Positions 1 to 59,459 of a DNA stretch of 59,459 bases are shown here, in pieces; positions within the stretch are counted from its first letter, which is position 1; each line of letters begins with the position of its first letter. Made by a program: the position numbers and the translations under genes. The notes beneath the pieces were generated by a model. That model worked only from the letters and a program-made list of their open reading frames with translations. It was not told where the DNA came from and made no database searches. The stretch is from Phoronis australis. Taxonomy: Eukaryota; Animalia; Phoronida. Location of the stretch: positions 729,880 to 789,338 of the forward strand of contig NMRA01000067.1 in assembly GCA_002633005.1 (NCBI GenBank). Reading direction: 5' to 3'.

Positions 1-195
1 GAAATCAAGGAAAATACTTGATTTTTAGATGTAAAAACAGAAAAATTTCCTGGGCGGGAGGGGGGCAAACCCCCCTCCCGACCTCCCCCCATTCGGTGCT
101 ATGCGCATCTACAATCGTGGTTCAGTTTGCGCAAATGTTTACAACCGGACAAAATGTTGGCCCCCCCCCCTTGTGATATCCTAGATCCGCCACTG
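1..195. mobile_element. Right end of hAT-like MITE (ends ...GATCCGCCACTG), same family as 41440-42310
   Basis: 81-195 is near-identical to 42197-42310; terminal CCGCCACTG with a subterminal C-run. Confidence 0.75.
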
Positions 196-199
196 TAGC

Positions 200-652
200 T
201 AGAGATCATGCTCGGTGACTAAAATAACACGTCAAGACAAGTCAACATGGCCTAGTCTCATGCACTGAATAAAAAACTGTCAGCTCCGTCTGGGGGAAGC
301 CTTGAAATCATCTACAATTTGCCCAAGAAAACATCCAAGACTAAAATACAAAGCTCAAGAAGTGTAAACTAAGAATTCGTTGTTGTGATAGATGGCGAGA
401 CAATCGCCGCTTTAATCGGGTTTCTTCACCAGGCACATTTGTTTCTGCCAAAACCCAATCTTGCAATTTTGCATCGTTTTTACATAAGCACCGATTTCGT
501 GGAAAAGTAGATGTCGTGTTTTTTTCCGCTGCTGCTCAGTGCTCGGTCCAGCTTTGATGCATGTCGTGTTTACACTACTTGCAATACTGGGAATTTATGA
601 AACGCAAATTTAGGATGAATTGTAAAATTGTGCGCTTTTTGAACCACCCTGT
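200..652 (-). mobile_element. Degenerate Tc1/mariner 5' relic
   Basis: Minus strand starts ACAGGGTGGTTCAAAAA (mariner-type TIR), followed by broken MHQSWTEH*A...IYFSTKSV, which resembles the N-terminal HTH of mariner-family transposases. Confidence 0.45.
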
Positions 653-1795
653 TTGGTGTGTACGCATTTAGGCTTGTGGGCCTACGTTGTGCCCGTAACC
701 GCATTCAGTCGCATGTCGCTACACCCAGCATTCGAGGAAAACACAAAATTTGAATTAAGACAGGCATAAATACAACAGAAAGTCACAACTTACGGAAGAC
801 ATATTTAATGGAGAACTCACTAGGTGTCGCAAGTGAAGCAACGGACCTTCCATAGAAATGCATTTAGTAAAATGGACACACAGACATTTAAACAGTCGAT
901 TGAAAACAAATAACAGCCACTTTAAAATAAACTTCAAAGTAACAAGAGCCATGAACATGAGCATTTTATAAAAATACAGACAACTGCCATCATAGACCAG
1001 TCCACCAAGATCTCGCAAGGGAGGGCTAGTCGAAGAAAAAATGAGGACTGGCCTCTATTACTCCCTAAATCGTCAGCTTTAAAAAATGGCATTTTGCCAG
1101 CGGAGTCGTCTTTTTGCTCGTGTCCGGAGGGTCCGAGTCCTAAATTTGCCAATGAACGCTCACCGGTTGGGAAGTGCGGCCCAGACGCGAAATTGCTGGC
1201 AACACCTTGAACCCCACTGATTAAACTCACGCTTGCGATTATAACCGAAGTCGCAACTTCAAACTGAAATGAATCAAGCAGACTTGGACACTAAAAATTT
1301 CAGACGCTGAGTTTGCAGCAGAAAAATGGTCATATTGGAGGACAGTCGGGTCGGTTACCAATCGGGTGAGCCAACGGCAGCGGCGTCAAAATTCCACCCA
1401 TTAATCACAACTAGGCCTACTAATCAGATTATCACATCGGAATAGAAGTCTATCAGCTGTAGGACCGACCAAGCATCTTCCCACATGTGATCAAGGCATC
1501 AGTCCATGAGTGTTAATATGAAATTTAGATAGGTAACTCGCTGTATCAAAAGACAAAAGGTTCGAGCCAAAATCATGAACTAATAATAAAGATGGCGTTG
1601 CATGCGATTTAATCAGACAAATAAACAATCGTATGGAGTATATCAACACTTTTACAATTATTCTTGATCCAAACGCTCAGACTTACGAACTGAAACAAGA
1701 AAAAAATGCCACCAGAATGCCGTTTAAAGGGTTAAGTGGACACGTTAACTTCGTAACTCCTCTTGCGATATCGAACGTCATTCATTTTAATCGCA

Positions 1796-4762
1796 TTAAC
1801 TGGTCGCATTTGTCGAATCACCAAGAAAAGGTGTCCTTGGGTTTTGAGACTGCGCTGAAGCATATGCAGGATAGAATTTTTGCCACAGGCTTCCCATATC
1901 AGCTGCACTATCAGATATATCGGAACCACTGGTCTGATTCAACTGAGCGATTTTACTGGCTTGGTCGATAATAGATGTTTGCGGCACCATGGACAGCAGA
2001 GTTTGTAAATCAGTCTTCCCCGAGTCTGAAAACAACTCCTTGCCATTGTCTAAGTTTTCCATTGAGAAAGGTCTCCCATCGTTCTTATGATTCGTGTTCA
2101 TGTGGTGTCGTAAATTTTGTCTGAAGTTACACCTGTAATCGCACAACTCGCACTTGAATTTCTTCACATCCAAATGTCGCCTTCTGTGCTTTCGTACTGT
2201 GGACGGATCAGATGCACAAAAATCACACAAGGGGCATTTATGCGGCTTAAGGTTCAAATGTATGTTAAGATGCGAGGTCAGCTGTTTCTTGGTGGTGGTC
2301 GCGTGTCCACACAAATGGCACATGTGCGCTTTGGGAAGAGGACCGTCAGGTTTCTTGCGGGCAAATTTGATGCCTTTGTGCACGATGTCTATATGCTTAG
2401 CCAAATGACTTGGTCGCTTGAATAGTGCACCGCACTGTTCACAGACTTGATCTCGGTCCTCACTGTGAGCAAATCGATGCTCGTCCAACTGAGACTGTGA
2501 CGTAAAGCCTTTGTCGCAGATTTCACAGCTGAACTTGGCTGTTATTACCCCCGGGTGGACGCTGACAAAATGTCGTTTTATGACGGACCACACACATTTG
2601 CGATGCGGCTTGAAGTTGCACAGGTAACAGGACAGAGAAGTATCTCCATTCTTGTGACAAAGTTCGTGGACACTTCTCTCATTTTCGGAAGAAAGTCGAC
2701 TGTTGCAACCCTTCAAGGAACACACCACCATTTTACGTTTAGTTTTACATGAAGTGTCTACCCTACGAGATTTCAGCACCTCTTGAGATACGGATTCATC
2801 AACACTAAGCTTTTCATCAGACTTATCACTGTCTTCATCGGATTCATTTTCGACAGTCTCATGAACCTCAACTTCATTCTCCCTCCTCAAAGCAACGCAA
2901 GTCTCTCTGTGACCTTCTAACAAGTCCAAAGAGCAGAACTGCACCTCGCATTCCTCACACACTACTGCACCCAACGCGTGCTCATTGAACTCAGATTGAG
3001 TTTCAAATTTACTATGACAAGACTTGCAGGTGAAAAGGTCAAAAGCTTCAGGATGTTCCTGACTAATGTGCTCATGCAGCAGCTCCCATAAGGTAGCCAA
3101 CTTATTTGAGTGATGTTTCTCCGCCACTTCACTGGGAACTTGATAATCACAAAGGTAACATCCTCGAACCTCTGAACTACCATCAGAGTGACATTTCTCA
3201 TGAACGGCCAAGAGTAATTCTGTGGGAAATCTCAAGCGACAGATGAAGCACATGAACGAATGTTCGTTCTCGTCAGAGTCTTTTTCAGATCTCAGCTTCC
3301 TCACCCTGTGAGAGTCTTTGTGTAAATGAATGCTACGTCTCTTCTTTAAAGGCTTTCGCAGGTCATGCTTCCCATATCTAAAACTTAAGGCAGAGGCTGC
3401 AGCTTCCATCGCCGAACGCCTACTTGACCTATCACGGAGGCTACTTCCAGAGTGAGAGCAACGATCGGAAACTTTGACTTTTGTCTTCTCCTTTGGATGT
3501 TTGCGCAAATTTCCAAAATGGTCGATGAACTTTTGCAGCTTGATACTTGAAAAGCCACATTTCTTGCACTTGTAGTTCATGCAAAATGACGTCATCTCAA
3601 TATGGCGCAACAAACTACCATTGGTAATGAGTAACTCAACACCTTCCTCGACCTCAATATTAGGTGATTTGTGGACGCTACTAGAACTAGAAGCATTTTC
3701 TTCATTTTCACAAGGATCAGGTAGTGCTGCAATAACATCTTTAATAACACTGGGCTGTTGAATGCCTAGCAAATCTTCAGTTGAACTGGTATGTTCTTGT
3801 GCATTAGATCCCCCAAAATCACTTTGCACATCCTGGTTTATTGACTCCGAACCAACAACTTGTGCCTCAAACAAATGATCGGCCTGCACAGTATTCACAA
3901 CTGGAGTTTCCTGGAAACCTCCTTCCGACTGCCTATTACTAGTCTCCAACGAATGCTGAAAAACCGCACGGAACGTTGCAGGCAATGCCGATGGCATGTT
4001 AGCTGCTACAATATCCAGAGCCTGCTCGTCGCTCAAGTTGCCCACATCGGGCTGCTTGGCCAGTTTATTCTGGCTGTCACTAACTGACTGCATGTGGTCA
4101 ATTGCTTGTTGATCACTGTTGTCACGGCACCTTGGAATAACTAGAGGGACACTGTCTGTTAAATGACTTTGAGGCAAATAATTCGGGAAACTCTGGAGAG
4201 AAGGCTGCGAAGGAGGAAGTGATGAAGCAGCAGTAGACGATTGCTGAGTAAAGTCCATGTTACTGTTGGGTGTGAAGTTCATTGGGTAGTAGTTTGTCTG
4301 AGTGACACTAGAGTTCTGATAGGGGGAGGGAGAGCTCCTAGGCTGGAGGCCTGCATACTGCGAGTACAAAAGTGAGGCTGCATCTCCGCCAGGCCCAGGA
4401 AACTGGGAAGGATAGACGATGTTCTGCCCACTCAGTCTATGTAAGTCACCACCAGGAGGCAGGTTGAGCGCAGCCTGCAAGTTGCCAGCTAGATTGGAGG
4501 GGTAGAATGATGTACTAAAGTGTGGGTATGGTCTCGGCGTCAGTCCCGATGAAGTGACTGGCTCACTAGATAGATTACGAATAGCATTGAAATCTTGACG
4601 CGTGTTGTGTTGTTCGCTTAGTTCTATAAATGTCCTGTAGAGGTCACTCTGCTCTGATATAAGGTCTTGTGAAGAAGAAGACAATCTCTGGGTGCCTTGC
4701 TGATCATTGCTGTCGAGACGACCAAGATTATGGGATTGGGCAGCTGACTTGAAGCCATCCAT
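1796..4762 (-). CDS. C2H2 zinc-finger protein, 988 aa, about 12 fingers, S/Q/P-rich N-terminus; single coding exon
   Basis: Long ORF with repeated CxxC...HxxxH motifs (e.g. FSCEICDKGFTSQSQLDEHRFAH, HKCPLCDFCASDPSTVRKHRRRH, FKCELCDYRCNFRQNLRHHMNTNH). An acceptor (tttatttttcag) ending at 4772 precedes AAAATGG at 4762, so the first 41 aa of the ORF-track entry are intronic. Confidence 0.9.
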   Translation of the reverse strand: MDGFKSAAQSHNLGRLDSNDQQGTQRLSSSSQDLISEQSDLYRTFIELSEQHNTRQDFNAIRNLSSEPVTSSGLTPRPYPHFSTSFYPSNLAGNLQAALNLPPGGDLHRLSGQNIVYPSQFPGPGGDAASLLYSQYAGLQPRSSPSPYQNSSVTQTNYYPMNFTPNSNMDFTQQSSTAASSLPPSQPSLQSFPNYLPQSHLTDSVPLVIPRCRDNSDQQAIDHMQSVSDSQNKLAKQPDVGNLSDEQALDIVAANMPSALPATFRAVFQHSLETSNRQSEGGFQETPVVNTVQADHLFEAQVVGSESINQDVQSDFGGSNAQEHTSSTEDLLGIQQPSVIKDVIAALPDPCENEENASSSSSVHKSPNIEVEEGVELLITNGSLLRHIEMTSFCMNYKCKKCGFSSIKLQKFIDHFGNLRKHPKEKTKVKVSDRCSHSGSSLRDRSSRRSAMEAAASALSFRYGKHDLRKPLKKRRSIHLHKDSHRVRKLRSEKDSDENEHSFMCFICRLRFPTELLLAVHEKCHSDGSSEVRGCYLCDYQVPSEVAEKHHSNKLATLWELLHEHISQEHPEAFDLFTCKSCHSKFETQSEFNEHALGAVVCEECEVQFCSLDLLEGHRETCVALRRENEVEVHETVENESDEDSDKSDEKLSVDESVSQEVLKSRRVDTSCKTKRKMVVCSLKGCNSRLSSENERSVHELCHKNGDTSLSCYLCNFKPHRKCVWSVIKRHFVSVHPGVITAKFSCEICDKGFTSQSQLDEHRFAHSEDRDQVCEQCGALFKRPSHLAKHIDIVHKGIKFARKKPDGPLPKAHMCHLCGHATTTKKQLTSHLNIHLNLKPHKCPLCDFCASDPSTVRKHRRRHLDVKKFKCELCDYRCNFRQNLRHHMNTNHKNDGRPFSMENLDNGKELFSDSGKTDLQTLLSMVPQTSIIDQASKIAQLNQTSGSDISDSAADMGSLWQKFYPAYASAQSQNPRTPFLGDSTNATS

Positions 4763-5699
4763 TTTCAAGGGCTGAAAAATAAAGTGCATTGAAAACTTAA
4801 AGAAACAGTACAATAGCATGCTTGTTAATAATGTGTTGTCGTTTTTATATCGATAAGTAATTTTTTTAGTCTTGCACCTGTCCAAATTCCCGTAAATGCC
4901 AATGGCTAATCATGGTCCAGAAACTGTATTCTGTATTAGTTAGACAGTACCAACGTCTTAACTGGAACCAGCAGAGATGGCGGACATCCCATAGGACTGC
5001 CATACGCTTTTCAGCAAATTATGCCTCACACTGCACGACCCAGTCTCTCAATAACTTTTTACACTCGCGACGTTGTGTGACCTGGTCTGACGAGATTAAA
5101 CTACCCAGAGGATAAAACTGAACTGGATGGAGCCATCTCAAACATGCAATATGAACTCAAGGTTTAAATTTATTATTTCCATTATTGCATGAATCTCTCC
5201 TACTTTAATAGTATATTCAATGGTTATTGTTTACAATCCAAGTATTAGTATGTACGTTAATGGAGTCGGATTGTAAACTAAAACCCAGTCAATTTTCAGC
5301 GCATCATTTGTTGTATCAAGTGTCATTCAGACTTCACACTGCCAGGTTTCCTTTCCAACAAGTAAAAACCGTGGACGACGCCGAGAAGAACGAGTTATTG
5401 ATCTATTTTAAATCAAAATACGTCATACCTAACAGTCCCCTCGCTAAATGTCGCAAGTGTAACAGTTTTTGAGAGACTGGGACGCGTTTGCGTAGGCTAC
5501 AGTGACTACAGTGTACACTCCATAGGTTACACGTCACAGAAAGGTCCAGCTTTATAAGGCTGACGATCAAGTCCCCGAATTTCAAAACACATGAAACTGA
5601 AACGTTGTCCCCACTCCCCCTCCTCTCTTTCTTTCTTTACGTGAGTGCATTTAATTTTCAACTCCTGCACTCAACCGAGTGATGTGGAGAACATTTGAC

Positions 5700-6070
5700 C
5701 TATTTACAAACGGCCCCCTGGTGCAGGGTCTCGCGTAGAAAGGGTCTAGTACTTCAGCACATTAACGGCGAATAAGGCAAGAATGATGAGAAAATCGATA
5801 CCTTTCAATTACGCAAAGTAACACACTTTCACATAATTTGATGAAAAGTTGTTTGATAGAGGTAGGACATCAAAATAAAAACGTATTTTTAAAATGTCAG
5901 CTCCCAGCATCGAGGGCAAAGATGTGCAAGGGCAGTAGGAAACTTACTTAAAAGTCACACCAGGTGGCAGCTTCTAGTGGTAGTAAGTGCAGAGGGCAAG
6001 GAGAGTTTTAAAATGCATTTTTTGTGAAGTCTCAGAAAGACAGCGGAGTTTCTGACGGCGACAGGTGATT
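5700..6070. promoter_or_regulatory. Candidate bidirectional promoter / first non-coding exons of ZNF (-) and SLC37A4 (+)
   Basis: Both ATGs are preceded by splice acceptors. Minus-strand donor GTAAGT at 5947-5942; plus-strand donor-like sites at about 5983 and 6065; CTCF-like motifs at 5711-5725 (-) and 5957-5971 (+); TCTCGCG(T)AGA at 5729-5739. Confidence 0.4.
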
Positions 6071-7232
6071 GAGCCTGTCATTAACAGTACATGTTGATTT
6101 TAATAGAAAAGCTTTTGGACTATTGTGAATGTTAAAACTGGGTGGTTATTGTCTCGAAATTACAGAGGACCAAGATGTTTTCACGACACTGTTGTGCCAG
6201 GTTATTACCTCGACTAAAGGCAAGCTTAGTATGTCCGAGTTGTTCACCAGTGTTTTATGACCACATGATATAATGAAACTTAATTCAAGCCTCGCCAATA
6301 TTAGATCAGCCTTGGGCACATAAGGCTTTTCATCACAAAGCACCAGAGACCACACTACCTTCACCTGTGAGATTCGTTTGTCTGGCTGGGGGTGCTCAAC
6401 AAAGTTCAGAGGGAAAGATAATAATTCGCAGGTTTTTAAACTAGATTATGTATCGCTTATCGAGTCACCATTGGAATTTTTTCATTCATTATTATATCAG
6501 TCACGTGATACTACATGTAGTTTGAAAGCTTCTTTTCCTGGACAGGAAATGACTCCGCAGTTTTTACCACCGATGCCTTCGTATTAGAGATGAACTAGGG
6601 TGGTTTTCAGACAGAAAAGAAAAACAAAAGTACATGTGATAATAAGCAAGTGGAAATCATTTTCGTAGTTTTTAATGAGAATATATGGGAGTCTGACTAT
6701 AAATGTTGGTTCTTTGGCATATGGGTTTAATGGGAGCTTACGGTAAAAATTCTGTTGGGATAGTGAAAAATTAACTATTTTGTTTATGGTTAGAAATGGG
6801 CAATATTGGGGCATTCCAATTTCAAGAATTGTGATCAATGACTTTCATCATGAATGATTCATCTCAATATTACACACTTCGAGGATGCTTGAAAAAGTTG
6901 TATTGACAGCTGTTTGTGAAGATTTTATGAACTGCCAAATCTATTTTCTGACTTATTGCAAATGAGTGCAGTGTGAGAAATTTGAGAAATATGATGAATG
7001 CCAAAATCGACTGTGTTCCAATCTTCGGATTCAAGAAAATTCAATTTCTGCTTGAATTTCCATGTCCAAAATATTAGAGACTGTCCGAACTGGAGATTCA
7101 GCGAAGATGTAATTGTTGTAAAACTATACAATTAAACAGATCACTTTGAAGAAGAGAGACTGTTTTCCAACATCAACTTGTGCTAAATGCTAGGTGATTG
7201 TGTGCAAGTGAAAATGGAGACTTGAGAGGTGT

Positions 7233-7343
7233 ATTCATGGGTTATGTTACAGTTACTCAATAGATGTCACTGTTGTACGCTGAGGCATTCATGTGTTGTG
7301 TTACAGTTACTCAATAGATGGCACTGTTGTCCGCTGAGGCATT
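7233..7343. repeat. Two-copy ~54-bp tandem duplication
   Basis: tgttacagttactcaatagatg(t/g)cactgttgt(a/c)cgctgaggcatt occurs twice in tandem. Confidence 0.85.
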
Positions 7344-7931
7344 GCAGTAATGATAGACCACAGAATGCAATATGGTTTGTTTTATCCATCTGCAACAGGA
7401 GAAATCAGAAAATAATCAACTTTCATGTTATTCTCTAAGAGTGTTTTGATGGCGTGCTGTTACATTAGAAATGAAATTACCTTTAACCAGGCTCAATCTC
7501 TAAACCTGCTCCCGGTTTCCTTTTTCTTATTGTATTTATGCCCTGTTTATTCTAATGACATGTTGGTGGTGTGAGGGAGCTGAAACATAAAGTTAATAAA
7601 TGTACTAAGACTGTTTGATTAATTCTTGGGTCTAATTGATGAGGGTTGCGGTTGTCCTGACTACCAGCACTGCTGTATATATTAAAGATGGTGCTGGTTG
7701 GCTGGCCATATCTTATTTAAAAGCCACGCCATCAGTTATTCTGAATTAGAAATATTGTTTCCACAGGTAAGTATTCAATTGTCTTGTATAGGAAATGCAT
7801 ACACAGTTACACCTACGATGATGAATACACGGATCGTTAAGTACAAACTGTATTTTTTTGCTTACAGGGCTTTGACAATGAGGTGACAGTTACTCATGGT
7901 CTAGTGATCACCGTACTCTCATTCTTTTGCT

Positions 7932-8079
7932 ATGGATACTCGGCGCCTGTACCGTCGTCAAGTTGCAATATTCGCTTGCCTCTACCTGGGCTATGCTATC
8001 TATGTACTCAACAGGAAAATGTTCTCGTATGTGATTCCTGTTGTCATGAAGGATTTGGACTTATCAAAAGGAGATCTTG
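7932..8079 (+). CDS. SLC37A4: SLC37A4 coding exon 1 (MDTRRLYRRQ...YVLNRKMFSYVIP...KGDL-G)
   Basis: 148 nt, donor G|GTATGA; probable acceptor at 7867 gives a 64-nt UTR part. Confidence 0.9.
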
Positions 8080-11000
8080 GTATGAATTGAGTTCTTGTTT
8101 ACCGGCCCTTTTATCCATCTGGCAGTATTCATGGCAGATGATCAGTTTCAGTTCGGTCCTTCCTGCGGACTCCGTACTTGTTCTTTTTCCAGGAAATGAG
8201 CGGTTTTTATTTCAACTACATAAAATGCCGCCGTGGCAACATTTTATAGTCAAAGTCAACTTCGACAGTACACCGAGGAATTGTTGATTTTCACAGTTTC
8301 TACTCAGACCACTTTAATTCTTATTCATATTGATCTCTGCATCCACATATCTCAGCACTAGGTCTTAGGACAAGTTGCTCTTCATCAGTTGAACGTTCAA
8401 TAATGGCCCATCCACTAGTATCAGGGTGATAGCTGATAAGCAACATCTCCCTTCCCATGTGTCATACAGGAAAAAGTGCCTGCATTACAAATACCCCTCC
8501 CTTCAGTTTCAACTCTAAATGAACTAATCAGTTTCCAAGATCAGATAACAACCCCTTCTGAGGTCTTTTATTAGAGCTCACAAGTCATAAGCCAATTACC
8601 TGGTCCCTTAGTCAACAGAACAGAAATGATGACATTGATTTTGGCTAATTTCAAGGGGAGACAATTCCAGCTTTTCACAGTGAATTCAATTTCTGATGTC
8701 AAGCAGGTTGTCACATTACTACTTATATTGTTTAATTTATTTCAGACAGTATTTTTTTGGCTTGAAATCATCTTAATGTGGTAATTGTCATTCCACATAA
8801 AAGGAAGTTACATCAATATTCCCAATATCAAAGGATACTGTCTTCTGTGATCTGTGCTAACCTATTGATAAACTACACAGGCCCCAGGCCTCTCATGCCT
8901 CAGTGCAGGCCAAGTCTCTGGAATATGCACAGCTGGAAAGTCATGATAATTGAACTGGGCATTAGTTGATTAGAGCAATCTGCACTATCTCTGTGTCACA
9001 CTGGTTTCAATTTGTGCTAGTTGATCACATGTCTACATGGTCACTTGTTCCTGTTGACTGTGATCAGCTGCCTACCTGAGCACAACTTTCTCGTCATAGC
9101 TGTTTTTGACTAATATCTTGATACCAGATAATTAAATTATGTAGCAAGGGAAAAGGGTCTCCTGTCAAATGATTGAAATAGGAAAATGTTTTTGTTCTTT
9201 TATGAAATCTCCCCATAACAATGGACTCCATATGGACATTCAAAATAGCCAGATGGTCAAGTTTTATAGGTGTTCGATGTGCCTAAGCTGAGTGTTACAC
9301 AACTGGCAGACTGTATGATAATCTTCATGGATTCAGGCATGGCCTGACCTCAGATAGATCTCTGAGGCTTGACCCAGGACTCAGTCCCCTCTTGCCTTGC
9401 TCACAGATGACTTAAAACATGTACATAGGTCAATTTGCCCACACAGCCTGAAAAGTAAAGGACATATGGTTCACGTTGCATTGCTTCGCTTATTTCGCAA
9501 TAATGATAATAAATGCGAAAATTGTCATTGTTTTCTATTGTCCAACTTTTGATTATCTTGATAACTTTGGCCACATGCTTTTTATTACATCTCTACTGTA
9601 CAAATGAAATTTTAATTTTGCTTGAGAAATTTTGCCAAAATGAAATTTCTCGTGTCCACCATATTGTGAACTATATGGACGGAGGAATTTCTGCATAATC
9701 GCTGTCTTTTTTTCACGCGAGTTATTTCATCTGCTCATGCTGTAGCTAAAGCCCAACAATGGCTATACACACAGCTGGAACCTTTATTTTCATAATTCCT
9801 TAGACCCCGTAGCCGAGATTGCTGAGTTTGTTGTTTTGGTCACAGGCATTGGTTTTGATCAAGAAGGCTGTGGTAGAACAGAAGGCTATATGCATGTTAT
9901 TGCTATGGCTGGTCAAAGTAAAGGTGACTCCAATTTTGATCAATCTGTAGAATTTGGGACAGCAAAAATTGAATTTTCTTCATTGTGAAATTTGAGACAA
10001 GGCCAATTTTGGTATTTATCATATTTCTCAAATTTCGGACAAAGTATTTTCACTTTACGGAGTGGGGTACTCTTGTTGCCTTTCCAGTGATTCTTGAAAT
10101 TGGGATGACCAATATTACCTATTTCTGGAAATTGGGACAAACTCTGTCCCAAATTGGAGAATTTTTGCCTGTGTGACTGTACAATTGCATTGCGTCTGTT
10201 AGTTAAACAACCCAAAATATTCCTCATTTGGCAAATCCAATGTTTTTGTTTGTTCAATGTTGAAAAGTCGCCATTTCCTGCTCTGCATCCACACAGGATA
10301 CACAGCTGGGACAAGTTAGCACTCCCATATGTTAAACCACATATTTTAGAGGGATGTGTAAATTAAATAGTTTTGCTTGCTGCACCTTTGAAATTGCTGG
10401 GTGCAGCAACCTCAGCTAACCCACATCATAATGTGCCGATTGTTTATCTTATGGTAATGAGCATGTTTATATGTTTTGTTGCAGGTCTGATAAGCAGTTC
10501 ACAAACACTGGCCTATGCAATAGCCAAGTTTGCACTGGGTGTTCTCTCTGATAAGTTCAGCTCAAGAGTTCTCTTCATTATGGGATTGGTCTTAACAGGG
10601 CTGGTCACTCTTATCACATCATGTAAGAACACACTTCTTCCTTCACTTGACTTGATTATGTTGCCTTTCTGAGAACAAAGAGTTAACTTGATCCATACTG
10701 ATGACAAAGAATTAGTCAGAAGACCTATTGTGTGAATTAAACTTCCTAGTAGGCATTTGGTACACCCAGGAGGAATGTATATATACTGTAGATATATTGT
10801 TAAAATTAGACCCTAATTTTGATTTGTTTATAATATATACATATACACATACATATTCATATGCATATGCATACACATATTCATATGCATATGCATATAC
10901 ATATACATATAAATATATGTATTTGCAGATGACAGCTTGAATATTTTTCTATAAAGCAGCTATGGAACCTCTGTTCTGTCGAGGGAAAGAGCTCTTGATT

Positions 11001-14000
11001 TAGGCCACTTATCGCTATGAAACTTGTGACAAAATTTTCTGTACTCCAATAACATGTGGTTCATGAGCTTGGAAAGAACTGACAGTTTGTTATTGCTGAG
11101 ACCACACCCAGCTCGACACCATACCCAACTCACACCATACCCAGCTCATAAAATGACCTGCTGTGATAAGCTAAGTTGTTGAACCAGAAGCGTGTTCAAC
11201 AGAGTGAGCGCCCGCTAGCGTGTACTCGCGAACACAAGGAACAGCTCCTGAACAGCTGTGAGCGCTCACTATGCGATCCAGTATGGCGACTCTGAAGCAG
11301 ATTGTGTTGAACGTGTTAGCCGATGAGCTTAACACTAACAGTCCTTCCTATGGCATACTGAGCGATAAATATGATTAATCTTTTCCAATAATTATTAATA
11401 TCGGCAGCCCAATTGACAATAACCGTGAAGGCTTTGGCCCGACAAGAATCGGAAATTACGTCGAGGAAACTGTTCCTCGCTACAGCGACCCGCAATTTAA
11501 GTCGCAGTTTCGGATGAGTCGGTCAACTTTTGAGGTTAGTTTTCGTGTTGCAGAACCATAATGGGTTCATATATGTTGCAGACGTGAAGCCTTCGCAGGA
11601 CGCCATCTTGGAAATCTAAGCGAACATGCTCTCGAGGTTGTTCGCGAGCGCTCGCGAGCGCTAACGTGAACACAGCTGTTCAGGACGAGGGCGCTCAAAT
11701 CGCTCGCGGGCGCTCACTCTATTGAACACGCTTCTGGTCTCCAGCAATAATCCTGCTGAGCCCCCATGCCAAGAATTGTAGATGACACTTGGATTACCTC
11801 AAAATCCAACTGTGCCTGGTGGTATGGTAAATTGACCCAACTATGTTGCACCCCCCTCACTGACAGAATTAATGAGGAACATATTATTGCAACTTTAGCT
11901 TGTAAAAGTCACATTTCTTGTCCATTTTTCAAAATTCAAAAACCTAATCATGTGCGTTTATCACGAACTATTCAAATATGCTATTTAAAAACTTTCAAAA
12001 CGAAAGCAAATTTAAAAATACTACTGTCGCCCCCAATGTGTTTGTGATGGGTTTCATTGTCTGGAGAATGATAACATCACAAGTCTGAGGCAATTTACTT
12101 AACCACAACAGCATCATAGGCGGATCCAAGGGGGTTGGATCCAAGGGGGTCGGACCCCCTTTTTCCCTTGATTTTAATGATATCAAATCTAGAATCTTCA
12201 AATTGTTGTCTTGGATACCCCTTTTTCAAAAAATGCTTGATCCTACCACCTTTTTTAAAATCTGGCTCCGCCACTGTGCATGGTGTCTTTGATCTGAACG
12301 GGCAGATTCTTTGGTGCTCAAGCTGGTCAAGTTGCCCAATCTCGACCAGTTACTGTGTCAACTTGTATTTTTCCTACGCCGTTATCACCTGTAATGCGAG
12401 GAACAAGCTAAGACCACTTTCAGAACTGTGATTTAAATCAAAAGTTGTACGCTGGTATGTAGTCGTTTTAACATGTAAGTTGAGATACATGGAAAAGTAA
12501 TTAATTAATTAGACAGATGACTTTACTAATGTATTGTGCTAAAATATTCTTGTGTATGATTGTTGTAACAGGTAAAAGGCCATTATATCTGTACAGGAAG
12601 ACTTCTTGAGATATGTTCTTTTGCAAATTTAGAAAACATGCTTAATAAAACACCACAATAATTCTGGTGTGCTGGAAACATTTTGTCAGCTCCAGGACTT
12701 CATCGGTTGTCCATATGAAAAGACGTAACAAATTAGTGGATTTTGTCTATGGCAAAGTTACTCACTAGTGGCACTGATGGTCATTTTTCAAACTGAGCGA
12801 CGGCTGTTGGCTAATAAGCATCCGCTGACGTCACTGAAAATTTGGAGACACGTATAACTCAGTGCCGTGTTTCGTAGATGCAAGAATCTAGCATGTTTGA
12901 TCGTGTGTTTCAGTTATAATGCTTCATGAAACTTACGGTAGTTACGTTTTTGCACTTTTTTGGCCTACGCAGTGCAGGCTTGGTGTTTTGGGCAGTGAGA
13001 TTTAACTTCAATGTAAATATCTGTGTGTCGATTTGATGCTATTGTAGCTCACTTCAATGGTGAGCTCAGCTGGCAAGCACTGTTTTTTCTCATATGGTTT
13101 GTAGCAAAAACATGGGGCATGTAGTAATTCCCACCATGTTTAATTTTTTTGCTCAAGAAAATGATTCATTGTGGTTGATATCTCAAATACATTTGATGTC
13201 TGATGCACTGTAATTGTATGTATTTTGAGACGAAATTGTAGTTTGTTCAGTAAAGCTAGCATCATCACATTTGTGTGTGGGAGGTCATAGGTCAGTGGAA
13301 CAATTAAACCACCTCTTTGATCTATGTGAATGTCACACTGTAACTTCACAGTATACCAAACCAGAGCCTCAACACAGTTATGTAATCAACTGGTTATCAT
13401 CAAAGTTATCTGTAAACTACAGCTTGTGCTGTGTTGATAATTTTCATATTTTCCAAAGTTCTCAATTCTGTTTGCATGCACTTTCAATGTTGCCTATCAT
13501 CGGAACTCAACTGTGTACTGTTTTTTAAATCATTAAAACTTGTATGCGTAGGGCAGTTTTGAAATCACTCTGCTGTCTGTGGCATCACCTGTTAGTAAAG
13601 GACACTCCCATTACCATGAAAAATATTCTGTAGGGTTGTGTTTTCTTGACATGATTACTTGTTCTATTCTTATAGTGACAGAGACTGTTTTGGTGTTTCT
13701 CCTTGTCTCCTGCCTACAGGGGGCGTGCCAGGGTCTGTGTACACCGTCCCTTGTCATGCTATTCTGCAAGGTATCTTCTTGAGTTTCTGTCATAAGAAGA
13801 GGAATTATTAAACACTTCGTAGCTTTGCGATCTTTACATCATGATAACAATTCCTTCAAATTTCTTTTATTAACGCCTCCTTCCCATTGCAGGTTAGTGT
13901 TAGGTGGATTTTGTTTATCTGTTGTGATTACCAATCTGTATACCATCATATACGCAGCCACTATATGTGTAACTAATCTTTTAACTTATTAAACTTTGTA

Positions 14001-17000
14001 GTGAGTGCATTTGCCAATTAACGTCACAGAGGTGCCTGTGTAATTCATTTGCACCCAGTAATACAGCTCGAACCAAGGATTTTGTATGTGGGGGGAGGAG
14101 GCTCATCAGGACACAAACTTTGTGTGCGCTTGACATTCCTTCAGTACAGGGATGTAAAAGTGACTCGGCAGGGGAAGTCCAAACCTCTAGTCCCTGTTTG
14201 GATCCACACCTGGTTTTTATTGTCACTCTTTATTTCTGACTTACTACTGGGCGGCTCGCAATTCACCAGTTGGTGTAGCGAAGTGAGGGCCGAGCTCAGA
14301 AATGCTTGCATTCAGGTAGATATGTGTGATGCTTGAACTACAGACGTTCTGTGCTGTGTTTTGTGCTCTCAATTAAGTGTTAAAATGAGGGATTTTTATT
14401 CTTTAACGCCACCTGGTGAGTATCAAGTTGCCCATTTTGGGTGCAAAATGCACTTTTGTTCCGTTATCCACTTGAGTTCTGTCCAGTTGTAACCTTGTGT
14501 TTCCATGACTGTTACAAGTAATGCTCTGTTTCAAGCATGCGTTACTCTCTCAGTTGCCAGCTTTGTGTTTTAACCACTTTCGTGTGCAGAATACTGCAGT
14601 CTAAGGTTTGAAGAAAATTGCGGAACTGCTTGAAATGATGCAAAAGTAAAATTACAATGGGTGCATCTAGAAAAGATACATGAAATGCCTGGCTGTTCTT
14701 GCAAGAATGCTGTTGTTTTTTTATTTGTGAAAGAACATATTTCAAGTCAAAGATAATTGGTTTAGATAAATTGGTCTTCATAGAAAATATGTCCCTGTGC
14801 ATAAATCGTTGCAGTCTGCAGCATTTTTATTTTGCTAGAACAAGTTTTGATGCTCATTTTTGTGTTTCTTCACAGGTGTTTCGTCTGTGCCATCCTTTTC
14901 TTTTATGATGTTTTTATTGGGCACCACCAGTGGATGTGGCTGGCCTGCCTGTGCTAAAATCTTAAAGAAGGTCAGTCGCATATACACTTCCTAATGTTGC
15001 TCTACACTCTTAGTGTTTCAGTGGCGACCTGCATCATTTATCTATGAACGAATTATACCTAAGGCATACTGGTTTTCGTCTTGCTTATAATGCTTGTGGT
15101 GCTTCAAAACGCTTTCCTGTTTTAGAAAGTAAAAAAACAGAGTGGGTGTTGGAAAAGCTGTTTTGTACTTTTAACTGTAACAGTCTCTTACCAGATTTTA
15201 AGAACCATTCACCTCAACTGAATGACCAGCGTCAAAATGGTTCTCAAAATCCAGGATGCCCAGTAAGTGGCTATTGGTTAGCTCTTTTGCACTTCTTTTA
15301 CACTTAGTTTCAAAGTGTTATGTTTAAGTGATTTAGTGTAGTGATTATTACTTTGATCAGTCGATTTTACTTGCAGCTGTACAGAGGTACTCTGCCATTT
15401 CAGGAAGTCAGCATGCCAGCATTTGTTACCATTCTTATGCACCCACGTATATATGGTAAAGTTTCCTCAAATTCGAATGTCCAAAACTGTCATTTTTGCA
15501 TTTTTCAATCCTTCATTGTATTGCCTAAAATGTTTTAAGATTTCATTGTGTGTTGATAACAGCTGTATTATATAAGGTTTCAAATAATTGAGTAAAATTA
15601 TGTTGTTGTTTACTCTTGTTGAAAATTTCACTGTTTCGCCATATTGGGTTCTAATTCGAAGAAACATTACCGTATGTATATGTGGCTGTATTATACTGTC
15701 TTCCTGTCCATCCAGCGTCCGCTGCTGTACCTCCGAAACATCTTGATAGAAGTTTGTGAAATTTTACTGACATGCTTCTGGCATAGATGGGCCAAATGGG
15801 AGAGTTTGGAAACAAATCTGACTCCCAGTGTGTCCCCTTGTAGCAATTTTTGTTTTTTTACATCTGTCTCTATTTCGTTGGAGTGCCTTGATGGATTGTC
15901 ATGAAATTTGGCAAATAGGGATGGATTCAACATACGCTGTGCCACTCGGTGGCCATTTTTGCTGTTTTTTCTGTTTTTTGACGTCTGGCTCTCTTTCAGC
16001 GAAACCGCTCTAAGGTTGATTATGACAATTGGTGTATATGTTCCTACTGAGAAGGAAAGCTGACAAAGGTTTTGGACAGTGCTGACTACTGTGGCGGCAC
16101 TTCCTGGTGGCAGTTTTTTTTGCTTCCGCGGATGCGTCGCATGAACCCCTTGCATGAACTTTGTTAAATTTAGCATTAAGTGTATCTCTATGAAAATGCA
16201 AACAAATGGCAGCGGCTTTCAGATGAACCCAACTACCCCATTTGGTTCCTTGAAGAGTTTTTCGAAAAATAACACATTGCTTTCTAGGAAAGAGAAGATA
16301 GCACTCGAATGGATTCGACGTATTATGTCACCCTGTGGTGATTTTTTTATTTTTGAGTCTGGTTTTGGCATCTACCTTTCTAGTCACTCTAAGAATCTTC
16401 ATGCAATTTGGCATGTGGATGTGTAAGTACTGGATTTTGGGTCCAAATTCGACTAGTGGCAATTTTATTTTGTTTGCATTTGCCTTGTTATCTATCAAAT
16501 TCCTTAATGTATTGTCATGAAATTTGACAAATTACTTACTTTGAGGTAGACGATAGCACCTGCCATTTCAGTTAGATTTGACCTTTGTTGCACCTCCTGG
16601 TGACCTTTCTGGGTTTTTTTGTGCCTTCCTTCCCTTAAAACCTCTTGAAGAATCATGGTGAAGGCATGTGTGTTCCTATTGAGGAGAGCATTTGTGACTT
16701 GTTTTGCACTCTCTATTATTAAGTTTACTTGCATTGCATTATGGGAATGTTTAAAATATTGATCATCTCTGTTATCTGTGCGGTGCTTACGGTGGGTGCA
16801 TACCAGTGGTCCGCGTTACCACATTCCAGCAGTCCCCTTTCTTGATATCAATAGGCTCTGAATGTGTGATGTCACACCACCCTGAGCTGTCTGAAGAGTC
16901 CACCAGCCTTTGCTTTAACTATGACCACACCTCTGGGAAATTGCAAGGGTGCAAAACTTGTAATAATTGTTTTATTACCCCTTATGAATTCTGAATAACC

Positions 17001-20000
17001 CAGCCCAGAATACATGTATGCCAATCTGTATGGTTCCCAAATGTTCTAGATGGGCATTAGAGACTTGTTTTGCGGATTTTTTTTTTAACGGAAAACGTGT
17101 GTAATGTAAATGAACAAGCTTCCTCTGAAGTTTCTGTTACTACTTTGGTCTAGTTGCTAGTAGTATTTCCGATTCTATGGTGTATTATTGTTTTCAGTGG
17201 TATTCCCCATCTCAGTTTGGTAGTGTCTGGGGTTTTCTGTCTTCTTCCATGAACTTGACCGGCGCTGTTGGGCCTATGTTGGCTACATATCTGTCACTTC
17301 ACTATAGTTGGCAGACAAGCTTACAGGTGGCAGGTCAGTTGAGTATATTGGGAAAGTTATAGTGGTACTGCATGCATTGTAATAAGGAGTCATGTCTGTG
17401 TAAGTGCTCCTATGTTGTTAGATGGACACAGCAACTGTTGACATCCATGCCGAGTATAGATGTTTTTGCACAGTCCAAGGGCAATTCAAAGTCTATTTTT
17501 GCAGTCAAATCTGCAGGTTTAAGCCAGGCCTGAAAATATCAGACACTAGGCTGTAATGACCAAGACAATAGCCCAGTTGCTATAGTAAGTGCCAACAAAG
17601 GCTGGCTGTGACAACATTACTTCAACTTTACAACTAGTCCATTACAGGCTCACTAGGTATGCTTTCAAAAGCTAAGGCTCTGCAATGCATTCAAGTTTAA
17701 TTACTAATTAGGTATCTTATTATGTGGTTATTTAGACGTATGCAACGAAATCATCAGTCGCATTGACAAAGCAGCTGCCAGGACCATTACCAGGTCTGTG
17801 TGCTGACGTAGACCCCAAAAAAGTCGCGTGATAACTCTAGCTTTGTTGAATTCACAAAGTTCGTGCATCTACAGAATGCAGCTTAGGTAACCCGGTTTTT
17901 GACCTGCTCCTTTACGACAGGGCTCAAATCTTAATTTGAAATACACTGAGAACCTGATGACCTTAGTATTAACTAAGCAGATATGCAAAATGCTCGATAG
18001 ACAAAATTGAAAACAGTCAAAGATATCAACAGAAATGTTGGGAGAGACCTGTTAAATTAGATAAAGTGTTTCCCTGTTTATCTTAGGTGTTGTCTCCCTT
18101 GTGTATGCTGGGCTGTGTGGATTGGTTCTGCACGATTCTCCATCAAGCATTGGGTTTGAGGAGTTTGTCACGAAGGATGAAAAGAAAACGTCAAATGGTG
18201 AGTGATTTGGCATCAGTTGCTGGATATGAGGTACTCTATCATAACATTCTTTTGTGTCTGTTTTTATCTGTATGTTCACACATTACTCACCACATTTTTA
18301 TCAGATCGACACAAAATTTACACACACCATGTGTCTCGTCAATACTTCGAGGCCTTTTATTTGGGGTTAAAATTGGATGCAAGATGACTCTGTGGTGGCC
18401 ATTTTTCGCTGCGCTGTCACTTGACATGCCGTGAGAATAGTGTTTCCAAACCTTGCTACACCAACACCAGGCTAGTCAAGGCTCTTTACCCAAGCCAAGC
18501 AGCAAGTCAAGTTGATTCATTAAGACATGCGTGAGTTAATGGAGCGTGTAATTTTTGTTAGAAAGTACTGCCTCTGTAACTACTTCCCCTGATTTAGGTT
18601 TATTGTATTGGTGACACAAAGGGTATGATAATGCACTGGCCATCTAGGTGATTCTGGTGTGTGTGTGGTGTAATTTATTAAGTAACTCATAAGTCTTGAG
18701 GGATTTTTGTGAGTGTGTAGATCTCTTTAACCGCTTCCTGGGGTATGCCATCCATTTGCAATAACGTTATTGTTCTTGAGGTATTCAAGATTTTATAACA
18801 ACTGACTTTTATTGATTGATTTCTAATGCTGTAACTACAGTCTGTGGATCTTAATGAGAGTGAATTGATCTGGTCAAGAGCTACAAGGAGTGTATATTCA
18901 TTTCCCACTGCTACATTTTCAAGTATTCCAGATTTACTGATTACTATAGGTCCAATGGTAGTATCATACTCATCTGGGTTACCACCCAGGGTGCTTAAAT
19001 TGGGAATCTAAAAAAATGAGTGGGGTGGGCGGAAAGCCGAGCATGGGCGCTTAAAACTGAAAAATTGAATATTTCGAGGGCGGGCGGTAAGCCGTCAGCA
19101 TGGGCGGTAACTGGGACAAGTATAGTATGTTTTTGAGGCTTTCATGTTTTTGTCCTCCCGGTGTTCAAGAACAACTTGGGTTCTGGACCTTTCCTGTGAT
19201 TCGCAGGACCGATCAACTAATTTACACCCAACATGTAACTGATCAATAGTAGCTCAGAGATGTCTTTGGTGAGGGACTCATCACTGTCGCTGATATTCAT
19301 AGTTCATTGATTCTAGAATGGAATTAGTTTTGTATCATCTTTTCATCCATCCCTTCATTTCGTTCACTAATTAGAGGTCTTTAATTTCTTCATTAGTTTG
19401 TATACTTTGCTAATATTGATTAATTGTGTTAAAGGTTGAGGTTTTGTAGCAGACCGAGCAGTTCTAAGGTTAAGCCAAAGGCCAATGAAAGCAGAGCTGG
19501 TCTCCGAATAAAAATGCTGTTTGGCTTACTCTTAAATATTCCCATTAGCACTGGAATTGCTGAGACAATAAGATGTCCTTGTCAGGACAGATTCATTGGA
19601 GTGTTATTGGAAGTCGTGTTGCTCTAATCAACTCCTAAGAGTTCGGGGGGAGGCTTTCCCCGCGACCTTTGTGTTGTCAGTGGGATCATGTCGTTTTCAA
19701 AGATTTTAGTCTTAAAAAATGATACTAAAATTTTGAAACATAGGCAGTAAACTGAATACTCTTATCTTAGGCTGTGCAAAGGGTTCATTTTCTGACTTGC
19801 CCATTATCTACATGAGAAAAAAATCCTTGAGTGTCAAAGTTTTTTCAAGGTTTATTTGCTGGTGACAGCTACCAGATTATCTATATTCTGAAGCTTGCCC
19901 GGGGATTTAATAAGACATTACTATTTTGTGTGAACACCCATAATTTAAAAGATCCATAAAATTCTAAGCCACTATGGGGATTAATTATACTCCCTCCAAG

Positions 20001-23000
20001 CCCAAAAATTCAGAGAGCAATATCATGGTTTACCGTATCTTTCAGATGATTCAGAGTCGAAGCATGAGACGACCAGTGTGGTGGATCTGTTGAGGAGTCC
20101 TTACTTGTGGACCTTGTTCTTTGCATACATGCTGGTCTTTGCTACTAAGACGTGTCTCCAGGACTGGGCACAGCTCTATCTCATTCAAGAACAGGGCAGG
20201 AGTGTACTCATGGGTAGGGATGTTACATTATCCTGGGTACAGTTCAATAATGCTAAGTACCTCGCTAGAAAAACAAGATCTCACAAGATTCCTAGATTAA
20301 AGTGACTATATGTTGAGTTTTTTTGCCAAAGGTGTATGAATTTGGAAGTTTGTATTGGACCATAGCAGTCTTGCCACGATATGCTTGATATCAAAGCTGT
20401 ATGTACTATTTTAGACATTCTCTAATTCTGTGGTATCAACATTTTTATGTTGTTGCATGTCCTGACCCACTTAACTAGTGTATTTCAATTTAATTTAATT
20501 GCAGTATCGTATATTTTAGTGAGCTTTTGGAAATTGCTGCCCTGCAGCCCTTCTCGCACACGCAGGAAAAGTAATTACGCACAAAATCGACAACACATGT
20601 ACAGCAAAAAAGCATATTGCTTGATAACAGATGAAAATTGATAGTAATATTCATTTACTTGCAATCTTTCTGCTGATGAAACCCAGTTAATGTGATTTTG
20701 TGGAAGATTCTATGTTTGGAAGACTAGTTGTTCTAGTTATCAAATTGTACTTTTGAATGTGGTTTTCATTAATGTCACTCTTAGTTTCTCATTCCGATCT
20801 AAAATTGAGTGTTTTAAAAGTAAGTTTTATTAAACTGATGTTCGGCTTGGGAAGATTCATTTGAGGATACTTTTCAGGTAGTCGTAAAATGTCAGCAGCT
20901 GCTTAAAAGTGTATTTTCACAACTTCAATTTTGTTTCACAGGTAGCTCTTTTGTCAGCAGCTTCGAATCAGGCGGTTTGGTGGGCAGTTTTTTAGCTGGA
21001 TTCTGGTCAGATCGCATGGTATGTCTGTTTGTGCTTGCTTGTGTGTGCATGTGTGTTCGTTTCCTTCTTTTAACAAGTATTTATATCATCCATGTGAAGC
21101 TGGTTAACATTCCAGGCTTGTCTATTCACTGATCCACAGGGGGTAATAAAAGATTTATCTTCTTAGCCATTACCATAAACCTTTTGTTAAAGCTGTGATC
21201 ACAATGGGAAAGCATTAAATTTGGTGTTGCATATCTTTCAATGACAAAATGGAGAAAATAAAAGTTTGCCTGTCTGCCATATTGTGTCCTAAATTCAGTG
21301 GTTACTCTTTACCATGCTCAGTCTAGTGACTCATTGACGTAGAAGTTGTTAGTATTTGTGAAATGACCATTGTAAAACCTTGTCTTCACTGACTGAAATT
21401 CATCGGGACTGTCAGACCTTGCAGATTGTAAGTCCGCTATTTAGACTTCTTGTGCAGTACACACTTGTATGTAGTAATTTACTTCAACTAAAAGTTGGTC
21501 AGTCCAAATGAGAAACTTTAGAGATAAGCCCTTGTCATTCTCTCCTGTTGGAAACTGCTGGTCTTTCAGTCTTTTCAAGATCAAACTGTTCTGGTTTGGA
21601 AGACTGTGTGTCAATTTTTTTTTTAAAAATCATAAAGAATCTCCAGTTCAACTACCATACTTGACTGAACCTGTTGGCACGGCAGTACTCTGAGCTGTTA
21701 AAGAACCTATATTTAGACATTGCATGATTTGTTTGGTAAACAACATTCCCAGAATAAGCTCTTTGAAGGTGGAGATAAGAAGACGAGTACCCATCGTAGT
21801 TTTGCTAACAGTTTTCCGTGACATTTTCAAGCTGAGTTAAATATTCCTCAGTGATTTACTGAGCCATGTTACATGTATCTATTGAGCTTACTCTACTTTA
21901 CTGTGGAAATGTTTTTGATTATCGCTACTTCAGTAAATATCTTTCCCTCAATCATATAATGTTGAAAATCTGACAAGTGTGTGCAATCTTGAACTTGTTG
22001 TGTACAAATGCTGGGAATAAAATCTTGTGGCCAGGGCTTAATCCTCTTAGCAACACCACCTTTGGCAACACTCCCGTTTTGGAAGATCAGTAAAAGGTTT
22101 AGAGTTTGGTAAAATCTCACCAATTTCAAACACTAGAATTATTGCCAAAATGCTCTTTCTTTGTTTTCCCAAGGCCTTTAACACATTTGTTAATGCTCAT
22201 AATTCTGAAAACTTTGTCTGAAAGCAGCTGTGGCACAAAACTTGAACATGGAAAAGGGTTAAAGTTAGTGCTACTTATGTGTCATGGAAAAGATGAGGAA
22301 ACAAAATTTCACTGGTCGGCCGTGTTGTGTCCTAAATTGGTGCGATTTTATCCTACGTATCAATGTATAAATTCCCCATCTGGACATAGGTTTGTTCATT
22401 GTTAAGGACATTGAACTAAAAGGATTTAGCCAACATACCAGGATTAAATAGCCCCCTGATGTGGTAATGACTTAATGAGATACAGTATAGGACAACATCT
22501 GGTAGTAACCTCCCTCACAAAGTAACCCAGGGTAAATAAATGGAGCTGATTGTATGGATTATTACATGGGGAGCCTGTTTAGACCAGGCGGGTGTGGGAT
22601 TTGGAGGATTATTCCAGCAAATCTTCTGTAGGATCACTCCTATTGGGTTACAAACACTAGACAACTGACAAAACATAAGTGAAAATATTCATGTGAAGTG
22701 TTGCTATTTCTTACACATGCATTCTGGGCAAGCTAGCAGTTTTCAAGGCTAGTTACATGCTTGATACATTACAAATTCCTTAAAATCAGAAAGCCATGAT
22801 GTTATGCTCAATCCTCAGCTTATATGGACAGAGCAGATATCTGCTCTTGTGAATATTAAGTTAGGTCCTGAATTAGAGGAACTACAACTAGCCACAGCTC
22901 TCCCCATTGTTTGTTAATTCAAATGCCATAGAAGGCCCCATGACTTTTTGAAGTGCCAGAATATAAGCTCAAAACTGATTGAAACTGGAATTTGAGAATA

Positions 23001-26000
23001 CCTTAAAGGTAGAGAAAACAAAAAATGTCTGCAATGCAAAGCAACTTTTCCATACATGGTCGTGTTAAAAGTGTCCAAACAAAGAAGTCAGAGAAGTGCT
23101 GGTGATGTATTTGTGGGATTTTTCTCCATGACTTCAATAAACATGTTGAAAATGACCCCTGATTTAAAGGCGAAGGCAACCTTTTTCCATGTCATTTTGA
23201 GCTAAAATAAGTTTGGTTGGTTATCCTAGACATATTTCCCACTTAATTACAGCTTTTCGTAATTTTATTAATTACTCGTCCGCTACTGCGGAAGTGACGT
23301 TTTAGGAGACAAGCATTTCCTGCCACTTGGTTTTGCGTAGACGTTACCGTGCGAATCTGTTCTATTCTACTTTTGTTTTGTGCTGTTTTTCAACAATTGT
23401 CGCCACCACTTACCATCGGCGAGTATTCTGCGGCAAGATAGGTTAGTAGAGAACTCAACTACGTTGGATTTAGGGAATGTTTAGTGTGTTGTAAGCTGTA
23501 AATGGCTGAAGTCGGTGACCCGTATCACAGTGACAGTAGTGTGAGTGACGGAGACCTTCTTCACAGCAGTGGTGACGAGGATTTTTTTCACGGACATTCA
23601 GTGGGTGGGTACATGTTTGAGCCCGAGTTAACGAGGCAGAGTACGCACAGGCATAGGCAGCTGTTGAGAGAAACGAGGCGGCTACTGAGAACAGACGAGG
23701 TGACACATCTTGGTGCAAATGCACTGTGTGCGTTGTTATCCATACCTCAATGGAATGCTTGTGCTGTTCAGAGTTCGACGAGGCCAAGCCACTACTGGAC
23801 ATGGTTAAGTGGACCTCCGGCATACCACGGACACAGGAACAACTGTCCCGCACTCAGTTGCCAGAGTCTCCCGCGACACACTCCCACTAGATGGTGACCT
23901 GAGCACCCAAACTGCTTACATCGTGTCGTGTGACTCCCTCGCCACACACCTGGCACCTTCTAAATAGNNNNNNNNNNNNNNNNNNNNNNNNNNNNNNNNN
24001 NNNNNNNNNNNNNNNNNNNNNNNNNNNNNNNNNNNNNNNNNNNNNNNNNNNNNNNNNNNNNNNNNNNNNNNNNNNNNNNNNNNNNNNNNNNNNNNNNNNN
24101 NNNNNNNNNNNNNNNNNNNNNNNNNNNNNNNNNNNNNNNNNNNNNNNNNNNNNNNNNNNNNNNNNNNNNNNNNNNNNNNNNNNNNNNNNNNNNNNNNNNN
24201 NNNNNNNNNNNNNNNNNNNNNNNNNNNNNNNNNNNNNNNNNNNNNNNNNNNNNNNNNNNNNNNNNNNNNNNNNNNNNNNNNNNNNNNNNNNNNNNNNNNN
24301 NNNNNNNNNNNNNNNNNNNNNNNNNNNNNNNNNNNNNNNNNNNNNNNNNNNNNNNNNNNNNNNNNNNNNNNNNNNNNNNNNNNNNNNNNNNNNNNNNNNN
24401 NNNNNNNNNNNNNNNNNNNNNNNNNNNNNNNNNNNNNNNNNNNNNNNNNNNNAAGGTCTCCGTCACTCACACTACTGTCACTGTGATACGGGTCACCGAC
24501 TCCAGCCATTTTCAGCTTACAACACACTAAACAATCCCTAAATCCAACGTAGTTGAGTTCTCTACTAACCTATCTTGCCGCAGAATACTCGCCGATGGAA
24601 AGTCGTGGCGACAATTGGTGAAAAATAGCACAAAACAAAAGTAGAATTGAACAGATTCGCACAGTAAGCTCAACGCAAAACCAAGTGGCGGGAAGCGCTT
24701 GCCTCCTAAAACGTCACTTCCGGAATAGAGGACGAGTAATTAATAAAATTACGAAAAGCTGTAATTAAGTGAAAAATATGTCTAGGATAACCAACCAACC
24801 TTATTTTAGCTCAAAATGACATGGAAAAAGGTTGCCTTCGCCTTTAACCAGTGCAGTGCAAAGTATTGTTCTACGGTTTTGTCTACTGACTAAGGCAATG
24901 AAGAACAGTGTGTTCAAAGAGTACACTGATGTTGACTATACTTTAGTGTTGTCTTATGTCTATGATCGAACAGTTGCTCAGTGGATTAATCCCTGCTGAC
25001 ATGGTTCTATTACGTCTATTTTGAAGCAACAAATTCAGTTGTAAGCAATGCATCATGTCAGATTTTCAACACTGCATGTTTGTGTTATGTGTGTTTGGTT
25101 TTTAGCTCGATTTTGCTTCATGAGTTACTGTCTTCTATTAGTGCCAGCCTAAACTGTGTCAGTGAAGGACACAAGACTGACTTTTTTATTTTCATTCCAG
25201 TTGAGAGTGTTCAGTCGACCGTCTCAAGCGCGCACATCAGTTATACTCGTGAATCTGTCATTGGCTTCAATTTTTATTTATCTTCTCATTTTTCGAGTGA
25301 CGGAGGATTCCTCTGAGGTAATTGTGCTCATACTTAATTGTCGTGAACCAAACCCAGTGTGAAATTGAGCTCAAGTTCACCAATTATTAATCAGTTAACC
25401 AACCGTGAAACTCTTGCCAACTCCCTAAAGGGGCTGGTACAATGTAAAATATGTAGTTGAATCCCCCTGGTGTTAATATCCCAAGGTTACTTTTCTTAGT
25501 ACTTTGATCAGTATCAACAGAGTATCAATATCAAATTGATGGTATCTGTGGTAAACTGATGCTGCAAGTCATTAAACCAAATATCATCCACACTGTTGTG
25601 GCTGAGAGGATATTGACTAACCTTACAGGTTAAAGGCTTTGATTTATGTGAACACCATGAAATGAGTGGTGTTCATTGATTACTTAAGGAAAGATTTGTC
25701 ACCACTGACTTTTCATTTTATTCTAGTTTGTGATTTTGGCTTGACATTAGAAACTCAACCTGTTTCACTGCCTCTCAGTTGTGATTTGCCAATAAATTTG
25801 CACAAGAACCACGAGCCTCAAATCTCAATATGACAAACACTGATAATAGTTCTTTTTGTATATAGAGCATAGCAGGGCAATTGCCGCTTTAGTGGTGATA
25901 GTTCTCAACAACAAACCACCATAGTTCCACTGGGTTTTTGTATCTCCTCGAATAGTGATGTGGGACAAAAGACTATGTGAACGCATAACAATGGACTAGG

Positions 26001-29000
26001 TTGATACCGTACACGAAAAAAGTAATGAGACTGTTTCCTCGCCATGACAGCTAATTGTGTGAACTACACAAATGACTGGTAATAACTGTTATGGTGGCAA
26101 AACTCTTAATTACAGCGTGGCTTAGCCACTTTCCTGTTAATTCCCCTTCATTCTCGAACATCATGGGAGACTACTCTGACGGTCATCAGGGGAGACTACT
26201 CTGACATTGAATTTAGCTTCTACCCAGCTGCCATGATGGGAGATTCTGGGTGATTCTGTCTTTTAATAACTTTGTGTACATTGGTCTCATAGGACAGAAT
26301 TAAGTCTAGACTGACGGGAGGTCCTATGTTACTTTAAGTGTAGAAAATAAGTTCTGAATGCTACTTTACAGTCTTCATCAACAGCGCTTCTACATGCTTT
26401 CCGAACTTAGAAATAACTTCAAGCTTCAGTACACTTTGAGACTAGTTTTATAGTTGTTACTGGTCCAACTCAAAAGTTTCTGCTTTAGCACGAAAATTGG
26501 GAAAGCTCACACTCAGTTCTACTTCACAACACTGTAATGAATAAGCTGACCCACATATTTCACATTCCGGGCTTGGCTATTCAGAATTTATAAGTTGTAA
26601 TAAAACATTCATCTTCTCAGCTAGGACCATAAACCTTTTGTTAAGCTGTGTTTAGTTATGCAGCAGTCTAACTGGGAGAGTTGTATGACTAAGAGCAGGG
26701 ACTGTTTTCACTGACCTTGCAAGTCAATTGCAAAATGCTTATTGTGTATGAACTGACACCCATGATTTACAACTGCAAAATTGTAAACTGCTAAGCAGAC
26801 TACTTACCCCTTCCAAGCCCCGAATCTGACTGAGCAAGTTGACCATGTCTGTATTCTTTACTTGGCGAAATAAATTTTGCCAAGTATGTTGCTCTTCCAC
26901 TAAGTTTGTTTTTTTTTTTTTGTTTGTTCGCACGATACAGGCCGCAATTTTCGTCCGATCATCATGAAATTTACACATAACACGTACTTCCGGAAGTACT
27001 GGAAGCCTATTGTTTTTCGTCGAAATCGGATCCAAGATGTGGCGGCCATTTTGTTTTCATTTTAAGATTCAAAGGCTTCTGGAGGCTACAGTTTTTACGT
27101 TCAGAGCTGAAAATCAGCACAATGAATGGCCCGGATGTGCATTACGTATATGCCGGAAATTGTTTACTTCCGGTTAAAGATGGCGGAAATATCGGCGATC
27201 GTGCATGCTCACCTCGATTTTGGGCTAAAAACGTTTTCTCCCGTAGAGGGCGCATTATGAGACCAATTCCTTCGAATTTTTACAAGTATTAGTTTCTTAT
27301 GACATGCTATTGCTTTCAAGATGGCGGTTTTGGCGCATGTTGACCTATTTTCAGCCGTACTTAGGTGCCGAAAATGACGTGAATTTTTGCATGTGGATTC
27401 TTTAACGTATACTCTTTCATATGAACTGTAACAATTTTTTTCTCAGACTTACCGTTTTCGAGTTGTTTGACTTTGAATTTCTTAAAAAAACGCAAAATTT
27501 CAATTTTTTCGAAAAATTTACGGCATTAGGCGATACCATCAGTTTAGATAGAATTTTGAACGAGCTTTCAGAAGATGTTTTCCATTTTTCGCTAGAACGT
27601 CTACTTTTTGAGTTATTTGAGATTTTCTGATAACGCTGTTCCTTTGTTGAGCGCTCTTGCTGCATTGATTTTGGTTTATCTTCTATTGAACTAGACTGTA
27701 GCCTATTTCTTATTGATTTATGACATCTAAGTTCGTCATATGAATGTTGTGATGTTGTTCATCATCGCCACCACCGTCATCATATTCGTCATCATCGTCA
27801 TCATCTTCGTCATCATCTCCGTCGTTGTCTTTTCTGTTAACTTCGCCAAGTGTCGCTCAAAACTGTAGCCTTTTTCTTACTGATTTCGGACTTCAACATT
27901 CGTCATGTGTATGTTGTTATTACTTCTTTTGTTCAACCTCGCCACCATCGTCGTCATATTCGTCATCTTCGTCATCATCTTTATCGTCATCTTCTTGGTT
28001 AATTTCGCCAAGGTTCGCTCCTCGGAGCGCTTTCATCTTAAGTGTCCCCTCTTCTACTCTGAAATTTGTTATATTGCGTGTTAACATTATTTTACTGATA
28101 GTGTCTTGTATTGTTTTAGGTGTGGATCACTTCTCTTGGCTTCGTGCTTGGCGTGTGTGTGTTTGGTTCTACCTGTTTATATGGGGTACTGGCTGTGGAG
28201 AATGCCCCCTCCCATTTGTCTGGATCGGCCAATGCTTTCGTAGCCCTGGGAGCCAATGGTAAGCACTGGTGCACTGTATGACTTCCAATACTTCAAAAGC
28301 TTTGTAATAATAGCCAGACACAATTTGGCATCAGTTGCACATACTTTGCACAGCAGTTGTCAATATTTTGTTTGCAGTTCCAAAGTTTTCTCCTGGATGT
28401 TTTCGTTACCGAGATATCCCCCCATGGAATATGTGCCCATTTTCAATATGAATTCCCATGAAATTGGCAGTATTAAGGTGACATTACCTTATGGCAGTGG
28501 TGTGACATATACCAATGGCCATGAGTCACCACTCCTCAACCTAGGGTGTTATAAATTAGTATTGCTGGATATTTATAGAACTGGCTTACTACACTAGACT
28601 GCATTGCTGAGCAGCCTTCAAGTGCAGCACACTAGGTGACATGCGAAACTTAACTGTATGAGTTATGCAGCTGTGTGGCTAATTGAATTTACAAATCCTA
28701 AATAGCCAGCATTGTGAGTTTTATGAATCTTCAGTTTGAGAAAACCAGTCATCACCGAGATGTGGACTTGTAGCCTGCAAATCAGAAAATGTTGGTTTTT
28801 AATTTGAATTTTATAGTAGCAGTTCAATAATGACTATTGTCTGTGTAAGCTCTGTGTGCAGAACAGCTTAGCTTCAAGGGAAGTTACACACCTGCAACTT
28901 AAGAATGTGTTATTGGTCAGTTGCCATGGCTACAGCAAGTGTAGGGTATGTTGGAGTGTGCACATGTTGCTCACTGGTGCTGTGTGATAAGTTCTGTATA

Positions 29001-32000
29001 TTGTTATTGATTTAAACTCGAAATTTTCCTAAATCAAATTGGATGTGATTTGAAGGCTTTGAAACAGGAACTAATCTAATATTTGAGAAGCCCAGGGGGG
29101 GAGGCTGGTCATTCCCGACACTTCCCATATGAGGGTATTTCAAATGGGGTCACCCTAAGGTCACATGACAGGGAGGTATCCAGGTCTGAGGTATCTCCCC
29201 AAAATACATGGCTCCCAACATCTGCTGATCATCAGTGACATTTATAGTATAAATAGATGGTAGTAAACAGTGACATTTATAGTATAAATAGATGGTAGTA
29301 AACAGTGACATTTATAGTATAAATAGATGGTAGTAAACAGTGACATTTATAGTATAAATAGATTGTAGTAAACAGTGATCTTGGTGTACGTAGGTTCCAA
29401 TAAAATTTATCAGATAATGTTAATTTTTTGTTTAGCTTCCCTCAGTTTTTGCTGAACTTAGTTTTGAATACAGGCCATCTTTTTAGTTCTGTCTTGGATG
29501 TTATTTTTGGATTTACCAATTTTAAAGCTTAAACTTGACTTTCACAAAAAGCAGCTTTTGATTTAGAGCACTCACCATAATTAAATTGGTCGCAATGTTA
29601 CTTTGTCAAATTAGAGGTGATTTCAGGACCTCATAAGCACTGAGAATCGTTATTGCTAGAGACTGTGCTTTGACCAATTTCTAACCAATTTTAGAGTAGA
29701 ATTTTGAAGATTGAAAGACCAAAGAGTTTGTGAGAAATTCGCATTTAAAATTAACATTTGAAAAAGTAATTGGGTTTGAAATAATAACATGTTTTTGGTA
29801 AGACTAATGACACAGCTCTAAAACCACTGACAAAATCTAAGGATGGGGTATGTTTTGCCACGCACAGCCAGAACTGCGGTGCAGAGAATTTATTATCAAT
29901 GAAGCTGGGTATAAGTGCATAGGTGTGTTTTGGGGTAGCACCATGTGCCAGCTAAACGCATGACAGTTGCCTCTTCCCTGTGTGGCTAGCATAATTCTTT
30001 AATACAGAATTTCACATTTGAACCCATGTACTTGGCTCATATTGGATAGTGCTTAGAATTTACCTCTTTTAAGAGGATTTCCTCTTTTTTGATTTCGATT
30101 TCCTCTTATTTCATTCCAGTTTCCTCGTTCTTCATCACTTTTTTATCCTTATTGTGACTTTATTCATGTTAAAACCTTTATCTCAGACAAAATTTAAAAC
30201 ACGAAAAATATTTATATCACATGCAAGCTTATTTATTTGTGGAAGATTTACACCTGAGAAAATTTCCTGTTTTTTGTCATCGGTCATTCCAAGCCCTGAT
30301 TTGAGTTTCTCTATTGAAACATCCTGGGTGTTTAACTGAGTAGATATGTTATGTCACTTTAAAATTGTGCAAAATGACAGATGTATATGGGACAGACTAT
30401 GGTCACTATGGCAATTGTCAGATATAACTTTCCCACATTTTGAGAACCAGTTTGGTGCACATTATTTAGTGGAGAAAACTGGTTCTCAACATGGGGCAGG
30501 TTATATCTGACTATTACCATTAGTATTGTCAATTATTGTTAACTGGCAAGTTAATACTGTTCAGCAGTATAATGTTTGTTTAGAGTAGTCCAATTTCATC
30601 TCTCTCAACACATTATAGTGAGCTCTCCCAATCACCCATTATCTCTACTCACACAAGCACTCAGGGCTTGCACTGGAGCATGTGACATTCTCACGTGGGA
30701 TTTTGACTTCCAACTCAGATATTTATAAAACGGTCTCTCTGACCTTCCAATCACCAATGTGGGACAAAAATATTTGGAAACTGCACTTTCTTTCATTTTC
30801 AAGGACTTACAACATTGCTGTGATTTTTTCACAATATTAACTGTTACAGAGAACTGGACATGTGGAAGCGACATATATCCTGTTACCTAGCTGTGGACCA
30901 AGACCCTAAATGTTGCTATAATCTGGAATAAACTGAGATATCATTGGTAAAAAATGAGAAAATAAAATTTCACTTGTCTACCTTATTGTGTCAAGGATCG
31001 TTGGTGAGATTTTAGGGCATGTTCCTGACCGATCAAATTTCAATGATTGATCTGACAACTAAACTCACAGGCCGTAGAATCTATCGACTACTGACGCCAA
31101 CACCTTGTAATACTAATAAAACACGTTTCTGAGTTAGTGATTCTGAGATTCGGGTGCCTTTGGGAGGAAGTGCTGTCTCTAGGCTGGCCTTCGTTGTTTC
31201 CGAAAGGCTGAACGCGTCAGCGGAGCATTAAATCAGGAATCAAGAGTAGAATGTGCCGATTCATTATTGAACTTGGATTAGATGCCATTAACAGGATTAA
31301 GTCAATTATCTAAGCAGGGGAGATAATCCCGATGAATGATGTGATTACGGATGGACTAAGGCGTACTGTGGGAACAGTTGTCGTGTTGCGAGTTGTCACG
31401 GCACGACTTGCTCCACTTCAAACGCATTGACACGACTTTAGATCGCACATTGGATTAGCTTAGGTCATTCACACGAAGACTGTCTGCGCCTGCTTGCATG
31501 AACAATAGCGAATGTTCAAACCATTGGTATCTTCGCTATTATGCAAGCGTGAAGGACGGAGATGATCCCCAGTCCGCCTTGCCCCAGTTTGTGCTTAGAG
31601 GTGTAATTGAAACTGGAACAGCTGATCGAGTGCAGATTGTGCTGCCCCTCCACAGGGTGTCAGAAATCGTCTCTGCCGTGTCAGCTTAATTGCTCCGTGT
31701 CAGTCGTGTTTACACGCACTCACTTGCAGCCGATCACGAGCTGGTCCGTGTTAGTTTCTCCATGACAACTGCCTCCCGTGTAAATTCATCTTTATATAAA
31801 TAATACTTCATAAATGATGTAAGTCATTGAGGTTTGTATTGTTCACGCTCGTGATGGAATCCTGAAAACAACAAACCTTGCCTTGTGTGCTGGGAAAACT
31901 TGTGGAAGTGAAAAAGTAAAAGCTCTTGAAAAAAGATGAATAAAAACTCGTGTGAGGATAATGTACTGATGTCTACTGTTAGAAGTAGGGTCTTATTTCA

Positions 32001-33836
32001 GGAAAACTGACTTAACACTAAAGTCAGATATTTTTGCTTGTGCTCCACACAACTATTTCCGAAACAAATATTTAGGTCTTATTTGAGCGTAAGTGCAAAG
32101 TCTCTGAGAATAAACACACAACGTCGTTTTACTGGAACGTTATCTGTAGACTGAGACCCGGTCAGTAATTGCTTGGATAAACATTTTCAGTGAAGTGGAG
32201 GCCTAAAATCAAATTTCTGTCTCTTGTCACTTTCAAACCCCAGACCAGATACACGCTAGCGAGCGAAATTAGCGTTGCAATGTTGCGCAAGCGGGTGGCC
32301 ACATTGGGCGCGAAAATTTTAGCGCCCAAAGTAAACAGCAGCCGACAAACACGAAATACTGTTGCTGTGCTTGATATAAAAACGATGAATTTCATAGTGA
32401 ACCGTTGATTGTTTTTGCAATTTTATGTTAAACTTATAACAAGCACGTAGTTCATAAAGACTGCGCATGGCATTTCTTGCAACGTCATGTAGGATTGCGC
32501 ACGCACATATGAAAATCAAATCCAATGTTTTTCCTCTCCCGTTTTTTAAGCAAATGTCTTTGTAATCTTTGTAATCAGCACATTTTGTAGTATGTAGTAC
32601 AGCAACCTCCTTTATCTTACAAAAAATAAATGAGAATGCCGTCCATGTTTAAAAGAAGTAAACAAAATTGTAACGGTCAAATCGAAATTTTGAGGTTGTG
32701 ATTTGTTCAGGCAACGCGATTACGCGAGTGGACGTTGAAGAAACCAAACATTTCCATTTCAGTTTTCATTTGCGGGTTGTTGCACCCGTCGCTCGTTCGT
32801 GTGGAGTCTGCCCAATGCGCTCCATTTTTTGCATTGAATATTTGCTGCAACAACTGGTAATTTCGAATTACTTTCACAGCTAGGTCGAGGATACATTCTA
32901 AAACCATTCCTCTGCTGCAGGACTCGTGTTTATTACAGCAACCCTTATTTATATTCTTTGATCGTTCACAAGCTTCTTTGGGCACTCTGTTTACTTTTCA
33001 ATTCTTAATTTGTTGTTCATTTCCTAAAAGCATAACATGGTGTCTCAAATTCTTGACCCAGTTGGTAACTAGGCTACTTTTTTACCCAGGAGCACAAGCA
33101 AAACTTTGCAAATAAGACTATTCTCAATCTCTACTAAGTGAAACGCATTCATATACATTGTAATCAGTTGGAGCATAGATTATAGACAACAGACATGTAA
33201 TATAGTCTATGGCTGGAGCAATATTATATCGCTGACTCACTAGCTATACAAAACTCAGCCACTTTCCTCGATCAATACACCAAGGAACGTAGAGCAAGTG
33301 GCTACCACTAAATTGTGATTTTATCATTGTTTTCATAGTATTCCTACAGTTGTAGTGAGTGTCTAGAAGTTTTCAAAACCTTATACGTCATATGGCAGAT
33401 ACAAAACTTGAATATGATAGAACATTGATTTGGTGTTTTATATGTTGTATGAAAAAACAGGAAATATGATTTCAGTCGTCGACCATGTTATGTTCAAAAT
33501 TGACGATTTTACCCTAATCGCAAATGGTTCCTCTCCAAAACAGCAACCAACACACGCATTTCAGTCATGGGGCGTACGGTTCTCCATCAATTTGAATTCT
33601 GCAGAACTTTTCGTCTAAATGTCATGTGTACAGCCATGCTTCTGTCCATTTCAGTGGGTGGAATGCTGGCTGGCCTCCCCCTCAGTCTATTGGCCAAGCT
33701 CCACGGCTGGCGAGGTGCCCTGCTGTGCATCAATATTTGCTGTCTGGCCGCCTGTGTTCTTCACTTCGTCACATTTCCTGCAGGTACTGGCGTCTCAATC
33801 AATGAAGAAAGGACTTCTCAGAAGAAAGTAAATTAG
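7932..33836 (+). CDS. SLC37A4: Glucose-6-phosphate exchanger SLC37A4/G6PT (MFS, OPA family); spliced CDS 1311 nt = 436 aa
   Basis: Join 7932-8079, 10485-10622, (13676-13770 OR 14876-14970), 17198-17333, 18087-18197, 20046-20213, 20942-21018, 25201-25317, 28120-28258, 33655-33836. All introns are GT-AG with consistent phases. Motifs NRK(27-29), AYAIAKF..GVLSD, SPYLW, KTCLQDW, GLP and a C-terminal KKxx ER-retrieval signal (KKVN) match G6PT as recalled. Confidence 0.93.
10485..10622 (+). CDS. SLC37A4: SLC37A4 coding exon 2 (GLISSSQTLAYAIAKFALGVLSDKFSSRVLF...)
   Basis: ttgcag| ... |gtaaga; 138 nt, phase 1->1. Confidence 0.92.
10831..10921. repeat. (TA/CA/TG) dinucleotide-type microsatellite
   Basis: atatacatatacacatacatattcatatgcatatgc... 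visible directly. Confidence 0.85.
11183..11738 (+). mobile_element. PIF/Harbinger internal-deletion derivative with transposase first-exon relic
   Basis: ~30-bp TIR (accagaagcgtgttcaa.agagtgagcgcccgc / gcgggcgctcactct.ttgaacacgcttctggt). 11283-11534 reads MATLKQ...YD*...NYVEETVPRYSDPQFKSQFRMSRSTFE|gttagt, the Harbinger/HARBI1 N-terminal FRMSRxTF motif. Confidence 0.85.
12115..12276. mobile_element. hAT-like MITE (CATAGGCGGATCC...GGCTCCGCCACTG)
   Basis: Imperfect TIRs, G/C runs, flanks agcat/tgcat. Confidence 0.75.
13676..13770 (+). CDS. SLC37A4: SLC37A4 alternative coding exon 3a (L-TETVLVFLLVSCLQGACQGLCTPSLVMLFCK)
   Basis: ttctattcttatag| ... aag|gtatct; 95 nt, phase 1->0, no stops; aligns without gaps to G6PT residues 96-127. 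Confidence 0.75.
14876..14970 (+). CDS. SLC37A4: SLC37A4 coding exon 3b (C-VSSVPSFSFMMFLLGTTSGCGWPACAKILKK)
   Basis: tttcttcacag| ... aag|gtcagt; 95 nt, phase 1->0; retains GWP (W118). Confidence 0.9.
15690..16530 (+). mobile_element. Degenerate Helentron/HINE-like repeat
   Basis: Recurrent catgaaatttggc / ggtggccattttt units resembling the internal units of 26857-28039; ends not resolved. Confidence 0.4.
17198..17333 (+). CDS. SLC37A4: SLC37A4 coding exon 4 (WYSPSQFGSVWGFLSSSMNLTGAVGP...SWQTSLQVA-G)
   Basis: ttttcag| ... |gtcagt; 136 nt, phase 0->1. Confidence 0.92.
18087..18197 (+). CDS. SLC37A4: SLC37A4 coding exon 5 (GVVSLVYAGLCGLVLHDSPSSIGFEEF...)
   Basis: tcttag| ... |gtgagt; 111 nt, phase 1->1. 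Confidence 0.88.
20046..20213 (+). CDS. SLC37A4: SLC37A4 coding exon 6 (...DLLRSPYLWTLFFAYMLVFATKTCLQDWAQLYLIQEQGRSVLM-G)
   Basis: ctttcag| ... |gtaggg; 168 nt, phase 1->1. Confidence 0.92.
20942..21018 (+). CDS. SLC37A4: SLC37A4 coding exon 7 (GSSFVSSFESGGLVGSFLAGFWSDRM)
   Basis: tttcacag| ... |gtatgt; 77 nt, phase 1->0. Confidence 0.9.
23502..23890 (+). pseudogene. Frameshifted P2X7-C-terminal (ballast)-like Cys-rich ORF of the Kolobok element
   Basis: MAEVGD...GYMFEPEL, then in a shifted frame with one stop RRGDTSWCKCTVCVVIHTSMECLCCSEFDE (WCxCxxC...ExLCCxE, 23711-23773). Confidence 0.7.
23968..24452. other. Assembly gap (N run)
   Basis: Ns. Confidence 1.
25201..25317 (+). CDS. SLC37A4: SLC37A4 coding exon 8 (LRVFSRPSQARTSVILVNLSLASIFIYLLIFRVTEDSSE)
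   Basis: ttcattccag| ... gag|gtaatt; 117 nt, phase 0->0. Confidence 0.88.
26857..28039 (+). mobile_element. Non-autonomous Helentron (HINE/DINE-1-like) element
   Basis: 5' subTIR plus short IR (acttggcgaaataaattttgccaagt), T/GTTT microsatellite, internal units, 3' subTIR ttcgccaag (28004-28012), then hairpin cgctcc-tc-ggagcg and a T-rich end; (TCA/TCG)n tracts at 27755-27995. Confidence 0.75.
28120..28258 (+). CDS. SLC37A4: SLC37A4 coding exon 9 (VWITSLGFVLGVCVFGSTCLYGVLAVENAPSHLSGSANAFVALGAN-V)
   Basis: ttgttttag| ... |gtaagc; 139 nt, phase 0->1. Confidence 0.92.
29233..29378. repeat. 35-bp minisatellite, 4 copies
   Basis: Unit cagtgacatttatagtataaatagatggtagtaaa, one substitution in copy 4. 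Confidence 0.95.
30405..30524. mobile_element. ~120-bp palindromic MITE-like hairpin
   Basis: atggcaattgtcagatataactttcccacattttgagaaccagtt pairs imperfectly with aactggttctcaacatggggcaggttatatctgactattaccat. Confidence 0.6.
32241..32810. mobile_element. Degenerate TIR element
   Basis: cagac..acacgctagcgagcga versus tcgctcgttcgtgt..gtctg; CpG-rich relative to the intron. Confidence 0.35.
33655..33836 (+). CDS. SLC37A4: SLC37A4 coding exon 10 (VGGMLAGLPLSLLAKLHGWRGAL...SQKKVN*)
   Basis: ccatttcag|; 182 nt to TAG; AATAAA at about 33903. Confidence 0.92.
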
Positions 33837-35312
33837 TTCCGTCGGATAGATTGTGCATCTATTCCACAGGGGTTAAACTGAGGACATCTGACTTTCCCTC
33901 ATAATAAAAAATCTGGAAAACCTGGAAAGTTGCAAAAACTCTAAATTGGCGATAAAGCAAGAAAAACTGCGGACATTTCACAAGATACCATCTCATTTTG
34001 GAAGTCCCGGCACGAGTTGTATTATTCCACGGCTTAGCAACGTTCTTCAGCAACAGCGACTGTCTCCTTTTTGGACAAATACCTCTCGGAAATCGTATCC
34101 TGGCGAACCCATGAGAGGTGAAAACGGAACATGGGTGAGAAGCATAGTTACGTTATATGACTTGACTGCTAAAGGTGTCTAAAATGAAGAGGTCTCTAGT
34201 GAAGTAAGGGAATCGCATCGGAACTCTGTATTGACCCCCTTTTGCCATGTGCTAGTATAGCAATTCAAAGTGCAATAATACAAGTTCGCCCGCATTACAT
34301 TGACATGAAATAGTGACTAGTTCATTTGCATCTGAAGAAGCAATACAATACGAGTATTGACAGGTGCGTTTCGTTGTGGGTAATTACTGACCTAAGAGTG
34401 AACGCTGCTGTGATATTTCTGGGCGGGCCTTGGTCGTGGGGTATTCGGCACATAAATAATGCTTTTAAAGAAGTGTTATGAGGACCAGCAGGAATCTGAG
34501 ATATTGTTTTATAGAATTTATGTGAATACTGTGTTCTTGAAAACTATATTCCACGAACCAAGGCGAATAAGTTGACACGCGGTGACAAGTCAACTTGTAG
34601 TGCCTGATCTCGAGCAGTTTCGAATTATCAGTTGTTTTGAAGCCCAGCCTCCTGTTCGAAGACTGATCGCGAGATTACGTGAGATGTTGACGTATAGTTT
34701 AAGTGAGCTAACACTTGACTTTAGCTACACTTTAGCTAGGTGCTAGAGTAAGTCATAACGTTACTAAACGCACGCCTGAAATCAGGTCTAGTTGACTACA
34801 GTAAGAAGCAAATTAGGACCATACAGGCGTCCTAGTTCGGGCTGCGTGCAATGTTGCTAAAACAGAAATTCGGTTGCTTAGTGATGATCTATCTGCCACT
34901 GTTATGACAAGATTCGGGCCCACAAATAGGAATAGAAATGCACAGTCATAAAATTGTGCAGGTCTTGGATTTTTCCTATTCAGGTAATCACGTGGGCAAT
35001 TTAGTATTTTAAAGCGATAGGTAAATCTGGCCTACTTGTTATTGTTTTTAGTTTTAACATTTTAAGTTTTTGGACTGGGTGCAAAATGACGTCATAATAA
35101 ACAAGCGAATAGTCAGTTGGCTTTTTTATTTCTTCCATGTTTGATTCATCAAATGTTTTATAGAAAGTGGCTTGAACGTCAGAATTACGCCGTGGAGTAG
35201 TCATACTGAATTCGTGAATATATTTGTGTGGTTGAACGGAATGTATTGAGGTCATTGTGACCGCCTGATGCATGCGCGCTCCCGTGGGGATCCCCGTAAA
35301 TCTTAGTAAAAG

Positions 35313-36030
35313 CAGTGGCGGATGTAGGAGGGGGGGGCCAAGGGGGNNNNNNNNNNNNNNNNNNNNNNNNNNNNNNNNNNNNNNNNNNNNNNNNNNNNNN
35401 NNNNNNNNNNNNNNNNNNNNNNNNNNNNNNNNNNNNNNNNNNNNNNNNNNNNNNNNNNNNNNNNNNNNNNNNNNNNNNNNNNNNNNNNNNNNNNNNNNNN
35501 NNNNNNNNNNNNNNNNNNNNNNNNNNNNNNNNNNNNNNNNNNNNNNNNNNNNNNNNNNNNNNNNNNNNNNNNNNNNNNNNNNNNNNNNNNNNNNNNNNNN
35601 NNNNNNNNNNNNNNNNNNNNNNNNNNNNNNNNNNNNNNNNNNNNNNNNNNNNNNNNNNNNNNNNNNNNNNNNNNNNNNNNNNNNNNNNNNNNNNNNNNNN
35701 NNNNNNNNNNNNNNNNNNNNNNNNNNNNNNNNNNNNNNNNNNNNNNNNNNNNNNNNNNNNNNNNNNNNNNNNNNNNNNNNNNNNNNNNNNNNNNNNNNNN
35801 NNNNNNNNNNNNNNNNNNNNNNNNNNNNNNNNNNNNNNNNNNNNNNNNNNNNNNNNNNNNNNNNNNNNNNNNNNNNNNNNNNNNNNNNNNNNNNNNNNNN
35901 NNNNNNNNNNNNNNNNNNNNNNNNNNNNNNNNNNNNNNNNNNNNNNNNNNNNNNNNNNNNNNNNNNNNNNNNNNNNNNNNNNNNNNNNNNNNNNNNNNNN
36001 NNNNNNNNNNNNNNNNNNNNNNNNNNNNNN
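35313..36030. mobile_element. Left end of hAT-like MITE (CAGTGGCGGATGTAGGAGGGGGGG) running into gap 35347-36030
   Basis: Same terminal motif as the other family members; remainder is Ns. Confidence 0.6.
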
Positions 36031-38499
36031 CTCAACAAGCATGCAGTCGATGGTTTCCCCTAAAGCTTTGGATGTCCAGAGATATTAGGACAGTTTCACA
36101 AGTCTTTTTGACGAAGCGATGGTAAATAAAAAATGGACACACTATTGATGGAAACGGATAAAAACCCCGTGTTCAAGTGTAAATGGAAGCGCTTCTACCG
36201 ATCGAGACTTAATGTTATCACACTCATCTGATCTTGAATTTATTCCAAATGAGCCGGCACTCAGGTCACAGGCAATGCCGTGTAGATGTACCATTTGGCA
36301 TCATAGGGATGGTCAACAGCAATAAATTTCGAGACGTTTTTTTAAGAAACTGGTCTGATGGTTTCGAATTTCTTTGTGGTATAGAAAAGAGAATGCAATC
36401 AAGATGGCAAGGCAAATCTTGAGACCGATTTTGTGAAAGTAAAACGGCGGTTATTGTTAACTAGTCGAATAGTAACTTTATTTGTATTTTTATTTGTAAT
36501 GATGTTGTTTGCTTCAAACACGGCACGTGTGCATGAAAAGATACAAAAGCCGATTTCTTACTGAAATACTCCGTCTACCTGCCTTATCACTTAACAAGAG
36601 TGGTGTGTAGGATTAGCGATCTTATGGGCTTCCGTGTCTCATTTGATGCTAGTTTTGCCTCCTCGACTAGCCTGTGATTCTTGAGATGGGAAACTTCTAT
36701 CCTAAAACATTCGTCGAAAACCTCATCCCTTAGTTTTTGGCAAATCTAGAATGTCTTCGTGTCGCCGTTGTGAGTAGGTGGGGTGGGAATAATTCCGAAT
36801 GCATCAAAGACATTCTGTCGGCGTTTTATTTTTGGTTGTGCCCATTGGAGGGGGCCGGAGCCCTGCCCCCCCCCCCCCCTAATCCGTTTGGGAATAGGCC
36901 TATGACATTAATGCTTTATGTCATGTTGCCTGACTCAAGGATATTTGCGTTGCCAAAAATGATTGAATCATTTTCGCTCGCGATTGAACTACCGGCATAG
37001 TATATTGTCGTCGTCCGCCGTTTACCAAACCTATGGTGACAAAGTAAACGTCAAGTATCTCTGTGCCTCCGAAGCAGCTCTCACCGGATAGCAGGTACCC
37101 TTTAGACAAGTGTAAATTGTCAAAGACACATTTTAATTTGAATTTTTGTAATCTAGAGTGAAAGAGCATTCGGATTATGGTCTCCTTTCTTACAGTCGTG
37201 AATTTGTGATTTTAGATAAAAAATGGACAAAATCGCACTTTTTTGGTTATTTTTGGCATCTCAAAATTTTTCGGTGGACGCAGCAAAAGCGTAGTAAAAA
37301 GACAAGGCTTTGTAGAGTAGAATTTCTTATCTTTGAGACTAGAGGCTCAGTTGTGCCTTTCTTCGTGTCCCTCGAGACAGGCTGCAAACAACATTGACCC
37401 AGACCAGTGATAACGTCAAAGTCAGCCACTCGAACTGTGGTCTTAGTACTAGTACACTCTATTACATTCTATTTATAATGCCGGAGCATCCCAGTACTGT
37501 AGGGGACATAAGAAATGATAGCGTGACCGGTCAGTCCTTTCACGTTATGCTGTATTTCAAGGGTTACTTCCGCCAAAATGGTAGATCTGGAGTTAACTCC
37601 AATGCATGCACCACCCTTTGGAATCGGCTCCATATTCACATCGCCTAGAGCCTTTCATATTGATAACGAAAACAAGGTTGCTCTGATGGGCCGCGATTAT
37701 TATTTATTTCAATCATTGCATCTCTGAACAATCTTTGGATTTCCAAGGTATTTTAAACTCTTAGGCTTAGCTTAGGCTTTATAGACGACTCAAAATGCTA
37801 TTCATTTGGTCTCATTAATAACAAACCTAAAAAACCTATAACATTATTCTAAAAAAAGTTATGAAAAGTGCTAAGAGACTTTACTTTCACAATCAGTTTC
37901 GGGCCCATGTTAGTTCTCCCAAGGACACTTGGAAAGATTTTTTAATACGTTTATTTAAGGAAACATAAATTAATGCCAAAGAAAAGAAAATAAACAAACA
38001 AAAACATTCACTCTCGCATTCACACATTCCAGTTCTGCTTGAATTTATACTGAATGTATGACGGTTTCTAAAAATTCCAGCAAGTCGGGGTGATTCTCTT
38101 AATTTCACACTTTTCCATGTCTAGACAGTGTCAAAAATATTGGGTGAAATCTCTGACGTACAAGAATACATGAAGATTAGACCAAGTATTTATGAAGTAT
38201 TGAAGTTAATTTCATAACAATGATCTCCAAACTATGCCAATAACAGTACACGCGTTTCAGCCAGTAAAAGTTTAGGTCCAACAGCATTTGAAAGTCATGC
38301 TTGTAATTCATTCCAAGAGTAAGGTACATGCTCACGTTTCAAAAACAAGTGATTAAAAGTTTCAACGAGTCCACAAAATCACCATTGGTCGTTTTCGACT
38401 ATTTTCATTTTCTTTGAAATATATTTTGTATAAACTTTTTATGAATGTGATAATACGTAAAAGCATACGAATGAGGTTGGAGCAACATTTTAAAAGAAT

Positions 38500-38925
38500 T
38501 AAACGTAAATCTGTTTAATTTGCTGTTAAGCAAATAATTCTGGAAAGAAATTAATGACTTATGGAATAGAAATGTCTTATCAAATAATCCTACCAAAATT
38601 GAACATTAATGGTGAGATGGTTTGTGACGAGGGTGAGACTGTAAATCAGTTAAATAATTATTTCAGTAATATTGCCTCATACTCTCGACCTACTTCTGCG
38701 AATGTGTCACATTTGTCTTTTAGGTTACGAATCGGCTGCTAGATTTGACTTTGAACCAATTCCCCAATTGATATTAGAAAAGAAGTAAATTATTTTTCAG
38801 CTAAACCTACTTGTGGCCGGGATGGCATATCCATGAAAATGATGAAATGTCAGTAAGTAATTTATTGATTGAACCATTGTGTGTTGTGTTTAACTAGTCC
38901 ATTTCTAACCAAATTTTTCCAGTCA
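38500..38925 (+). mobile_element. CR1/L2-type LINE ORF2 relic
   Basis: Broken translation ...VNQLNNYFSNIAS...FDFEPI...TCGRDGISMKMMK...IEPLCVVFN*SISNQIFP, typical of the region upstream of the RT domain. Confidence 0.7.
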
Positions 38926-40689
38926 CCACACAAGGTCCGTTTCAGTCGCGATCCAAAAATCGCTGTAAGATGATATATACTGAACGGTGGTACACGAACC
39001 AATCTTTGTAATGTTTTTTCAACCTTTACAGCTACAGCGAAACTATCAACTATTTAAACTATCAACTATTTGGTTCTGAGTTTCACTACGTCCTAGATTG
39101 TACCATTCTAGCTGTTTTGAAATGGCGATAGCCTCGAACTGCTACATAATCGAAGAGAATATTTTCATTGGAAATTCCGACGTCTGCACAATAAATGCTG
39201 ACGGAAGTGTTGACAGTATGGTCAACAGTTTCCATCTTTATCACATGATAATCAAGGCGGTACGCAATCATCAAGTCTAATTTATGATGTTACACATGGT
39301 TACGTAATCACATGTGACTCACTGCCTCGTCGTGACTTCTCGTCTGGTTTCTGATGTGATGTGTTCCTCCAGTAGACGATGTTTACTAAAATGCGAAAGT
39401 CAGAGAACGCACACCTATAATATTTCAAATATTTACGGATAATGGGGATGGTGCAAACATGAGTATTTGTGTGTTGATACATTTTCAAATCATTTTGTAC
39501 GTGTTAACTGTAATGTCTTCAGCAACAGTTCTAAAATTTGAACTAACTGCAGTCACCATGTTTTAGAGCCTGGGTCAAAAGCATGTACACATCCTGACAA
39601 CACGAATGGTTTGGAATGATTTCTCCAGCATATTGTGTACATAAAATTGAATTTTCAATTTCCGAGAACAAATTTAGCGTTATCAGCACAAGAAACTAAA
39701 TGATCTTCTCTAGCTGACAGTCTCGCAATCTGACCATTGCTTTTCCCCCTATTTTCCCCGCAATTCGTCACTAATTTGTGCAATAGTTCAGTGTTTTTAC
39801 TTTATAAAGCAAAATGTGAAAACGATCTCTGTTCAGTGCTGGTAGTTGATCTATAACATTTAGCGCAGGAATATTGTGAATGGGTATTAGGGTCATCAGA
39901 GCGACCATCCATAATGAAAAGCAATAGGGTCAATGTTTTTACACCATAAAAAACCGTTTTTGCTTACCAAGCCGGATACGGCATAGGTAAGAACTGCTTT
40001 GTTTGTAAAAATCATTGCCATGCAGTCAGTCATTTTATGAATAATTATGAAAAACATGACATCGTCATATTTCGGAAATGTAATATTTGGCAAGTAAAAT
40101 GTAAAGCATAAATTGGGCAAAATTTGTAATGAGTGTTATCAGTAAACACACAATTCAATAATAAGTGTAAACTGGAGTAAATTTAAAGCCTATTAAACGT
40201 AATTCTGTTATTTTAGATGTGAGATTACGCAAGATATTGCCATTTATAACACATGATGTTGGCTAGATTTTTCTAGCCGCGAGACAGCTACTGAGCACTA
40301 CCCAGGTTGGGCCGAAATTTACTTCGTCATCATCCGGGAACCGTTTCACATGGTCACTATATTTGTGGCCTTTAAAACCCGTTTAATCGGATATTTACTG
40401 CGGTAGCTGTTAATGCGGTTCATTACTTAAACTTACATAATGTAAGTCCATTGGCTTGCATAACGTGATTCCATAGTCCAGTGGGAACATTGACAATTTA
40501 CTAGGGTTGCTAACTGTCTAATTATCTAAGGTATGTTACGCTGGCTCTTTACTCCGGTGTGGCCAGTGCGAGGAAACCAACTAGTCTTAAAGCCCGGCAA
40601 AGTTGCAAAGCGACTTGTGGCTGTGGTCAGCGATCAAGTAACGTCTAACTGAACTAAAATGTCACTGTTCTGGCTATTCTCAGTGACTA

Positions 40690-41060
40690 GGACTCGAGAT
40701 CTTATCTTTTTACTCGAAATCGAAAATATTTTTGTCACTTAACCCATCTCCTTCAATATGATCGTAAGATAATTTATTGTTCTGCGTTATCGAGGATATT
40801 ATGGATTAGGCAAGCCGCTACGTAGTCCAAATTTGCACTCGATGACTCTACGTAGATTCGAGCTACAAACTCTAGTAAAAACTCTAGTTTTCCAATTCAC
40901 ACTTGAAAGTACACCTTTGATGCAGGGGTCACCAAGTGCAAAAAAGGATTACACAGTCATCCATGTAAAACATAATATACTCAAGCACATGATAATAAAC
41001 ATTTATCTTGAGTTTATACCAAAGTACAACGGAAAATGTTAAAAATAATTTTGAGTTCGA
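40690..41060 (-). repeat. Diverged dispersed repeat, inverted relative to 42815-43735
   Basis: Reverse complement (gtgcttgagtatattatgttttacatggatgactgtgtaatccttttttgcacttggtgacccctgcatcaaa) aligns with 42911-42985. Confidence 0.65.
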
Positions 41061-41439
41061 TCAAACTGAGTAGGGGCCCAAGATGCAATCAGTGTGTTCT
41101 ACGCACAAAGATATCGTTTGCGTCAACAAGGTATCAAAATCAGTTGTCGTAACTCACCTTTAGCGTAACTCACGCTAGCCCGTTTAAGTGACTTTGCAAA
41201 ATGAGGAATTCTTGCTACAACCATTTTTAAGATTGACGAGGGTTACATAGCATTATTTTGTTCTAGAGAGCTCAACTATATGTGAAAGTCGTTGTTTTAA
41301 CGGCCAAAACCAAATTCGGTATTATTTTAACCGAGGACTCTCGCAGTGACGGTTACTTGTAAAACCAGCTACTAAGCCTAGTCATACTTAATTAACATTT
41401 GGGAATTTATGACCGAGTGGTGATAGTAACAAGTTGGAA

Positions 41440-42310
41440 CATAGGCGGATTTAGGGGGGGGCCCAGGGGGCCCGGGCCCCCCCCCCCCCTTGGCTGCCGC
41501 AAAAAAAAATAAAACAGTAAGAGCGTAGGGAAATGGTGAGTTTATTAATTAACCCCGGTAATTAAAATTATACGGATGAAAAAAGATTTAAATGTGTGCA
41601 GTTTTAGTGTTGGGGGGGGCTCAAATCCAATTTCAAGTGTCAAATTCGGAACACGGCGCGTTCGTAACGGAACTANNNNNNNNNNNNNNNNNNNNNNNNN
41701 NNNNNNNNNNNNNNNNNNNNNNNNNNNNNNNNNNNNNNNNNNNNNNNNNNNNNNNNNNNNNNNNNNNNNNNNNNNNNNNNNNNNNNNNNNNNNNNNNNNN
41801 NNNNNNNNNNNNNNNNNNNNNNNNNNNNNNNNNNNNNNNNNNNNNNNNNNNNNNNNNNNNNNNNNNNNNNNNNNNNNNNNNNNNNNNNNNNNNNNNNNNN
41901 NNNNNNNNNNNNNNNNNNNNNNNNNNNNNNNNNNNNNNNNNNNNNNNNNNNNNNNNNNNNNNNNNNNNNNNNNNNNNNNNNNNNNNNNNNNNNNNNNNNN
42001 NNNNNNNNNNNNNNNNNNNNNNNNNNNNNNNNNNNNNNNNNNNNNNNNNNNNNNNNNNNNNNNNNNNNNNNNNNNNNNNNNNNNNNNNNNNNNNNNNNNN
42101 NNNNNNNNNNNNNNNNNNNNNNNNNNNNNNNNNNNNNNNNNNNNNNNNNNNNNNNNNNNNNNNNNNNNNNNNNNNNNNNNNNNNNNNNNNNNNNNNACCT
42201 CCCCCCATTCGGTGCTATGCACATCTACAATCGTGGTTCAGTTTGCGCAAATGCTTCCAGCCGGACAAAATGTTGGGCCCCCCCCTTGTGATATCCTAGA
42301 TCCGCCACTG
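41440..42310. mobile_element. hAT-like MITE spanning gap 41676-42196, 5-bp TSD TGGAA
   Basis: tggaa|CATAGGCGGATTTAGGGGGGG ... CTAGATCCGCCACTG|tggaa. Confidence 0.75.
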
Positions 42311-43009
42311 TGGAAATAAATTTGTTGACATCAAAGGTTACAGGCTTTAATACCTTCTGAGACACGCGGCAAAAAACTTGGCATCGTCAAAGTGTTTTGA
42401 CGGAACTGCACGGCAGCTGCAAACTGTCACACGAAGGCTACTTTGCGCGATACGATATCATCGGCACGCACACGTGGGCGCTTTTACAGGGGAAAAGCAG
42501 TAAGTGCTTATGCAGGGCGTGTTATAACGTTCACGAGCATCGGCTAGTAATTAAGACTAATTACGACACTATGATGTATCGCACCTGCGCATCAACAGGT
42601 CTTGGTGCATTTCACCCGAAAACGCCCATCGCACATTTGTCCAGACACTTTGATAGTAATAAATGGACAAGTAGCATCTCATCTAAACAAAAAATGGCCG
42701 ACAGGGGTTCCAGATTTTCAGAGCCAGTTTGATGCCCGTTATTCAGTAGGAAAAAGTAAACATGTAGAGCCTGTTCTCTGACGAGCAACACCGAACCACT
42801 GATTCGGTGTCTTAATCTTTTTGTACTCGAAATCGGAACTACTTTTTACATTTCCCATTCCTATTTTACATTATTCCTATTTTATATAAACCCAAAGTAA
42901 TTGTAATTTTGTGCTCAAGCATATTATAGTTTACATAGACTATTGTATAACCCCGTTTTGCACTTGATAACCCCAGCATTAAAACTATAAATTCGAGTCC
43001 GAACTAGAA

Positions 43010-43125
43010 ATCTATAGTTTTTACTAGATATCTCATGTTTTTACTCGAAATCTACAGAGTTTACTCCAAATCTAGAGTTTTTACTCGAAATCTAAAGTTT
43101 TCACACGAAATATAGTTTTACTCGA
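43010..43125. repeat. Degenerate ~20-bp tandem repeat (tttactcgaaatctagagtt)
   Basis: About 6 imperfect copies. Confidence 0.7.
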
Positions 43126-43184
43126 GGTTGAAGCTCAAGTCTCGGGGACATCAAAAACGAAATTGGACTAGACACTCATCTAGG

Positions 43185-43715
43185 TATACCATAACGTACT
43201 CTAGCACAAAATGGTAGGCAATTATCTTGATATCGGTTATACCATAACGTACTCTAGCACAAAATGGTAGGCAATTATCTTGATATCGGTTATACCATAA
43301 CGTACTCTAGCACAAAATGGCAGGCAATTATCTTGATATCGGTTATATCATAACGTACTCTAGCACAAAATGGCAGGCAATTATCTTGATATCGGTTATA
43401 TCATAACGTACTCTAGCACAAAATGGCAGGCAATTATCTTGATATCGGTTATACCATAACGTACTCTAGCACAAAATGGTAGGCAATTATCTTGATATCG
43501 GTTATACCATAACGTACTCTAGCACAAAATGGCAGGCAATTATCTTGATATCGGTTATATCATAACGTACTCTAGCACAAAATGGCAGGCAATTATCTTG
43601 ATATCGGTTATATCATAACGTACTCTAGCACAAAATGGCAGGCAATTATCTTGATATCGGTTATACCATAACGTACTCTAGCACAAAATGGCAGGCAATT
43701 ATCTTGATATCGGTT
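43185..43715. repeat. 53-bp minisatellite, 10 copies
   Basis: Unit ggttata(c/t)cataacgtactctagcacaaaatgg(t/c)aggcaattatcttgatatc; no spacers. Confidence 0.97.
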
Positions 43716-44513
43716 TCGAGTAAAAAGACCTGGTTCTGGCACAGTTCTTTCCAAGCCTTGAAATCGTATTCTATTTGAGTAAGAAACAGTTTACGACTAA
43801 TTTCTTTACCGTAAGCGGTCTAGATTAAAAGTTGTTTTTCTAATGGGTGGAAGTTTTGCTTTTAAGCAAAAAGCAACTGATGACAAGAACTTTTGTCGTA
43901 AAAAGCTGAATCTGTTAGTACTGTGCAGGCATGAGCCAAATTAGATGAAAATCCGGTGAAATCAGTGACAATGAAGACAAAATATTGACAAGGTATAATG
44001 GATCGACAAATAAGCCTGCAAAGCAAAACAGCTCCTCAGGACGGACCTATGACAAAAACACTGTTTTGTAACATGGTATTTGTATTTCTTTGAGAAGATA
44101 ACAAAGTTTTGCACATACGTTGAAATATGCAAGTTTACAACAAAATAATTTACAACAGGTAAAATACGTGTGTAATCTTGCTTAACAAACAATAAGCCAG
44201 TTTATATTTTTTCCAAGACAAAGTACAATTTATCTCTTATGCGATCATGGCAAAGGCCCGTAAGAGTACAAGAGCTACTGGGGAGTAACAGACCTATTCA
44301 ATTTTGCTCACATTCACTATTTCCTTCTGTTGCCATAGGAGACCTTTATCTGGGGTGAATGTACCCCCCTCCCCCACTTCCCACAGCCTTGAAACGGGAT
44401 ACACTTTGACAGGAAAACATTCTTCAAAATCAAATAACTAAATTCTACAGACGATAGCGACACGACTAGACGAAACTAAGAACGACAGGCAAGCTGCAGC
44501 ATAGCGCCTACAT

Positions 44514-44717
44514 TTACAATATGTACACAATGGTGCACAGCGAGATCACGCTGGCCAGCATTCCGGGCAGGCGGCTAGACTCGGCGCCATTACACAAATC
44601 GGTGCTGCAACACCGGGTTTCCGACTTTACGCCTGCCAAGTCAAACGAGTTTTCTTTGCAAACTGAGGAGCAAGATCTGCTGACGGTGACGACTCCAATG
44701 GCCTCGTTTCTATCTTT
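44514..44717 (-). CDS. Ly6 gene exon 3 (KDRNEAIGVVTVSRSCSSVC...RCCSTDLCNGAESSRLPGMLASVISLCTIVYIL*)
   Basis: ttatttacag| acceptor, phase 0, TAA stop. Confidence 0.9.
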   Translation of the reverse strand, partial: KDRNEAIGVVTVSRSCSSVCKENSFDLAGVKSETRCCSTDLCNGAESSRLPGMLASVISLCTIVYIL

Positions 44718-47700
44718 CTGTAAATAAAGCAACAAACTAGGGCGAATTAGAAACCTTTTGACGCACTACCAAAATGTCCCACAAGAAAATTTAGTAGGAA
44801 GGTGATATCAGCTCACGGAAAATCATGGGTTAACTCTTAAAATAACTCTTAAGTTAGACTGGCAGAGGAGACTAACAACTCGTGAAACCTAAGCATGTTA
44901 CAACGATACGGCTGCATTTGGCTAACATTTCACACAAAAATCACAGACACAGCGAAATTGATGAATGTAGTGCTCAACTTTGTTGTAGCTTCAATTGCCT
45001 CACCACCCCATTTGCATACATGTTGAAAGTATATTCTTCACGAATGTTGTGGTATAGATTTTGTTCTTTCGTGTTGTTGGTTGTTACAGATTACATTTAG
45101 AAGTTTCCATCAGTGACATACCTGGCAAACTTCACCCGAGCCACACATGTTGTTGGTGATGTTGGCAGTCTTATCAAAAGGGTCGCTGCAGGTTTGGCTT
45201 CCAATGCCACCTACTGAAGAGCACACGTAGCATTTGAGGGCGAAACTGGATCCTGAAATAATAACATAATAGATTGTACGAAACATTATATCTAATAAAT
45301 AACCCATCCGATATTTTTAAGAACTGCAAGAGAATAAGACTGAGGAAAATGTAAATATTTTATGGACAGCAGAATAAACAAGCACACTGGACCTAACTAT
45401 TCGTCCCTAGGAGACCGAGTGATCAGACGTCCTCGGGAGAAGGGCGCCAGCTCGCCACTTGTGCCAGATAGTTCCAGCCAAGAGTACAATCCTATGGACA
45501 GACTCGGCAGTGGTCGGGTCACGAATTTCTGATGTGTTCCTGATGTGAAGATAGCCGAAGTTGAAAATTTTCTGTTCTCAAAATTTTGTGGGGAAGTGGG
45601 AGCGTGTTTTAAACGAATAATTGAAGTTATAGACGCAAGTTGACTTAACAGATGTTCCTGTCAACTGCAGGCAACTGGATGTCCCAAACATGTGCGAACC
45701 TGAGAGAAAGGGACATTGATGTGTACGCTAAATGTAGCCTGTAGTCAGATTTGGTGGACAGAAATTTAATTCCTACACAGTGGTTCATAAAAAAGCAGAG
45801 AAATAAATTCCACTGTCAGTCCCACCGACTGTTTGATTAGTTTAAGTTCACAAACTTATTTTAGCTTTTTGCCACCGGCTGGAATCGAAAATATCCCGCT
45901 TTATCAGCAGCAGCCATTGGCTTTATCGCGATTCGCGGATACATCTTTGCAGTAGGACAGGAGTCCTTGCTCATCAATTGACATTTCATAAGGTTTGCCT
46001 TTTTTCGTAAAGCATTAGTACATCCCTCCGCACTGGTGCACAGCAGTGGAAATTTGCCGGTATTACTAGCAGGAAAAGTGTTAAAACGCTGTTTCTGTCA
46101 GTAATTTTGACCTTACGCCAGAAAATGAGTGACAGGTGTGATTGACCAATCAGAATGCTGCATTCTGGACACTCCTCCAGATTGCAGTTCCAGTCGCCAT
46201 CTTGTCCGACAAATAATTAGCGGCTGTAGGACAAAACACGTTCAACTACAGCGTGCATTTTAAATGGCCAAGAGGTGTTGTTGTGGTGTGTGTTATTCAG
46301 ACAGTCGATATACCGACAGAGATGAAAGTCCTGTCAATTTTTGGCCTTTACCAAAGCCAGAAAGTAAGGTTCTAATGAGCACACGGTGGATTAATTAAAT
46401 TGTGTGTACTCCCACACGAGCAGTCTAAGCTGTCAGCATTGCTTGACCACTTGAAAACTAAACATAAGTATGCACTCTTTTTAATATTTCTTCCCAATAT
46501 CGGAATTTTGGCTCTGGATTACAGTCTTTGTTAAGTGTGTGACCCGCCGTCTCTGGGATCTGGTTTATTAAGTTAAGACAAATCTTCATAAGTAAAAAAT
46601 GAACTTTAGTCAGTTTCTTGGAACGGGCCCCTGCCAGTTCAGCTCAGTTAATTAAAATGACCTCAAACTAGAACACAGTTGCATAATTGCCTAGCGATGG
46701 ACAGCTTTCTGCATTTGCTTGGAAAATAGATTCAAGCGCCATGCAGCCAAGCCATTCTCCTATGGTTCGTCATCTGGTTCTTGCTTAATCAGTGAAAGGT
46801 GAGGGTAACCGGTGTATTTATAGCCGTGTTTGCAATGAGTATTTATGGAGAGCACGGCTATGAATCACTCAATCAACCCAACGCACCCAAAGGAAGACAA
46901 GATTTCGGAAAGCCGAATATTCTGGGAGGTGCGGATGAACTTGGAGAAGTGAATACTCTGTGATCGTGTTCACATCCGGATTTCACGGTGGCGGGGTAGC
47001 CCATCCCTTCCTAAGTGCTACGAGGAGTAAACAGTACGAGCTGGTATTCAGACATTCTCATTGGTAGATTGAGAAATGACTTCGTGACTTTCGTGTCCTG
47101 CATTCCACGCAATTTAAGTTCGTGTTTCATGACTCGCTCAATATCATTTCTTTGCATCGTAAGCATGGCCTACACATACATAAATTCAAACGAACCGTCG
47201 TATATTCAGAGTATTTACACAGACAGCAGTTCTTCTAAAGCCCTAAAGCCCTAGCCTTCTGGATATACAATACAAGGCGTTATTTTTCAGTAGGAATAAC
47301 CTATCAAGAGCAGTGGGGGATTAGGAAGGGGGAGCAAGGGGGGCATGCCCCCCCCTAAAATTCTTCCAGACTCCATTTGGCAGTTCGGGGGTGCGAATGT
47401 CTGACGGGCAAAATCCTGGCTAATACTCCACCTTTCAGTCTTTGAAAGTACGCCCCTCGCTTAAATACCACAGCATTGGTTTTCTCCAAATAACTAACAA
47501 GTCCCAATCTCGACAAAACTTTTCGAGGACATTGAGCTTCATCTGTAGCCCATCAACAATATTCGACACCAGCACTAAATCATCGGCAAAAACAGAGAAC
47601 CTATATCACAATCCGGGGAGACGCGTACACCTCTGCCTACATTTTCTCTAATATCAGACACTAATGTGCTAATAAACACTGAGAACAGCCAGGGACTTCA

Positions 47701-50700
47701 AATACATCCCAACCTGACCCCAGACGAACTCCACAGCTAAAATAGGGCGTGGCCTATGACTGTACCATAAAACACGATTGTACAGAGTCGTATATACTGC
47801 GCAAAATGGAATTCTTTAGTGAAAACGGCATAAAAAACGGGAAATATCTACACTTTTAGATGCCTTACTAAAAGCAATGAATGTGCAATATACTTTCCAT
47901 TGTGGCATATTTATGGGTGATATACTGTAGGTTAACAATTTTATCGACAGTAGAGTACTTAGTCTGAAAGCCTGCCTGTTCTTCCGGGATACATTTCCTA
48001 TTAGTCGACCATTCAACTATCCGAGAATAAAGAATAGTTGCAAAAATTTTATGTGTACTATCTATTACGGAGATCCCTCTATAATTACTTGGATTAGCTC
48101 CGTCTCCCTTTTTGAAACACGGCACAATAATACTTTTTTACCATTATGGGATGGATAGTGCCGGTATTGAAAATTCTCTTAAAAAGTTTGTAGAGAAATT
48201 CTACTAGGACCTAAGGAAAGCACTTCACGCGGTATACCGTCTTCTTCGGGAGAATTCTTTTGTTTCTTAATGCCCCTCACTATTTCATCTGCGTTACCGT
48301 GGGCATTAAGTTCAACCATGTCAAAGACACAGGTTACAGATGCCTACAGAGGAATTCTGGACAAGACGAGATTGGTTTTCTGAGCCATGGTAGCTTGAAT
48401 CCTGCAGTTTCATTAAAAAATGACTTCTGAGTTGACTGGGCATTTTGAGTTCTGTATTGCTTATGTTCGAAAGCTACGAATGGTATTTCCATGACTTTCT
48501 AAGTCTATTGTGAGTGAAAGAATTCTAGCTGTTGCAGCTGCGCGATGTGGGTGTCAAAGCTGCTTATTCTTCAATAGATACTGTCAAGTCGGATCTGCAA
48601 AACATCAGAAGAGAAATCGGAAAAAATTGCAAATTGGTACGCCGATTTAAAGAAGTTGACAGATCATCTGGGAGCACAAGAGCGTGTTCCTCGTGCAAAA
48701 GGCAGGAGTACCTACAGAGCAACACAACCAGCTGATAGTTCTAAGGAGAGACGAACAATTACAATTCCTTTTATAGATGATGTTAACACTCAGCTATCAG
48801 AGCGATTTTGCAATCAGTCAACGTTAGTTGCATCAGCGTTTATGCCACTTATCCCGACTATTATTAAGGAACAATGCATTGGCCAACTTTCTTCGAATGT
48901 CGAAAATCTGTCCAACTACAGGACAGACTTTACCGAAATTACCGCTCCATGAAGAAACCTCATGACAGAGCTCGAGGACATGGCGAGGTAAGTGGAAGTA
49001 TGGCAAAGATCCGCCACATTCACTGAGTTCGGCATTGCAAAATTGTTCGAAGGATCCAAATGTGCAAGTGTTGTGGCAGAAAGGATGTGTGATCAGCGAA
49101 CAGCTGTGAAGCGGAGAGGTCGTTTTCGGCAGTTCGTCGAGTAAAAAACATGTTGAGGTCAACGACGACTGAAAGCCGCGGTATTGAGTTCTCTTGTTTC
49201 TGTGAATTGCTGTAGCACTTCAGAATTTGATGTACAAGATATTTGTCAAAGGTTCACTTTTATAGAGCCGCCTCGTAGGCTGTTTTCGGCCTTGTATAAG
49301 AACTAATTTGCTTAACAGGTAGACCTGGATGTTTTGCAAGATAGCTTGCGCTGGACTCGCCGTTTAATTTTACTAGTAACACAGAATCACTTCATAACAA
49401 ATTTTGTCGCTCTAAAACCTATTTGTTTCTTGCTTGTCTTGAGTATACGTTGAATAAAACATAAACATTCCTTTTATTCTTAGCCTCGTCAAAGTTAAGA
49501 ACACTCCAATCCAAACTTCGCGAACTGATTCACCAATTAATGTGTAAATCGTCACGAACAAGCATTGAGTCACGAATATTGTGGAACTACACCCCCCTCC
49601 CCCCACGCACCCTCCACAGTGCCTTTATCTTTCAAGATTGACACCAGTGATAAGGTGACAGAGCGAGGAGAGGATGAACTGCTATTTAGCTAATTTCTGC
49701 ACTTCCTGTAGTCGTACAAGACGGGGAAAATTTCGTGGGATCAGTTTCATGGACTTTGAGTGCAAGGTTTTTTAACTCTTTGGCCCATTACATTCTTCAC
49801 ATTTTCACGTTCTGTACACTGACCACGTGCAGACAGAATGATATAAAAATAGCTCTATGTATATAGCTCATTTGATACAGCTGAGTGCCAGTGGTCTTTG
49901 ATTTGATTCAAGCCCAAACCCAGAAATACTGGAGTGCCACCTATTTCATTATATTACGGCAAAGCGTCACTAATCCAGTGACTGCCAACACTACCGCAGC
50001 TACTACCATGTTACTAATATCAGGCGACTTTACATGGCGCACATGCGGTAAAGCAAGACAATATGGTCCCCAAGGAATCTGAACCGTAAAACATGTACAA
50101 ACTCAGCAACAAGGGTACACCTAGGCAACACGTAGCCGCTCGGTTGGCCGGTTGGGGGCTACAATACTTCCCGTCGCTATCTGTACGAATTTCGTCCCGT
50201 GTATTTTGAACGGGCGGTTGGCCAGATCCAGTCACAGATTAAGAGTTTTCACCTTGTCAAAAACACATTCAACACATAAAGCTATCAATTAAAAAGCCCT
50301 TACTTTCTTCAGTGGTCCTTTCTACTTCTACACATATCTTCGTTGAAGCTTAGTTACGAGAATTAATGTGACTTTGGCGAAGAATTCCAACTCCACTTTT
50401 TTGGTCATCCTTACTTTTTCACCAAGCGCGCAATAACAAGGTATTTCTACCGAGTCACGTTGAGTTAGACAAAGGCTACTGCGAGAGTGAGCGAAGGCTG
50501 GCGCGTTTGCAAAATAGCATGTGAAGGTATCGGGTGAAATTTGTAAAATTTGTGTCCCTAGGACTTTTTATTCGTCAAGATGCGTGATTTCACGTAACTT
50601 CTTCAAAATGGCACCCGGTAAGAGAAACTCGAGCAAACCGCAACATATTTTCATCGATTTGTTCAAATTATCTTGACTGAATTGTCTCTAGACTTACGGT

Positions 50701-51860
50701 ATCGTTTTAATTATAACTCCTTGTGCATATATGCACGTTTCATTTGATTTTATTTCCTGTGTTTTGAAATTCGTAGCTGTTTGTGGGGATGTACTATCAT
50801 CCCTGTATGCCTGTGTCATCCAGGGCGATGTAATTGCCTAGGTACACCGGACTAGACTATCAACAGCCTCGGAGTATCAAAAAGCTATTGGTCAATCTTT
50901 GACAGAACATATCAAGACGATAATAAACCACTGTCATCATATAAATAACAGAACATATCAAGACGATAATAAACCACTGTCATCATATAAATATCGTATC
51001 CTAGTAACAAGGCGATCGGGACAAAACTCAGCGGCATCGGTATTTACACACTGGCAGGAGGTGTTACCAATCAGTATGCATATAGACCACAAGTGTACAG
51101 TGTTTTAATTCTTGTAAGCAGCACCTCGGGCTATGACCTCAATTATGTGATACAGACCCACTGCTAAGGTCCGATGCAATTGTATTGCTTTAGACCTTAA
51201 TTATTTTCATTCATAAAACTGCCTTTCTTCGGTTCTGTCGTTTACAATGTTACAGTCTAGTCACTTAACAAAACACTATGCAATTCTTTCTAGCGTACCT
51301 CAATTTAAACTCGTTCAGTAAAAAAACAAATGAACTAAGCTGTGTTTGCCCGAGATAGGTTCATAATGACGACGAAGAAAGCATTTGTTGAATCCGAAAT
51401 ATTTATGACTAACTTTGATGTCGAAAACAGTTTGAAGGTCTTTGTCCATGTAGTAAGTTAAGACGGCTAAACTGAATGCAGGATTACCGCAGACAAAAAG
51501 AACACGGTTGACCAATCCATCAGAGCGTTTGTGCGATTCATGTGCGCTCTAATCTCAATTTGAGCAAGTTTTGTACACAGCGCACAGGCAGCGTTCCGCT
51601 CGTCCTGACACTTACGATAACATAATCTATTACACTGTAACTTCCAAGTTGTTTTCGAGAGCGCGTGTGACCAGCGCAGCTACAGTTCATTAACCTGTAA
51701 AAATCTGATGCCACCATTTGGACGTCCATCGGGCGTATCCTGTTCGTTAAGTGTGGAGGCTCGAAGAAAGAAAGGACAATCATACAGCGAACGGTAAAAT
51801 ATAATCATTCAACTTACCGACACAGGCCAGAAGCAAAAATCCAATGAGCGACGAATTCAT
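44514..51860 (-). CDS. Ly6/uPAR three-finger, GPI-anchored protein (quiver/sleepless-like architecture), 125 aa
   Basis: Join 51860-51818, 45252-45122, 44717-44514 (43+131+204 = 378 nt), GT-AG. Signal peptide MNSSLIGFLLLACVGSSFA, LKCYVC start, 10 Cys in the domain, CCSTDLCN motif, hydrophobic C-terminal tail. Confidence 0.88.
45122..45252 (-). CDS. Ly6 gene exon 2 (GSSFALKCYVCSSVGGIGSQTCSDPFDK...CGSGEVCQ)
   Basis: tatttcag| ... cag|gtatgt; phase 1->0. Confidence 0.9.
46264..46480 (+). pseudogene. THAP-domain relic of a DNA transposon
   Basis: MAKRCCCGVCYSDSRYTDRDESPVNFWPLPKPESKVLMSTRWIN* then frameshifted PHEQ; C2CH THAP N-half with F-P-K-P and W positions. Confidence 0.65.
47311..49650 (+). 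mobile_element. Decayed hAT transposon; transposase relic at ~48330-49300; right end uncertain
   Basis: Left end CAGTGGGGGATTAGGAAGGGGG; ITIPFIDDVNTQLSERF and SCEAERSFSAVRRVKNMLRSTTTESR (49096-49180), the hAT C-terminal dimerisation motif. Confidence 0.7.
47430..48320 (-). mobile_element. Non-LTR retrotransposon reverse-transcriptase relic nested in the hAT element
   Basis: PCFKKGDGANPSNYRGISVIDSTHKIF...IPEEQAGFQTKYST, SPWLFSVFI, LFADDLVL; stops and frameshifts. Confidence 0.85.
50902..50993. repeat. 46-bp perfect tandem duplication
   Basis: acagaacatatcaagacgataataaaccactgtcatcatataaata occurs twice. Confidence 0.9.
51818..51860 (-). CDS. Ly6 gene exon 1 (signal peptide MNSSLIGFLLLACV-G)
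   Basis: caaaaATG context, G|GTAAGT donor; phase 1 matches exon 2; two CCAAT boxes about 90-120 nt upstream. Confidence 0.8.
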
Positions 51861-52089
51861 TTTTGATACGCAAGTATCTCTCTGTCGGAGGCGTCAGATC
51901 GCGAAGCTGTTACAAGTCCGAGTGGCAGCTGAACACGCCTTGCGTAATTACCAATGCGCAGCAAGCTAAAGGTTCTGACCAATCCGAGGTCGTGGATAGA
52001 AATCTCGGAGGAAGACTTCCCTCGTAGGCGATTCAACGCAGACTACGACGAAGACCATTGTCTGTAGCTCTAACAGACAAGTTCGTGAA

Positions 52090-52159
52090 CATGGGCGGCG
52101 CACCATGGGGGGGGGGGGCTTTTATAGCCACCACTTTTATCAGTGCTGCGCCGCCCGTG
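52090..52159. mobile_element. 70-bp MITE (CATGGGCGGCGCA...TGCGCCGCCCGTG)
   Basis: 13-bp imperfect TIR, G-run, flanks gtgaa/gtcaa. Confidence 0.7.
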
Positions 52160-53187
52160 GTCAAGGAGTATATACGGTAATTTATAACTTTCACAACCAG
52201 CAAAAATTGATACCCGGGGTTCATTTTTTCTGCTTCCCTAACCCATTATCTGTGATGAATTATTTTTTAAGGACTCGCAAAATGTCGCTTATTTCCACAA
52301 CGTTATTTGGCACTTTGCTGGGCAAAACACAGTGAGAACTGTTCTGTGCCCCCTTAAGATCGGACCTTTGTTGGAATGAGCAAGTGTCATGGCGCTCAGC
52401 GTCACCTTACGAATCAAGAAAGTTACAAATTTTGGCGATGGTTTTCGTTGTTCTATGTCATTTGTTTCATGCGGAGACAATAGTGTTTACTATGTCTGTT
52501 TGTATGTTTATGTTGTTCAAGTTATTTACAGACAGGCCTTCAGTTGAAAAAGTGTATACCATGTTTATTGCAACGGTTAATTGTACCTGTGATAATGTTT
52601 GTTCAATGAAAAATAAACGTTTTACTAACTTACTTAAGGCGGGAGGGGGGGCGAGCCCCTGCCCCCCCTAAATCTGAATATGTAAGCTTTCAAGATTTGC
52701 CCATTCAAAACGATAATGTCGTTCTTATTGTTTCAAAATATTCATCCTTATCTTCTGAGGTAAGCGCCTCCCCCCGGATGAACGAGCTCCGGAGTCAGAT
52801 CAATAATCCACAGACAGAGTTACGCAACGAACTTCTCACGCGGGCAATAAAAACCAAAGCTAGGACAAGCTCAGTCGTTCGACTGATACAGTGAGGCGAG
52901 TCACGTGCTGACCAAAATGCTAGCGTTTGTGCTAGCACTTTCAAGGATAGCGAAACCGACAATAATATGTGAACGGTCGCAAAGGTATAACTTTTATAGT
53001 CTCCTGCACAGACCCTCGTGACGTCAGCTTGTGAGGCCCGGGAACCAGGTTATAACTTTTACTGCCAGACCGCTTAGGACACACGTGCGCAATGGCAAGA
53101 GGCTTTTGTTCTATCGTCACATCAACCAATGCGTTATTATACCAAGCATGCAGAGAGTGGAGGGAACTGTTCTCACAGCAATCTCTC

Positions 53188-53345
53188 TATGCGCACATCC
53201 AGGGGGGGGGGCTCGAACGAGCACAGTTTACAGTTGTGAAGGTAGAACCCGTTTTATTTAGTCTTGCCAATATTTTGTCAGCACAAAGTCCACACCGACA
53301 GAAATTCGAGCCCCCCCTCAATATTGAAGGCTGGGCGCGCGCATG
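53188..53345. mobile_element. MITE with 5-bp TSD CTCTC
   Basis: ctctc|TATGCGCACATCCAGGGGGGG...GCTCGAA ... TTCGAGCCCCCC...CTGGGCGCGCGCATG|ctctc. Confidence 0.7.
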
Positions 53346-55019
53346 CTCTCACTGCATTTTGGCAAACTAACGCTCAATGCATGGATTTGTGTGTCACCTT
53401 TTTCTGCAGTCTGTCGCTAAAACCGGCTCAGAATGAATTAAAGTTTTGAGATATTGCACGCTAAACACACAGAATGTCTTGAATTTTTGGCCCTTTACTC
53501 CCACTGAACTTAGGTAGGCTAAAAAAGCTGTCAAAAATACAAAACAGGTTCTTTTCATCGCAAAACCACCACCTTTCTGCTGAGTGCGCAACATATGAAT
53601 GCAAATTACCCACAGATTCCAAAAATGTGGCCCAGTGCTGTCAACCAATTGACTTTTTTCCAATTCTGAATTGGAAAAGTTCACATATAGGTAGAAAATG
53701 GAGCAAAAGAAGCAAAAAATCAGAACTACATCATAAGCAAGGGAAGGCAGGGCGTGACTAATCAGTGTTGACTGGGTGGATTTGGTCGATTGGAGGGTGG
53801 GTACGTTTAGATTTTGCAAAATTTAGGGATTCACACCTTACAACGTCCTACACTGGAGCAGGGGAGTCTGGACCCCTTGTATTCGTGCCGGGTGGAATCT
53901 GATATGGGTAGCGACTGATGGTGGTCGGTGAAACTGGTAGTAACCGGGAGGAGGAGAAAATCATTAAAGGGTGAAATTCTTGCTTCCAGTCCACCAAAAA
54001 CATACATTGTATGTCTCTTTAAATACACAGTCCATCTACGGGAAATTATTTTCTAATGTCAACCAGTTCTCATAAACTGACTGGAGACAACTCATTTTTA
54101 TCAAGTCACATTTTATTAACTCAACTATCACCAGTTAGTTAAAGGCATACCCAGCTTGCATCGGCAGGTAAAAATGACCAACTTCAAAGTAAATAACATA
54201 AGGACGCCTTATTTACTGACTTGATGTTTTAAGACCCGTGTCAAAACAAAAATCTAAAGAAACGACATCGTTACTGAGTGTGACGGGGTTTCCAGGTAAT
54301 ACACAAACTACTGAAGTAGTACCTTCGGATATGGGATTTAATGTCACTTTAAAAGAGCGCTTCCTTCAACACTCCCTATGGCAAATTATCAAGCAGGTTA
54401 CCTAACCATTATTAATATTTATTACGCACTGAAGTACTTACCATGATAGAAAATATGTGAACCTCGAACAACAGTCAAAATTGCACAAAAAACGATGCTT
54501 CTCGATCATATATCTATCTCTGTGTCATGTTTCGATAAAAACTCTTAAGCCATTTTGACAAGCACTATTTTGTTCAAAACGGGATAGCACATTTCTTAAA
54601 TTCGCCCAAAAATGAAGCGGTGCTGGCGTATCCCAGCCATAAATTTAAATAATGTGAAGTTTCACCAGAATCTGTCAAGACGCTTTGAAAAATAATTGAC
54701 TGACTGACTCTGACTCTGACTCCAGGCGTTGTCCATCCACTGCAGGATGTAGCCCTCCGACAATGAGAAATAACTGACAGACAAGGAAAATATTGTGGAT
54801 GCAGAAAAATGCTGCAGTATAGTGTCCAAATTATAAGCACATAAGTGAGCTTAAACTGCGTATACAAAATAACCAGTGCTAGTCAATGATTTGTAAACAG
54901 GAGCAATACAATGCACCCACTACTGCACCTTGAACAATATGTTTTAGGGGTGTTCATTACTATCATATATCATATAATATAGATTATTAACCAACCAACG
55001 ACGGCCAGGATGTCGACTG

Positions 55020-55200
55020 TAATAATTTAAATAAGTAATAGCAAATCAATAAAAACAAATAATATAAATAAATAATGATAGATAAATGATAATAAATAAA
55101 GGATAATAAATAAATAATAAAGTATAGATAAAAACAAATATATGATAATACAACAATAATAGAATTAGTAAAGGAATAGTAATAGTGAAAACAATCTTTT
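55020..55200. repeat. A/T-rich low-complexity tract (AATAA-like)
   Basis: Visible composition. Confidence 0.7.
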
Positions 55201-56539
55201 AGATCTGAATGTATTAAGACTGCAGAAAGAAATGAATGAAAGTAATTAGAAGCATCAATGGGCATAGAATAAAGTAATTAGTAGTTCCTCAAATCATGCA
55301 AACCATTTGCGATAATTTTATGTATAAGCGATCAAATGCAAGGAACAGTAAATCACCCAGCCCATCGCTTGTTGAGTGGCAACAGTTTCACGCAAAACAT
55401 CCTTTGTTTCAAGCGTGAACATCATCCATCTTAATAAGAGGAGAAGCGAAAAAAGCATTAGTCACGAATTTTCAATTAACAGTTGCTGCAGACACAGGCA
55501 GTGCAACAAACACCGTTGCTTTTTTAACGACCGCAGACGTCATATTTTGCCATATTATTTTGTTTACTGCACACACGCCCGGTAGACGCTCTACGGTCCA
55601 TGAAACAACAATGTCGGCCAGTGGCCATCCAATGGGATTTCGCTAGGAGATTTGATTCCCTCGCTAGGGTCTCTGATAGAACTGTAGACACGCATTCCAA
55701 CTCCCGCAGCTGAGGTTGCGCCGCGCACGCGTGGGTTTGTTTGCATTGTTTGCTTCGGTCCCTGCTTATATTACTACCACTGCCTACCTGCTAGCCGTTA
55801 TTAAAGTCATCTAGACGTATTACACTAACTTCGAAAGTTTACGATCTCCATACCAACATGATCAAGCACCCCCGGAGTTCTAATACGATATCAAAATAAT
55901 GTACCCAGGACAGTTTATATAAATGATTGATTTTAATCAGTAAAATTTGCAAGGAAATAATTTGAATGAATCAAGATTGCTACGTTATCAAGACAAAGAT
56001 TTTAGAATATGGATCCCTCACACCTGCTGTGAAGAATTTGGTGGGACATTAATCCAAAAATACGCATCTTCAGCAGAATGCAGCAGTTTAGTGATGCTCA
56101 GGGCGATTTTCTCTTGGATACCCCTCTCTGATCTATTCAAATGCATGGACCCTAGTACTAAGAAAAGTAAAAAAGATGAAACATAAAATAGAAACCTTAT
56201 TTAATAAAAGTACAACTGAATTTATCACCATTCCTGAAAGTTTATTCATAGTGATTGGATGCCCNCCCCCCCCCCCCCTCCCCCATTCTGCATGCTACTG
56301 TACAACTCCACGTAGTCATAGGACCTTTGGTACCATCTTGATACAATTCAAATCATTAAAAATCAGATTGCATTTACAAAAATGTAATACCCTAATTATT
56401 CAAGTTACCTATCTGAAATTTGCAGATAAAGGTATTCTGGTAGAAAAATGGGCAAACATGTATTGTATAGCTCTGAAATATACTGGGTATAGCTCATTAC
56501 ATTGGTTGCAGTCAGACCGAACGACGATCTCCCGCCGAC

Positions 56540-56960
56540 ATTTCGAAGATAATGAATATGTAACAATTATAAATGTTTGTATTAAAGAGTGTAATTATCT
56601 AAGTAACAAATATACAGAATGGGAAATTGCTTCATGAAAATAAAGGAATATGCCACGAGCTACTCTATGATGAAAAAAGAAATCAGAAAATGATGGCGAA
56701 GAAAAGTTGGTTGAACTTATTATAAGTTATCAGGACAGAATTGGATGAAGGTATGGTTAGTGAAGGAATTGTTCATGATTTGGAAAAGGCAAAAACTGAT
56801 CTGCAATTATTACAAAGTCAGAGAGTTCGTGACGAAATGGTGAGAAGTAAGGCCCAGTTTGTTGAGAACAGGGAAAATAACTCCACTTTTTGCTTTACTG
56901 GAGAAGAGGATTAAAAAAACTAGCAGTTGAAAAAAGATTTTGCTGAAATTGGATCAGAAT
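56540..56960 (+). mobile_element. L1/Tx1-clade LINE ORF2 relic
   Basis: EWEIAS*KIKEYATSYS ... LEKAKTDLQLLQSQRVRDEMVRSKAQFVENRENNSTF, the RSKAxxxExGE linker motif. Confidence 0.65.
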
Positions 56961-57439
56961 TATTTACGCAACAAAGACAAGGAGCTGAAGTCTAAAGATG
57001 ATGCCCAGCATCAGCCATTAGATTATCGGCGACCAATATCATTACAAAACACTGCTTATGAACTGTTACAAAAGTTCTTAGAGCCTTTATAAATAATATC
57101 ACGGGAAAATTGGTTATTATAAAATATAAAAATATTACTTATGCGCTGGGTCATATTCTATTCTTTAGAATTTTCAAAACCATTATGACACTATAAAATG
57201 GGATATATTTTCAATCAAATTTACATTCTTCCACACAATCTTTCGTTGCCTCCTTATTTTAAAGAGGTTTATACTGAAAGTGTTCTGAAAAAGATGTGAT
57301 TAGTTAGTGAAGACATATGTTCATCTTGTGGTGCTTTTCATCATTATGTTGTGAAAACGCATTCTTTGTACAGACCTGCATGCTGAAAACACTTTTGAAT
57401 AAATGTTCATTTGCTACACGAATAGCGTGTAATATTCTG

Positions 57440-58270
57440 CAAAGCCAACTGGCTGACACCTGGTCAAACCAGATTCAATCAGCACCCAAATTAAGAACGT
57501 TAAAAAACTCTTTAAAATGCTTTTGAAATAAAGCTGTGCATTACGCTTCCGCTTTTAAGCGATCTTTGCGACCATATATTGCTCAGTTTCGATGCTGAAT
57601 CCTTCCTTTCAGAGTAGAAACGGGACGCTTTATAATTTATCCTTGGAGGACAGAATGTATGAGATATGTATTTGTATATAATCATTGTATATAGACTCCT
57701 TTGTATTTTTTTACCCAGTTCTAATGCCTCTTGGCGCTTTCTGGGTTATATATATTCATTGTATTCTGAAGATTTCGTAATAAACATTAAAAAAAATCCT
57801 TCCTTTCAGAGTAGAAACGGGACGCTTTATAATTTTTCCTTGGAGGACAGAATGTATGAGATATGTCACTCAGGACAAGTTGATGATGAGTTTCATTTTT
57901 TGTCTCATTCCAGTGTACGTGACAATTTTAGAGAAAAAATATTTGATGCTTTTCACAATATAGTTGACCCAGACACCAAATAATTCTTAAACAGTGAATT
58001 TTCATGTCTCCTGTTTATGATGTAAGTACCATACGTACTTTAGCTAAATATATCAAGGATGGTTTTTCAATCCGGAAATCAAATTTGTGCTGTTTCGTAG
58101 CTAACTATTCCCTTTTCCGGTGTTGTTATTTGAGTGGTATCTTTCACAGTTCCTTCCATGTTCTGCCATGTTGTTATTAATTAATTATCTTGTAATTACT
58201 ACAGTATTGTAAGACTCATCGAGGATAGTTGCCTCTTAGGTACAATACTTAAAATAAAGATTCATTCATG
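57440..58270 (+). mobile_element. 3' end of a LINE (CR1/L2/RTEX-like C-terminal domain) with AATAAA-(ATTC)n tail and an internal ~70-bp duplication
   Basis: PKLRT..IAQFRC*ILPFRVETGRF..LEDRMYEICHSGQVDDEFHF; tail aataaagattcattcat at 58253-58269; 57598-57669 is repeated at 57795-57865. Confidence 0.7.
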
Positions 58271-58999
58271 TGTAGATTTTTTTGAGAAACCCTTATTACT
58301 TATCTGCAAAAACCACGATACTATAAGTTAGATGATGTGTGCGTTTGTGTGCGTGTGTGCTCGCGCGCGTGCATGCGTGTGTCTGCACGCACGTTGTATT
58401 AAGCACACATTTTCCCTGATATATTTACTTTACTTTGAAAAAAATCAGTTTCATAAAACTGATGAAACATGCGATCAAATCTTACTCAGTAAAATAATTT
58501 CTAGGGACTGATGAAATTGATTGTCTATTACCGTGGGGAGAGGGGACCACCCTACTCGGACGATCATTTAATGGAATCCAAAATTTGGCCCCACCTAGGC
58601 CTATTGAAAACGTCTGGCTAGGCCAGTGACAACAACACTCGAAGTCACAACACTCCATCTAACCTCACTAGTAGGCTAGACAATCGGAAATGCAGAGTGC
58701 AAACTACCGCGGCAAGCCCCTTGAAATCTGGAGGTGGCGAGCTCTAATTCTAGAATGTATGAGTTACGAACGAAAGTTGGCATTCGAGTTCTAGTAGAGT
58801 TCTGTGGATATATCGAACGCATACGTGGCACTACAGCATGAAAGTTATAAGACAGTTGAGCTATGAGGCACTTACTGTACCTAGTATATAAAACTCTAGA
58901 TCTCCTACCCGTGCGTGGTCGAATCGTCTTGGACGCGATCGTTTTCACATTGGGTTAGAGTTTCGAGATGCCTGACAAATGGGGCTATTCGCAGAATTC

Positions 59000-59292
59000 T
59001 CCTCGCGGTGTCGCTGCTGTACTAGTGGCTGTCTGCATGTAAACAACTGGTAAAAGATGGAATTTTTATCAAAATACGTCGTCGCGCTAAGCCTTATTAC
59101 TGCTAATTTCCCCCATGCAAGTCTTCGACAGGTGGCCACAAATTCCCAAAAGACCTAAGGTTACTATATTTGTGGACAATTGCGGTCAACAGGGTCAACT
59201 AACTGACAAAAAGTGTGTGGATGCTGAAGCACCGTGTGTGCTCTATGACTATGCAGTTCCATTCGGAGACTACACAACATTACTTGGTAAGT
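59000..59292 (+). pseudogene. Second THAP-domain relic, apparently with splice sites
   Basis: RCCTSGCLHVNN |gtaaaa...cag| GHKFPKDLRLLYLWTIAVNRVN*LTKSVWMLKHRVCSM; donor gtaagt at 59287. Confidence 0.6.
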
Positions 59293-59459
59293 TTTTAGCA
59301 ATCACTTTCTATCAACATCGTTCGGTGATGTTATCCCCACCAGTTACCCCCTCTGAATAACAGTTTTATTGAGTGGAACTAAGTGTTTCTTTTTGGAAAC
59401 TCACCCGATACCAGGTAGGCTAGCAGCACATATTCATATTGTCCTGGGTGGGAGTGCTC

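What the first reader, a model, noticed from the sequence alone, without database searches (positions are those of the whole stretch)
13676..14970. Tandemly duplicated, frame-incompatible exon pair in SLC37A4: candidate mutually exclusive splicing of G6PT
Seen: two exons, 13676-13770 and 14876-14970, are each exactly 95 nt, phase 1->0, stop-free, with a pyrimidine tract plus AG and an AAG|GT donor. Each fits between exon 2 and exon 4 to give a 436-aa protein, while including both or neither shifts the frame. By hand count they share only 7/31 residues with each other but 11/31 (3a) and 15/31 (3b) with the recalled human segment, all without gaps. Inference: an old duplication with both copies under selection, since an unselected copy this diverged should carry indels, stops or lost splice sites. 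I know of no described mutually exclusive exons in SLC37A4, but I cannot search the literature.
Basis: partly seen in the sequence, partly recalled or inferred. Interest (0 to 1): 0.9.

Follow-up and report, generated by a model that had tools for sequence, protein, structure and literature searches.

The report
Swappable binding-helix exon in glucose-6-phosphate transporter
An invertebrate gene for the glucose-6-phosphate transporter carries two old tandem copies of the exon for a substrate-binding helix; one copy is spliced into RNA, and the other, which lacks the tryptophan that grips the sugar, is likely a less-used alternative that would give an altered or inactive transporter.

Summary
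Observation confirmed. Both 95-nt exons give a 436-aa SLC37A4; both or neither gives an early stop. 3a is a real duplicate: 17 bits on a family profile, against at most -5 in 21,416 control peptides. RNA junctions show only exon 2-3b-4 (11 and 12 reads, three runs). No 3a junction is listed, but short, exon-confined reads lie on 3a in two of three runs. 3a looks selected: differing synonymous sites, intact frame and splice sites, about 0.1-2% under a neutral model. New here: 3a replaces the substrate-binding Trp118 (52 of 53 homologues) and the gate Arg126, and two predicted RNA structures could each silence one exon: a long-range helix looping out 3a and a hairpin over the 3b donor. Best reading (0.6): a mutually exclusive pair, 3b major, 3a a minor isoform likely poor at G6P transport. 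No close relative was available. This is a known kind of event; the scan noted similar pairs in other transporter genes on other DNA, none in SLC37A4, and my paper searches found none.

The parts
7932..8079 (+). SLC37A4 coding exon 1 (start codon to donor)
   Evidence: PDB match to human residues 11-49; junction to 10485 in all four runs
10485..10622 (+). Exon 2; its donor is shared by 3a and 3b
   Evidence: PDB match; junctions
12605..12638 (+). 5' arm of a predicted long-range RNA helix that loops out exon 3a (docking-site-like)
   Evidence: -36 kcal/mol with 14714-14746; 0 of 100 shuffles reach its score; mutual best partners in 10630-17190; predicted only
13676..13770 (+). Exon 3a: duplicate of exon 3, hydrophobic helix that keeps G111, Q114, G115, P119 but has Thr for W118 and Cys for R126 (human numbering)
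   Evidence: RNA depth confined to the exon in X3 and starting at its acceptor in X1, no listed junction
14714..14746 (+). 3' arm of the predicted long-range helix, 130 nt before the 3b acceptor (selector-like)
   Evidence: predicted only
14876..14970 (+). Exon 3b: the expressed exon 3, with the GWP motif (W118), C121, K123, K126; has lost N110 and Q114
   Evidence: junctions 10622>14876 (2, 1, 8 reads) and 14970>17198 (3, 5, 4 reads) in X1-X3; PDB match to human 98-127
14929..14988 (+). Predicted hairpin pairing the GWP-coding bases of 3b with the 3b donor (13 contiguous pairs, 14934-14946 with 14969-14981)
   Evidence: -23 kcal/mol, z -3.17, 0 of 200 shuffles; the other 9 donors folded with the same offsets have z -1.08 or higher; predicted only
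17198..17333 (+). Exon 4; its acceptor is shared by 3a and 3b
   Evidence: PDB match to human 128-170; junctions
18087..18197 (+). Exon 5
   Evidence: junctions on both sides
20046..20213 (+). Exon 6
   Evidence: junctions on both sides; tblastn
20942..21018 (+). Exon 7
   Evidence: acceptor junction; donor inferred from homology and frame
25201..25317 (+). Exon 8
   Evidence: weak tblastn, splice sites and frame; not tested with RNA
28120..28258 (+). Exon 9
   Evidence: tblastn and frame; not tested with RNA
33655..33836 (+). Exon 10, to the stop codon
   Evidence: tblastn and frame; not tested with RNA

Best explanation
Exons 3a and 3b are an old tandem duplicate of the exon for transmembrane helix 4 of SLC37A4, and they are likely spliced one at a time, 3b giving the usual transporter and 3a a minor form predicted to bind and move glucose-6-phosphate poorly. 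Shown: the duplication, the frame logic, and splicing of exon 2 to 3b to exon 4. Inferred: 3a is kept by selection and sometimes spliced in; the default choice of 3b is set by a predicted helix (12605-12638 with 14714-14746) that loops out 3a; when 3a is taken, a predicted hairpin over the 3b donor would help skip 3b; transcripts with both or neither exon carry early stops and would be removed by nonsense-mediated decay. Inferred from human mutants: Thr for W118 removes the aromatic contact to the glucose ring and part of the cytosolic gate, and Cys for R126 removes a gate contact, so the 3a form would be a low-activity or changed-specificity transporter with the rest of the binding site intact.
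For: Real, in-register duplicate. Age: no flanking similarity (67/200 and 55/200 bases; only 10-15-nt BLAST hits); 5 of the 6 shared codons outside the splice site differ synonymously; 45 of 53 homologues score higher against 3a than 3b does. Selection: in a neutral simulation, copies with 3a's profile score keep AG, GT, an open frame and no indel in about 2%, 0.5% and 0.1% of cases at the best-fitting distance 0.3, for indel/substitution ratios 0.05, 0.1, 0.15; of intact copies 0-2% also lack charged residues at 99-126 as 3a does; 3a has 54% GC, reached by 3% of 1,220 intron windows. 3a keeps Q114, which 3b lost (50 of 53 homologues). RNA: in X3 four reads cover 13764, none 13801, and both neighbouring bins are empty although reads average about 145 nt; the only such isolated bins are 3a in X3 and the known spliced 3b in X1; in X1 depth starts at the 3a acceptor. 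The one variant listed inside 3a is synonymous (13764). Structures: of 9 exons only 3a is bracketed by such a helix (score 34 against 20-24); 2 of 75 tiles reach 34, the other being a transposon-like inverted repeat; of 10 donors only 3b's lies in a significant hairpin. Function: W118A/F cut uptake by 70% or more and W118R/C nearly abolish it (PMC12552596); W118A abolishes and R126A reduces it (PMC12857678). 13 of 14 other listed binding and gate residues up to position 300 are kept in both forms, Y25 being Val.
Against: No junction into or out of 3a was listed in about 18-19% of three runs, against 11 and 12 reads for the 3b junctions; three weaker joints were not shown. Summed depth on 3a (6.8) is exceeded by 1 of 28 intron bins, so its level alone is not significant. 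In X1 and X2 all 5 reads at 13764 run through the 3a donor into the intron, and X2 needs no splicing at 3a at all. The partner of the short X3 reads is unseen. No protein sharing three 5-residue words with the 3a reading frame was found (41-133 aa only), and none of 53 homologues has a 3a-like helix. 3a has lost five residues conserved in 47-52 of 53 homologues, which decay would also cause. The simulation uses assumed indel rates and homologues as stand-in ancestors, and the exon was picked because it is intact. The RNA structures have no covariation support, and the hairpin window was chosen after the stem was seen. One paper finds only a 40% loss for W118A (PMC13046256); 5 of 53 homologues lack K/R126, one with Cys.
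Confidence: 0.6

Rival explanations
1. 3a is a relic: once a working alternative, now released from selection and kept silent by the long-range helix; reads on it come from nascent RNA and splicing noise.
For: No listed junction. Loss of G117, W118, C121, K123 and R126. Weak donor (no G at +5). Intron depth is high relative to exon depth. A helix that hides 3a is useful whether or not 3a works.
Against: Intact frame, length and both splice sites are unlikely (about 0.1-2%) at this divergence under neutrality, though a recent release from selection is not excluded. The changes make the helix more hydrophobic than any of 53 homologues rather than random. A relic gives no reason for a hairpin over the 3b donor. 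Exon-confined reads in X3.
Confidence: 0.22
2. 3a is used mainly to turn the gene down: its acceptor is taken, and the transcript then keeps 3b (stop at codon 138) or the downstream intron (stop three codons after 3a), so it is degraded or gives a four-helix fragment.
For: In X1 depth begins at the 3a acceptor and runs past the donor to about 13876. Read-through stops after three codons; ATTAAA at 13807 and 13988. Both exons together give an early stop.
Against: A poison exon needs no open frame, no helix-like peptide and no in-register donor, yet 3a keeps all three. No 13770>14876 joint and no shared read end was listed. In X3 reads stop at the donor.
Confidence: 0.15
3. 3a is a chance look-alike, an allelic copy left by the assembly, or a piece of a second gene copy.
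For: No PDB or Pfam hit for 3a alone; hhalign probability 2%.
Against: About 7 standard deviations above 21,416 controls and in exact splice register. 37% DNA identity rules out an allele. No other exon of the gene has a second copy in the window. RNA reads match the 3a letters.
Confidence: 0.03

Closest known systems
Tandem duplicated exon substitutions (homologous mutually exclusive exons), e.g. SLC25A3, SLC39A14 and SLC12A1 in the human catalogue (PMC8373072 supplement; PMC9741552)
   Same: Two adjacent homologous exons of equal length and phase in a membrane transporter, each giving a full-length protein; such events are enriched in channels and transporters (passages).
   Different: SLC37 has 0 occurrences in that catalogue's supplement, where the three controls were found. 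Known pairs are described as mostly conservative in their substitutions; here the alternative drops an almost invariant binding residue. Use of the second exon is not shown here.
Docking site-selector and bidirectional RNA pairing control of mutually exclusive exons (Dscam, srp, MRP1; PMC6071210 passages)
   Same: An element in the upstream intron pairs with an element just before the downstream exon and loops out the upstream exon; a second structure could act on the other exon.
   Different: No competing selector before 3a stands out (best -22 kcal/mol against -36). The second structure is a local hairpin over a donor, not a second long-range pair. No conservation or covariation could be tested.
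Human SLC37A4 / G6PT and its splice variant vG6PT
   Same: Orthologous transporter: exons 1, 2, 3b and 4 match human chains in PDB; binding residues kept.
   Different: The described human variant is a 66-nt cassette exon 7 (PMC5913288, PMC12766210; passages), not a swap of helix 4.

Membership tests
SLC37A4 (G6PT) orthologues | Sequence similarity along the whole protein to SLC37A4 | tested here: met
   PDB hits only or first to human SLC37A4 for four exons; 38-45% identity over 375-456 aligned residues to SLC37A4-like proteins; sits among them in a quick tree, with no starred placement
SLC37A4 (G6PT) orthologues | G6P-binding and gate residues, 3b form | tested here: met
   Y21, R28, K29, Y60, K64, D72, W118, F134, W138, S142, M145, Y233, F237, K240, D285, R300 kept, K for R126, V for Y25; the H366 position reads Asn by eye
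SLC37A4 (G6PT) orthologues | GWP motif with W118 and a basic residue at 126, 3a form | tested here: not met
   Cys-Thr-Pro for GWP and Cys at 126; W118 in 52 of 53 and K/R126 in 48 of 53 homologues
SLC37A4 (G6PT) orthologues | Measured G6P/phosphate exchange | not testable with these tools
   needs a transport assay
Homologous mutually exclusive exons | Adjacent exons that are homologous, with the same length and phase | tested here: met
Homologous mutually exclusive exons | Each exon alone keeps the reading frame | tested here: met
   436 aa for each
Homologous mutually exclusive exons | Each exon seen joined to both flanking exons in RNA | tested here: inconclusive
   met for 3b; for 3a only depth shape, no listed junction
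Homologous mutually exclusive exons | The two exons are not joined to each other | tested here: inconclusive
   no 13770>14876 joint listed, but the limit is 3 reads and depth is low
Homologous mutually exclusive exons | Both exons conserved in related species | not testable with these tools
   no eukaryotic genomes searchable; nearest protein 45% identical
Docking site-selector RNA switch | One site with competing partners, one per exon | tested here: not met
   one outstanding partner only
Docking site-selector RNA switch | Conserved, covarying pairing | not testable with these tools
   no related loci
U2/U12 spliceosome incompatibility | A minor-class donor matched by a minor-class branch site close to the next acceptor | tested here: not met
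   the 3a donor resembles the minor-class consensus (recalled) at 7 of 9 bases, but no such branch motif lies within 350 nt of the exon 4 acceptor or anywhere in the 3a-3b intron

The most novel reading that the evidence does not exclude
The gene carries a two-part RNA-structure switch that swaps the substrate-binding helix of the ER glucose-6-phosphate transporter for a selected, tryptophan-less helix, giving the animal a regulated second transporter with a different substrate (or an off form) from one gene, something no SLC37 family member is known to do.
Probability: 0.3. Interest if true: 0.75.

Novelty: new member of a known kind. Interest (0 to 1): 0.5.

Why it matters
SLC37A4 gates glucose release from the ER, and W118 and R126 are residues whose change impairs the human protein. 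A natural exon that replaces both while keeping the helix would be a ready-made test of what helix 4 contributes to substrate choice and gating, and would show splicing used to tune or switch off the G6Pase pathway in an invertebrate. The arrangement itself, duplicated alternative exons in a transporter, is a known and recurrent kind of event.

Tried and rejected
No whole genome is held. No indexed RNA holder was listed; X1-X4 came by species label, so that blank is not used either way; X4 laid nothing on 12876-15875, which can be false. Word-based protein searches with exon 4 (9 candidates, none significant) and with the 3a reading frame (no candidate) found no close relative. The Atlas gave no answer. 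The exon-wise alignment A2 was badly aligned and not used. A first duplex scan timed out and was replaced. The careful tree did not finish; the quick tree leaves the organism unplaced, outside the starred ecdysozoan group (34 of 120 fetched proteins used). The supplements of PMC5740500 gave no hit even for the control SLC12A1, so they say nothing. Rejected: steric exclusion (the 3a-3b intron is 1,105 nt); U2/U12 incompatibility; competing docking site; pairings between the 3a-3b intron and the downstream intron (29 of 100 shuffles reach the score) and between the outer introns (86 of 100); a hairpin at the 3a donor (z -1.08). No fold of the spliced forms was run. Rows dropped: the profile used 28 of the 76 hits (those with a full exon-3 segment; many others begin in intron-derived sequence); searches used 53 of 54 aligned homologues (one has a gap there).
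Full report
1. The observation. Both stretches are as described: 95 nt, AG before, AAG|GT after, open in the frame that begins at the third base. A 10-exon model from 7932 to 33836, built from tblastn with 15 homologues and RNA junctions, gives 436 aa with either exon, a stop at codon 138 with both and at codon 104 with neither. The junctions out of exon 7 and beyond rest on homology and frame only. Exons 1, 2, 3b and 4 match human SLC37A4 chains in PDB.

2. Is 3a more than chance? Alone it finds nothing in PDB or Pfam and scores weakly in hhalign. Against a profile of 28 homologous segments (chosen from the 76 hits) it scores 17.2 bits, 3b 56.0; none of 21,416 stop-free 31-mers elsewhere in the window reaches -5, and the best of 84 other AG-95nt-GT candidates scores -28.8. 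The match falls in exact splice register. 3a is therefore a duplicate of exon 3. No other exon has a second copy, and 35/95 identical bases exclude an allele.

3. Age and selection. The flanks share no similarity; five of six shared codons outside the splice site differ synonymously; 45 of 53 homologues are closer to 3a than 3b is. Both copies have moved from the family: 3b scores 58.7 where homologues average 82.4, having lost N110 and Q114, while 3a keeps Q114. In a neutral simulation (4,000 runs per distance, homologues as stand-in ancestors, assumed indel rates) copies with 3a's score stay intact in about 2%, 0.5% or 0.1% of cases at distance 0.3, and up to 8% at distance 0.15, which fits the score less often. 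3a has the highest GC of the 11 exons (54%), and is more hydrophobic than any of 53 homologues with no charge at positions 99-126. This favours selection, with two limits: the exon was noticed because it is intact, and a recent loss of constraint would look the same.

4. RNA. Three raw runs (about 18-19% of each read) show 10622>14876 in 2, 1 and 8 reads and 14970>17198 in 3, 5 and 4. No joint or loose end at 3a reached the limit of 3 reads (three weaker joints were not displayed). In 100-nt bins the 3a bin has depth 2.45, 1.55 and 2.77, the bin before 0, 0.3 and 0, the bin after 1.93, 3.14 and 0. In X3 four reads cover 13764 and none 13801; with reads of about 145 nt their laid parts must be short, as for spliced reads. 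The only isolated bins of this kind are 3a in X3 and the known spliced 3b in X1. In X1 two reads cross the 3a donor into the intron and the remaining depth must come from short pieces that begin at or after 13676, as if the acceptor was used and the next intron was still present. X2 is explained by four unspliced reads. Against: 1 of 28 intron bins has more summed depth than 3a, and the partner of the short reads is unseen. My reading, an inference, is a few molecules spliced at 3a against clearly more at 3b.

5. What 3a would change. 3a has Thr at W118 (52 of 53 homologues keep Trp; the exception is a red alga), Cys at R126 (48 of 53 K/R), and has lost G117, C121 and K123. In human G6PT W118 on helix 4 contacts the glucose ring and forms part of the cytosolic gate; W118A/F cut uptake by at least 70% and W118R/C nearly abolish it (PMC12552596); another study finds W118A abolishes and R126A reduces transport (PMC12857678); a third finds only a 40% loss for W118A and describes the GWP kink (PMC13046256); a fourth lists R126C among changes that destabilise the outward-open state (PMC13411879). 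The rest of the site is shared by both forms. So the 3a form is predicted to be a poor G6P carrier; whether it is inactive or carries something else cannot be told. One hemichordate paralogue (P0106) has Cys at 126, so that change alone is tolerated somewhere.

6. How one exon could be chosen. The 1,105-nt intron is too long for steric exclusion, and a minor-class branch site is missing. A 34-nt inverted pair, 12605-12638 with 14714-14746, brackets 3a: -36 kcal/mol, 0 of 100 shuffles, mutual best partners, not repeated elsewhere in the window, reached by 2 of 75 tiles (the other a transposon-like repeat) and by none of 8 other exons. No competing selector for 3a stands out. A hairpin pairs the GWP codons of 3b with its own donor: -23 kcal/mol, z -3.17, 0 of 200 shuffles, the only significant one of 10 donors folded alike; the window was chosen after the stem appeared. 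Together they offer one brake per exon, with nonsense-mediated decay removing errors (a mechanism listed in PMC6071210). All of this is prediction from one genome; the long pair could be two remnants of a repeat not otherwise present in this window.

7. Comparison and novelty. This works like, and probably is, a tandem duplicated exon substitution, a known class enriched in transporters (PMC9741552). Membership is unproven on two features: junction reads for 3a and conservation. I found no report for SLC37A4: searches (8 papers; 67, 20 listed; 1; 1; listings only) showed none; SLC37 is absent from the supplement of PMC8373072 where controls were found. The described human variant is cassette exon 7. 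The library lacks most subscription papers, and bioRxiv supplements were not visible. What I saw of each paper: passages of PMC12552596, PMC5913288, PMC9741552, PMC13411879, PMC12857678, PMC13046256, PMC6071210, PMC12766210; supplement searches of PMC8373072 and PMC5740500; search listings for the rest. Earlier scan notes list similar pairs in SLC13, SLC6, ABCA, ABCC, ATP7 and ammonium transporters of other genomes, none with all my search words and none like this DNA; I did not test them.

8. Verdict. Observation confirmed; interpretation partly supported. Mutually exclusive pair with a minor, likely impaired 3a form 0.60; silenced relic 0.22; mainly unproductive splicing 0.15; artefact 0.03. 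New member of a known kind; interest 0.5, rising to about 0.75 if 3a proves to be a regulated transporter with a changed substrate.

Noticed in passing
window 1799-4909, minus strand: A 1,037-codon open frame for a C2H2 zinc-finger protein (Pfam zf-C2H2), head to head with SLC37A4 about 3 kb away.
   Followed up: partly
window 44517-44765, minus strand: Last exon of a Ly6/uPAR (three-finger fold) protein with a hydrophobic tail like a GPI signal; the tail reading is by eye.
   Followed up: partly
window 11183-11738: A 556-nt element with 38-nt terminal inverted repeats (95%), transposon-like, with high RNA depth on both strands from other copies.
   Followed up: no
window 13764 and 13801: All 5 reads of X1 and X2 at 13764 carry T and run through the 3a donor, while the 4 reads of X3 carry the reference C and stop at it; allele, tissue or chance cannot be told apart.
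   Followed up: no
window 13861-13898: A strong acceptor-like site 122 nt after the 3a donor, followed at once by a donor-like motif (AG|GT), as at recursive splice sites; no read support.
   Followed up: partly
window 28120-28258 (exon 9): The position of human H366, a G6P-binding residue, reads Asn here by eye; some homologues also have Asn or Gln.
   Followed up: no
window 10485-10622 and 14876-14970: Exon 2 plus exon 3 make 233 nt, which I recall as the length of human exon 2, so the intron that frees this 95-nt exon may be absent in humans (recalled, no call).
   Followed up: no
window 47871-48137 minus; 23502-23894 plus; 48578-48949 plus: Transposon-like fragments: a reverse transcriptase piece (Pfam RVT_1) and two frames that look transposon-derived by eye with no Pfam hit.
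   Followed up: partly
P0059 and P0106: Two SLC37A4-like paralogues of Glandiceps talaboti (72% identical, same longest-contig length), one with Cys at the R126 position like exon 3a.
   Followed up: no

What the first reader, a model, noticed from the sequence alone, without database searches (positions are those of the whole stretch)
13715..14950. Exons 3a and 3b split the conserved G-x-x-Q-G-x-G-W-P motif between them
Seen: 3a encodes QGACQGLCTP (keeps Q114-G-L; W118 becomes T; basic residues 123 and 126 are lost). 3b encodes LGTTSGCGWP (keeps GWP, C121 and K123; Q114 becomes S). Known: QGxGWP is conserved in the GlpT/UhpT/G6PT family, lies in cavity-lining TM4, and human W118R causes glycogen storage disease Ib. 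Inference: exon choice may switch substrate or inhibitor specificity, or produce a transport-dead or regulatory isoform from a single gene.
Basis: partly seen in the sequence, partly recalled or inferred. Interest (0 to 1): 0.7.

Follow-up and report, generated by a model that had tools for sequence, protein, structure and literature searches.

The report
Sugar-phosphate transporter with swappable fourth helix
An animal glucose-6-phosphate transporter gene carries two alternative copies of the exon for its fourth membrane helix; RNA reads use the splice sites of both, and the rarer copy lacks the tryptophan that gates the sugar, so it likely makes a second transporter form with changed substrate handling.

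Summary
The window holds an 11-exon SLC37A4/G6PT gene. Exons 3a (13676-13770) and 3b (14876-14970) are both 95 nt, same phase; either alone gives an open 436-aa protein, both or neither give early stops. RNA: 3b is the major form (11 and 12 junction reads); 4 of 11 reads on 3a start exactly at its acceptor and 3 stop at its donor, but 5 run unspliced through that donor. In 134 animal homologues W118 is 134/134, Q114 133/134, K123 132/134: 3a keeps Q114 only, 3b keeps W118/K123 only. 3a is old (7/31 aa, 37% nt to 3b) yet intact and exon-like in GC. New here: a 24-bp intronic RNA duplex brackets 3a and likely favours 3b. Correction: the motif is not family-wide; E. coli UhpT and UhpC lack the Trp but keep the Gln, as 3a does, so 3a need not be dead. 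No orthologue of 3a was found, no protein evidence, no function tested. Known kind (duplicated mutually exclusive exons in transporters), not found in print for SLC37A4.

The parts
7932..8079 (+). SLC37A4-like coding exon 1 (ATG; aa 1-49, R28 kept)
   Evidence: NCBIfam UhpC/GlpT hits
10485..10622 (+). exon 2 (Y60, K64 kept), ends in phase 1
   Evidence: joint 10622>14876
12605..12628 (+). upstream arm of a 24-bp intronic RNA duplex (candidate docking site)
   Evidence: function inferred
13676..13770 (+). exon 3a, 95 nt, minor alternative TM4 exon (Q114 kept; T118, M123, C126)
14723..14746 (+). downstream arm of the duplex (candidate selector, 130 nt before the 3b acceptor)
   Evidence: function inferred
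14876..14970 (+). exon 3b, 95 nt, major TM4 exon (GWP, C121, K123, K126 kept; S114, L110, M107)
17198..17333 (+). exon 4 (F134, W138, S142 kept), starts in phase 0
18087..18197 (+). exon 5
   Evidence: joint E4>E5
20046..20213 (+). exon 6 (Y233 and K240 equivalents kept)
   Evidence: model only, no reads laid
20942..21018 (+). exon 7
   Evidence: model only
25201..25317 (+). exon 8
   Evidence: model only
28120..28258 (+). exon 9 (N in place of human H366)
   Evidence: model only
33655..33836 (+). exon 10 to the stop codon (436-aa protein)
   Evidence: model only

Best explanation
This SLC37A4/G6PT gene has two same-length, same-phase copies of its TM4 exon, 3b the major and 3a a minor one in RNA reads, and choosing 3a likely yields a second, still folded antiporter whose sugar pocket and cytosolic gate are remodelled. 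Shown: exon anatomy, frame logic (one and only one copy gives an open frame), splicing of 3b on both sides, use of the 3a acceptor and donor positions, residue differences. Inferred: ancient tandem duplication kept by selection; a 24-bp intron-intron RNA stem (12605-12628 with 14723-14746) loops 3a out and so promotes 3b, with nonsense-mediated decay removing double or no inclusion; 3a swaps the aromatic gate W118 for Thr and drops K123/K126 while keeping Q114, the UhpC/UhpT-like pattern, so it would carry G6P with lower affinity or rate, or prefer another organophosphate, and would bind chlorogenic acid less well.
For: Frame logic: 3a or 3b alone open, both stop at aa 138, neither at aa 104. 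Reads: E2>3b 2/1/8 and 3b>E4 3/5/4 in X2/X3/X4; on 3a, 4 of 11 laid reads begin exactly at 13676 with no depth upstream, and the 3 X4 reads stop at the donor. Selection: 7/31 aa and 35/95 nt identity to 3b yet length, AG/GT and frame intact; 5 of the 7 shared residues use different synonymous codons; GC 0.54 versus 0.43-0.53 in the other exons and 0.37 in flanking intron; neutral drift of 0.5 substitutions/site keeps splice sites and frame in 5% of 20,000 runs, before indels; no charged residue in 100-126. N-half of 3a fits the family better than 3b (+12.4 vs +2.2 bits). One SNP seen in 3a (13764 C>T) is synonymous. Natural Trp-less, Gln-keeping relatives: UhpT, UhpC, P0199, P0200. Stem: longest uninterrupted helix of 45 intron pairs, 0 of 300 shuffles reach 24 bp, antisense only 14 bp, all 3 non-Watson-Crick pairs are G-U, arms occur once each; same layout as the srp upstream stem (PMC4691838 sections).
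Against: W118 is 134/134 and K123 132/134 in animal homologues, none 3a-like; 3a scores -3.2 bits against a minimum of 48.5 for homologues, C-half -15.7. Human W118A loses 40%, 70% or more, or all activity in three papers. No 3a joint reached the listing threshold, so partners of the 3a reads are inferred; X3 shows 0 of 4 spliced reads; 5 reads run through the 3a donor and at least one X4 read probably goes 3a>3b. All three runs are one study, about 19% read. Stem energy (-28.3) is reached by about 1% of shuffles, no downstream partner stem was found (best 17 bp), and conservation could not be tested. UhpT/UhpC are only 21-30% identical, so their tolerance may not transfer.
Confidence: 0.5

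Rival explanations
1. 3a works at the RNA level: splicing into 3a mostly gives unproductive RNA (retained 3a-3b intron, stop at aa 131; or 3a+3b, stop at aa 138) that is degraded, tuning G6PT dose.
For: 5 reads in X2/X3 cross the 3a donor unspliced while none lies just upstream of its acceptor; donor AAG/GTATCT matches 6 of 9 U1 positions; 23 rather than 21 bases in the X4 donor bin implies a read continuing with GT, as 3b begins.
Against: A poison exon needs no open frame, exact 95-nt length, hydrophobic uncharged helix or synonymous-codon pattern; the X4 arithmetic fits two reads leaving to an exon that starts with T (E4) with fewest coincidences; intron background of about 0.5-1 read depth exists throughout.
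Confidence: 0.2
2. Isoform a is made and folds but is transport-dead; it acts as a sensor, scaffold or modulator of the G6Pase system (UhpC-like receptor role).
For: W118A/F/R/C strongly reduce human uptake; 3a resembles the G6P sensor UhpC at 114-119 (QGLCTP vs QGWGSP; annotation, alignment); all phosphate-binding residues in constant exons are kept.
Against: UhpT transports without the Trp; W118A keeps 60% in one study; one paper judges G6PT dimers a detergent artefact, weakening a dominant-negative route; no partner known.
Confidence: 0.15
3. 3a was once functional but is now a relaxed, decaying duplicate with leaky splicing.
For: Keeps only 4 of 11 positions that are 90% or more conserved; lowest family score of all; low, partly unspliced use; no 3a-type protein among 134 homologues.
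Against: No stop, indel or splice-site loss, exon-like GC, synonymous SNP; the simulation cannot exclude recent relaxation.
Confidence: 0.12
4. 3a is a chance intronic look-alike or an assembly artefact.
For: No database hit by 3a alone; modest HMM E-value 0.0096.
Against: Right intron, length, phase and register; reads at 95-100% identity start exactly at its acceptor and cover the flanking intron.
Confidence: 0.03

Closest known systems
Human SLC37A4 / G6PT (OPA family, MFS)
   Same: E4 E=1e-10 and 3b E=6e-5 to solved SLC37A4; 42-46% identity to animal homologues; introns at c.148 and c.381 shared; R28, Y60, K64, F134, W138, S142, Y233, K240 kept.
   Different: Extra intron after c.286 isolates TM4 as its own exon and that exon is duplicated; the known human variant is a 66-bp cassette exon 7. 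H366 is Asn; the major form lacks Q114, N110, W107.
Tandem-duplicated mutually exclusive exons of SLC12A1 (4a/b/c), SLC7A2, SLC25A3, SLC39A14
   Same: Homologous alternative exons in a transporter, exclusion enforced by frameshift (passages of PMC8373072 and PMC5740500).
   Different: Here the copies are only 23% identical and one drops a residue invariant in 134 orthologues that contacts substrate. That those human pairs change affinity is recalled, not from a call.
Drosophila srp exon 4.1/4.2 and human ATE1 7a/7b RNA-pairing control
   Same: An upstream intron element pairs with one between the two exons and loops out the first (PMC4691838 sections 5-6; ATE1 abstract).
   Different: Only the upstream stem is seen; no competing or downstream stem; not shown conserved or functional.
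E. coli UhpC / UhpT
   Same: Keep Gln114, lack Trp118, lack a basic residue at 126, like 3a.
   Different: Bacterial, 21-30% identical; 3a scores only 15 and 2 (BLOSUM62) against them, so this is a parallel, not descent.

Membership tests
SLC37A4/G6PT orthologues | Sequence similarity and shared intron positions with SLC37A4 | tested here: met
SLC37A4/G6PT orthologues | Phosphate-site residues R28, Y60, K64, Y233, K240 | tested here: met
SLC37A4/G6PT orthologues | Aromatic gate W118/W138/H366 | tested here: not met
   W138 kept; W118 only in isoform b; H366 is Asn in both (126/134 homologues His). Lowers 'canonical G6PT', not orthology.
SLC37A4/G6PT orthologues | ER G6P:Pi antiport, chlorogenic-acid sensitivity | not testable with these tools
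   needs assay
Tandem-duplicated mutually exclusive exons | Homologous adjacent exons, same length and phase, AG/GT | tested here: met
Tandem-duplicated mutually exclusive exons | Both or neither breaks the frame | tested here: met
Tandem-duplicated mutually exclusive exons | Each exon joined to both flanking constant exons in RNA | tested here: inconclusive
   met for 3b; for 3a splice positions used but partner letters not shown, and unspliced or double forms seen
Tandem-duplicated mutually exclusive exons | Both exons conserved in related species | not testable with these tools
   no genome held, no close relative among homologues
Docking-site/selector RNA-pairing control | Long-range intronic duplex bracketing an alternative exon | tested here: met
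Docking-site/selector RNA-pairing control | A competing or second stem for the other exon | tested here: not met
   best alternatives 15-17 bp, or about -21 to -23 kcal/mol against -32
Docking-site/selector RNA-pairing control | Covariation or compensatory mutagenesis | not testable with these tools
   no orthologous introns

The most novel reading that the evidence does not exclude
One animal gene makes two ER organophosphate carriers by swapping the whole cavity-lining TM4 under control of an intronic RNA stem: a G6PT-type form and a natural Trp118-less, UhpC/UhpT-like form that moves or senses a different sugar phosphate, showing how the residue mutated in glycogen storage disease Ib can be dispensed with.
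Probability: 0.25. Interest if true: 0.72.

Novelty: new variant of a known kind. Interest (0 to 1): 0.48.

Why it matters
It is a natural one-helix swap in an otherwise identical transporter: the cleanest possible test of what TM4 (Q114 versus W118/K123) contributes to substrate choice, gating and inhibitor binding in SLC37A4, where three human studies disagree on how much W118A loses. If 3a is an active carrier it would be the first animal G6PT form without W118 among those examined here, and would point to tissue-specific ER sugar-phosphate traffic in invertebrates. The splicing mechanism itself is of a known kind.

Tried and rejected
No whole genome held. Word-based homologue search with exon 2 found nothing. 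3a alone: no hit in PDB sequences, NCBIfam, Pfam; protein atlas did not complete. Three homologue searches gave no close relative and no 3a-type protein; the tree leaves the gene on a long branch beside an unnamed Logan protein (P0057) near deuterostome sequences, too weak to name a phylum. The look-up of sequencing runs listed no indexed RNA holder; X1 contigs were uninformative. Rejected: the short 3a acceptor at 13720 (out of frame; reads start at 13676); a third exon-3 copy (none); steric exclusion (3a-3b intron is 1105 nt); a downstream stem; local hairpins at either arm (z -0.8 and +1.0). The structure job folded homologue P0049, not the window protein, and was not used; the spliced isoforms could not be submitted for folding. 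In some searches exon 9 was given in the wrong frame and exon 10 began in the intron, so those rows were ignored (redone). Alignment A2 was poor and unused. Literature searches for this exon pair found nothing; earlier scan notes held nothing.
Full report
Gene and anatomy. The + strand carries an SLC37A4/G6PT gene of ten coding positions from 7932 to 33836. Exon 4 matches solved human SLC37A4 at E 1e-10 and 3b at E 6e-5; human splice variants at c.148/149 and c.381 (table passages of PMC10718061) coincide with the ends of exon 1 and exon 3, so numbering is human through residue 127. Exon 2 ends in phase 1 and exon 4 starts in phase 0. Between them lie two 95-nt AG/GT exons, 3a (13676-13770) and 3b (14876-14970). 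Either alone gives an open frame (436 aa); both give a stop at aa 138, neither at aa 104.

Is 3a more than chance? It shares 7 of 31 residues and 35 of 95 bases with 3b; it is the best match to 3b of 88 open-frame AG-95-GT sites (19 against -5), though 2 unrelated open windows of 22,401 score as high. A profile from 134 near-full-length homologues (chosen from 195 proteins then held by aligned length 330 or more; biased to chelicerates, crustaceans and fish, with some near-duplicates; the 9 new proteins were not added) picks 3b, then 3a at E 0.0096, and no third copy among 1944 peptides. On its own 3a hits nothing in PDB, NCBIfam or Pfam.

RNA. Three raw-read RNA runs of one study, each about 19% read, were laid. 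Joints: E2>3b 2, 1, 8 reads; 3b>E4 3, 5, 4; E4>E5 6, 5, 9; no 3a joint reached the listing threshold. A fine lay over 13560-13890 laid 11 reads. Depth is zero up to 13667; in X2 and X4 two reads each begin exactly at 13676 (8 bases in the bin) and carry unlike sequence; the absence of any leftward extension fits exon 2 (ends in T) and not exon 1 (ends in G). All 3 X4 reads stop at the donor; the bin holds 23 bases where 21 are expected, so at least one read continues with GT, probably into 3b, and the simplest reading is that two leave to exon 4 (inference; letters not shown). Against a clean picture: 2 reads in X2 and 3 in X3 run through the donor unspliced (stop at aa 131), and X3 has 0 of 4 spliced reads. 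So 3a is used, as a minor exon with an inefficient donor; 4 acceptor reads against 11 for 3b, mates not deduplicated.

Selection. 3a has GC 0.54, like the other exons (0.43-0.53) and above every 95-nt window of about 2.9 kb of flanking intron (mean 0.37); 5 of 7 residues shared with 3b use different codons; there is no charged residue in 100-126. Neutral drift from 3b (HKY, local base frequencies, my assumptions) at 0.5 substitutions per site keeps both splice dinucleotides and an open frame in 5% of 20,000 runs, and assumed indel rates cut that a further 10- to 100-fold. This argues for long selection but cannot exclude recent relaxation, and only intact exons get noticed. The one SNP seen in 3a is synonymous. 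No close relative was found, so conservation is untested.

The motif. In 134 homologues G111, G115, W118, P119 are 134/134, Q114 133, K123 132, N110 128, W107 and G117 127, L125 125. Both copies keep G111, G115, P119. 3a alone keeps Q114; 3b alone keeps G117, W118, C121, K123, L125 and a basic 126. By halves, 97-115 scores +12.4 (3a) and +2.2 (3b) bits, 116-127 scores -15.7 and +44.4; whole-exon 3a -3.2, 3b 46.6, lowest homologue 48.5. The split is real, but the copies never act in one chain: each isoform has an incomplete motif, and it is notable that the major one lacks Q114. In human structures W118 contacts the glucose, forms the cytoplasmic aromatic gate with W138 and H366, and lines the chlorogenic-acid site; W118A loses 40% (PMC13046256), 70% or more (PMC12552596) or all (PMC12857678) activity, W118R/C nearly all, R126D about 20% (passages only; Discussion of PMC13046256). 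None of those four main texts mentions Q114 or K123. So loss of W118 with Q114 kept is compatible with G6P transport or sensing in the wider family, at 21-30% identity. H366 is Asn in the constant part (126/134 His).

Control of the choice. A 24-bp uninterrupted sense-strand helix pairs 12605-12628 with 14723-14746 and brackets 3a. It is the longest of 45 intron pairs in the gene (next 21), 0 of 300 shuffles reach 24 bp (maximum 21), about 1% reach its energy, the antisense strand gives only 14 bp because the three non-canonical pairs are G-U, and the arm occurs nowhere else in the window. This is the layout of the upstream stem that directs srp exon 4.2 (PMC4691838 sections 5 and 6; ATE1 abstract only). 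No second stem was found. The stem's role is inferred.

Mechanism and odds. Most likely (0.5): stem-biased mutually exclusive splicing gives a major G6PT-type isoform b and a minor isoform a with a widened, less aromatic pocket and weaker cytosolic gate, hence altered affinity or substrate. Rivals: unproductive splicing at 3a (0.2), folded but transport-dead or sensing isoform (0.15), decaying duplicate (0.12), chance (0.03).

Comparison and novelty. Duplicated mutually exclusive exons are known in SLC12A1, SLC7A2, SLC25A3 and SLC39A14 (passages; SLC37 occurs 0 times in either main text; supplements not read and could list more). Known SLC37A4 splicing concerns exon 7 (passages of PMC5913288; listing of PMC12766210). 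Three searches found no report of a duplicated TM4 exon in SLC37A4; the library lacks most subscription papers. Verdict: a genuine new variant of a known kind, interest 0.48, limited by thin 3a read support, no orthologue and no functional data.

Noticed in passing
window 13764: Synonymous C>T SNP 7 nt before the 3a donor: all 5 reads with T (X2, X3) run unspliced through the donor, the 3 reads with C (X4) stop at it. Few molecules and confounded with sample.
   Followed up: no
window 28120-28258: Human H366 is Asn and N354 is Val in this orthologue, two chlorogenic-acid contacts in constant exons.
   Followed up: partly
window 1796-4909 (- strand): About 1000-codon C2H2 zinc-finger reading frame, head to head with the G6PT gene.
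   Followed up: partly
window 11183-11738: Element with 38-nt inverted ends (95%) in intron 2, with reads on both strands at depth 30-70, probably a transposon relic; type not determined.
   Followed up: no
window 12545-12578: A pyrimidine-rich acceptor-like AG directly followed by GT, 34 nt before the upstream stem arm; could be a recursive splice site. No read evidence.
   Followed up: no
window 45110-45268 (- strand): Cysteine-rich exon-like segment resembling the start of a Ly6/uPAR-type domain (resemblance recalled; Pfam gave no such hit).
   Followed up: partly
window 43185-43715: Ten near-perfect copies of a 53-nt tandem repeat.
   Followed up: no
window 23140-23970 and 24455-24850: Inverted-repeat arms on either side of an assembly gap inside intron 7, seen by eye; likely a fold-back element.
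   Followed up: no
window 7700-7870: Probable non-coding 5' exon(s) before exon 1 (GT at about 7767, AG at about 7868), seen by eye.
   Followed up: no
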